Below are positions 1 through 40,333 of a DNA stretch of 40,333 nt, in pieces; the stretch's first letter is position 1, and each line of letters begins with the position of its first letter. The stretch is taken from positions 1 through 40,333 of IMG/VR virus record IMGVR_UViG_3300005512_000096. One strand, 5' to 3'. Position numbers and translations under genes: made by a program. The notes under the pieces are model-generated. The model worked only from the letters and a program-made list of their open reading frames with translations, was not told where the DNA came from and made no database searches. Source of the stretch: a virus. Lineage: Duplodnaviria; Caudoviricetes.

Positions 1-165
1 TGGGCTAATGGTATGACCCGTGAACAGAAGCGCATCGAAATCCTCTTAAATAAAACAAGAGAAGACTATGCAACTCGCATGGAACTACGTGACGATATGC
101 GGCAGGTTATGGATGCCTTGCATCGTGTCGAGGATAAGTTGGACAAAGTATTGAGTAGGGATTAA
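1..165 (+). CDS. 5'-truncated small coiled-coil phage protein
   Basis: Frame 1 is open from base 1 to TAA at 163-165 (WANGMTREQKRIEILLNKTREDYATRMELRDDMRQVMDALHRVEDKLDKVLSRD). It abuts the next gene and is not in the ORF track. Confidence 0.7.
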   Translation, partial: WANGMTREQKRIEILLNKTREDYATRMELRDDMRQVMDALHRVEDKLDKVLSRD

Positions 166-169
166 GTGA

Positions 170-2002
170 ATGGCAAGTAAAAAATCACCGCCGCGCAAAA
201 CGGTAATTAAAGGACAAGATCACATTCTTGCCTACATCACGCCTGCCGAAGCTGAGTTGCTAAAGGCACATGGTGGTTCAGGAAAACCGGGTCCAATGGG
301 CATCCCTTCTTTTGAGGGCGACGGCCCTGAAGAACGTAGTTTTTATTATGTTCCTGATCGAATTCCCGGTGGAAGTCAGGATGAACAGGGCGTTAAAAAA
401 GTCTACATAGGTAGTCAACAAGACACTATGGAAAACCGTATGGCAGGTTCTAGTGACCTTGCCGGAAATCAGCTTGCGAATAGAGTACAAGCGGTTGACC
501 AAGACGAATATATGATAGAGTACAACAGAAGACTTGCTGAATTGCGAGGCGGCGGGAATGACACTGAGAATGACACTGGTGATGACACTGGTGATGGCAC
601 GGGGGATGACGCTGGTGATGGCACGGGGGGTGACGCTGGTGATGGCACGGGGGGTGACGCTGGTGATGGCACGGGGGGTGACGCTGGCAAAAAACTATCA
701 AAAGAAATTTTAGAACGTCAGGTGGCTCAGTCAACGCAATCTGAGTTAGAAGCCCAACAAAAAATTGTACCCGAACTTCTTACGGAACAAACAGATGAAA
801 TACTAACAGATAACAACGTAAAAATGTCGACAATTGCTGCTCCTGTACCGTCTGGCTTGAGTTCTGCAATGTACAATCAGACTGCTCCTACTGCACAAGC
901 TGCAAATCAGTATCAGGCCGCTCAAGTCACACAGCCAGCAAATATGCAAGCAGCGCAGGGAACAGTAAATCCCCAAGCACTTGTTAACGCAGCACAGGGG
1001 ACACTTTCACCGGGAGCACTTGCAACCGCACAGACTGCAACAATGGACCCAAGAGCAACTACTCAGTACCAAATGGGTCAATTGATGAGTTCGATTCAGG
1101 CAGGTCAGCCTCTTCCTGCATGGGCTTCCCCACAGGTTCGCAAAGTCAGTGCTATCATGCAGCAGCGTGGTCTAGGTTCGAGTTCGATGGCAGCAGCCGC
1201 AATGGTACAAGCCGTAACCGAATCCGGCATAGAGATTGCCAAGCAAGATGCCGACAAGTACGCTACTTTACAACTTGCAAATTTAAGCAACCAACAACAG
1301 GCAGAACTACAAAACGCCGTTGCTCTTGCCAACATGGATATGGCAAACTTAAACAATCGGCAGACTGCTGCAGTACAAAACGCAAAGACGTTTCTTGCAA
1401 TCGACACACAAAATCTAACAAATCAACAGGCTGCTGCAACAATCAACTACCAGTCTAAAGTTCAGATGAAGCTTTCTGATATGGCTGCAGAAAATGCGGC
1501 ACGTCAGTTCAACGCCAAGTCGAGCAACGAAGTAGACATGTTCTTTGCTGAGTTGGGATCACAGATTGAATCTGCTAACAAAAATCGCGCAGCATCAATT
1601 GATCAATTCAATGTAAACCAAACCAGCGCAATGGAACAATTCAATGCGTCTATGGAAGCGTCTCGTCAACAATTCAACGCAAATATGCAATCGACGATTG
1701 ATCAGAGCAACGTGGCGTGGCGCAGACAAATTAACACTGCAAATACTGCTACACAAAACGCAGCAAACCAGCAGAATGTGCAAACTCTACTCTCCCTAAA
1801 TCAGAACTCTTTAAATAATCTTTGGCAGATGTATCGGGATCAAGCCTCGTGGGCTATGCAGGCATCAGAGAACGACAGAGCACGGGCACACAATGCGGCT
1901 ATGCAAGCTGCGTCTATAGATGCTAATTCAGCAATGTACCAAGATCAGTTCGAAGACTTCTTAATTACAAGAACAATAGATTCAATCTTTGATGCACTAT
2001 AG
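170..2002 (+). CDS. Putative internal virion/ejection protein, Q/N/A-rich (610 aa)
   Basis: Long ORF with a Q/N/A-rich helical C-terminal half (repeated QFNA/QFNV), located in the late operon. Function inferred from composition and position. Confidence 0.7.
   Translation: MASKKSPPRKTVIKGQDHILAYITPAEAELLKAHGGSGKPGPMGIPSFEGDGPEERSFYYVPDRIPGGSQDEQGVKKVYIGSQQDTMENRMAGSSDLAGNQLANRVQAVDQDEYMIEYNRRLAELRGGGNDTENDTGDDTGDGTGDDAGDGTGGDAGDGTGGDAGDGTGGDAGKKLSKEILERQVAQSTQSELEAQQKIVPELLTEQTDEILTDNNVKMSTIAAPVPSGLSSAMYNQTAPTAQAANQYQAAQVTQPANMQAAQGTVNPQALVNAAQGTLSPGALATAQTATMDPRATTQYQMGQLMSSIQAGQPLPAWASPQVRKVSAIMQQRGLGSSSMAAAAMVQAVTESGIEIAKQDADKYATLQLANLSNQQQAELQNAVALANMDMANLNNRQTAAVQNAKTFLAIDTQNLTNQQAAATINYQSKVQMKLSDMAAENAARQFNAKSSNEVDMFFAELGSQIESANKNRAASIDQFNVNQTSAMEQFNASMEASRQQFNANMQSTIDQSNVAWRRQINTANTATQNAANQQNVQTLLSLNQNSLNNLWQMYRDQASWAMQASENDRARAHNAAMQAASIDANSAMYQDQFEDFLITRTIDSIFDAL
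584..688 (+). repeat. 24-bp in-frame tandem repeat, about 4.4 copies, encoding DAGDGTGG
   Basis: GACGCTGGTGATGGCACGGGGGGT is exact at 608, 632 and 656, a variant at 584 and partial at 680. Confidence 0.95.
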
Positions 2003-2024
2003 AAAAAATAGATAGGATACAAAC

Positions 2025-2513
2025 ATGAGTAGTTTTTTGAGTATGGCAACCAACGCAATTGCAAGTAAGCTAATAGGCGGTGCTATATCTACAGGTGCAA
2101 AATATCTATTTAACGAACTTCCTACAGGAGCACAAAGTTTTCTATCGGACATTGGTGATTTTTTTGATATCGACCGCGAAGACGTAGGAAGGGCTGCAGG
2201 AGAACTTGCCTCTGCTGCTATACAAGGTCCGTCCGACATGAAGCAGCAAATGTTTAGACCACAAGGTTTGCGAAGCACCGAAACGTCTTTAGCAGCAGGC
2301 AGAATGGATAGGGCCGGTACTGCTCAGATGATCCCGCTAGGAAGTACCGACCGGGTTTCTCGTGCTATTCAAGATGCTCGTGTGACAGAAAAACTTCTTC
2401 GTATGGCTGGATCGGCTCCTATTCCCGTTCCGAACATTTCTAGACGGCAAACAATAAGCTTGCAGAGTGCCGCTATGCCGCGAACATCTCTGGCTAAAAA
2501 ATTCTCGAAGTAA
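2025..2513 (+). CDS. Hypothetical late/virion protein (162 aa)
   Basis: ORF with AGGA RBS, co-oriented in the late operon. Confidence 0.75.
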   Translation: MSSFLSMATNAIASKLIGGAISTGAKYLFNELPTGAQSFLSDIGDFFDIDREDVGRAAGELASAAIQGPSDMKQQMFRPQGLRSTETSLAAGRMDRAGTAQMIPLGSTDRVSRAIQDARVTEKLLRMAGSAPIPVPNISRRQTISLQSAAMPRTSLAKKFSK

Positions 2514-2524
2514 AGGTACTAGCT

Positions 2525-3097
2525 ATGGCAACACCCTTAGATAAGATTACCCCGTTGGCAGCACCCCCCGGACACTCGTTAACCGACGAACCCGGAAAGT
2601 GGGCTTGGGAAAAGCCACCTAGATTTGCTAATCCAGACGAGGCTTTGGATTCTATCTTGGATAAACTTGAAGAGCCGACACGTCGCAAGGACATTATGCG
2701 GATGATGGTTGCGGGAATTTCTATACAGGAGTTGGTTGCACAGATTGCATTCAAAGGATTTATGAACGGGGCGTACACACCAGATGTAGCTGAACTTATC
2801 AAACCTAGTATCGCTATCTATCTGTATCGCGAAGCCCTCGAAGAAGGTTTCGAGCCACGCTTTATGGTCGATGACAATGAAGAGAACGGCATCAAAGAAG
2901 GTGAAGTCGATGACGTTTCGTTCTTCCGAATTATGAAGCAACGTAATCCTGAATTGTTCGAAGCAATGAATGAACAGATTAATTATGAAGAGCGGATGGA
3001 AGTAGAACGGATGGCTCGTCGTGAAGATGAGCGTATGGAGCCAAAGCCAGAACCGACTCGTAGTGCCCAATCTTTCTTAGCTATGGGAGAAATGTAA
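2525..3097 (+). CDS. Hypothetical late/virion protein (190 aa)
   Basis: AAGG RBS, tight packing, N-terminal PGHSLTDEPGKWAWEKPP motif. Confidence 0.8.
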   Translation: MATPLDKITPLAAPPGHSLTDEPGKWAWEKPPRFANPDEALDSILDKLEEPTRRKDIMRMMVAGISIQELVAQIAFKGFMNGAYTPDVAELIKPSIAIYLYREALEEGFEPRFMVDDNEENGIKEGEVDDVSFFRIMKQRNPELFEAMNEQINYEERMEVERMARREDERMEPKPEPTRSAQSFLAMGEM

Positions 3098-3098
3098 T

Positions 3099-6000
3099 AT
3101 GGCTGATCCACTACTTTTTGCTGCGTACGCTGCTGCTAAATGGCTACAAAAAGGTAGACGTGAAGAGGCTGCTGCTGCTATTGAACGCAAAAAACAACGA
3201 GAGGCGGAAGCAAAGGCACGGGCCGAAACAACCATCACCTACTGGGGTCGCGATAAAACTCAGCCAAATTCGGCTCCTGTTATGATGACTCCCATGCTGC
3301 AAAACCGGGAGAACTACGAACTTGTTTACAAAAGACTTGGCACGGGAGATATTCAAGAAGTAAAGCCGGACGAAAAGACATTTGATTTGTTTCAGCTTCC
3401 TGACGGTACGCGAGGCACAAAAAGCGAGTTGGAAAAGTCTATTGTCAGCAGAGCAGGGCAGTTTGGTACTTGGGAAGACTTGAACGCCAAGCTGATTGGT
3501 AATCGTACATTTACGGGTTCTAAATACAAAGATGAATTCTCTCCTGAGTACTTAGGTCCACAGAAGCTTAAAGATGTGTTTGTTTTTGAAGGGGCTACTG
3601 AAGATGGAACACCTGTTTTCGGTAGAACTGCACAAGAAGCACGTCAAAAAGGTGCCGTTGAGGGATCAATAGGGCAAAAGCCTATTGACCCTAGTACTGC
3701 TAATAGGCTTGGGTTTGTAGACAGCGTACTTTCGACTTCAAAAAAAGAATATGTTCCAGCCGCGCCTGAAGTCGATCTTGGGAATTTAATCGTTGGTCAA
3801 ACAAAGGAAGGTCGTTTTGTATACGGCGAAGACGTTGCAGCGGTACGTGATCAAGGTGCCGTAAAGTTTGGTCAAGCTGATAACGAAGGTCTTACTGTCG
3901 ACGGTAAAATCCAAACAGGCCCGATAAGTTGGTTTACTCCCGACAAGGACCCCAAAGAAGAAACCAAACAATTCGTTTCCGTACGTGAATTAAATGAAAC
4001 TGGTGAGCCGAAAAGCAGCAGACAGATAGAAATTCCTCTGTGGAAATATCAAGAAAATCCAGATAAATATGGATACGTTGCTGCCTTTCAAGTAAATGCT
4101 GACGGTACTCGTTCTTCAATCGACATCGGAGAAAAGTCTGCAGGAAAGTTAAAGGGCACACTTGATGTTGCTAACTCTCCATTTAATATTAGTTATAGGG
4201 ATACGGAAGGAAAAAAACAGCAGTATTATGTAAGTAAAGAATACAAAGCCCCTAATCTACAACTGGCGACATTTCGCAATTGGATGGAACAACTACCTCG
4301 CAAAACCAACGGTACTCCCGATTGGACTGCTGCCGGTGTTGAAGGTGACATGGATCGAATTCGAAACTACGCGGTAAACTTGATTGCAGAAAATACTGCA
4401 GTAAAAGACCCAATAACAGGCGATATGGTCCCATCCTCAACGTTGCTTGCAGATCAATTTCTTTTTTTACGAAATAACTTCCCTGTACTATCTACGATTC
4501 CGGGGTTAGAACAGGCAGTAAAAATTCGTGCTGGATTAGATGAGGCACAAGTCGTTCAGGATCTAGTGCAAAAAAACAGCGTATCAGCAGACGGAGATCC
4601 CCAAGCTGTAATAGTTGCTAAAATACAACGAAACGTTCCTGCAAACGTATTCGATCCTAATGCTTCCTCAGATGCAGCACCTATACCTTCTAAAATTCCT
4701 GTAGCTATTCCGTTTGATCCGAAGTACAAGCAGACTGTCGATTTTGTTATGGCAGAACTAGCACCGAATGGAACAGAAAAAGAAGTAGAAAATGCAAAAG
4801 TTGCACTTAGGACTCTAATTGAGTATGAGTACAACCTAGATGGGACTGTAAAAAAAGGTCCAACGGGACAGGTTATAGTAGCAAAGAATCAGCCAAAAAT
4901 GGACTTTGTGGATTACCTTGTAAAAACAAAAGACACTAGCAACACGCCATTTTTTGCGTCTTTTCAAAACATGCTAAAGTTAGGTTCGGAACGACGGGTT
5001 CAAAATGCAGCCCTCGAATCAGATATCAAAACGGCATTCAATACCGCGTTTGCCGGTGATATAGAAAGCGGCATGGCTGTTATAACGGCGTTTTCTCCAA
5101 AGTTCGGCCCTGCAAGATCGAGACTGTTGTTTAGGCAAATAACAGGTAAAAACGACAGACTTTTTGAAAAAGAACGACTAGGACGTATCCAGCAAGCTGA
5201 TTCAGCAGCCAATGCAATCAACGTGATTGACAAGATGATGGCGACCTACTATACTAGGGATGGGCAGTTTATTGACATCAATACCTCTCTTGGTCAGTTC
5301 TACGTTTCTGCAGACGGTGCCGTGCATCTATTGCAACAAGGCATGGAAAACATTCTTCCGGGACTCGTTTCAATTAACCAGAATCAGGCAGTATCCGCCG
5401 CACAAAACACAATATTTGGAAAAGACAGAAACGGTAAACCATCTTTCTTATCTATTGTAGATAATCAACTACCTGCCGAAGATATGTTAAAGCTTGCCAC
5501 AGAGCGTGGATACAGAACTGTAGATGCTTTCTTAGAAGCTGAACGTGGTGCACGTGAACAAAATATGAACGAGTTCCAAAAGTCAGTTGCTGGCTTGGGT
5601 TCGAACGACGAAAAAGTAAAGAACCTTGCGCTTCGTAACTACTATCGTTTCATGGTTGCCTACACTATGGCATCAGCGATTCAGGGCGGTACTGGTGGTC
5701 GTACGATTTCTGATCAAGACGTGCAGAACATCCTTCGCGCTTTAAAAATGGACAGTGTATTTGGACAAGCCTCAACGGAAGTTGAAATCTTATCTGCAGC
5801 AAAAGAGATGCTCGTTGATATCGAAAAACATTCACGTGCAATTGGTCAAGGTGGCATGAGAGCGTATGCTGCTTTGAAGCTACAGGAACTTTCTATAGGT
5901 AGCGTAGGTGTGGGTACTACAATTGGGGATATATCTGAACGTTTAGAGCAACCCGGTGGTGCATCGACAAGAAAAGACAAAGCGATTGATGCAATGTCTG

Positions 6001-6122
6001 ATGCAGACAAACTCAAAGCAATTAACGACGCTCAAGGAAAGTTTGCGGACACTTACAATACCTTAGAAGAAGCTACGGCAGCGTTAGGCGAAGCCGGAGT
6101 TGCACGAATCTTAGCACAATAG
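3099..6122 (+). CDS. Putative internal virion protein (1007 aa)
   Basis: Long ORF with GGAG RBS. Size and position match podovirus ejection proteins. Confidence 0.7.
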   Translation: MADPLLFAAYAAAKWLQKGRREEAAAAIERKKQREAEAKARAETTITYWGRDKTQPNSAPVMMTPMLQNRENYELVYKRLGTGDIQEVKPDEKTFDLFQLPDGTRGTKSELEKSIVSRAGQFGTWEDLNAKLIGNRTFTGSKYKDEFSPEYLGPQKLKDVFVFEGATEDGTPVFGRTAQEARQKGAVEGSIGQKPIDPSTANRLGFVDSVLSTSKKEYVPAAPEVDLGNLIVGQTKEGRFVYGEDVAAVRDQGAVKFGQADNEGLTVDGKIQTGPISWFTPDKDPKEETKQFVSVRELNETGEPKSSRQIEIPLWKYQENPDKYGYVAAFQVNADGTRSSIDIGEKSAGKLKGTLDVANSPFNISYRDTEGKKQQYYVSKEYKAPNLQLATFRNWMEQLPRKTNGTPDWTAAGVEGDMDRIRNYAVNLIAENTAVKDPITGDMVPSSTLLADQFLFLRNNFPVLSTIPGLEQAVKIRAGLDEAQVVQDLVQKNSVSADGDPQAVIVAKIQRNVPANVFDPNASSDAAPIPSKIPVAIPFDPKYKQTVDFVMAELAPNGTEKEVENAKVALRTLIEYEYNLDGTVKKGPTGQVIVAKNQPKMDFVDYLVKTKDTSNTPFFASFQNMLKLGSERRVQNAALESDIKTAFNTAFAGDIESGMAVITAFSPKFGPARSRLLFRQITGKNDRLFEKERLGRIQQADSAANAINVIDKMMATYYTRDGQFIDINTSLGQFYVSADGAVHLLQQGMENILPGLVSINQNQAVSAAQNTIFGKDRNGKPSFLSIVDNQLPAEDMLKLATERGYRTVDAFLEAERGAREQNMNEFQKSVAGLGSNDEKVKNLALRNYYRFMVAYTMASAIQGGTGGRTISDQDVQNILRALKMDSVFGQASTEVEILSAAKEMLVDIEKHSRAIGQGGMRAYAALKLQELSIGSVGVGTTIGDISERLEQPGGASTRKDKAIDAMSDADKLKAINDAQGKFADTYNTLEEATAALGEAGVARILAQ

Positions 6123-6131
6123 GGAATATCT

Positions 6132-9100
6132 ATGGCTGATACGACACTGAGTCCACTGCAACAGCAGATGCAAAAACTCGACCCTCAACAGCAGAGTCTG
6201 TTAAAATCTATGGGTGCAGGACAGCCGGGATCTCCTACGAGTCTTGCTCCGCCTATGTCTCGCCCAGAGCCTAAAGATCGGTTTCCGGCCTTAGAGAAGG
6301 AAGTCGTGCTAGGGATGGAAGTACCTAAGTTTGACGTGACAACTGCCCCCCTCTCAGGCGACAGTAAGTATATTCCGTCACTAGGGATCGAACTCAAGAC
6401 CGAAGTAACTCCCCGTATTGCCGATCCCCGTAAGATTAGCCCAGAGATCAAGCTTCAGCAAGTCCTGAATTTTGACAACCCCAAAGTTGCAGGTAACTTT
6501 GAAAAGGCTATGGGTGTTCGCAACGCACAAGGCGAAGAGTTGCTATTTCCTCAGACTATGGATTATGCTACCCGCCTAGACGTAGCTAACCGCATGGGAG
6601 CCACCGTCATTATCGATGATGAAGGCGGTGAATTTAACGTTCCGTGGGATAACCTGATATACCAACAGACACGGCTACCTGATCCCAACCAGAAGTTGAC
6701 TTTCCGTCGAGAAACAGGCGAAATCGACACGACAGGTCAGTTTCCTGTTCCAGTGACTGAGTTGCGTGAAGTCTTTGCTAAAGACATGACAGAGGAAGAT
6801 ATTCAAAACTATCGTGAAGCCTCTATGTTATTCTCGTTAAACTTTATTGATCCAGAAGTTGGTAAGCCGCTATTCGCTGATCTCCTAAACAAACGCATGA
6901 TTAAAGCCGGTGTCGAAGATGCTCGTACCCGCGCAGACATAATTAATTATGCTGTTTCGGCTCCCTCAATGGGTGACATGGAGAAAATTGCAAGCGGTAT
7001 AGGCGAGAACGCTATCAAGTTTCCGATTCAGATGGGCTTGTGGGGCGTTGGCGAGTTAATCGACGCAGCAGATAACTTGACTTTGAATTTCGAAGATACA
7101 GATCTAGGGTACTTTGATATTCGCGAAAGTTCTCGTCGGAGAGCCATTATGGATACGTACTTTCAGCCACTTGCTCACACGATGATTGCAACGATGGCAC
7201 AGCGCGGCACAAAGGTATCCCTACCTGTCGTAGAAGAATACATTGCGACCCTAACAGGACTCACTCCCCGCTTGGCTAAGTTAACTGGTGAAATTGTGTT
7301 GCCTAGTAAGGGTGCAGGTGCACTGACTGCTTTCCGTTCTAAAAAAGAACTATTAGATTTTAAAGAGTTTTATGCCAAAGAAATTGAAAGAGGAACTACT
7401 CGTTCTTTTGATGAAATCCGTGACAGCTATCTGCAGATGCGATCAGGTATCGACGATGGTGCGGAACCTTCTTGGTTGCAGAAGATGAAGCAGAACAGCG
7501 TCGGTAGCAAAATCACTAAGGGCTTGCAGATTGAAGATGCTGCTATGTCTGTAGGAAGCCGCGCAGAGGTAGTTCAGCAAACTAAGTATCTAAACAACTT
7601 GCGAAACCGACGTGACGCAATCTACTCTGGTGTTAAGAAGCGTGGCGGAACACCCGACGCTAAAGATACATCTACACTCAATGCACTCGATGCTGACATC
7701 AACAGAGCAGTGTACGATCTTGCGGCTATCGAACGTCTTAGCGGTACACCTAAGTTTATGCGTGACATTGCCACTGCAGTGGTAGAAGTCGCAGTCGGAC
7801 CGATAGGAATCGAACGTAAGAGCGGTACACCCAAGTTTATGCGTGACATTGCTACTGCAGACAGGTTTATGATTGTCGGTGCAGGTACAGCGGGACACTT
7901 CTTCCAGCAGCGTGATGAAACATACGGTGTGACAGGCGACCCGATGATGGGTGAACTCGTCGGTTTAGGTAGTGGCTTGATCATCAACCTCGTTCAAGGT
8001 AACGTACCAGCCGCATTCAAGGCGTTGCAGCGTTCTGCGCTGGGGCAAAAGTTTGGCGGCAAGAAAGCATATCTCAAGTTCCTCACAGAAAACATCACCA
8101 ACTTTTCTCCTGAGATGCAAGCTGGCATCATCGAACGTGCCAAGTATCTCGACGAAGTGTACGACGTGTTGGTTGCTGAAGGCTTAGACCCTCGTCTGCT
8201 CGACACAGGTTTTGCTAACCTCAGTGGCTTGGCAACTCTCAAGTCTCTTGAAGACATTACTCGTAGCCAACTCAGCGTTAAGCAGATCAGAAACTTTAAC
8301 GTAAACGACTTGGAAGCAAACCTCAATCTACAGAAGCAGATGGTTGCGGAACTTCGTGGTGTCTTGCAAAGTATCGAAGGCGGCATCGGTGATACTCCAA
8401 AGGGTGATTTCTTCCGTATCGTCAACGCTGCAATTGAGCGTGGTCAAGAATCTATAGATCAGCTATCTGCAGACATTAGTATGGTGGATAAGCGCGGCGT
8501 ACAATACTATCTAGATTCTATCGACGGTAACAGCATGGCATTTGGTCAGCAAACTGGTCCAGATACAATCCGTAACTTCGAAGACTCTATGAATCGTTTG
8601 CAAAGACAAGAATTGATCAGTGCGGCAGAAAACTTTACTTTTTTACCACGCCCACAGTTTAACCAGATTGCAAACGACACACGCGATAAGGTTTCTGATG
8701 TCGTAGCAAAACACGCTGATGACGTACGCTCGAAGCTATCTACACAAGCGGGTGCCGCTGCAGTTGTAGAAGGTGCAGTCGGACCGAAAGGCGTGGTTGC
8801 GGCAGGACAACGCTCTCAAGCAAGCATCCCTAACTTTGACAATCCGGGAGACTTGATGGCTGCACTACTTGAAAGTGGACATGCAGCGGACAAAGTAAAG
8901 GCACAGCGTCTGTATCTTGCTTTAGATTCTGCTTCAGAGAATGGTTTATTTGTGGACGGGGCAGGAAACAAAATTGCGGGAAATGTGTCGGTTGATGTTA
9001 GTGACGTGTTCGATGCTCTGTTCGCAGAGCGACCTGATCTGCCCGTAGGGAAGCTGCGCGGAGCAGATATGACAGCAGGTCAATCGGCAATCTTGGATCA

Positions 9101-11075
9101 AACCTTTATTACCCTGTCTGACCCATTCTTTACTGCATTAGCCGAAGGAACCGACAAGACAGTCAAGCAAGTAGTACAGGATATTAAAAAAACTTTAGAA
9201 GATCAGGGCAAAACTTTTAACAGGAAGCAGGACGATCAGCTACAAGTTATACGCTATCTCCGTGAAGCTGCTCAACAACAAGACAGCACACTTGATATTT
9301 TCGAGATGTCTTTCACTCAGCTACGTGAACTAGACAAATCTCTACGGCATGTTCAGTTTGCTGCTCGTAAGTCTGGTAACGCTGAACGTGCTACTATCTT
9401 TGAAAACATTGAAAACGTTGTTCAGGGAAAGTTCGATAAGTTCGAGTTGGTCGGTGCAGACGGCACACGAACTCCAGTGGATACATTGGGCATACTTATG
9501 AAGAACGATGTAGGCAACGACACAGTTATGCCTGTCGGTGCAGCCCTACAAGAAGCAAATCGCGACTGGGCAAAGTTCAAGTCTCGCTGGTACGACGCAA
9601 ACGAAAAGGCTGTTGTTCCATCTTGGATGTCATGGGGCAACAGGTCGGTTGTTGACGTATCTGTGAACAATCCATTAGGTGTTCGCTACGGCGCACAGAA
9701 TCCTCGCGAGTGGCTTAACATCAAAGCCATTGCAAACATGGACCCGAACGTCGGCGGTAAAAGCTTGTTTGATTCCATCCAGCGCACACTAGGACAAGAG
9801 ATCGTCGATCCACAAAGCGGTTTACCTATGTTTACCTTTATTGAAGGCGACAAGATGACCGGAGCGGTTGCTGCAACAGTAAAGACCGCCATAGCTGATT
9901 ACATCGTTAGCTTGAAAGGCAAAGTGAAACCAGACGAACTCGCTCGTCAGATGAATAACTTAGATCAGGTATTTGTCATGCGTGGTGCAGATGGTCAGGT
10001 TAAGTCTATGCTAGACGTAGGCTCGTTGGTTGATGATACCATTGGCTTCTCCAAAAAGTCTGTAGGCGACGACGTTTACGACAGAACAGTTGCACGTGTA
10101 ACGTCTGACATCCAGACTCAGCTAGACAAGACCCTAGAGCCAGCTAAGAAAGCCAAGAAGCAAAAAGAACTGGCTATTCAAATCTTACAGAACTACAGTC
10201 CAACAAAGCTGTCGATGGATCAGATCGGTGACAGGTTGGTTTCGGGCGGAGTTGATCAGCTAAACCTGATTAAGCGTGAGTTAAAAGACGTAGGTGGCTT
10301 TACCGACGAGCAGGTAACTACTATCCTTGCTGATGTCTACATCGATTCTTTGCAGAATACTGCCTTTAAAAGAACAGGCAAGAACATCATCACCGATGCA
10401 AAAGGAACAACAATCGACGAACAGGTTATCGACTTGGGCGTTATGCAAAACATGCTTGGCACCAATGATGCCGAAAAGGCGAAGGTTGTAAAAGAACTCA
10501 TCGGTGAAAAGCGTTACAAGGTTTGGGATGCAACATCTAAGCTAATGGCAGATCGTGCTCCTGATTTCCGTATGCGTGAATTTGAAATTACTGGTGCACC
10601 ACGCTCGTTCAGTGTCGAGTCGTTCATCAGCCGCTTCTATGCAATCAATCGTGGAGTTATCAGCGCACGGTACGTCGGTACAGAAGCTGTTCTTCAGCAG
10701 TTCCGTAACAGCAAGTACAACATGATCAGGTCGGTTTTGTCTGATCCAGAGTTGGGCGAGATGTTCTTGGAAATGGTTCGGACAGGCAAGCCGTTGACCC
10801 CAGAGCGGGAAACCTATTTCTATAATGCGTTGGTTTCATCGTATGCTAAGTTTGCAAACGAGCAGGGCAAGCCAGAGCCAGTCACAATGAAGGACAAGTA
10901 CGGTAGAGCGTTTACCTTGTATCCAGATTTGACAAGCGGCGTAATACCTCGTACCACTCGTGAAGCAAAGGTTGGTGAAGGCGTACGCATACCGCTCTTC
11001 CCTGAAGTAACCAGACGCAGAGAAGATATTGTCGAAGGTAAATCCTTCGTTCCTATGCCATCAATTTTTAGATAA
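6132..11075 (+). CDS. Large putative internal virion/ejection protein (1647 aa)
   Basis: Largest ORF and last large gene of the virion module, a position analogous to T7 gp16 (inference). Confidence 0.7.
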   Translation: MADTTLSPLQQQMQKLDPQQQSLLKSMGAGQPGSPTSLAPPMSRPEPKDRFPALEKEVVLGMEVPKFDVTTAPLSGDSKYIPSLGIELKTEVTPRIADPRKISPEIKLQQVLNFDNPKVAGNFEKAMGVRNAQGEELLFPQTMDYATRLDVANRMGATVIIDDEGGEFNVPWDNLIYQQTRLPDPNQKLTFRRETGEIDTTGQFPVPVTELREVFAKDMTEEDIQNYREASMLFSLNFIDPEVGKPLFADLLNKRMIKAGVEDARTRADIINYAVSAPSMGDMEKIASGIGENAIKFPIQMGLWGVGELIDAADNLTLNFEDTDLGYFDIRESSRRRAIMDTYFQPLAHTMIATMAQRGTKVSLPVVEEYIATLTGLTPRLAKLTGEIVLPSKGAGALTAFRSKKELLDFKEFYAKEIERGTTRSFDEIRDSYLQMRSGIDDGAEPSWLQKMKQNSVGSKITKGLQIEDAAMSVGSRAEVVQQTKYLNNLRNRRDAIYSGVKKRGGTPDAKDTSTLNALDADINRAVYDLAAIERLSGTPKFMRDIATAVVEVAVGPIGIERKSGTPKFMRDIATADRFMIVGAGTAGHFFQQRDETYGVTGDPMMGELVGLGSGLIINLVQGNVPAAFKALQRSALGQKFGGKKAYLKFLTENITNFSPEMQAGIIERAKYLDEVYDVLVAEGLDPRLLDTGFANLSGLATLKSLEDITRSQLSVKQIRNFNVNDLEANLNLQKQMVAELRGVLQSIEGGIGDTPKGDFFRIVNAAIERGQESIDQLSADISMVDKRGVQYYLDSIDGNSMAFGQQTGPDTIRNFEDSMNRLQRQELISAAENFTFLPRPQFNQIANDTRDKVSDVVAKHADDVRSKLSTQAGAAAVVEGAVGPKGVVAAGQRSQASIPNFDNPGDLMAALLESGHAADKVKAQRLYLALDSASENGLFVDGAGNKIAGNVSVDVSDVFDALFAERPDLPVGKLRGADMTAGQSAILDQTFITLSDPFFTALAEGTDKTVKQVVQDIKKTLEDQGKTFNRKQDDQLQVIRYLREAAQQQDSTLDIFEMSFTQLRELDKSLRHVQFAARKSGNAERATIFENIENVVQGKFDKFELVGADGTRTPVDTLGILMKNDVGNDTVMPVGAALQEANRDWAKFKSRWYDANEKAVVPSWMSWGNRSVVDVSVNNPLGVRYGAQNPREWLNIKAIANMDPNVGGKSLFDSIQRTLGQEIVDPQSGLPMFTFIEGDKMTGAVAATVKTAIADYIVSLKGKVKPDELARQMNNLDQVFVMRGADGQVKSMLDVGSLVDDTIGFSKKSVGDDVYDRTVARVTSDIQTQLDKTLEPAKKAKKQKELAIQILQNYSPTKLSMDQIGDRLVSGGVDQLNLIKRELKDVGGFTDEQVTTILADVYIDSLQNTAFKRTGKNIITDAKGTTIDEQVIDLGVMQNMLGTNDAEKAKVVKELIGEKRYKVWDATSKLMADRAPDFRMREFEITGAPRSFSVESFISRFYAINRGVISARYVGTEAVLQQFRNSKYNMIRSVLSDPELGEMFLEMVRTGKPLTPERETYFYNALVSSYAKFANEQGKPEPVTMKDKYGRAFTLYPDLTSGVIPRTTREAKVGEGVRIPLFPEVTRRREDIVEGKSFVPMPSIFR
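7728..7860 (+). repeat. 52-bp imperfect direct repeat with 81-bp period inside the 1647-aa gene
   Basis: 7728-7779 and 7809-7860 differ at 5 positions. Both encode IERxSGTPKFMRDIATA. Confidence 0.95.
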
Positions 11076-11086
11076 GGATCAGATCA

Positions 11087-11425
11087 ATGAAACAATACAA
11101 CAACGGACAACGCAAGGCTATGATGTACGGCGGTATGCCACGCAAGCCAATGATGTACGGCGGCAAAGCCAAGAAGATGCAGATGGGTGGAACCGCACCT
11201 AAGAAAAACAACGCAATGCAGCAGAGTGCAATGCCTATGCCAACAACTAGCCCTATGATGCCAGCGCAGCCAATGCCGACTGCACAACAGCGCACTCCAA
11301 TGGCTGAAGGCGGTAAGGCATTCCCTGACCTAACAGGCGACGGCAAGGTTACCAAGAAGGATATCTTGAAGGGGCGTGGCGTTAAGTTGATGTACGGCGG
11401 AAAGGCAAAGAAACGTGGCTACTAA
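11087..11425 (+). CDS. Small basic Met/Gly/Lys-rich protein with repeated hydrophobic-x-x-GG motifs and an EF-hand-like loop
   Basis: AAGGA RBS; MMYGG x2, MQMGG, MAEGG, LMYGG; DLTGDGKVTKKD. Confidence 0.8.
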   Translation: MKQYNNGQRKAMMYGGMPRKPMMYGGKAKKMQMGGTAPKKNNAMQQSAMPMPTTSPMMPAQPMPTAQQRTPMAEGGKAFPDLTGDGKVTKKDILKGRGVKLMYGGKAKKRGY

Positions 11426-11426
11426 G

Positions 11427-11576
11427 ATGGTTTCTGCCCCCAAAGGCTACCACTGGATGAAGCAGCGCGGCGGGGGATACAAGCTAATGAAAAACCCCTC
11501 GACCGGTTACAAGCGGCACAAGGGGTCATCCATTCGGGCTAGGTTTACGGTACAAAAAGTACACGATAAGTCTTGA
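11427..11576 (+). CDS. Small basic hypothetical protein (49 aa)
   Basis: Read by hand: MVSAPKGYHWMKQRGGGYKLMKNPSTGYKRHKGSSIRARFTVQKVHDKS. Starts 1 nt after the upstream stop. Confidence 0.7.
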   Translation: MVSAPKGYHWMKQRGGGYKLMKNPSTGYKRHKGSSIRARFTVQKVHDKS

Positions 11577-11599
11577 CTATTTACAAATGAAAACTATAT
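11572..11599 (+). promoter_or_regulatory. Candidate host RpoD/RpoH-type promoter
   Basis: CTTGAC-N16-CTATAT upstream of the 11635 ORF, close to alphaproteobacterial promoter consensus. Confidence 0.5.
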
Positions 11600-11634
11600 C
11601 TCCGATAATTAACGACAACTAAAAGGAGATAACC

Positions 11635-11802
11635 ATGTTGTTCGATTTGTTAGACATGTACAGCCGCAGCCCAGTCTATGTGGTTAGCGAAGCTGTAATC
11701 AAAGAAATGAAAAAAGATGCGGATACTAAGCGTCTACAATACCTTGAATCAATCAAGGAAAAAGTAGATGCTGAAATCGACAAGCTAAAGGCTGCTGCCT
11801 AA
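11635..11802 (+). CDS. Small coiled-coil hypothetical protein (55 aa)
   Basis: Strong AAGGAG RBS; MLFDLLDMYSRSPVYVVSEAVIKEMKKDADTKRLQYLESIKEKVDAEIDKLKAAA. Not in the ORF track. Confidence 0.8.
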   Translation: MLFDLLDMYSRSPVYVVSEAVIKEMKKDADTKRLQYLESIKEKVDAEIDKLKAAA

Positions 11803-12023
11803 ATATACTGTCTCGATTTATCCAACATCTCATTTCCCATCGATCTGAGGTATCTAAGCAGGGATGCTAATGAGTGTGCACCTTCATACTCTGGCATCCC
11901 TGAATTCATTACGGACTCTAAATCTTCTGGCGTTACGCCGTCCATATTGAGTTCGATATTGCCGTCTTGTTTTAGGTACGCTGTAAATTGAAATAGATTA
12001 GCTTTGTGCTGCTTCTTTGCCAT
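11799..12023 (-). CDS. Hypothetical protein (74 aa)
   Basis: Last gene of the minus-strand operon; overlaps the upstream gene end. Confidence 0.7.
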   Translation of the reverse strand: MAKKQHKANLFQFTAYLKQDGNIELNMDGVTPEDLESVMNSGMPEYEGAHSLASLLRYLRSMGNEMLDKSRQYI

Positions 12024-12492
12024 TGACGTTCTCTAGTTCTTGAATTGCTAGGTTGTAACAGTCGGCTCTAAATGTGAATCCGTTTGCCGGATCGACATCC
12101 CCTCTGTTGTATCGTGTAGCCTTTTTATAAAACGTTTCTTTTGGTATCTCTCCCAAGATCCAAGCCTTGCTGTGATCTGTAAGGATGCGGACAAAGACAT
12201 AGCTGTCGCAGTCTTGCTTCGATCCGTGTGCAGCAACAGAGCAATCATAGTTGGGTGATGGTGTGGTATTGCACCGCTTTGTCTTTACGTCGACACGTCG
12301 GTTTCCTACCAACAAGTCAAAGTCCTTGCTGTTGACAGGCTCACCGCCGACGTAATCCTCAACGACTATTTCCCCAATTGCCCCAACCACATTGCTGAGA
12401 CTGCCCGTGATGCTGCCCTGTAGATTACCTACAGAGGCGGCTTTCTTTTTGGCACGAGAAATAATATCAGGCGTTATCTTGATCTGTATCAT
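11998..12492 (-). CDS. Putative PD-(D/E)XK-like nuclease
   Basis: GAIGEIVV...DFDLLV...VDVKTK resembles a restriction-like nuclease core. Start moved to MIQIK at 12492. Confidence 0.6.
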   Translation of the reverse strand: MIQIKITPDIISRAKKKAASVGNLQGSITGSLSNVVGAIGEIVVEDYVGGEPVNSKDFDLLVGNRRVDVKTKRCNTTPSPNYDCSVAAHGSKQDCDSYVFVRILTDHSKAWILGEIPKETFYKKATRYNRGDVDPANGFTFRADCYNLAIQELENVNGKEAAQS

Positions 12493-12637
12493 TCTCTTTC
12501 TCTCTAGGTAACCAGAACTCTGCTTCTGACCCACACTCTTTGCATTCCAGAAACGTGATCATAGAATAGAAGTTATTGTCTTCTAAGTCAACATCACTGT
12601 TCCAAATCATTTCACCTTTACAATGCCAGCAACTCAA
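12467..12637 (-). CDS. Small zinc-ribbon protein (56 aa, TTG start)
   Basis: Read by hand: MSCWHCKGEMIW...FLECKECGSEAEFWLP, with two CxxC pairs. Fills a gap in the operon. Confidence 0.7.
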   Translation of the reverse strand: MSCWHCKGEMIWNSDVDLEDNNFYSMITFLECKECGSEAEFWLPREKENDTDQDNA

Positions 12638-13085
12638 CTGCCTTCTCCCTGTCTATCTTGAACCACTCGCCTTTGCGTTCGTGTCCTTCTTTCGAAAACA
12701 ACTGCAAAAACCGACGCTCCTCTTCGTGCATATTATCCACAGATATCGACGTAAGTAAAGCATAATCTCGCATCGGTGAAGATGTCTGATAGTTACTCAA
12801 CCTGTCGGTTGCGATAGCTGCTTTGCCTACCTTTACCCACTCAGGCCACGCAGGATTGACTATCAAGTATATTTCTCCTGCAACAGACCTCTCGTTAATT
12901 TCTGTGTGTGACCATGCGTCATCGAGAGATTTATACTTTCCCGGCTTGTATAATGGGCTTTTTTTTGAAATCTCTTTGCCATTAACATACATTCGCAAAG
13001 AGTCCCGACGCTTTACCGCGTCAGGGTTATCTTTGTAGTACATTGGTTTCCCTGTGTAGGGATTAGGATCGAACCTTTTCTGCAT
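12618..13085 (-). CDS. GIY-YIG/T5orf172-like domain protein
   Basis: GEIYLIVNPAWPEWVKVGKA...DRLSNYQTSSP...GEWF pattern. Confidence 0.75.
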   Translation of the reverse strand: MQKRFDPNPYTGKPMYYKDNPDAVKRRDSLRMYVNGKEISKKSPLYKPGKYKSLDDAWSHTEINERSVAGEIYLIVNPAWPEWVKVGKAAIATDRLSNYQTSSPMRDYALLTSISVDNMHEEERRFLQLFSKEGHERKGEWFKIDREKAVELLAL

Positions 13086-13185
13086 CTTTCTCTTTCAACT
13101 TCTGCCATTCCTCGTAGCTAGGATGGCTGCGGGGTGGGTTGTATTGAACCCAACCGTCACCCCGCTTCCAAACCAACTTACTCAT
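13063..13185 (-). CDS. Small hypothetical protein (40 aa)
   Basis: Read by hand: MSKLVWKRGDGWVQYNPPRSHPSYEEWQKLKEKDAEKVRS. ATGA overlap with the nrdJ stop. Confidence 0.6.
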   Translation of the reverse strand: MSKLVWKRGDGWVQYNPPRSHPSYEEWQKLKEKDAEKVRS

Positions 13186-15110
13186 GCTGCGTTCAAGTCC
13201 ACTACTTCACAGACACCCGCAGTACAAGCCAACTCACGTGAACCGCTGGTATTGTCTTCCTTCTCGAAGTCAGTCAGCTTTTCCCAATCGATCTTGACAT
13301 CTTTATAGGTCTGCATCCACTCGTTGTACTCATCCACATCGATGTCCTGATACGGAGCCTGTTGATAGGTGTGGTCACTGTGAGGAAGGAACGAGACACC
13401 GGACGCAACGTCAAAATTCTCATACACCCACGCACCAACTTCCATCCATTCGTGTTCCTTTACCGTGATGGTAACAGACGGTTTGTGCTCACACCAGTGC
13501 AACGCATAGGTCTTCCACAATTCTAGCTGCTCAATAGCTGTCATCTGCGTCCGCGTAACTGCACCGTCAGGCGACTTCATCGGGAACGAAAAGACAGTCG
13601 TAGAGTCTGGCTTCATCATGTCACGCTCGTTGTGTACGCCGGTTTCGATCAGGAACTGCGTCAGGGGGTCCTTGTTGTCACCACGAACAGTACGGATGTA
13701 ATAGTCGTTGTGTCGTGCGTGAATGCCACTCGCTGCATCTACCAACTGCGATACGGTTCCTGACGGCTTGACACAGGTGATTGCTGCGCTGACAGGGATA
13801 CCAATCTCCTCTGCAATGCGTCGGTTTGTTTCGACAGCGGTTTCCCGCATCTCTTCTAGCCAACGCTTGCTATCCACATTCTTTGAAAGAAGCGGATGAT
13901 CCATGATACCTGTCAGGGATACACCCAACAAACGTTCTTCTTCCGTGTTCTTCTTCCAGATGTTACGAAGGTACTTGAAGTCTGTCAGAGTAGACTGCAG
14001 GGTTCCCAAGACTGTTGCCAAGCGTACCTTATCTTTGAGATCTTGAAGGGAGTCGGTTTCGCGAACAACTACCTCAGACAGGTTGCAGAACTGGTAACCA
14101 CGCAAGATGATCTCAGAACACGGGTTTGTTCCCCACATGTGACCTGTCTCACGACGACCGTTACGAGCAACGTGTTTGTCGGCTGCTTCACGGTTGAACA
14201 TACCACGCTCACCAGACTTGCTATCGTACAGGGCAAGCCACTCACGCATGAACGTACCCATCTCAGGCTTTGTCTTGTAGGCAACTGAGTTGTTTGCCAG
14301 CGCACGTTGCGGCTCAGATTCCCACCACATACCAGACTTGGCATGTGCCATCTGATCGTCGTTCAAGTTAGATAGGCTAATCAGGGCAGAACGGCGTACA
14401 CCGCCTACAACTACAATCTCACCGATCTTACACATGAGATCGTGGCACTCGATTGGAAACAACCGACGACCACGTGCCTTCTTGAAGATTTCAACGGTAA
14501 AGTTAAACAGATCGACAAGGGGTTGTGGTCCGCTTGCACGACCACCCATAACCTTCAGGCGTTCCCCTGCGGCCCGAACACCGGACACATCCCACGAAGG
14601 AATCTGTCCTGCGTAGAGCAGCGCAATCAACTCGCGCAAAGCTTTTGCCCATCCCGGCTTGCTATCCCCAACTTTAATGACAGTATCGGACTTGTTAAAG
14701 TTGTCAGATACGACAGGTAGCTTGTCGACATTTTCTCGCTCTACAGAGAAACCAACGCCTGTACCACACATCAAAATATACATACACTCATCGAACGCAC
14801 GAGGGCTGTCTACGGGGATATAACTACAATTGTAGCCACACACTGCGTCACGCTCTAGGGCTTGACCAGCAGTCATCATTGCTCTCATAGAAGGCATAAT
14901 ACGCAGATTGAGGATAGCCTCTTCGAGTTCGTTTCTCAGTGAACTATCCAGCTTATAGCCGTGCTTGTCGTGCACATAAGAATCCATAAAAGAAATATAT
15001 CGGGATACAGTCTCATCCCAGTTCTCCCTGCGCTGCTCGTCTTCGATCCAACGTGCATAGCGCGACTTGTGAATAAATTGTTGGTATGGTGTAGGCAACA
15101 TGTTGTTCAT
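13182..15110 (-). CDS. nrdJ: Class II (adenosylcobalamin-dependent) ribonucleotide reductase
   Basis: PSMRAMM, YNCSY, GTNPCSEI, TCVKPSGT, WCEHKPS, C-terminal CTAGVCE; no beta-subunit gene nearby. Confidence 0.92.
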   Translation of the reverse strand: MNNMLPTPYQQFIHKSRYARWIEDEQRRENWDETVSRYISFMDSYVHDKHGYKLDSSLRNELEEAILNLRIMPSMRAMMTAGQALERDAVCGYNCSYIPVDSPRAFDECMYILMCGTGVGFSVERENVDKLPVVSDNFNKSDTVIKVGDSKPGWAKALRELIALLYAGQIPSWDVSGVRAAGERLKVMGGRASGPQPLVDLFNFTVEIFKKARGRRLFPIECHDLMCKIGEIVVVGGVRRSALISLSNLNDDQMAHAKSGMWWESEPQRALANNSVAYKTKPEMGTFMREWLALYDSKSGERGMFNREAADKHVARNGRRETGHMWGTNPCSEIILRGYQFCNLSEVVVRETDSLQDLKDKVRLATVLGTLQSTLTDFKYLRNIWKKNTEEERLLGVSLTGIMDHPLLSKNVDSKRWLEEMRETAVETNRRIAEEIGIPVSAAITCVKPSGTVSQLVDAASGIHARHNDYYIRTVRGDNKDPLTQFLIETGVHNERDMMKPDSTTVFSFPMKSPDGAVTRTQMTAIEQLELWKTYALHWCEHKPSVTITVKEHEWMEVGAWVYENFDVASGVSFLPHSDHTYQQAPYQDIDVDEYNEWMQTYKDVKIDWEKLTDFEKEDNTSGSRELACTAGVCEVVDLNAA

Positions 15111-15114
15111 GTTT

Positions 15115-15387
15115 TTATTCTCCTTTGATTTGGATTAGTTTGTTAAGATACCACTGCGCTTTTTTGAGGTCTTCGATTCCGTTCTTGTACCTGTATCGCC
15201 ATAGGTATTTAATGATGTTTCCTTGCAGGTAGTATTCAAACCCGTCGCTTGTTGCTGCTGCAATAGCATCTACACACTCAATACCTGCTTGATTGTAGTG
15301 TGGTGGGCTGTTTACATTGTCTATGTCTGCGCTAGGTGGATAATCTTCTATGTCACCTTTTTGCTTCATGTATTCTTCGTGTCTCAT
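15115..15387 (-). CDS. DUF3310 family protein (T7 gp1.7-like, putative nucleotide kinase)
   Basis: [18 protein letters not shown]...[26 protein letters not shown]. Start moved to MRHEEY, giving ATGA coupling. Confidence 0.85.
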
Positions 15388-15704
15388 CGATTGTCTCCGC
15401 TGCCCTGCAACATATCGCGGTTCTTGCGATCCTCTAGCTTGTCTAAGTTGCGCTGCGCGACCTCTTCTAAGCTGTATCCTAAGTCTCTTGCAAGAATTGC
15501 AACGTACCATAACACGTCTCCTAGTTCCTTTGCAATATCGTCCTTATAAAAAAGTTCAGGCTTTCCGTCGCGAATAATCTTCTTTACCTTGTCCGCTACC
15601 TCACCGGCTTCCCCAGCTAAACCCAGCGCAGGGTACACAATAGCGTATTCGTTGGGGTATATCGCGGTGTCTTCCGCTCTCATTTGATATTCATCTAGTT
15701 TCAT
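15384..15704 (-). CDS. mazG: MazG-like nucleoside triphosphate pyrophosphohydrolase
   Basis: [16 protein letters not shown]...KELGDVLWY...NLDKL motifs. Confidence 0.9.
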
Positions 15705-16054
15705 TGCTTCGTTCCAAAATCTACTTTAACTACGTTGCCTTCAACTGCTTTGATGGCTTTAGGATCAGTGATCTCTGCCTCTTCAATCATCTCTTGACCT
15801 ACCAGTCTAAACTGTATCGCAGCGACACCCCTGTCGTAAACCTCGTCAGTGTGCATACGTATCATATCGAGTGCACCCTCTTGGATAATCATAGCCGAAT
15901 CGAAGTCTTCATCTTCTTCGTACGTTTTGCTTGTGGTGTCGTACGCTGACAGGGTAAACTCATTATCTCCGGTAGAACGAAGAATGATGTAGTACCTGTC
16001 CGGTAAAAGAGACAGGGCTTCCATATTCTGCTGGATGTCGTTATCGTCTGCCAT
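15701..16054 (-). CDS. Acidic hypothetical protein
   Basis: In-operon ORF, probable start MADDND, C-terminal NVVKVDF. Confidence 0.7.
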
Positions 16055-16421
16055 TTTTTTCATACCAATCTGTTGGGATTGAGCCTTCAGCCCAGATAAA
16101 ATTATGTCGTTCACACCAAGCAGCGTACGTTGTTTTGCTACCCTTGTAAATCTTATTCGATGCCCGAAGAAATACAAAACGAATATCTAACTTGGGATGT
16201 TGTTTCTTGACAAGCAGCATCTTAACTCTGTCGTCTTTTGTCAAGTGACCCTTTGCTTCGACATAGATGTCTGACTTTTCTAGGTAGAAGTCTGGAGTAT
16301 AGTTGCGTGGTTCGGGTATGTATTGGAATTTTGTTTCTTCGTACCGAAATGGCACTTTGTTTTCTGTCAATGTTCGAGCAAGATTCAACTCGAACTGCGA
16401 CCTATATTGTGATTTTTTCAA
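16041..16421 (-). CDS. T7 endonuclease I-like Holliday junction resolvase
   Basis: YRSQFE...YEETK...YTPDF...YVEAKG motifs. Probable TTG start overlapping the upstream TGA. Confidence 0.88.
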   Translation of the reverse strand: MKKSQYRSQFELNLARTLTENKVPFRYEETKFQYIPEPRNYTPDFYLEKSDIYVEAKGHLTKDDRVKMLLVKKQHPKLDIRFVFLRASNKIYKGSKTTYAAWCERHNFIWAEGSIPTDWYEKNGRR

Positions 16422-16801
16422 AACTCTAGTCCAATCGATTGAAATCTTTTTATCAGATACCCTGCCAGTTTGGGGGATAGTCTTTCTATATTTGTAAGTT
16501 CTGTTGTTAAAGGGTGCATCGGCACACATACATACGCTCCCGCGTGAGATGTTCTACTTATCTTTTGTAATTCTTCTTCTACAGTCTTTATGTCTCGCAC
16601 CTCAGTATCTGCGTGGAGCGATCCATCTTTGCTGTAGTTGTCGACAAGAGTGAGAGGCAGGCCGTTCTGATGTATACGCATCTGACATACCCGTCTTTCT
16701 CCCCCGCTCTTCTTTGTCGACTCGATGTAGATGTGATACAAGCTTTTATTCATGTGCATCAAGTCTACTTCGTAGTTCTTTACAAACAGGTACGGCATCA
16801 T
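16418..16801 (-). CDS. Hypothetical protein
   Basis: AAGGA RBS before MMPYLFV; coupled to both neighbours. Confidence 0.7.
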   Translation of the reverse strand: MMPYLFVKNYEVDLMHMNKSLYHIYIESTKKSGGERRVCQMRIHQNGLPLTLVDNYSKDGSLHADTEVRDIKTVEEELQKISRTSHAGAYVCVPMHPLTTELTNIERLSPKLAGYLIKRFQSIGLEF

Positions 16802-17694
16802 AGTTCCTTTTTCTTCAAGGTTGAATACCAAACCTGCGGTGGTGACTTTGCTCGTGATGTTACACGACTGTGCAAGATAGCGTTAGGCCAACAGTGATAC
16901 CTATATCCACACAGATTGCATTCGCGTGGAAGCAACTTGTTGCCTGTCGAAACCAACTCACCTTTGTTCTTGTAGGTTTCTGGAATTGGCTTGTACGGCT
17001 TGAACGGCTTCACATCTGGATTGTTAAGGAACTTAATTCGTTCCGCAGCATCCTTGAGATAGTCTGCCTTGTCTTCTTGTGACCAGTCTGGCACGTCGAC
17101 TACGGCAACCATACCGTTTGACTTGTTGACAACTATCCATCCACCGAACGGCAAACCGACAGCCTCACTGTACAAGAACCCCTGCATCAGGTATCCAAAT
17201 GGGTCTTCTTCCTTTAACTTGTCGTAGCCACCCATCCCAGTAAACTTGTAGTTGAATGCCCAGTCACTTGCAGACTTGATATCCCAGACCTTATCTTGGC
17301 CTGTTTCATCACGCAAGATTACGTCGAGGGTTCCCTTCAATTTCTCCCCACCGATCTCCAACTCGACCTGCCGCTGATAGTCCACGATCTCGACCCCAGC
17401 CTCTTGCATAACTGCCATGAGGATAGATTCAGTTAGGTCACCAAACATGAAACGAAACAGTGTGTTGTATTCCATATCTTCTTTGATGCCGTGCTTATCC
17501 AATACCTGTTGGCAAAGTGGACGACCCAAGCCGGACATACGAAGACGGTACTCACCTCTACTATCAGGACTGAGTTGCTTTACAATAGAGTTTGCACAAT
17601 CGTTTTTAAATGTTTCGATAGTCTCAGGGGAGACAGAAACTTCCCCCCTGAGAGCCTTAGACATATAGTCTTGGATTTTAAGCAGCGTTAGCAT
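16798..17694 (-). CDS. Cas4/RecB-like PD-(D/E)XK exonuclease
   Basis: LRMSGLGRPLC, GTLDVIL...VWDIKSAS, YLMQGFLY, C-terminal CNLCGYRYHC. Start moved to MLTLLK. Confidence 0.8.
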   Translation of the reverse strand: MLTLLKIQDYMSKALRGEVSVSPETIETFKNDCANSIVKQLSPDSRGEYRLRMSGLGRPLCQQVLDKHGIKEDMEYNTLFRFMFGDLTESILMAVMQEAGVEIVDYQRQVELEIGGEKLKGTLDVILRDETGQDKVWDIKSASDWAFNYKFTGMGGYDKLKEEDPFGYLMQGFLYSEAVGLPFGGWIVVNKSNGMVAVVDVPDWSQEDKADYLKDAAERIKFLNNPDVKPFKPYKPIPETYKNKGELVSTGNKLLPRECNLCGYRYHCWPNAILHSRVTSRAKSPPQVWYSTLKKKEL

Positions 17695-18541
17695 TGTCAA
17701 AGTCCGCTGCCAAATCGATGTCGTCATCGTCAGCGAGAAGCTTTGCTGCGTCACGATGCTGGTTCATAACTGTTTCATTGTGACCTTTCACAGTCTCAAC
17801 AAACTTAGCCATCAACTCCTTGTCGTCTGCACTGATCTCTGGAACTACGCCCTTCAAGGTAGGGTTTGGTGTCCAGTAGGTTACGCTGCCTTTCTTGTGG
17901 CGGCTTGTACCCAACAAGATTTCGCACTTCTGCATAACCTTGTTCTGCTTGCTCAAGTTGTTGATGAAGTCGTTCATCGGAATGAAACCAGAACGCTTGA
18001 AGTAAGCAACGACAGGTTCGTTATCCAAAACGACCTCGTTACCATCTACGTCCTTAAATGTACCAGACACCTTAGAGTAAAGGATTTGGTTACAGCTTGC
18101 TGCACGAGAGTTGAGGTAAGCAACGTCATCCTTAGATAGACGATCTTCCTCGTCACGAGTCAAGCGACCACATTTGTTTCCGCCGTTTGTATCGGGGAAC
18201 ATACCAGACAGCACGGTCTTCTGTACTGACTTGGATGAAAACGTACCGCTTTCCTGATCCCATACGCTGTATTCAAATGTGCGAAGGATTGGGCGGAGCA
18301 CCACCTCTTCTGCAAAGATGTAGCGACCATCCATGTACATCTTCCACGATCCACGAGGTAGGCTCTTACCGTCCTCTGTCTCTGCATCGTAGTTGATATT
18401 AATTCTTGGTAGTCCTTTTTGACCAGTCTGTTTTACATTCTGACCACTTGCTGCCATCAATGCTTCGTCGTTGTCTGCATTCATAGCTGCTACAATTGCG
18501 TCCATGTCATTCATATTCATTAAGTCTGTCCCTGTATCCAT
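17678..18541 (-). CDS. Putative ssDNA-binding/annealing protein (287 aa)
   Basis: GGAG RBS, position between polymerase and exonuclease, acidic C-terminal tail. Function is inference. Confidence 0.55.
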   Translation of the reverse strand: MDTGTDLMNMNDMDAIVAAMNADNDEALMAASGQNVKQTGQKGLPRININYDAETEDGKSLPRGSWKMYMDGRYIFAEEVVLRPILRTFEYSVWDQESGTFSSKSVQKTVLSGMFPDTNGGNKCGRLTRDEEDRLSKDDVAYLNSRAASCNQILYSKVSGTFKDVDGNEVVLDNEPVVAYFKRSGFIPMNDFINNLSKQNKVMQKCEILLGTSRHKKGSVTYWTPNPTLKGVVPEISADDKELMAKFVETVKGHNETVMNQHRDAAKLLADDDDIDLAADFDNANAA

Positions 18542-18580
18542 GATTTTTCATGCTCCTGTTGTTAGGGTTGTAGACTGATA

Positions 18581-20122
18581 CTACAGGTCTACTTCTGTCA
18601 AGTCAAGCCAATTCTTACCTATTTTTAATTCTATTCCGACAGGCATATCATAGGCCACATTATATCTTCTGATTGTCTCTTCAGGTAACGACATCATTGC
18701 TTCTGTCATCAGCTTGATACAAATATCTTTTTCATCTGGGTGTACATCGACTACGATTGAATCGTGTACCGTGTTGCATATCACAGAAATAAGTTTTCTG
18801 TCAAGGAACAAATTTTGCAGCTTGACAAGAGCGATAGGCAATAGGTCAGCGGTAGCAAATCCCTGCACCGGATAGTTGCAAATTGCAGTCCGATTTGTAG
18901 CCGTACCCCACTGAGTCCAACGTGCGTGAGGGAAGGCATATTGCCTACCGCTTGGAAGGGTGATTAATCGCTTCTGGACGGCCTCTCGCTGGAGTTGCTC
19001 GTGCCAAGCAGTGACACCCTCATACTTTTCTTTAAAGGCTCTGTAGTAGCGTTGTTGAGCGTCGGTTCCGGTGACACCACCGTATAACGGTTTGAAGGTG
19101 TGAGCCTTCGCTTCTTGTCGGCTACACCCGATAATACTGGCAGTATAACTGTGAACATCTGTACCCTCATTTACGTCGATGTAGGCTTGGCTATCTTTGG
19201 CAAGGAAACCGGCTACCCGAAATTCTAGCTGGGAATAATCCCCTTCAAGTATCGAGCCACCCTCGAAGCGGCTCTCGACCACCTTCCGTATAGCGAAGGT
19301 ATTTCCACGTGGCATATTCTGAAAGTTAGGATTGCGACTCGAAAGGCGACCCGTCGCCGTAACGCATTGCATAAATTCTGGATGTATAAAACCATTCTCG
19401 TCAACATTATTCTTCATCCCTTCTACAAATGTTGATAAGTAAGTACGAAGAGCATTGTAGCGCACGTAGGCCACAACGAACTCATAGGCATCACCCGACA
19501 AGTCGGTTTGTCGGTTTTCTAAAGTAACCTTGTCGGTTTTGAATCCGGCGGATGCCGTATCCATCGGATCACGCGGAACCAACTTGAAGCCAGCAACCTC
19601 GCCGGTAGGAACGTAGATAACTCCTGTGCCACTACACGGCTTGCAGATACGGATTGCTTTGCCTAGTGTGCCATCTTTCTTGCGAGGGCTGACGCGACCT
19701 TCCCCACGACAATCTGTGCATTGATGTCCGCGTGTCTTTTGAACTACCTCTGTCATGCGGCGGACAGTTGAGTTGAACTCACTGCGCTTCATGCGGGTAC
19801 GCAGCTTGGGTTTCATTGTGGAGCCACGCATCTCGTGACCCAGATTAAACATACGCGACCACGCGGGTTTATCCTTTACGCGGCGTGAATAGAGCAACAC
19901 ACTGCGATCATCAGGGCTAGACAAGTTGACCGGAGTGTCACCCATAGCTTCCCGCGCCAGTTCGTTGAGGCGTACCTCAAGGATGTCCATCTCTTCTTGA
20001 TATTCTTTCTCGATCTCATCGAGGGTCTGTAGGTTTATCTTGAGTCCCTGCTGCTCGATACGAGCGAGGGTATCTGTCATCTCAAGCGAAAGCTTTAACG
20101 TCGGTATCAAGTTGTTGGTCAT
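18581..20122 (-). CDS. polA: Family A DNA polymerase, polymerase domain with DnaJ-type zinc-finger insertion
   Basis: TATGRLSSRNPNFQN, DYSQLEFR (motif A), RQEAKAHTFKPLYG (motif B), NYPVQG, TVHDS (motif C). GAGGA RBS 8 nt before the ATG at 20122. Confidence 0.93.
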   Translation of the reverse strand: MTNNLIPTLKLSLEMTDTLARIEQQGLKINLQTLDEIEKEYQEEMDILEVRLNELAREAMGDTPVNLSSPDDRSVLLYSRRVKDKPAWSRMFNLGHEMRGSTMKPKLRTRMKRSEFNSTVRRMTEVVQKTRGHQCTDCRGEGRVSPRKKDGTLGKAIRICKPCSGTGVIYVPTGEVAGFKLVPRDPMDTASAGFKTDKVTLENRQTDLSGDAYEFVVAYVRYNALRTYLSTFVEGMKNNVDENGFIHPEFMQCVTATGRLSSRNPNFQNMPRGNTFAIRKVVESRFEGGSILEGDYSQLEFRVAGFLAKDSQAYIDVNEGTDVHSYTASIIGCSRQEAKAHTFKPLYGGVTGTDAQQRYYRAFKEKYEGVTAWHEQLQREAVQKRLITLPSGRQYAFPHARWTQWGTATNRTAICNYPVQGFATADLLPIALVKLQNLFLDRKLISVICNTVHDSIVVDVHPDEKDICIKLMTEAMMSLPEETIRRYNVAYDMPVGIELKIGKNWLDLTEVDL

Positions 20123-20663
20123 TGAATAGTTCCTCAAAGGTAGTGCCAAAGGCATCAAGCTGTTTAAGTGCAATCTCTTCAGTAGCAAGTACGTCAGCTT
20201 TTCCGTACTCTTCTACTATCTCCCACGGTATGTCGTAAAAGGTCTTGCCGTCTTTAAGATACGGCGCAACGAGGTCTTTCTCCTTGCGGGTAACGTCATA
20301 CTTTTCTGCAAGAGCAGCAAGTCCAAGAGGCCAACGCTGGGCTTTCGATAAAATATATTCCGCAACCATCGTATCATAGACGTGTCCTTCGTACTTGAAT
20401 CCGCATTCTCTGATCCACGACAGATCAAACTTTATGTTTTGTCCCACAACAACGTCAGCCGTGTCGAGTTCCCGCTGGAATGTTTCGGCAGCAAAGTCGT
20501 AGGCTGGCCTTTCACTGTGGTAATAGCAGTGGTAGTGAACTGTCTTACCCAGCCACTTGTAGCCGATAGAAACGAGTCGGTTTCCAAAGTAAGGTAGGGC
20601 AGTTGTTCCGCCGCTATCCTTGTGGATGTGGGTTGTCTCTACGTCAAAGGTCAATACATTCAT
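20082..20663 (-). CDS. 3'-5' proofreading exonuclease domain of the DNA polymerase, as a separate ORF
   Basis: ExoI FDVET, ExoII NIKFD, YDTM, ExoIII YGKAD motifs. Confidence 0.9.
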   Translation of the reverse strand: MNVLTFDVETTHIHKDSGGTTALPYFGNRLVSIGYKWLGKTVHYHCYYHSERPAYDFAAETFQRELDTADVVVGQNIKFDLSWIRECGFKYEGHVYDTMVAEYILSKAQRWPLGLAALAEKYDVTRKEKDLVAPYLKDGKTFYDIPWEIVEEYGKADVLATEEIALKQLDAFGTTFEELFNDQQLDTDVKAFA

Positions 20664-21892
20664 TAGTAATACACCCCTCTCTCAATGTCTATCTGTCCGT
20701 TGATCATACCGTGCCATCCGTTCAGCTTATTCTTGGATATGCAAATGTGCCGCACAGTGTTCTCCACCTCGCTTGAACCTGTCTTGCCTATACCTATGAT
20801 GATGTCGGCTTCACCTGCCTTGCCTGTCCGTGAATTGTCAAGCATTGAATAGTCAATCCACTGCCTATCATGTGCCTCATAGCTTGCCTGACTAACTGCC
20901 CACAGAAGGAGTCGGTTTCGTTTGGCTATCTCACGAGCAACGACGTACGTTTCCTTGAGGCGTTCATCCCCACGATTGTATTCACCAGAGATACGAAACT
21001 TATCTAACTGGTCACAGAACATAACATCGGGTTTGTTTAGTTTGGCGTATTCGTCGACCTCTTCAACCGACGTGCCGACCGAATCCATAATCGTAAGCAA
21101 GGGGGCTATCTCTTCTTGATAGCGTCGACCCAAGTCGGTTTTGTTGCTTACCATTTCTGGGCGAGTGAGTTCAAAGTATGACTGGATAATACGCAGCTTG
21201 ATCTTTGGGGCTGGTTCTTCGTTAGCCCAGTAAGTTACCTTGAATCCCTGTTTGATATACGATGCGGCAAGGAAACAACAGAAGGTTGTCTTTCCTACTT
21301 CTGGTCTGGCAAACAGGATACCTAAGTTACCACGATCTAATCCGCCAACATTTTCACTGATCAGATCGTACGTAAAAGGGAAATCAGGATCACCAGCTTC
21401 GTCCTCTAACAGTTGTTCAAAGTCGTGTTCGACCTTTGTGTAGGTTGTTTTGTCGCTGATGCGTCCGTCTTCTACTGTTTCTATGAGGCGGCGTAACTCA
21501 CCGAACTCCTCGCTGTCACCAGTAAAGATTTCGATTGCCTTCTCACCTATGACCCGCGCACGATCACGCAACCAGAAGTTGTGTACCAAATCCAGATGCA
21601 AGTCGTGGTTGTCGGCGTTACCAACGTCTAGCTTTGCTATGGTTTCGTGTACCTTGTTCCGTGCAGCTTCTGGCATAGCAGGGTTACGATCATTGAACAG
21701 ACTGGCTAACTCACTGATAGTTAAGTCTTTTCCATACTTGGTGTGAGAATATGTCAACGTGTCAAAAATGTCACGCATCTCTTTTTCAAACATCGTCCGA
21801 TCAACAATGTTCTTTACACGACCAAAGAAGTCGGCATTGAGACAGAAGCCAAGTATCTGTCGATCAATCGATGTGGGATCGTAAGAATTCAT
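20663..21892 (-). CDS. DnaB-like (SF4) replicative helicase
   Basis: Walker A ARPEVGKT, MFCDQLD, AVSQA, GEADIII, ISKNK. Confidence 0.92.
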   Translation of the reverse strand: MNSYDPTSIDRQILGFCLNADFFGRVKNIVDRTMFEKEMRDIFDTLTYSHTKYGKDLTISELASLFNDRNPAMPEAARNKVHETIAKLDVGNADNHDLHLDLVHNFWLRDRARVIGEKAIEIFTGDSEEFGELRRLIETVEDGRISDKTTYTKVEHDFEQLLEDEAGDPDFPFTYDLISENVGGLDRGNLGILFARPEVGKTTFCCFLAASYIKQGFKVTYWANEEPAPKIKLRIIQSYFELTRPEMVSNKTDLGRRYQEEIAPLLTIMDSVGTSVEEVDEYAKLNKPDVMFCDQLDKFRISGEYNRGDERLKETYVVAREIAKRNRLLLWAVSQASYEAHDRQWIDYSMLDNSRTGKAGEADIIIGIGKTGSSEVENTVRHICISKNKLNGWHGMINGQIDIERGVYY

Positions 21893-22661
21893 TTAGTTCT
21901 TCCTTTGCTAGGTTTTTTAGATCACGGCTCAAGACCATGAGTTTGGTTGGAACTTGTCGGCATAGTACCTTTACCATGCTGACGGCTTTGTCAGTTGCAT
22001 CCTTGTCAAGCGCGACAAACACACGTTCGTACTTACGCAACGTCTCTATGTGTGGTTCTAGCAGATTTGTACCTAATAAGGCAACCCCTGTTGCTAGTGC
22101 AGAAACTGAACAAGCACTGGCGCAATCTTCGAGGACAATAGCCGTACTACTGGAGCCACAACAAAAAGGTAAGCTAGAATTTCCATATCGATACCACTTC
22201 GGGTTGCGTCCATCGATGGCTCGTCCGGCAGCATCGACGACATTGTTTCCGTTTTTAACTACATACGCCACTCTGTTACGCTTGAAGTCGTAGCGAATGT
22301 CAGCCCGACCTGCAAGGTAGGCGTCATAGGCATTCACAGATTTCACATAAAGTTCGGCATCTAAGTTACGAGAAAGGCTAACAAAAGTATTAGGTAACTC
22401 AAATTTTGTCAGCGTGTCTTTTGAAATTTTAGACTCTTGTTTTTTCATTGCAAGCTTTGCAAAGTCGCGTGTCAAGGATATTCCTGTTCGTCCTGACACA
22501 TTACAGTCAGCGTGAAAGCAAAACCAAAGACGTTGCATTCCGTCATCGTTTACGCTAAACGTATTTTTCTTGCCGCACACCGGACAGTCGGATCGATACC
22601 GACCCATCGGTTGTATGTCGAGAGATTCAACATAACCTTGTAACCAACTTGGTGATTTCAT
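21864..22661 (-). CDS. DNA primase (zinc-binding domain + TOPRIM)
   Basis: CPVC...CFHADC zinc finger, IVLED, ALLGT, ALDKD. Confidence 0.9.
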   Translation of the reverse strand: MKSPSWLQGYVESLDIQPMGRYRSDCPVCGKKNTFSVNDDGMQRLWFCFHADCNVSGRTGISLTRDFAKLAMKKQESKISKDTLTKFELPNTFVSLSRNLDAELYVKSVNAYDAYLAGRADIRYDFKRNRVAYVVKNGNNVVDAAGRAIDGRNPKWYRYGNSSLPFCCGSSSTAIVLEDCASACSVSALATGVALLGTNLLEPHIETLRKYERVFVALDKDATDKAVSMVKVLCRQVPTKLMVLSRDLKNLAKEELNEFLRSHID

Positions 22662-22697
22662 GTCGGTTTCCTTTTCCTAGTTACAAACTATAGCTGA

Positions 22698-22726
22698 CAA
22701 ATACCACCACACAAAAATCTTGTCAA
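22698..22726 (-). promoter_or_regulatory. Sigma70-type promoter for the replication operon
   Basis: Minus strand TTGACA-N17-TATTTG with TG extended -10 motif. Confidence 0.6.
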
Positions 22727-22740
22727 CTGCATTTTTTTGA

Positions 22741-22778
22741 TTGACAATGCTTGACAGGCTGTGCTACTTAATTATTAA
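22741..22778 (+). promoter_or_regulatory. Rightward promoter(s), two tandem TTGACA boxes
   Basis: TTGACA at 22741 and 22751, followed by TACTTA/TATTAA; T-tract upstream. Confidence 0.55.
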
Positions 22779-22803
22779 CCATCCCCATTGGGAGAAACCA
22801 GAG

Positions 22804-22962
22804 ATGAATATTAATAATAAAATCAATCCTATAGCTAAGTTACTTAGGGATAAGAAGTATGGTTATAAAATTATAGATAATAAAAAACAAAAGAAACTAA
22901 ATAAACTATCTGAAAAGGAAATCAGAGATGCCAAGACCAAACAAGATTTTGGAACCGACTAA
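22804..22962 (+). CDS. Small Lys-rich hypothetical protein
   Basis: GGAG upstream of MNINNKINPIAKLL; very AT-rich. Confidence 0.5.
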   Translation: MNINNKINPIAKLLRDKKYGYKIIDNKKQKKLNKLSEKEIRDAKTKQDFGTD

Positions 22963-23122
22963 ACAATACAACATAATGTTAAAGGTTGAACAGTACGATA
23001 AGTTAGCTAAAATAGCTACTATTATGCAACAATCATCTTACGAGCAGGTTTCTGTTGCAGACTTGATTAGGGAATCCGTTGATATCTATATCGAAGCTTA
23101 CGAGGAAGAAGATGAAAACTAA
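22928..23122 (+). CDS. Putative ribbon-helix-helix transcriptional regulator
   Basis: AAGGA RBS; QYNIML strand, EQYDKL helix, SVADLIRESVDIYI helix fit the Arc/CopG pattern. Confidence 0.7.
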   Translation: MPRPNKILEPTKQYNIMLKVEQYDKLAKIATIMQQSSYEQVSVADLIRESVDIYIEAYEEEDEN

Positions 23123-23357
23123 TAAACTTGAGATAGAAATTGTCGAACGTGCAGATTACAGATGGATGTTGTGTATTCCGGTGTCGTCAGTTCGCATCGG
23201 AGAGACTGATCGTGAACTGGTCAAGAAGAAACATTGTGTAGATTATCTGCGGCACGTTGCAATTTTTATTGGAAAAAGTCGTTTCGATTGCAAAAAGTGG
23301 CTTGACGACCACGAAAAGATCGTGGTAAAACTAGGAACACTGTACGAAGTAGCATAA
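23112..23357 (+). CDS. Hypothetical protein
   Basis: GAGGA RBS before MKTNKL. Confidence 0.65.
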   Translation: MKTNKLEIEIVERADYRWMLCIPVSSVRIGETDRELVKKKHCVDYLRHVAIFIGKSRFDCKKWLDDHEKIVVKLGTLYEVA

Positions 23358-23414
23358 TACGGTGTAACGCAAAGGGCTGGTTACCCTTTGTTGTTTCCTT
23401 TGGTTGGTTGGGAG

Positions 23415-23449
23415 CGAGGTCAGATTTATTTCTGGCCTCGTTTCTTTTT
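23415..23449 (+). terminator. Rho-independent terminator
   Basis: CGAGGTCAGA-tttatt-TCTGGCCTCG followed by TTTCTTTTT. Confidence 0.8.
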
Positions 23450-23464
23450 ATCTGCATTTTTTTG

Positions 23465-23493
23465 TTGACAGGTGTTTTTGTTTCCGATATTGG
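23465..23493 (+). promoter_or_regulatory. Sigma70-type early promoter
   Basis: T-tract, then TTGACA-N17-TATTGG. Confidence 0.6.
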
Positions 23494-23523
23494 TTACTAA
23501 TCAACAGCCGATGGAGAAATGAA

Positions 23524-23805
23524 ATGGCTAAGAAACTGGAAAACATGACTACTGATGAACGTATTGCCCACTGGGAAAAGGAACGTGCAAAGCAAAAACT
23601 AGAACGTGCCAAGATATTCGAGTCCCTGCCTTTGGATATGAAAAACACAATTATCGATTTATTAAATGCAGTTGACCCTGTTATAGAAACTGCTTTATAT
23701 GAAGGTGGGGTCAGGTATCTATCAGCTTTTGATTTGCAACACCTTAGAGATGAGGCAGAAACATCACGCAGAATTTTAGGCTTGGAGAAGCATCATGGCT
23801 ACTAA
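23524..23805 (+). CDS. Early hypothetical protein
   Basis: GGAG RBS before MAKKLEN; the track's upstream extension runs through a terminator and promoter. Confidence 0.75.
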   Translation: MAKKLENMTTDERIAHWEKERAKQKLERAKIFESLPLDMKNTIIDLLNAVDPVIETALYEGGVRYLSAFDLQHLRDEAETSRRILGLEKHHGY

Positions 23806-24049
23806 ACTAACCCCCGCAGAATATGCAGCCAAACACACAGAGATATTTGCTCGTATGTCTGCAAACTTTCTAGCCACCCCTTTGCCCAGTGACTGGGATA
23901 CTTGGGAAGAAGAAAAGCTAGATAACTTCCTTAGTGACAACCACTGGCAACCGTTCGAGTATTGGGATGTCAACGATGTCTATGAGTTGATTGACCAGCT
24001 AACGATTGACGTTATGAACCTGATGGGATTGGAGAGAGGCGATGAGTAA
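23795..24049 (+). CDS. Early hypothetical protein
   Basis: GGAG RBS, overlapping chain of small ORFs. Confidence 0.75.
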   Translation: MATKLTPAEYAAKHTEIFARMSANFLATPLPSDWDTWEEEKLDNFLSDNHWQPFEYWDVNDVYELIDQLTIDVMNLMGLERGDE

Positions 24050-24248
24050 TCGTGGCGACTACAAAGTCAGAGTTCGCATGACAACCGAACGTGAGGTAAT
24101 TGTCAACGCGGATGGTTTCGATGAGGCAGAAGCAAAAGCCTTGAGAGAGGCAGTAGCCCTAGTCGATGGGTACGATGCCGAAGTTCTTTGGGCGTTGGAG
24201 CATGGAAGCCTTAGTGATTGGGAGAAGAGTAATGTCAACAGTAACTAA
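24042..24248 (+). CDS. Early hypothetical protein
   Basis: GAGG RBS; YKVRV...VIVNADGFDEAEAKA. Confidence 0.75.
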   Translation: MSNRGDYKVRVRMTTEREVIVNADGFDEAEAKALREAVALVDGYDAEVLWALEHGSLSDWEKSNVNSN

Positions 24249-24558
24249 AACCTGTCTTGCTTGTGATGGTGGCGGCATTGCCGAATATGACAAACCGGTC
24301 ACAGACTTTGCGAACGGTGGCTGGATAGATAGCACCTATGGTAAGTGTGATGTTTGTGATGGGGAAGGTGACCTACACGTTCTATCTGAATTTACCAGCT
24401 TGGATATCTTGGCGTTCTTGCATGAGGCAGCTACAATTCTAGAAAATGCAGACATAGTTGACAGCACGTTAGATAATATGTACGGTCACATCAGAGACGC
24501 AAAAGATATGATGCGTGAATATATCAAATTTCATGGTTACGATGGAGACGATAGATGA
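24232..24558 (+). CDS. Early protein with DnaJ-type zinc finger
   Basis: CLACDGGG and CDVCDGEG; GGAG RBS before MSTVTK. Confidence 0.75.
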   Translation: MSTVTKTCLACDGGGIAEYDKPVTDFANGGWIDSTYGKCDVCDGEGDLHVLSEFTSLDILAFLHEAATILENADIVDSTLDNMYGHIRDAKDMMREYIKFHGYDGDDR

Positions 24559-24758
24559 AACCGATGAGCCAACCAAAAATAGTCGACTTTGAGTTTACGC
24601 TAGACAATATCATATGCGTAAAAGCACCAGAAGGCACAAACCCTGACACACTACTTGATGCAGCCCGTAAAGAGTTACTAGGGTTGATTGATGATAACCG
24701 TGAATATTTTATTTTTCATGGTACATGGGATGCTGAAGACGATGGAGACAACCGATGA
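24555..24758 (+). CDS. Early hypothetical protein
   Basis: GGAG RBS, ATGA overlap. Confidence 0.7.
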   Translation: MKPMSQPKIVDFEFTLDNIICVKAPEGTNPDTLLDAARKELLGLIDDNREYFIFHGTWDAEDDGDNR

Positions 24759-24973
24759 ACCAACCAAAATTTGACCCCGACAAAGCATACACAGTAGGTG
24801 TATGGGATATGCCTATGTATGTGTATGACCACGATGAGGATGACTATGTGCGTAATGAAGATGGCACTGTTGCCCTGTTCAATCTTCCTCACTACGACTA
24901 TTCATATATTGGTGATGACGCTGATGTAGACACACTTGAGTTGCGTGATAAAGGAGATGATTACGATGGCTAA
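24755..24973 (+). CDS. Early acidic hypothetical protein
   Basis: GGAG RBS, ATGA overlap. Confidence 0.7.
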   Translation: MNQPKFDPDKAYTVGVWDMPMYVYDHDEDDYVRNEDGTVALFNLPHYDYSYIGDDADVDTLELRDKGDDYDG

Positions 24974-25169
24974 ACAAACCAAACTTTGGATAGAATTAAC
25001 GCCCACAGAAGCTAACGCCCTGATGGTAATGCTAGACAGCGAAATGGATAACAGATTTTACTACAGCAGTGTCGATCTGGATAACTGGGAAAACCTAGAC
25101 TTAGAAGCCTACAAGTTTCTGGCGTTTCACAAATTCAAAACGTGGTACATGGAGAATTTCGATGGGTAA
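24966..25169 (+). CDS. Early hypothetical protein
   Basis: AAGGAG RBS before MAKQTK. Confidence 0.7.
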   Translation: MAKQTKLWIELTPTEANALMVMLDSEMDNRFYYSSVDLDNWENLDLEAYKFLAFHKFKTWYMENFDG

Positions 25170-25365
25170 GGTCAAGGCTTGGGCAATGCAACTAGAAGAA
25201 GACTTTTGGTATCTTGCCAATAGTAAGATAGGCAACTGCGAGTTCTTTGGAGAGTTCATGCAAGAGATGGAACCGCACCGCGATTTCTTGGGCTTGCATA
25301 GCGACAGAGAATATGCTGATATGTTGCGTGAAGCTTGGGACAACTACTGGAGTAAGTACATATGA
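25162..25365 (+). CDS. Early hypothetical protein
   Basis: GGAG RBS; MGKVKAWAM N-terminus. Confidence 0.75.
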   Translation: MGKVKAWAMQLEEDFWYLANSKIGNCEFFGEFMQEMEPHRDFLGLHSDREYADMLREAWDNYWSKYI

Positions 25366-25562
25366 GCAGCACAATTGAACCACGATATCCCAACGCGGCA
25401 AGTGATCCGCGCCTAATTAATGTCAATGACGAACGAAAGCGGCTCAGAGAAATTGTCACTGAAAAAGAATGGCAAGGTAAAAACGCTGATGCAGAAAAAT
25501 GTCAGATACAAATATTGTCAGCCGCATTACAAGAAGGCCGATCCTACTACCCTGCATTTTAG
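25362..25562 (+). CDS. Early hypothetical protein
   Basis: GGAG RBS, ATGA overlap. Confidence 0.65.
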   Translation: MSSTIEPRYPNAASDPRLINVNDERKRLREIVTEKEWQGKNADAEKCQIQILSAALQEGRSYYPAF

Positions 25563-25574
25563 TCAGCGGAGATT

Positions 25575-25772
25575 TTGTCAATGAATAATGTCAGCCTAAA
25601 TATTGTCAACCGTATAGAAAAGAAAACTACCTTAAATCCAGACTACCGGTGCGACACTTGCGGGGAACCAGCAATGGTCAAAGAAGATGGTTTTCTTTCC
25701 TGCCCTAAATGTTATCTAAAAAAACAAGGGCAGCGAATTTTACCGCTTGACCATGCCGGATTTTATCCGTAA
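25575..25772 (+). CDS. Small zinc-finger protein
   Basis: CDTC...CPKC; GGAG RBS; start could be 25581. Confidence 0.65.
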   Translation: MSMNNVSLNIVNRIEKKTTLNPDYRCDTCGEPAMVKEDGFLSCPKCYLKKQGQRILPLDHAGFYP

Positions 25773-25775
25773 GGT
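25747..25775 (+). promoter_or_regulatory. Sigma70-type early promoter
   Basis: TTGACC-N17-TAAGGT. Confidence 0.6.
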
Positions 25776-25811
25776 TTCCAAACTAACTAACCAACATAAG
25801 GAAACCGACCT

Positions 25812-26498
25812 ATGAAAAAGGCAGATATAAACAAGCCAGCTAATACAATGTATCCCAAATCCGTTAAACTGCTGGCGGATTATTCGCACAAGGTTTTAAA
25901 GCAATCTAAAAATGCGAAGCTTTCAAAAGATAAGTTACCTACAATTAAAAAAGGCAAGTTTGCCGGTTATGTTATCTATACCCTGACACTAGAAGAACGT
26001 GCCACCTGTCCGCGTTCGTGCTATCATTGGGATAATTGCTATGGTAATAATATGATGTTTGCGCACCGGCTGCAGCATGGCAGCGAATTAGAGCAGCGCA
26101 TAAAAAATGAGATAGAAGAACTATGCGCCACCTATAAAGGCGTGATTGTCCGGTTGCACGTTCTGGGGGATTTCTATTCTGTCGATTATGTAGAATTGTG
26201 GCAGCATCTATTATCTAAATTTGATAACTTGGCGGTTTGGGGCTTTACCGGCTATGCGCCAAACAGCGATATCGGGCTTGCTATTCGTGCGGTTCAAGGC
26301 GGGTTTCGCGACCGTTTTTCTGTCCGGTTTAGCAACGCACCCGATTGGCAATTCAGCGCGAATAGTGCCGACCTGTACAAACCGACCAAAGGAAAATCTA
26401 TTGTTTGTCCCGAACAAACCGGCGCGGCGGAATCGTGCGCGACCTGTACCTTGTGTTGGTCAGCACCGGATAAACAAATCTTGTTTGTTACACATTAG
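25812..26498 (+). CDS. Gp88-like Cys-rich protein (possible Fe-S/radical-SAM-like fold)
   Basis: TCPRSCYHWDNCYG, RLHVLGDFYS, WGFT, CPEQ...CATCTLCW. Confidence 0.7.
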   Translation: MKKADINKPANTMYPKSVKLLADYSHKVLKQSKNAKLSKDKLPTIKKGKFAGYVIYTLTLEERATCPRSCYHWDNCYGNNMMFAHRLQHGSELEQRIKNEIEELCATYKGVIVRLHVLGDFYSVDYVELWQHLLSKFDNLAVWGFTGYAPNSDIGLAIRAVQGGFRDRFSVRFSNAPDWQFSANSADLYKPTKGKSIVCPEQTGAAESCATCTLCWSAPDKQILFVTH

Positions 26499-26648
26499 GA
26501 AATATTGTCAGGCCATGCTTAAAACCAACGAATTTTGTCAGCCCATGCCTAAAAAGTTTAGTTGGGCTATCTTGCCGGTTTGGTTGTTGGTTACCACTGG
26601 CGGAGATAGCAGCGGGCAAGTTGAGCAGCGGGGCTTGTCCAAATGGGG

Positions 26649-26680
26649 CGGGGCGGGATCGATTTCCCGCCTCGTTTTTT
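26649..26680 (+). terminator. Rho-independent terminator
   Basis: CGGGGCGGGA-tcgatt-TCCCGCCTCG followed by TTTTTT. Confidence 0.85.
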
Positions 26681-26695
26681 ATCTAACTTTTCTTG

Positions 26696-26725
26696 TTGAC
26701 CGATCCGGCGGGGCTATGGCATAAA
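26696..26725 (+). promoter_or_regulatory. Candidate sigma70-type promoter
   Basis: TTGACC-N18-CATAAA directly after the terminator. Confidence 0.5.
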
Positions 26726-26784
26726 CAAATCAAGGCCGGTTGCAAAGACTGTGCCAATAACCAAACCGAAAGGAACTTTTAACC

Positions 26785-27786
26785 ATGTTCGATTTAATAC
26801 AAACAAAAGCAGTCGAGAACGCACGACCAAAAGGCGATGACATTTTTAGTGTTCATAATGACGTGAATGATTGCAGCCTTTACCATGAATTCGCCAGCTT
26901 CGAGCCGGTGCCGGTGGAAGCGGTCACCACTGACCCGAATGGCATTGTTGATATGCAGCGCATGAAATACCACGCTTTGCAAAATACCCGCACAAATCGG
27001 GTTGTTGATGTGGTGCCATTCAATCGTGCGACCTATAACCTGACCCCCCACGATGCTTTGATGCGGGAACAGGCCGACATATTGAACGAATCCGGGCTTC
27101 GGGGTTATTTGGGCAATGTTGAAGTTTGCGACCGGATATATCAAGAGGGTTTGCGTGTTCACCGGACAATCTATTTTCACGACCTAGTTGACCTCAGCCG
27201 GACGAGAACAGGCCAAGAGGATGTGAGCCGGTGCCGTTTGGATATCTTCAATAGTGTCGATAAGAGTTGGACGCTGCAGGTATTCAGCGGGGCTTATCGT
27301 GACTTGTGCCGCAATACGTTGGTTTTTGGTGGTGAGAAGGCATATCACCAGAAGGCAAAACACACTATTAATATGAGCAGCGGCGCACTGATCACCAAAG
27401 GCGTTTTGGGGCTTGAAATGTGGGATAATCAGCGGGAAACGATGCAAGCGTACCGCGAGATCGGCATGACCGAAAAGCAGTTTAATGACGTTTTGATTGA
27501 TTCCGGCATGATCGACAAGGTTGGAAAGGTTGCCGCGAACAACGACGAATTGAAGGTAAACCAACGCAAGCTTGGAACGTTGCTTGACTTGTACGGGAAA
27601 GAAACCCGCGAGTTAGGTCATACAATGTGGGCGGCATTTAATGCCCTTACCCATTGGTCAACGCATCTGCCCGATGCCAAGAAAGGCGGCAGGGATGAAA
27701 AGAAACGTTTGGATAAATCCCTTGCGGTTCGAAACCTTGTCCAGTCTGACGCATGGCTCAATCATGCAGGAATGGTAGCGGCATAA
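26785..27786 (+). CDS. DUF932-family protein
   Basis: IFNSVDKSWTL...GAYRDLCRNTL, HT, TMWAAFNALTHWSTH; AAAGGAA RBS. Confidence 0.8.
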   Translation: MFDLIQTKAVENARPKGDDIFSVHNDVNDCSLYHEFASFEPVPVEAVTTDPNGIVDMQRMKYHALQNTRTNRVVDVVPFNRATYNLTPHDALMREQADILNESGLRGYLGNVEVCDRIYQEGLRVHRTIYFHDLVDLSRTRTGQEDVSRCRLDIFNSVDKSWTLQVFSGAYRDLCRNTLVFGGEKAYHQKAKHTINMSSGALITKGVLGLEMWDNQRETMQAYREIGMTEKQFNDVLIDSGMIDKVGKVAANNDELKVNQRKLGTLLDLYGKETRELGHTMWAAFNALTHWSTHLPDAKKGGRDEKKRLDKSLAVRNLVQSDAWLNHAGMVAA

Positions 27787-27787
27787 C

Positions 27788-27865
27788 ATGGGCGAGTTTA
27801 TAGCGAATGCTTACAAGGTAGTCTGGATCATCTTCCTTGTGCTTGCAATTTTAATGATCCTATAA
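27788..27865 (+). CDS. Putative 25-aa single-pass membrane peptide
   Basis: MGEFIANAYKVVWIIFLVLAILMIL fills the gap between the DUF932 stop and the next leader. Confidence 0.55.
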   Translation: MGEFIANAYKVVWIIFLVLAILMIL

Positions 27866-27888
27866 AACCAACGAAAGGAACTAAACCG

Positions 27889-28299
27889 ATGACTAAATTA
27901 CCAACAAACCTAATCACTGAATTTGCAACCCTTACCGACCGCATGGAACAGGCTATTCGTGACGATGAGCGGGCATCCGTTTTGCGAGAGATCAACGAAC
28001 GCCAGCAGGCAGCAGCGCAGCGGTTTCTTGCGGCTATCTTTGCGGATCGCAACGGCGAAAAGACTGTAGGCCAGCGCGGCAAAGATCGGCGCGGGTTCCG
28101 TCCGAATTCATCACTGGGGCGGGTGTATCGTTGCCTTGCTGGACGTAAACATGGGATCAATAAAAAGACCCTTGTCCGTGAAACCGGTATGAGCGATAAG
28201 GCGGTAGAAGTAGCGATCTACAAGCTTCGGAAACAAGGTTACAAGATCGAGTGTACCCGCATAGGATACGTTCGGCCTAAATACCGGCTTGCCAGCTAG
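27889..28299 (+). CDS. Winged-HTH DNA-binding protein
   Basis: C-terminal INKKTLVRETGMSDKAVEVAIYKLRKQGYKI...YRL; AAAGGAA RBS. Confidence 0.75.
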   Translation: MTKLPTNLITEFATLTDRMEQAIRDDERASVLREINERQQAAAQRFLAAIFADRNGEKTVGQRGKDRRGFRPNSSLGRVYRCLAGRKHGINKKTLVRETGMSDKAVEVAIYKLRKQGYKIECTRIGYVRPKYRLAS

Positions 28300-28317
28300 T
28301 CCGGCAGCGGCTATAAC
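28289..28317 (+). promoter_or_regulatory. Sigma70-type early promoter
   Basis: TTGCCA-N17-TATAAC, followed by a GC-rich 5' hairpin (28321-28346). Confidence 0.65.
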
Positions 28318-28374
28318 ATTGGGGCGGGGCGATGTTGTCCCGTCCTACGAAACCAACGAAAAGGAACTAAACCG

Positions 28375-28620
28375 ATGATGCAATCAACTTTAAAAATCAA
28401 CGCTGATCAATTCGATGATGATGCAAAGAAAATGATCGTTCTTACCACCAGCGAGGCAGCGGTAATCTTAGCGTCCATTGAAGCATTACAACAACAAGCC
28501 GAAACCTTAAAGGCCATTGTTAAATCTTGCGGGTTTGATGGCTATACCTATGCAACCAATAACGTGCGTACTGTAGCTAAACTGGGCTTGACCATTAAAC
28601 AGGGCGAAACCGACGCATAA
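28375..28620 (+). CDS. Early hypothetical protein (81 aa)
   Basis: AAAGGAA RBS; leader nearly identical to that of 27889. Confidence 0.75.
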   Translation: MMQSTLKINADQFDDDAKKMIVLTTSEAAVILASIEALQQQAETLKAIVKSCGFDGYTYATNNVRTVAKLGLTIKQGETDA

Positions 28621-28650
28621 CGAAACCGACCCGCATTCCTCCCCAACCTT

Positions 28651-28683
28651 GACCCGCTTGGCTAGTCCGGCGGGTTTCTTTTT
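28651..28683 (+). terminator. Rho-independent terminator closing the early region
   Basis: GACCCGC...GCGGGTT stem followed by TCTTTTT. Confidence 0.8.
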
Positions 28684-29072
28684 GGGATAACCCCTAGTAA
28701 ATATCTTTGCGGGTTGTTATTGCGGGATATTTCGGGCGGGGGTTGTGCGTGGGATTGTTAGGAATATTGCAGGGGATATCCGAATTATAAAGTTTTTCAT
28801 ACCCGAAACAATGTCCGGCGGGATTTTAAAAAAGGCAATGCGGCGCGGTATATAGTGGGAAAACAGGCGGGATCTTTTCGGCGGGTTGCGTATCGGTGGG
28901 CATCCTTGGGCTTGGCAATGGGGATGACCCTTTGGGGGTTGGTAAGGGCCACCGGGGGGGTACCGGTACCTGTATGCAATGTCGCCAGCAATTTTACCCT
29001 CGAGGGTTATCGATATGGGAATAAAACCGACGTGTTGGGGACCCCCATTGGGATAGCCCCCGTGAGCTAGAC

Positions 29073-29106
29073 AAAAAAAGACCCCAAAGGGATCTCCCAG
29101 TGGGGT
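29073..29106 (-). terminator. Minus-strand Rho-independent terminator
   Basis: ACCCCA...TGGGGT stem with inner GGG/CCC pairs, then C and T7 on the minus strand. Confidence 0.7.
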
Positions 29107-29173
29107 AAAAACCGACGTATTACGTGTCCCGACGTGTCCCGGTAGGTGTGGGGGTTATTTCCCGGCGGGTCTT
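29073..29173 (-). ncRNA. Candidate small RNA of about 100 nt
   Basis: Bounded by a near-consensus promoter and a terminator; no ATG-initiated ORF inside. Confidence 0.5.
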
Positions 29174-29179
29174 ACCCTC

Positions 29180-29208
29180 ATCATACAGGTAAAATCGCCA
29201 TTTGTCAA
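29180..29208 (-). promoter_or_regulatory. Near-consensus sigma70 promoter, leftward
   Basis: Minus strand TTGACA-N17-TATGAT. Confidence 0.8.
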
Positions 29209-29270
29209 CCGAAAACCGACCCCGTTCTAATTTTTTTTTAAGAAAAAGGTATTCGATATGATATTTTCTG

Positions 29271-29299
29271 TTGACTTACATAGATCTAGGGGCTATACT
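29271..29299 (+). promoter_or_regulatory. Near-consensus sigma70 promoter for the packaging/head operon
   Basis: TTGACT-N17-TATACT with AT-rich upstream sequence. Confidence 0.8.
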
Positions 29300-29414
29300 T
29301 GGGTTGTGGGGCTAGATTATCTAGCGCAGTCCGACAAAATCCTATTATTAACCTTGAAAAAGGGACGTGTAGGCTAAGTTATCGGTCCCACATCTCTTTT
29401 CACAGGAAATCGAC

Positions 29415-29690
29415 ATGCTCTACGAAGCAGCAATCCTTGTCTGCCTGTCGGTTTCGCCCGACACGTGCCACGAACTCAACGATACGAGGGGTCCCTACGA
29501 AACAAAGGAAGCCTGTAAGGCTCGTGTAGACGAGATGGCATCCTTCGTAACCCAAGCAAACCTCTTCGAACTCAATATTCGGTGGAAATGTGCGTCGGTT
29601 TCGGAAAAAAACGATGAATCTGTTACCCCAAACACACAAAAAAAGGGAATTAACACCTCAACAGGAACAATTCCTCGAGTTGCTATTTGA
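29415..29690 (+). CDS. Small Cys-containing hypothetical protein
   Basis: AGGA RBS; hydrophobic N-terminus; GPYETKEAC motif. Confidence 0.7.
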   Translation: MLYEAAILVCLSVSPDTCHELNDTRGPYETKEACKARVDEMASFVTQANLFELNIRWKCASVSEKNDESVTPNTQKKGINTSTGTIPRVAI

Positions 29691-30015
29691 AAACGGTGGT
29701 CAGGTCACCGCTGCAGCCCTCGATGCAGGCTACTCACGTGGTTCAGCAGCGTGGCTCAAGTCTACCTTATCCGATGAAATCATAGAACGCACCAAGCAGG
29801 TCCTTGCAACCAACGCATTAAAGGCTGCTAACCGTGTAATTTCAACGATAGACAACCCCGCCCCAGAACGTGGAGACGATCTTCGTCTCAAAGCTGCCGA
29901 ATCGCTCCTCAACCGCGTCGGTGTAGCTAAACAAGAACAAATCAACCACAACGTAACCGCCGTTCACGGCGTAGTCCTGTTACCCCCCAAAAAAGAGGTC
30001 GTGATCGATGGCTAA
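29614..30015 (+). CDS. terS: Terminase small subunit
   Basis: LTPQQEQFL...VTAAALDAGYS N-terminal HTH; upstream of TerL; start moved to MNLLPQ. Confidence 0.8.
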   Translation: MNLLPQTHKKRELTPQQEQFLELLFENGGQVTAAALDAGYSRGSAAWLKSTLSDEIIERTKQVLATNALKAANRVISTIDNPAPERGDDLRLKAAESLLNRVGVAKQEQINHNVTAVHGVVLLPPKKEVVIDG

Positions 30016-30217
30016 CGACAAAGAAATTCGTACCGACGGTCGTACAGACAAAGAAATCCGCATCATTGCAATGGAAAACATAAGCAACCTGACAGACAAG
30101 CAGTTGGATAGGTGGCAGAACGAAATTAGTAAAAACGTGTACGGCAGAAAGAAACTGGCTGGCGGTGGCAAAGCCTGTCGTGGACGCTCCGCACAAGGAA
30201 GTGCAGAAAAAAACTAA
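30008..30217 (+). CDS. Small basic hypothetical protein
   Basis: GAGG RBS; overlaps both neighbours; LAGGGK motif. Confidence 0.7.
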   Translation: MANDKEIRTDGRTDKEIRIIAMENISNLTDKQLDRWQNEISKNVYGRKKLAGGGKACRGRSAQGSAEKN

Positions 30218-31914
30218 TGTCGGAAGACATCACCCCTAAAAAGAAAGCGGGTCGACCCCCGAAGGATCCCAACGCACCCAAAGCAACGTACCAGCTATCC
30301 ACTGCTGAACGTGCTCGTCGTGCTGCACAGAAAAGATTACGAACTGCAAAGAAGAAAGCAGCGCAGTCAACAAAGAAAGCTGAAGACCAGAGAAGTTACG
30401 CCCGTGAACTGGAGAAGACAATTGGAAAAGTCGAAAAGGCAATCTCTGGAAAGGGAAGCGCAGTTGTCGACATGGGAGATCTCGCCGTTCTACCCGGACC
30501 CGTTTCAGAACTCGTCGGAGATTCTGAAGTTGTCTTTCAGCCGAACGAAGGCCCTCAAGAGGAGTTTCTTTCGGCAAGCGAACAAGACGTTCTTTACGGC
30601 GGAGCCGCTGGTGGTGGCAAGTCGTTTGCTCTACTTGCTGATCCCTTACGCTATTGTCACAATCCCAATCATCGAGGTCTTCTTCTCCGGCGCACACTCG
30701 ACGAACTAACAGAACTCATAGATAAATCACGCCAACTCTACACGAAGGCGTTTCCCGGAGCCAAGTTTCGCGAATCAAAATCCACGTGGGTGTTCCCATC
30801 GGGTGCAACCATCTGGTTTACCTATCTCGACAGAGACAAGGACGTTACCCGTTTTCAAGGACAGGCGTTCAACTGGATAGGCATCGACGAAATAACTCAA
30901 TACCCTACGCCGTACGTGTGGGACTACCTACGTTCCCGCTTACGCTCTACCGATCCCGAATTACAAAAGAATCTATATATGCGTTGTACAGCCAACCCCG
31001 GCGGTGTCGGTGGCTGGTGGGTAAAAAAGATGTACATCGATTCTCGTACAGAGAACGAAGCCTTTCCTGCATACGACATAGATACGATGAAGCCGTTTGT
31101 GTGGCCTCAAGGGCACGAAAAGGCAGGTCAGCCGTTGTTCTACCGCAAGTTTGTACCGGCACGGTTGACAGATAATCCCCACCTCATGGCAGACGGTCAA
31201 TACGAAGCCATGTTGAGATCGCTCCCAGAAGTCGAGCGGAAGAGGCTTCTCGAAGGGGATTGGGATGTGGCAGAGGGAGCGGCCTTCCCTGAATTCTCAC
31301 GGAGTAGACACGTTGTCGAACCTTTCGATTTACCTACCAATTGGCCTCGCATTCGAGCAGCGGACTACGGCTACGCCAGCCCGTCGTGCGTTCTTTGGGG
31401 GGCTATTGACTGGGATAACAATATCTGGGTTTATCGTGAGTTGTATGCAAAACACTTGACAGCAGAGCAATTAGCCGATAAAATATTAGAAGCAGAGCAG
31501 CTTGATCCGTTACCTCACTACACCGTACTCGATTCTTCCTGCTGGAATAAGACAGGCTTTGGGCCGTCTATTGCGGAAGTTATGATGAGGCAAGGTGTTC
31601 GCTGGACTCCTTCAGATCGCAACCGCATTCAAGGAAAGATGGAAGTTCACCGCCGCTTGGGTGACGATCCGTACACAGAAGAACCCCGCCTCAGAATATT
31701 CTCCAACTGCCAGCACATTATCAAGCAGCTTGCTGGTATCCCTCTTTCAAAAACCAACAGCGAAGACGTAGATACGAAGGCAGAAGATCACGCATACGAT
31801 GCCCTTCGTTACATGGTAATGACCCGCATGAGCGGCTACGCATCTATTCACACACAGTTAGGCGCAATCAAGAACCACGTCTATAAGGTTCAAGACGAAG
31901 TATTTGGATACTAA
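30217..31914 (+). CDS. terL: Terminase large subunit
   Basis: Walker A GGAAGGGKS, Walker B IGIDE, coupling motif TANP, nuclease ADYG and DHAYDALRY. Confidence 0.95.
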   Translation: MSEDITPKKKAGRPPKDPNAPKATYQLSTAERARRAAQKRLRTAKKKAAQSTKKAEDQRSYARELEKTIGKVEKAISGKGSAVVDMGDLAVLPGPVSELVGDSEVVFQPNEGPQEEFLSASEQDVLYGGAAGGGKSFALLADPLRYCHNPNHRGLLLRRTLDELTELIDKSRQLYTKAFPGAKFRESKSTWVFPSGATIWFTYLDRDKDVTRFQGQAFNWIGIDEITQYPTPYVWDYLRSRLRSTDPELQKNLYMRCTANPGGVGGWWVKKMYIDSRTENEAFPAYDIDTMKPFVWPQGHEKAGQPLFYRKFVPARLTDNPHLMADGQYEAMLRSLPEVERKRLLEGDWDVAEGAAFPEFSRSRHVVEPFDLPTNWPRIRAADYGYASPSCVLWGAIDWDNNIWVYRELYAKHLTAEQLADKILEAEQLDPLPHYTVLDSSCWNKTGFGPSIAEVMMRQGVRWTPSDRNRIQGKMEVHRRLGDDPYTEEPRLRIFSNCQHIIKQLAGIPLSKTNSEDVDTKAEDHAYDALRYMVMTRMSGYASIHTQLGAIKNHVYKVQDEVFGY

Positions 31915-31917
31915 CCT

Positions 31918-33900
31918 ATGGCTGAACTAACCAAACAAGAAAAAACCGTTGTCGATTCGTTTCTCAATATGCAACGGGCTTTGTTTCCTGACGGCGACAT
32001 TCCGTCCCTAGAAGAAGTACGCGCACGAATTGATTCCGGTAATCAAACTGTTGGTGATGCGTTCATTGCAAAGATGTACAACGACGGCGTACCTGACGAG
32101 CCTATTCTTGCTGAACTAGATGAAACAAAAGATTTCTACAGCAAGTTCGAAAAGACATTTTCACGTGAAGTCGTAGGTCCGGCTCGTAACACAACCGGCA
32201 TAAGCAACAACATTACAAAACTGGAGAAGGGCGGAATCGACTTGGGTTCGTCCTTTTCTGATTTTGAAGCACAATCTAAAGTGCCCGGAAGTGGTATCAG
32301 TGAAGATGTTCGTAAAAATATCGTCCGCCCGTTCAAGACTGCATCCGATAACGTATTAGAATTGAAGCTATCGCGCACAGGAGCCTCTAAGGGCACCCGT
32401 AAGCTTGCGAAGGGTGCTATACCTGCTGAAGTGCTTCAATCGGTCTTACAGGGCATTGGTGACATTCCTGACCCTATTACACGCGATGCAGTAATGGCAT
32501 CTTTGTTGGGTTATCGTGGAGAAGACCTATCTAACATGCGTACAACCCGTGCGCTTGCCACACGGTCCAAACCAGTTCGTCCATTCTACGATAGAGAAGC
32601 TGGCGTTGCTCGTGACCCCGAAGTAGCTACAGGCGGTGGTCGCAAGGCAAAAGGTCCTGACAAGCCTGCAGGTCCCGTTCTCCGTGAAATCTTAAATCGT
32701 CGTTACGATGCTGCTGGCCCTACAGGTGAACTCTTTCCAGATATGAGTACGGGAAAGATCAGCGCAGCCCTCAAAAAACACGTCTTTCCAAAAATTCCAC
32801 AAAACGTACAAGACCGACTCCTGACTAGGCCGTCTGGTTACACCGATCTCCGTCGTATCACTGCTTCTGCCATTGCTAACCAACTTGGTCGCCCTGATCT
32901 TGCAAGTGAAATCATCAGCCACAAAGGCTCTGGTGAAAGTTTACTTGACAAAGTTATGACTGGATACTATACTGATGTAGAAGATATCAGTGGCTTACAG
33001 CAACGTGGTGAAATCTTAGTAGCTTACGAAAAGATGATGGCAGATGCCGTTGGTGCCACAGATGCAAAAGGATTAGGCGAGGCCCTTCGCTTAGACTTAT
33101 CTCCAGAGTTCAACGCACAATACCCTGAAGTAGACGCGATGGCAACTCCGTCGCAAGCACCGGTTCAGCCTACACAGGCAACTCCAGAACAAATTGCACA
33201 GGGCGAAGCGTTTCGTGCAGCAAAGACTGCAGAGGCAACAGCTACAGCAGAACTCTCCGCACAAGAGAAAGCTGCAGCAGCCGAAGAAAAGATGATGCAA
33301 CGGGCAGCACGTGCCCCGGAGATTGCCGAAGCAGAACGCAAACTTGCAGAAGCCAAAGCCGGATCGAAGAAGGTAGCGCAAGTCGCATCAGGAGAATCCT
33401 TCTTACAGAAGGCTCTCAAGATGGCAAAGCCACTCAAAGTCTTTGCAGGACCGCTGGGTGTCGGTATGGCTGCTATCGCTGCAGAACAAACTCGTAGCGC
33501 AGTCACTCAGCAAGCAGAAGCACTAGGGCTTCCTAGTTCGGTAGCGGGTCCAATTGGAACTGCAGCAGGTGCTACAGAGTTTCTTCCGGTTGCTCCTAGC
33601 GATGTTATCGCAGCGGGACAGTCTATGGCATCTCCTGTTGCAGATCCCGGTTCAGCCCGTCCTATTGAACGGATGATGGCAGATCAACCGGAACTCTTTC
33701 GACGCAGTGAACCTGCCGCTCCTAGCGTAGACACCGTAGTTCCGGCAGCACAGCCACAGATGACACAACCGGTACGTGTACCAGATGCCGTACAAAACGT
33801 ACCTACTTCTTTTCTTTCTAATCCAGAAAGATTACGCCAAGCGAGAGGGGCCGCTCGTTCTGGTGAAGATGCAACCGGCTTCATTTCCTACACACCATAA
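31918..33900 (+). CDS. Protein with central tyrosine recombinase catalytic domain and Ala/Pro-rich C-terminal extension (660 aa)
   Basis: LLGYRGEDLSNM, RKAKG, ELFP, YTDLRRITASAIA, EIISHK, VMTGYY in the canonical order. Confidence 0.8.
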   Translation: MAELTKQEKTVVDSFLNMQRALFPDGDIPSLEEVRARIDSGNQTVGDAFIAKMYNDGVPDEPILAELDETKDFYSKFEKTFSREVVGPARNTTGISNNITKLEKGGIDLGSSFSDFEAQSKVPGSGISEDVRKNIVRPFKTASDNVLELKLSRTGASKGTRKLAKGAIPAEVLQSVLQGIGDIPDPITRDAVMASLLGYRGEDLSNMRTTRALATRSKPVRPFYDREAGVARDPEVATGGGRKAKGPDKPAGPVLREILNRRYDAAGPTGELFPDMSTGKISAALKKHVFPKIPQNVQDRLLTRPSGYTDLRRITASAIANQLGRPDLASEIISHKGSGESLLDKVMTGYYTDVEDISGLQQRGEILVAYEKMMADAVGATDAKGLGEALRLDLSPEFNAQYPEVDAMATPSQAPVQPTQATPEQIAQGEAFRAAKTAEATATAELSAQEKAAAAEEKMMQRAARAPEIAEAERKLAEAKAGSKKVAQVASGESFLQKALKMAKPLKVFAGPLGVGMAAIAAEQTRSAVTQQAEALGLPSSVAGPIGTAAGATEFLPVAPSDVIAAGQSMASPVADPGSARPIERMMADQPELFRRSEPAAPSVDTVVPAAQPQMTQPVRVPDAVQNVPTSFLSNPERLRQARGAARSGEDATGFISYTP

Positions 33901-33916
33901 TCTGGGAGACTAACCA

Positions 33917-34126
33917 ATGAACATGAACATGGGTCCAGCTTATATCATGGCAAGCGACAAAACTAGCGTTGACGACATGATGGGCTGCAACAAACTGTAT
34001 CGGGAAGGTCTTGAGTTCGACACCAAAGCAAAACAAGGTGTACTTACCGAAGACATGCCTAAGAAAATGACAAAGAAAGCAGTCGATCCTTCAGTAATGA
34101 AAATGGCTGAAGAACGCGACTATTAA
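33917..34126 (+). CDS. Small hypothetical protein
   Basis: GGGAG RBS; directly before the portal. Confidence 0.75.
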   Translation: MNMNMGPAYIMASDKTSVDDMMGCNKLYREGLEFDTKAKQGVLTEDMPKKMTKKAVDPSVMKMAEERDY

Positions 34127-34135
34127 GGACACCTA

Positions 34136-36238
34136 ATGTCTGATAATTTTCTACAACCCCCTGACGATGATCAGGTTGTAGTCGTTGATCCTGATGAAAA
34201 CATGCCGGGTCTTGCCGGTTACGTTCGTCGTAAGTTTGAAGATTCTGAAAACGGTCGGTATGCTTACGAGCAACGCTGGCTAAAAGCATTTAAAAACTTT
34301 CGTGGTATTTACGACTCTACAACTAAGTATCGTGAAACTGAACGTTCGAAGGTATTTATCAAGATTACCAAAACAAAAGTCTTGGCTGCTTATGGGCAGA
34401 TCATTGATATTTTGTTTGCGAATAAAAAGTTTCCGTTAGTTATCGAACCAACTCCCGTCCCTGAAGGAATCGCGGAGTTTGCTCATTTAAAGACACCTCT
34501 AGATGAGATTATCGACCCTTACGGTTATGAAGGGGATGGTAGAGAATTAAAACCCGGTGCAACAGAAGCCACTCCCAATGGAGATTTTCTTGGCGGGTTA
34601 AAAAATAGATATGCCGGTGCTCCTATAGCGGAAGGTCCATCTCTTGCAGGTGAACCTCAAATTTCTCCGGCGCAAAAAGCTGCTTTAAATATGGAAAAGC
34701 AAATTCACGATCAGCTTCTCGATACTAGCGCAGTAAACGTATTTCGTAGTGCAGTCTTTGAAGCTGCACTTTTAGGAACAGGCATAGTAAAAGGGCCGTT
34801 TAACTTTTACAAGCGTATCAATCGTTGGGAAAGAAATGATCAAGGTGATCGTACATACAATCCTTACGAAAAAACTGTTCCTCGCATAGAGCACGTTTCA
34901 GTCTGGGACTTTCATCCTGATCCATCTGCAACTAACATCGAAGACTGTGAATACGTGATTCAACGCCACAGAATGAATCGTCAACAGCTACGTGCTTTGA
35001 TTAATCATCCTTATTTTTACGCGGATGCAATTGAAGATGCAATTGCTAAAGGATCGAACTACACCGACAAGTACTACGAAGATACTATTCGGGAAGACGA
35101 GACAGAAGCTTACTATCAAGAAAATCGTTTTGAGGTTCTTGAATACTGGGGCGTTTTGGATGCTAAGTTTGCTAACGAAGTTGGCATGGATGTTCCTAGT
35201 AGCATGGGACCAATGGATCAAGTACAAGTTAACGTGTGGGTTTGCGGAGAAGAAATTCTTCGTTGCGTTTTAAATCCGTTTACACCTGCTCGTATTCCAT
35301 ACCAAGTATTTCCGTACGAAATCAACCCCTATCAGATGTGGGGTGTTGGCGTAGCAGAGAACATGGAAGATGCTCAGATGCTGATGAACGGTCACGTTCG
35401 GATGGCAATCGACAACCTCGCTCTTGCCGGTAACTTGGTGTTCGATGTAGACGAAGCAAGCTTGGTTCCCGGACAGAATATGGATATCTTCCCCGGAAAG
35501 ATATTCCGCCGTCAGTCTGGAGTAACAGGAACAGCAGTTAACGGACTAAAGTTTCCTAACACCGCACCTGAAAACATTCAGATGTATCAGATCAGTCGTC
35601 AACTTGCAGACGAAGAGACGGGCCTTCCATCGATCATGCACGGTCAAACAGGCGTAGCTGGAACGGGCCGAACAGCATCTGGACTATCCATGCTTCTTGG
35701 TGGTGCAAGTCTGTCGCTCAAGACTGTAATTAAGAACATAGATGATGCTCTGCTGAAACCGTTGGGTGAGGCGTATTTCCAGTGGAACATGCAGTTCAAT
35801 GAGGACGCTCCCGATATCGAAGGTGACCTAGAGATCAAACCTCGTGGCGTAGCTGCAGTTATGCAGAAAGAAGTCCGCAGCCAAAGACTTACAACCCTGT
35901 TGCAAACTGTGTCTAATCCTATGCTGGCACCGTTTATTAAGATACCAAATCTGATGCGTGAACTTGCTATCGCACAAGATATCGATCCAGATAGCTTGGT
36001 AAACGATGTAAACGAAGCACAGATTTTTTCAGAGATGTTGAAAGGATTGGCACAAAATGCTCAACAAGGAACAGGCCCGGAAGGTCAGCAGCCTAGTAAC
36101 CAACAAGGAAGCATGGAACAGTCTGGAGACGTACCTGCAGGAGCAAATCCAGATGACGCTTCAGGCGTTGGTGGGGGCCAGATCGGAACTGGAAGTGTTC
36201 CGTCTGCAGGGGAAGATAACTTCACTGGAAATGCTTAA
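34136..36238 (+). CDS. Portal protein (700 aa)
   Basis: Size and position between TerL and scaffold/MCP; GTGIVK, DFHPDP, WGVGVAE, TASGLSML motifs of podovirus portals. Confidence 0.9.
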   Translation: MSDNFLQPPDDDQVVVVDPDENMPGLAGYVRRKFEDSENGRYAYEQRWLKAFKNFRGIYDSTTKYRETERSKVFIKITKTKVLAAYGQIIDILFANKKFPLVIEPTPVPEGIAEFAHLKTPLDEIIDPYGYEGDGRELKPGATEATPNGDFLGGLKNRYAGAPIAEGPSLAGEPQISPAQKAALNMEKQIHDQLLDTSAVNVFRSAVFEAALLGTGIVKGPFNFYKRINRWERNDQGDRTYNPYEKTVPRIEHVSVWDFHPDPSATNIEDCEYVIQRHRMNRQQLRALINHPYFYADAIEDAIAKGSNYTDKYYEDTIREDETEAYYQENRFEVLEYWGVLDAKFANEVGMDVPSSMGPMDQVQVNVWVCGEEILRCVLNPFTPARIPYQVFPYEINPYQMWGVGVAENMEDAQMLMNGHVRMAIDNLALAGNLVFDVDEASLVPGQNMDIFPGKIFRRQSGVTGTAVNGLKFPNTAPENIQMYQISRQLADEETGLPSIMHGQTGVAGTGRTASGLSMLLGGASLSLKTVIKNIDDALLKPLGEAYFQWNMQFNEDAPDIEGDLEIKPRGVAAVMQKEVRSQRLTTLLQTVSNPMLAPFIKIPNLMRELAIAQDIDPDSLVNDVNEAQIFSEMLKGLAQNAQQGTGPEGQQPSNQQGSMEQSGDVPAGANPDDASGVGGGQIGTGSVPSAGEDNFTGNA

Positions 36239-36287
36239 AGGCTTAAAAAAAGACTATGATGCTGCTGTAAAAGCAAGGGATATCTAG
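36057..36287 (+). CDS. Small helical protein downstream of the portal
   Basis: AAGGA upstream; EVFRLQGKI motif; overlaps the portal 3' end and abuts the next ATG. Confidence 0.75.
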   Translation: MLNKEQARKVSSLVTNKEAWNSLETYLQEQIQMTLQALVGARSELEVFRLQGKITSLEMLKGLKKDYDAAVKARDI

Positions 36288-38396
36288 ATGGTTGCGTATT
36301 ATAATGTATTGGGGTTGCAAAACTATCGTGAACCTACATACAGTACAAATATATCGTACGCAGGTAGACCTACGCCACAAGCATACGCTCCCTATCCCAT
36401 TTACGGTATAGGCACTGGTAGGGCTTCGGCAACAGGCAATGTTGGTACAACTATTTCAATAGAGGGTGCTGGCGGAGATGAGCCGGGTGGCGGTCCTGAT
36501 ACAACAGACGGTGGTATAAACTTTGAATCTGATAGTTTTTTAGGAACTATTAACGATTACGCAGCAGAACAGGTAGAGTCCTTTTTTGGATTTCCTACGG
36601 AAATTAACCAACTGACCGGTACGATGAGAGCAACCGGAATACCTGATGTGCTTGCAGCAATGATGCCAATGCACATGTCGGCTCTCGTGTCGCTAGGTGC
36701 TGCAATTAGTCAAGAAAACCTTGAAAATATTTTTGAGAGCCAGAAAGCTGGAAAAAAAGGGTACGGAGTAGCCACGCTAGACGGTAGAATTCTTGGCGTT
36801 TCTCCTAACGCAATATCTACAGCTTTTGGTATGAGTCCTACGGATGCTGGGGTTTTGTCTGGTACCATACCTGACGCTCCCCCCGGAATAAGCCAATCAG
36901 CGTATGAAGCTGCAATTATAGATGCGCTTCAAAACGTACAATCTGTCCCCGGAAGACCAGCTATTAGCGGAATAGGACCGCCTACCCCCGCTACAATCGG
37001 AGATATAACTGCGGCAGTCAATCAGGCAGTATATGGTTCTCCTGCTGGTCCAGATGCCCTCGCTAATACTACGGGAATGGTATTTGGCTACACTGCAAAT
37101 CCTTTTGGTAAACCGGGGATGATGAAAACTCCCATAATGACAAAGGAAGACTTGCCTGTTACTAAGGAAGGCTTTAAGAGTAGCGACTTGGGTTTTGATC
37201 CAAGCTTTGGTTACGATCCGTACGACGATACTAATCCCCCTCAAGACACCGCATTTTTTGATGACGAATTAGATGTGACACCGGAGGTGGCATCAGATAT
37301 AAGCGGCGATGAGCCTGAAAGCGGTCCAGACAGTGCTGATCCGGGCGGCGGAACAGATTGGGCAACTGGCGGACGCATTGGTATGCAAAACGGCGGCACA
37401 GCTATTACCGAAGGTTTCGTCAACAAAGATCCGTCTACAGTACCTGACGACATGTCTATCGCTGACAACCGCTACACCTCAGTCAAAGCCGGTTCGTTTG
37501 TAGTCAATCAACCAGCAAATGAAAAAAACAAAAAGATGCTGGATAAGGTTGTAGGCGAAGCAACCAAACGAACCAAGATGAAAAAGGGCGGCAAGACAAG
37601 CATGGTAGACGTTGCGCTGTCCGACGGTGAACGCCTAATCGAACCAGAAGTCGTAGCAACCATCGAAAAGAAGTACGGCAAAAATTTCTTAGACAAGATT
37701 AACGACGAAGGCAAGCCCGAAGTCAAACGTCGTCAAGCCAAGTACGGCGAAAAGATTGGCGCAGCACAGGGCGGCGGCTTCTTGGCTGATCAAGGTATGG
37801 AACTTGGTGACGTAGGTGAAGACATCGACATGGAAGAGTACCTTCCTGTATCTGACGAACTGAAGGCAAAGCTATCCAAATTTGCAAGCCGTAAGCCACA
37901 ACGCGGACAGATCAAACAGTTCATTAGAAGCTTATCCCCAGAAGACAAGTTAACTGTGTTGTTCTTGACTGAAACCCAGTCTACGACCGATCCTATCGAA
38001 AGCATGGAAGCAATCGGGGAAGTAGTTAAAAATCGTATGAATTCTGACTACTATGATTTTAAAAATCTAAAAACTCTAGACGATGTTCTATTAAAACAAA
38101 TTGCAAAAAACAAGTCGTTTCAGTTTTCAGGTTTAGAGCCAACCACTTTTTACGATAGAGCAGTTGAGGTAAAAAAGGGTCTTGCAGATAAGGGTCTTGC
38201 AAAAGCTGCAGCAGCGGCACAAAATGTCCTTGATCCTGAAACGGAAGGCGTACAGCGACTTCCAGCGAATACATTATTTTATACACGTAAAGACGCTCCT
38301 AGCCAGTGGATGCGTGAATCAAAAAAATTAGAGTTTTCTACGGAACTGGGCGGACATGAGTTTTACCGCACGTTCGCAGCACCAGAATTTCCGTAA
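36288..38396 (+). CDS. Putative virion protein with C-terminal SleB/Hydrolase_2-like cell wall hydrolase domain
   Basis: LTE...MEAIGEVVKNRM...FQFS...LFY...W...GGHEFY pattern. Confidence 0.75.
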   Translation: MVAYYNVLGLQNYREPTYSTNISYAGRPTPQAYAPYPIYGIGTGRASATGNVGTTISIEGAGGDEPGGGPDTTDGGINFESDSFLGTINDYAAEQVESFFGFPTEINQLTGTMRATGIPDVLAAMMPMHMSALVSLGAAISQENLENIFESQKAGKKGYGVATLDGRILGVSPNAISTAFGMSPTDAGVLSGTIPDAPPGISQSAYEAAIIDALQNVQSVPGRPAISGIGPPTPATIGDITAAVNQAVYGSPAGPDALANTTGMVFGYTANPFGKPGMMKTPIMTKEDLPVTKEGFKSSDLGFDPSFGYDPYDDTNPPQDTAFFDDELDVTPEVASDISGDEPESGPDSADPGGGTDWATGGRIGMQNGGTAITEGFVNKDPSTVPDDMSIADNRYTSVKAGSFVVNQPANEKNKKMLDKVVGEATKRTKMKKGGKTSMVDVALSDGERLIEPEVVATIEKKYGKNFLDKINDEGKPEVKRRQAKYGEKIGAAQGGGFLADQGMELGDVGEDIDMEEYLPVSDELKAKLSKFASRKPQRGQIKQFIRSLSPEDKLTVLFLTETQSTTDPIESMEAIGEVVKNRMNSDYYDFKNLKTLDDVLLKQIAKNKSFQFSGLEPTTFYDRAVEVKKGLADKGLAKAAAAAQNVLDPETEGVQRLPANTLFYTRKDAPSQWMRESKKLEFSTELGGHEFYRTFAAPEFP

Positions 38397-38405
38397 GAAG
38401 AATCC

Positions 38406-38473
38406 GTCAGCTACCCGCACTTAACGCGGCCCTGACACAACCGGAGCGGCTACCCACAGCCATGTGGCCCCGC
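38406..38473 (+). promoter_or_regulatory. Tandem structured RNA element in the scaffold gene leader
   Basis: Two hairpins with different stems but the same CUAC/CC internal loop, ending 5 nt before the GAGGT RBS. Confidence 0.65.
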
Positions 38474-38489
38474 AACATGAGGTAAAACA

Positions 38490-39368
38490 ATGGCAAAACA
38501 AAAAGTACGCGGACACCGCGCAAACAAACCCAATGATTCCTTTGGAACAGTCAACGACGAAGGTCTATATCGTGGAAAATACCGGGATGAGGTATACGAA
38601 GACGATGATGACAACGTTGAAGTAGAAGCGCAGCAAGAAGAACCAGAAGAGAAAGAAGCAACATCCTTTGTACAAGGGTCCGAAGAAAGAGACCATGACT
38701 ACAAAAAACGTTACGACGATCTCAAACGTCACTACGACGAAAAGGTACAAGCCTTCAAGCAGCGTGAAAAAGAGATGGAACAGGCTATGCAGTCTGCAGC
38801 CGCAAGCCAAAACATTACTCTGCCAAAATCACCAGAAGAACTCGAAAGGTTCAAGCAAGAATACCCAGACGTGTTCGATGTTGTAGAAACAATTGCAACT
38901 TTGAAGGCACAAGAACGGGCTTCAGGTTTGGAACAAGAAATTGAAGTTATTCGAGAACGTGAAAAGGAACTCAAGGTTCAAAGCGCATACCGTGAACTAA
39001 CGAACAATCATCCAGATTTTAACGAAATCAAAGCGGATGAAGCGTTCTTAGCTTGGTTAGACGAACAGCCGGAAAATATTTCCGACGGTATTTACAAAAA
39101 TAATACTGATGCTCGTTGGGCCTCGCGAGTCCTAGATTTGTACAAAGCAGATCAAGGTATCTCAACAAAGAAACGGACCAAATCGAATGAAGCGGCAGCA
39201 GCCGTAATTCGATCACCTAAAGCAAAAGATATTTCGTCTGAAGCTACTGGAGATAAAAAGATTTGGAAAGCTTCGCAAATCGCCCGAATGAAACCGCACG
39301 AGTTCGAAAAGCTAGAAAGCGAATTGGACGCGGCACGGTCTGAAGGGCGAATCGACTTCAACTCTTAA
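38490..39368 (+). CDS. Capsid scaffolding protein
   Basis: Acidic coiled coil, DYKKRYDDLK, HPDF, C-terminal EGRI; immediately upstream of MCP. Confidence 0.85.
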   Translation: MAKQKVRGHRANKPNDSFGTVNDEGLYRGKYRDEVYEDDDDNVEVEAQQEEPEEKEATSFVQGSEERDHDYKKRYDDLKRHYDEKVQAFKQREKEMEQAMQSAAASQNITLPKSPEELERFKQEYPDVFDVVETIATLKAQERASGLEQEIEVIREREKELKVQSAYRELTNNHPDFNEIKADEAFLAWLDEQPENISDGIYKNNTDARWASRVLDLYKADQGISTKKRTKSNEAAAAVIRSPKAKDISSEATGDKKIWKASQIARMKPHEFEKLESELDAARSEGRIDFNS

Positions 39369-39397
39369 AATAAACCTCAAAATGGAAGGAAAAGCAA

Positions 39398-40333
39398 ATG
39401 GCTTTTAATTCGGCATCAGGTTACAATAACCTGCCTTCCGGTAACTTTACACCGGAAATCTTTAGCCAAAAAGTCCTCAAGTTTTTCCGTCGCGCTTCGG
39501 TTGCTGAAGACATTACAAATACCGATTACGCGGGGGAAATTGAGAACTTTGGCGATACAGTACGTATCATCAAGGAACCAACAATCACAGTCAGTGCATA
39601 CTCACGTGGCTCAGTGGTTTCTCCACAAGACCTTGCCGACGACCAAACAACAATGGTTGTCGACCAAGCAAACGCATTTGCGTTCAAGATTGACGACATT
39701 GAAGAGCGTCAGTCTCATGTTAACTTCGAAGCCCTTGCTACCTCATCAGGTGCATACTCTTTGAAGCGCAAGTACGACTTCAATGTCCTGCAAGCAATTG
39801 CTAACGGTGCTGGCCTTGCCGGTGCTGACGACGCATCACTTGCTGGCGGTCTGTTGAACACCAACACTGCTCTGGGTACTGCCGGTACTCCAATTGCCAT
39901 CCACACATCTCAGGATAACGCTGTTAACCTGATGCTGGAAATGGCAAAGGAACTCGACGAGCAGTCTGTTCCTGAAGAGAATCGTTGGTTTGTGGCTCCT
40001 CCTGCTTTCTATGCCAAGCTGTTCGCAGCCGGTGCAAAGTTTGCAGAAGTACAGGTAACTGGCGACGGCACTTCACCTCTGCGTAACGGTCTTGTTATGC
40101 AGGGCAACATTGCTGGCTTCCGTTGCTACAAGTCAACTGCCTTGACTACTGGCGGAACTGACGCAGTTAGCATCAGTGGTGTTACTGCTGGTGCAGGTGA
40201 AGCAATTGTTTTGGCTGGTCACATGTCAGCCGTTGCAACTGCATCTCACATTGCAAAAACCGAAGTAGTTCGGTCAACTGAAACCTTCTCCGACATCGTT
40301 CGTGGTCTTCATGTGTTTGGACGTAAAGTCCTT
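39398..40333 (+). CDS. Major capsid protein, 3'-truncated by the window edge
   Basis: Read by hand: MAFNSASGYNNLPSGNFTPEIFSQKVLKFFRRASVAEDITNTDYAGEIENFGDTVRIIKEP..., open to the end; AAGGA RBS. Not in the ORF track because it has no stop. Confidence 0.92.
   Translation, partial: MAFNSASGYNNLPSGNFTPEIFSQKVLKFFRRASVAEDITNTDYAGEIENFGDTVRIIKEPTITVSAYSRGSVVSPQDLADDQTTMVVDQANAFAFKIDDIEERQSHVNFEALATSSGAYSLKRKYDFNVLQAIANGAGLAGADDASLAGGLLNTNTALGTAGTPIAIHTSQDNAVNLMLEMAKELDEQSVPEENRWFVAPPAFYAKLFAAGAKFAEVQVTGDGTSPLRNGLVMQGNIAGFRCYKSTALTTGGTDAVSISGVTAGAGEAIVLAGHMSAVATASHIAKTEVVRSTETFSDIVRGLHVFGRKVL

What the first reader, a model, noticed from the sequence alone, without database searches (positions are those of the whole stretch)
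31918..33900. Tyrosine recombinase domain in a virion-like protein between terminase and portal
About 32420-32980 encodes the catalytic set in order: R (GYRGEDL), K (RKAK), LFP, a variant HxxR box with His replaced (YTDLRR), H (IISHK) and Y (MTGYY). The gene starts 3 nt after terL, so it should be expressed late. It has no neighbouring repressor, excisionase or visible att/tRNA site. Its 300-aa Ala/Pro-rich tail with SFL/GFI motifs resembles the internal virion proteins. Hypothesis: a late or capsid-packaged recombinase that circularises the incoming genome (compare P1 Cre), resolves concatemers, or acts as a telomere resolvase or topoisomerase IB-like enzyme during packaging.
Basis: partly seen in the sequence, partly recalled or inferred. 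Interest (0 to 1): 0.82.

Follow-up and report, generated by a model that had tools for sequence, protein, structure and literature searches.

The report
Hypervariable phage recombinase with hidden promoter
A group of marine phages always keeps one integrase-like DNA cut-and-rejoin gene between its DNA-packaging and portal genes, swaps it among dozens of unrelated versions, and has a predicted promoter for it hidden in the gene upstream; it is likely a weapon aimed at host or rival-phage DNA rather than an ordinary integrase.

Summary
ORF 31918-33900 has a tyrosine-recombinase fold (XerA Z 13.5); R200, R312 and Y351 are invariant in 104 of 104 homologues.

First, the slot is hypervariable: all 128 distinct terL-to-portal loci hold one intact 519-806-aa gene, forming 36 allele families, and 40 of 95 pairs with portals at least 95% identical carry heads under 30% alike. 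Second, a sigma-70-like promoter lies inside terL in 119 of 119 loci and not at that place in 12 relatives lacking the gene, so 'late' is unproven.

The C-terminal SFL motif is real and shared with the portal N-terminus and a 190-aa protein. No att site, prophage, lox-like site or second integrase was found.

The scan noted this slot before on three other genomes. One note's claim that a palindrome 3 kb upstream is the target failed here: that element follows portal, not the recombinase.

Best reading (0.4): a conflict-driven, likely capsid-loaded nicking enzyme acting on non-self DNA.

The parts
31918..33900 (+). 660-aa gene filling the terL-to-portal slot: N-domain, tyrosine-recombinase catalytic domain, modular tail
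31918..32367 (+). All-helical N-terminal domain (aa 1-150), likely the core-binding (specificity) domain; most variable folded part
   Evidence: model; aligns into the N-part of lambda Int, Tn1549 Int and Cre, and weakly (Z 3.5) to an IntS fragment; variability
32380..33132 (+). Catalytic domain (aa 155-405): R200, D203, K243, T309 (His-II position), R312, H335, Y351
33145..33900 (+). Tail (aa 410-660): Ala/Glu-rich helical part, Gly/Ala hydrophobic stretch from aa 505, Pro-rich linker, SFL (33808-33816) and GFI (33877-33885) motifs; mosaic between alleles
31456..31484 (+). Sigma-70-like promoter (TTGACA-17-TAAAAT) embedded in terL codons 414-423; predicted to drive the recombinase and possibly the genes after it
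30217..31914 (+). Terminase large subunit; fixed upstream border of the slot (stop-to-ATG spacing -1 to +5 nt in 128 of 128 loci)
33917..34126 (+). Conserved 69-aa ORF, fixed downstream border of the slot; does not change with the allele
34136..36238 (+). Portal protein; its N-terminus carries the same short motif (NFL, aa 4-6)
29614..30015 (+). Terminase small subunit
29271..29299 (+). Sigma-70-like promoter upstream of the terS block (a site of 10 of 12 or better in 47 of 47 loci)
28946..28979 (.). Conserved two-state non-coding element, likely the pac region; tested as recombinase target and found to follow the portal lineage instead
   Evidence: PMC6256558
2525..3097 (+). 190-aa protein of the structural strand whose C-terminus carries the same SFL motif (role inferred, fold unresolved)

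Best explanation
This is an intact tyrosine-recombinase-fold gene in a fixed, allele-swapped slot of a marine podophage clade, and it likely works as a polymorphic DNA-cutting effector that is predicted to be transcribed from its own promoter inside terL, likely loaded into the procapsid through its C-terminal motif, and likely aimed at host or rival-phage DNA rather than at a site in its own genome. Shown: the fold, the catalytic set, one full-length copy in every locus, 36 allele families, purifying selection within a family, the embedded promoter sequence, and the tail motif shared with the portal and a 190-aa protein. Inferred, step by step: (1) host RNA polymerase transcribes the gene from 31456-31484; (2) the SFL-type motif docks the protein during procapsid assembly and it enters the next cell with the DNA; (3) the N-domain and catalytic domain clamp an allele-specific sequence and Tyr351 forms a 3'-phosphotyrosine nick; (4) with no partner site on the phage genome, the result is nicking or mis-joining of the foreign DNA, which helps host takeover or excludes a co-infecting relative; (5) rare alleles are favoured, and homologous recombination in the conserved flanks (terL end; tail, 69-aa ORF or portal) swaps them.
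For: Fold and residues. All 36 families keep both arginines; Lys in 32, Tyr in 34 of 36 (2 alignment gaps), His-II in 0 of 36. Thr at His-II should be tolerated: Cre is active with all but five substitutions at H289, and Thr is not among the five (PMC2943603); T, K, Y and A occur there in BJ1, SSV1, pNOB8 and pTN3 integrases (PMC5861418). Always present and whole: 128 of 128 distinct slots. Swapping: 40 of 95 pairs with portal at least 95% identical have heads under 30% alike; relatives about 94-97% identical in terL DNA lose all likeness at the start codon. Selection: median dN/dS 0.05 in the N-domain, 0.06 in the catalytic domain, 0.29 in the tail, for close pairs of the window's family. Promoter: of 161 invariant terL positions in 182 sequences, only L414 TTG, T415 ACA and I423 ATA are fixed at 99% or more; absent at that place in 12 of 12 relatives without the gene; 119 of 119 loci against 0 of 105 control windows. 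Motif: 70 of 88 distinct C-termini against 4.0 in shuffles; 84 of 95 against 2.4 in the 190-aa family, tested after the motif was defined; 48 of 59 portal N-termini. No own target found: no run of fixed codons in five allele types; an identical 63-nt upstream element occurs with unrelated heads.
Against: No call shows activity, expression level, virion content or a target. The motif was defined from these data and its receptor is unknown. The role of the 190-aa protein is inferred from its position only. A strong sigma-70-like promoter fits early intracellular action as well as packaging, and it may serve the whole structural operon; terS also has one, so it does not date expression. Allele families are partly sorted by lineage (site type changes 5-6 times on the recombinase tree against about 14 in shuffles), so a loose fit between enzyme class and pac element is not excluded. 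No immunity gene accompanies the alleles. Diversity could instead come from host sensors detecting a housekeeping enzyme. 52 of the 128 slots were found with the window's own family alignment, so family sizes are biased. Deep branches of the recombinase tree carry long-branch warnings.
Confidence: 0.4

Rival explanations
1. P1-Cre-like genome upkeep: made at once from the internal promoter (or injected), the enzyme circularises the terminally redundant incoming genome or resolves dimers, using the pac-region element or a DNA structure that every allele accepts; allele diversity comes from host surveillance.
For: The gene lies 3 kb from a likely pac element; the relative phiM6 is pac/headful and terminally redundant (PMC6256558). 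It is never missing, has its own promoter, and no other PF00589 match is in 10 genomes, 4 of them at least 90% complete. Site type is non-random on the recombinase tree. The role of P1 Cre is recalled, not from a call.
Against: The element follows portal (1 change in 35), hydrolase (1 in 22) and primase (1 in 12) better than the recombinase (5 in 34 on nearly the same rows as portal). 20 of 33 pairs with sites at least 88% alike have heads under 30% alike. Similar G- or C-tracts occur near the record ends of HTVC103P, phiM6 and HTVC115P, which lack the gene. No lox-like repeat lies in the gene or that region.
Confidence: 0.22
2. Late, packaging-coupled resolvase or topoisomerase-like enzyme (works like baculovirus VLF-1): it processes branched or supercoiled concatemers at the portal without sequence specificity.
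For: Position between terL and portal with -1 to +5 nt spacing in 128 of 128 loci; motif shared with the portal; His-II lost in all 36 families as in TopIB; TopIB matches at Z 10.6 and 10.0; nudivirus VLF-1 among weak fold hits (ranks 19 and 50, E 0.02 and 0.09).
Against: A housekeeping partner of terminase should not be exchanged for heads with no detectable likeness while terL stays 98-100% identical. Close relatives package DNA with terL next to portal or with small genes in the slot. D203 matches the Glu/Asp-I residue that TopIB lacks.
Confidence: 0.15
3. A relocated integrase: each allele integrates the phage at its own host site, and integrase-attP cassettes are swapped as in ordinary temperate phages.
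For: Several alleles match integrase profiles weakly (PF00589 E 2.5e-5 for P0207; phrog_1 in 9 of 17 alleles tested, best E 4e-9). Allele swapping is usual for integration modules (established knowledge). It has its own promoter.
Against: No intergenic room for attP and no constrained site inside five allele types. No tRNA T-arm in 128 genes (this scan had no working positive control). No split locus: 169 of 169 and 161 of 161 close loci, duplicates included, and 46 of 46 metagenome loci are intact. No relative of the window's family in 185,579 genomes; the portal search there gave 7 MAG contigs, one of them 74% alike and 2.9 kb long. A profile of all alleles does not find the HMO-2011 integrase.
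Confidence: 0.1
4. Catalysis is incidental and the protein acts as a DNA-binding regulator or takeover factor, like SPbeta MrpR or phi3T SroF.
For: SroF and MrpR are among the fold matches (Z 9.9 and 8.5); His-II is lost.
Against: Both arginines, the lysine and the nucleophile tyrosine are kept across 36 families.
Confidence: 0.06
5. Telomere resolvase making hairpin ends.
For: Same superfamily; TelA and TelK are listed (Z 7.1 and 5.4); His-II is replaced.
Against: Those matches rank below the integrases. No long palindrome is among the 25 longest inverted repeats of the (incomplete) window. No strand-switch joint is among the joints listed for four runs over 27.5-36.5 kb (9 rows not shown). 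A complete relative assembles with direct repeats.
Confidence: 0.03

Closest known systems
Int/Xer/Cre tyrosine recombinases (XerA 5hxy, lambda Int 1p7d, XerH 5jjv, Tn1549 Int 6emy; Pfam PF00589)
   Same: Catalytic fold (XerA Z 13.5, rmsd 2.8 A over 155 residues), R-D-K-x-R-H-Y order, helical N-domain before it.
   Different: His-II absent in 36 of 36 families; below the Pfam cut-off; 250-aa modular tail; fixed in the packaging operon; no cognate site found; dozens of interchangeable alleles.
HMO-2011-type phage integrase (HMO-2011 gp09; subgroups I and III)
   Same: Same wider phage group (terL 47-58% to its isolates); tyrosine recombinase.
   Different: That gene is 292 aa and lies before primase (PMC9038755 passages). 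This clade has no PF00589 match, and the slot profile does not detect gp09.
Baculovirus/nudivirus VLF-1
   Same: Tyrosine recombinase tied to virion assembly and packaging; a nucleocapsid component (PMC11654684, PMC3649998 passages).
   Different: VLF-1 is a conserved core gene of insect viruses. [quoted passage not shown] Here the gene is hypervariable and virion location is only predicted.
Phage P1 Cre-loxP (role recalled)
   Same: Recombinase gene close to pac and terminase genes, with its own promoter.
   Different: No lox-like site in or near the gene; alleles swap on an unchanged pac-region element.
MuF polymorphic toxins of temperate phages
   Same: Variable enzymatic part fused to a head-related part, encoded in the DNA packaging module and proposed to be delivered by the virion (PMC5576092 abstract).
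   Different: No MuF domain; the variable part is N-terminal and always a tyrosine recombinase; no immunity gene; no sign of lysogeny.
SSV1/pNOB8/pTN3/BJ1 archaeal integrases
   Same: Non-canonical His-II (K, Y, A, T) and often Arg at His/Trp-III, as in these alleles; ESM Atlas top hits are PF16795 clusters (score 0.96).
   Different: SSV-type att lies inside the gene; no such constrained site or split gene was found here.

Membership tests
Tyrosine recombinase superfamily | Catalytic-domain fold | tested here: met
   VIA Z 13.5 (rmsd 2.8, 155 aligned) to XerA; all 21 chains with Z of 8 or more belong to the recombinase/TopIB superfamily. Foldseek agrees in rank but has no hit at E 0.001 or better in PDB.
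Tyrosine recombinase superfamily | Arg-I, Lys, Arg-II, His/Trp-III and Tyr nucleophile | tested here: met
   104, 100, 104, 101, 104 of 104; across 36 families 36, 32, 36, 22 (H or W; R in 11), 34
Tyrosine recombinase superfamily | His-II of HxxR (87% conserved, not essential) | tested here: not met
   Thr here; His in 0 of 36 families. It is the least conserved position and Cre tolerates most changes, so this does not exclude membership.
Tyrosine recombinase superfamily | Glu/Asp-I three residues after Arg-I | tested here: met
   D203 invariant in A1, 59 of 59; varies in other families
Tyrosine recombinase superfamily | N-terminal core-binding domain | tested here: inconclusive
   Helical domain that aligns into the N-parts of lambda Int, Tn1549 Int and Cre at high rmsd; Z 3.5 to an IntS fragment; not folded alone
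Tyrosine recombinase superfamily | 3'-phosphotyrosine cleavage and strand exchange | not testable with these tools
   needs biochemistry
Pfam PF00589 Phage_integrase | Score above the gathering cut-off (27.1 bits) | tested here: not met
   No hit for the window allele; best allele tested 24.6 bits
Temperate-phage integrase (HMO-2011-type) | Position before the replication module | tested here: not met
   Between terL and portal in 128 of 128 slots
Temperate-phage integrase (HMO-2011-type) | attP beside or inside the gene | tested here: not met
   No intergenic room; no run of fixed codons in five allele types, by a method that did detect the terL promoter
Temperate-phage integrase (HMO-2011-type) | Prophage junctions in host genomes | tested here: inconclusive
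   None found, but hosts are thinly sampled and only the window's family and portal were used as probes
Cre/Xer resolvases | lox/dif-like site (two arms, 6-8-nt spacer) that goes with the enzyme | tested here: not met
   One candidate in the window, at 17.6 kb, far from the gene; the upstream element follows portal. The window lacks about 14 kb of the genome.
Protelomerase (TelK/TelA/ResT) | Long palindromic tel site and hairpin ends | tested here: inconclusive
   No long palindrome among the listed repeats and no strand-switch joint listed; window incomplete, contigs only
Type IB topoisomerase | Lys at His-II position and no Glu/Asp-I | tested here: not met
   T309 and D203 in this allele; Lys in 5 of 36 families
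VLF-1-like packaging recombinase | Virion component needed for DNA packaging | not testable with these tools
   No isolate or proteome; only the shared motif
VLF-1-like packaging recombinase | Conserved core gene | tested here: not met
   36 families at 50% identity
MuF polymorphic toxins | MuF domain | tested here: not met
   No Pfam or PHROGs hit for the window protein; one allele's tail has a weak head-morphogenesis match (phrog_2468, E 0.017)
MuF polymorphic toxins | Location in the DNA packaging module with an exchangeable enzyme part | tested here: met

The most novel reading that the evidence does not exclude
A new class of phage conflict system: a virion-delivered polymorphic tyrosine recombinase. 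Dozens of specificity types share one slot, one promoter hidden in the terminase gene and one capsid-loading tag, and each is injected with the genome to nick or rearrange host or rival-phage DNA at its own sequence. It would also reveal a short procapsid-targeting motif used by the portal and internal proteins of an abundant marine phage group, and a natural library of recombinase specificities.
Probability: 0.3. Interest if true: 0.9.

Novelty: new variant of a known kind. Interest (0 to 1): 0.74.

Why it matters
A 2024 structural paper states that tyrosine recombinases have not been implicated in packaging or virion formation outside baculo-like viruses (PMC11654684, passage seen). This is an obligatory, intact one in the packaging operon of a tailed-phage clade that annotation calls hypothetical and that shows no other integrase. 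Whatever its target, an always-present gene that exists as at least 36 interchangeable, individually conserved families points to an unstudied conflict. The embedded promoter and the short tail motif give direct experimental handles, and the allele set is a ready pool of divergent recombinase specificities. It also warns that phages scored as lacking lysogeny-related genes can carry recombinases below profile cut-offs.

Tried and rejected
1. Upstream palindrome as target (lead from e1-10196394). It first looked supported: site type changed 5-6 times on recombinase trees against 14 on terL and terS, shuffled mean about 14.5, 44 typed loci (3 of 47 untyped and 3 duplicates left out). It was rejected once controls were added: portal 1 change in 35, hydrolase 1 in 22, primase 1 in 12; the same portal clade and site carry three unrelated heads (L015/L304/L349; L184/L189/L256); an identical 63-nt site goes with unrelated heads.

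2. att or lox inside the gene: synonymous variation is flat and no fixed-codon run appears in five allele types. The tRNA T-arm scan was empty in 128 genes, but it did not ring on a known attP, so it is weak. ARAGORN found nothing in the window or 14 loci.

3. Prophages: none. Three short upstream ORFs in metagenome loci were two contig edges and one in-frame stop.

4. Sequence searches against solved structures gave nothing for the recombinase, the 190-aa protein or the 287-aa replication-module protein. tblastn of the window allele against 50,697 phage records gave no match.

5. Fold of the 190-aa protein: best Z 5.8, no clear match; ejectosome chains at Z 5.0 and 4.3 are within background. 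ESM Atlas for the tail gave only unnamed viral clusters at 0.83 or less.

6. Complex prediction of major capsid protein with the last 43 residues: no answer, score 0.00; neither support nor evidence against.

7. Runs: four runs held as contigs gave no molecule ends; RNA contigs touch parts of the gene but cannot show transcription.

8. A second promoter-like site inside the gene (32945-32973) is kept in only 25 of 45 contexts and is not used in the argument.

9. Literature. Searches listed no paper on a recombinase in this slot (titles and abstract starts seen only); one search gave nothing usable on P1 Cre. PMC11440229 passages gave no loading motif. I did not open the supplements of PMC9038755, whose orthologue tables may hold this gene as a hypothetical protein.
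Full report
Setting. The window is a 40,333-base virus record, 46% G+C, with terS, terL, portal, scaffold-position gene and major capsid protein on the + strand and a primase-helicase-polymerase-RNR module on the - strand. Its terL is closest to HMO-2011-type and HTVC103P-type marine podophages (47-58% among the top rows). Two near-complete relatives are 52.7 kb (45% G+C) and 53.8 kb (35% G+C), so about 14 kb are missing here. The host is not known; marine alphaproteobacteria are inferred from the relatives. Runs holding parts of the stretch are labelled estuary, salt marsh, marine and freshwater metagenomes; four were laid.

The observation. The gene runs 31918-33900 and starts 3 nt after terL. 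It has no Pfam or PHROGs match. Searches gave 124 and 82 homologues. In a 104-row alignment reaching about 20% identity only R200, R312 and Y351 are invariant; K243 is kept in 100 and H335 in 101 rows; position 309 is Thr in 90 and never His. The model of residues 1-410 (pLDDT 88) matches XerA best (Z 13.5, rmsd 2.8, 155 aligned), then a staphylococcal integrase, XerH and lambda Int (Z 12.2-11.5); TopIB enzymes score 10.6 and 10.0 and protelomerases 7.1 and 5.4. Foldseek ranks the same families first without reaching E 0.001 in PDB; in the viral library two unnamed hits pass and most named ones are integrases. ESM Atlas gives integrase clusters at 0.95-0.96. Loss of His-II need not kill catalysis: it is the least conserved active-site residue (87%) and Cre stays active with all but five substitutions (PMC2943603, passages and Table 1); BJ1, SSV1, pNOB8 and pTN3 integrases have T, K, Y and A there (PMC5861418, passages and Table 1).

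The slot. Fetching loci by the recombinase (79), by terL (best 80 of 599) and by the 69-aa ORF (best 80 of 191) gave 128 distinct terL-to-69-aa intervals, 52 of them from the first search. Every one holds a single ORF of 519-806 aa (one has an added 32-aa ORF). Their first 380 residues fall into 56, 36 or 9 groups at 70, 50 or 30% identity. All 36 representatives align with both arginines; Lys is kept in 32, Tyr in 34 (two gaps), and His-II in none. Several alleles match integrase profiles weakly. Among 114 loci with enough portal, 40 of 95 pairs at least 95% identical in portal have heads under 30% alike. DNA likeness to the window ends within about 25 nt of the start codon for unrelated alleles and resumes in the tail or the 69-aa ORF. 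Close pairs of the window's family show purifying selection (median dN/dS 0.05, 0.06 and 0.29 for N-domain, catalytic domain and tail; 46, 71 and 50 non-independent pairs). Cultured relatives have terL next to portal or small genes there. No PF00589 match lies in 10 genomes of the clade, 4 of them at least 90% complete; this test also misses the slot gene itself.

The promoter. A scan found TTGACA-17-TAAAAT at 31456-31484, inside terL (the overall count of 7 sites equals chance). Conservation makes it stand out. Among 161 invariant amino-acid positions in the terL C-half of 182 distinct sequences, the only codons fixed at 99% or more are L414 TTG, T415 ACA and I423 ATA, which spell the two hexamers; the median for other Leu codons is 47%. 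None of 12 relatives without the gene has it at that place. 119 of 119 loci have a site of 10 of 12 or better within 520 nt of the start codon, 117 at this place and 2 at another, against 0 of 105 control windows further up in terL. Function is predicted, not shown.

The tail. Tails are mosaic and are shared between unrelated heads. A motif [SGN]F[LIMV], which I defined from these ends, lies in the last 25 residues of 70 of 88 distinct C-termini (shuffles 4.0, maximum 10). It then held in two independent sets: 84 of 95 C-termini of the 190-aa family at 2525-3097 (shuffles 2.4), where the Phe is invariant in an unconserved linker, and 48 of 59 portal N-termini (no shuffle run). The HMO-2011 counterpart of the 190-aa protein lacks it. 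A moderately hydrophobic stretch lies about 115 residues from the end (19-residue hydropathy of 1.2 or more in 80 of 128 tails against 6 of 128 heads). I read the motif as a procapsid-docking signal; that is inference.

Looking for a target on the phage. A conserved element lies at 28946-28979, about 660 nt before terS. In phiM6 position 1 is a pac site (PMC6256558, main text read) and a similar tract follows it, so this is likely the pac region. It comes in two states. An earlier scan note proposed it as the target. On 44 typed loci the state changes 5-6 times on recombinase trees against 14 on terL and terS, which seemed to agree. The controls reversed this: 1 change on portal (35 rows), hydrolase (22) and primase (12) trees. 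The element marks two genome backbones between which terS and terL move freely, and unrelated heads sit on the same backbone and site. Inside the gene, no stretch of constrained codons appears in five allele types. No split locus, host junction or prophage was found.

Mechanism. The facts to explain are an enzyme that is always present and whole, conserved within a family, freely exchanged between families, furnished with its own predicted promoter and a motif shared with the portal, and without a detectable own site. An enzyme that needs an allele-specific site on its own genome fails, because no site travels with it. A non-specific packaging enzyme does not predict 36 coexisting families. 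Frequency-dependent conflict does. I commit to a polymorphic effector that nicks or mis-joins host or rival-phage DNA through Tyr351, likely carried in the virion (0.4). Rivals are Cre-like upkeep on a shared element (0.22), VLF-1-like late processing (0.15), relocated integrase (0.1), DNA-binding regulator (0.06) and protelomerase (0.03). Activity, target, timing and virion location are all untested.

Comparison with what is known. [quoted passage not shown] It may work like VLF-1 in being virion-associated (PMC11654684 and PMC3649998, passages) and like MuF toxins in being a polymorphic enzyme of the packaging module (PMC5576092, abstract), without being either. PMC9038755 (passages) reports no lysogeny-related genes in HMO-2011-type subgroups IV-X; I did not test whether this clade is one of them and did not open its supplements. 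Searches listed no description of this slot; the library lacks most subscription journals. P1 Cre's role and gene order are recalled.

Verdict. Real, undescribed in the papers searched, and found before by this scan on three other genomes. New here are the embedded promoter, the independent test of the motif, and the rejection of the palindrome as target. New variant of a known kind; interest 0.74.

Noticed in passing
window 28946-28979 with 29415-31914 and 34136-36238: The likely pac element has two states that follow portal, hydrolase and primase but not the adjacent terS, terL, 91-aa ORF or DUF932: two genome backbones share one terminase pool, and identical TerS occurs with either state. 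Four portal positions (158, 205, 291, 295) separate the states.
   Followed up: partly
L065 about 2920-2945: terL is joined in frame to the recombinase in a 925-aa ORF, with the last part of terL missing; seen once, so a deletion or an assembly error.
   Followed up: partly
window 20082-20663 and 18581-20188 (-): The family A polymerase is split into an exonuclease ORF and an overlapping DnaJ-finger polymerase ORF, also in G001 and G002, whereas HMO-2011 has one gene. Split genes or a frameshift.
   Followed up: partly
window 36288-38396: The cell-wall-hydrolase gene after portal is also highly variable (27-80% to the window where portal is about 72-93%) and carries SFL/NFL/GFL motifs; a possible second variable cargo.
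   Followed up: no
window 22928-28620: The block of small early-type genes (GP88, DUF932, HTH) points away from primase and towards terS, opposite to the HMO-2011 layout; the same orientation in the 7 loci that reach primase, so no sign of inversion.
   Followed up: partly
L381 (recombinase codon about 411): One allele has a single in-frame stop just after the catalytic domain; the only interrupted copy seen.
   Followed up: partly
G002 (L069) and one more locus: The internal promoter lies about 250 nt instead of about 460 nt before the start codon, which suggests it arose twice or moved.
   Followed up: partly
window 32945-32973: A second sigma-70-like site (11 of 12) overlaps the codons up to and across the catalytic Tyr; kept in 25 of 45 contexts of this family.
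   Followed up: partly
window 542-687 and 7728-7860: A 12-nt tandem array in the 610-aa gene and an 81-nt duplication in the 1647-aa gene.
   Followed up: no
window 11087-11425: 112-aa basic protein with five YGG/MGG-type repeats; many recombinase tails end in similar GG motifs.
   Followed up: no
L086:14522-15667 (G002): C5 cytosine methyltransferase in the early region of the 35% G+C relative.
   Followed up: no
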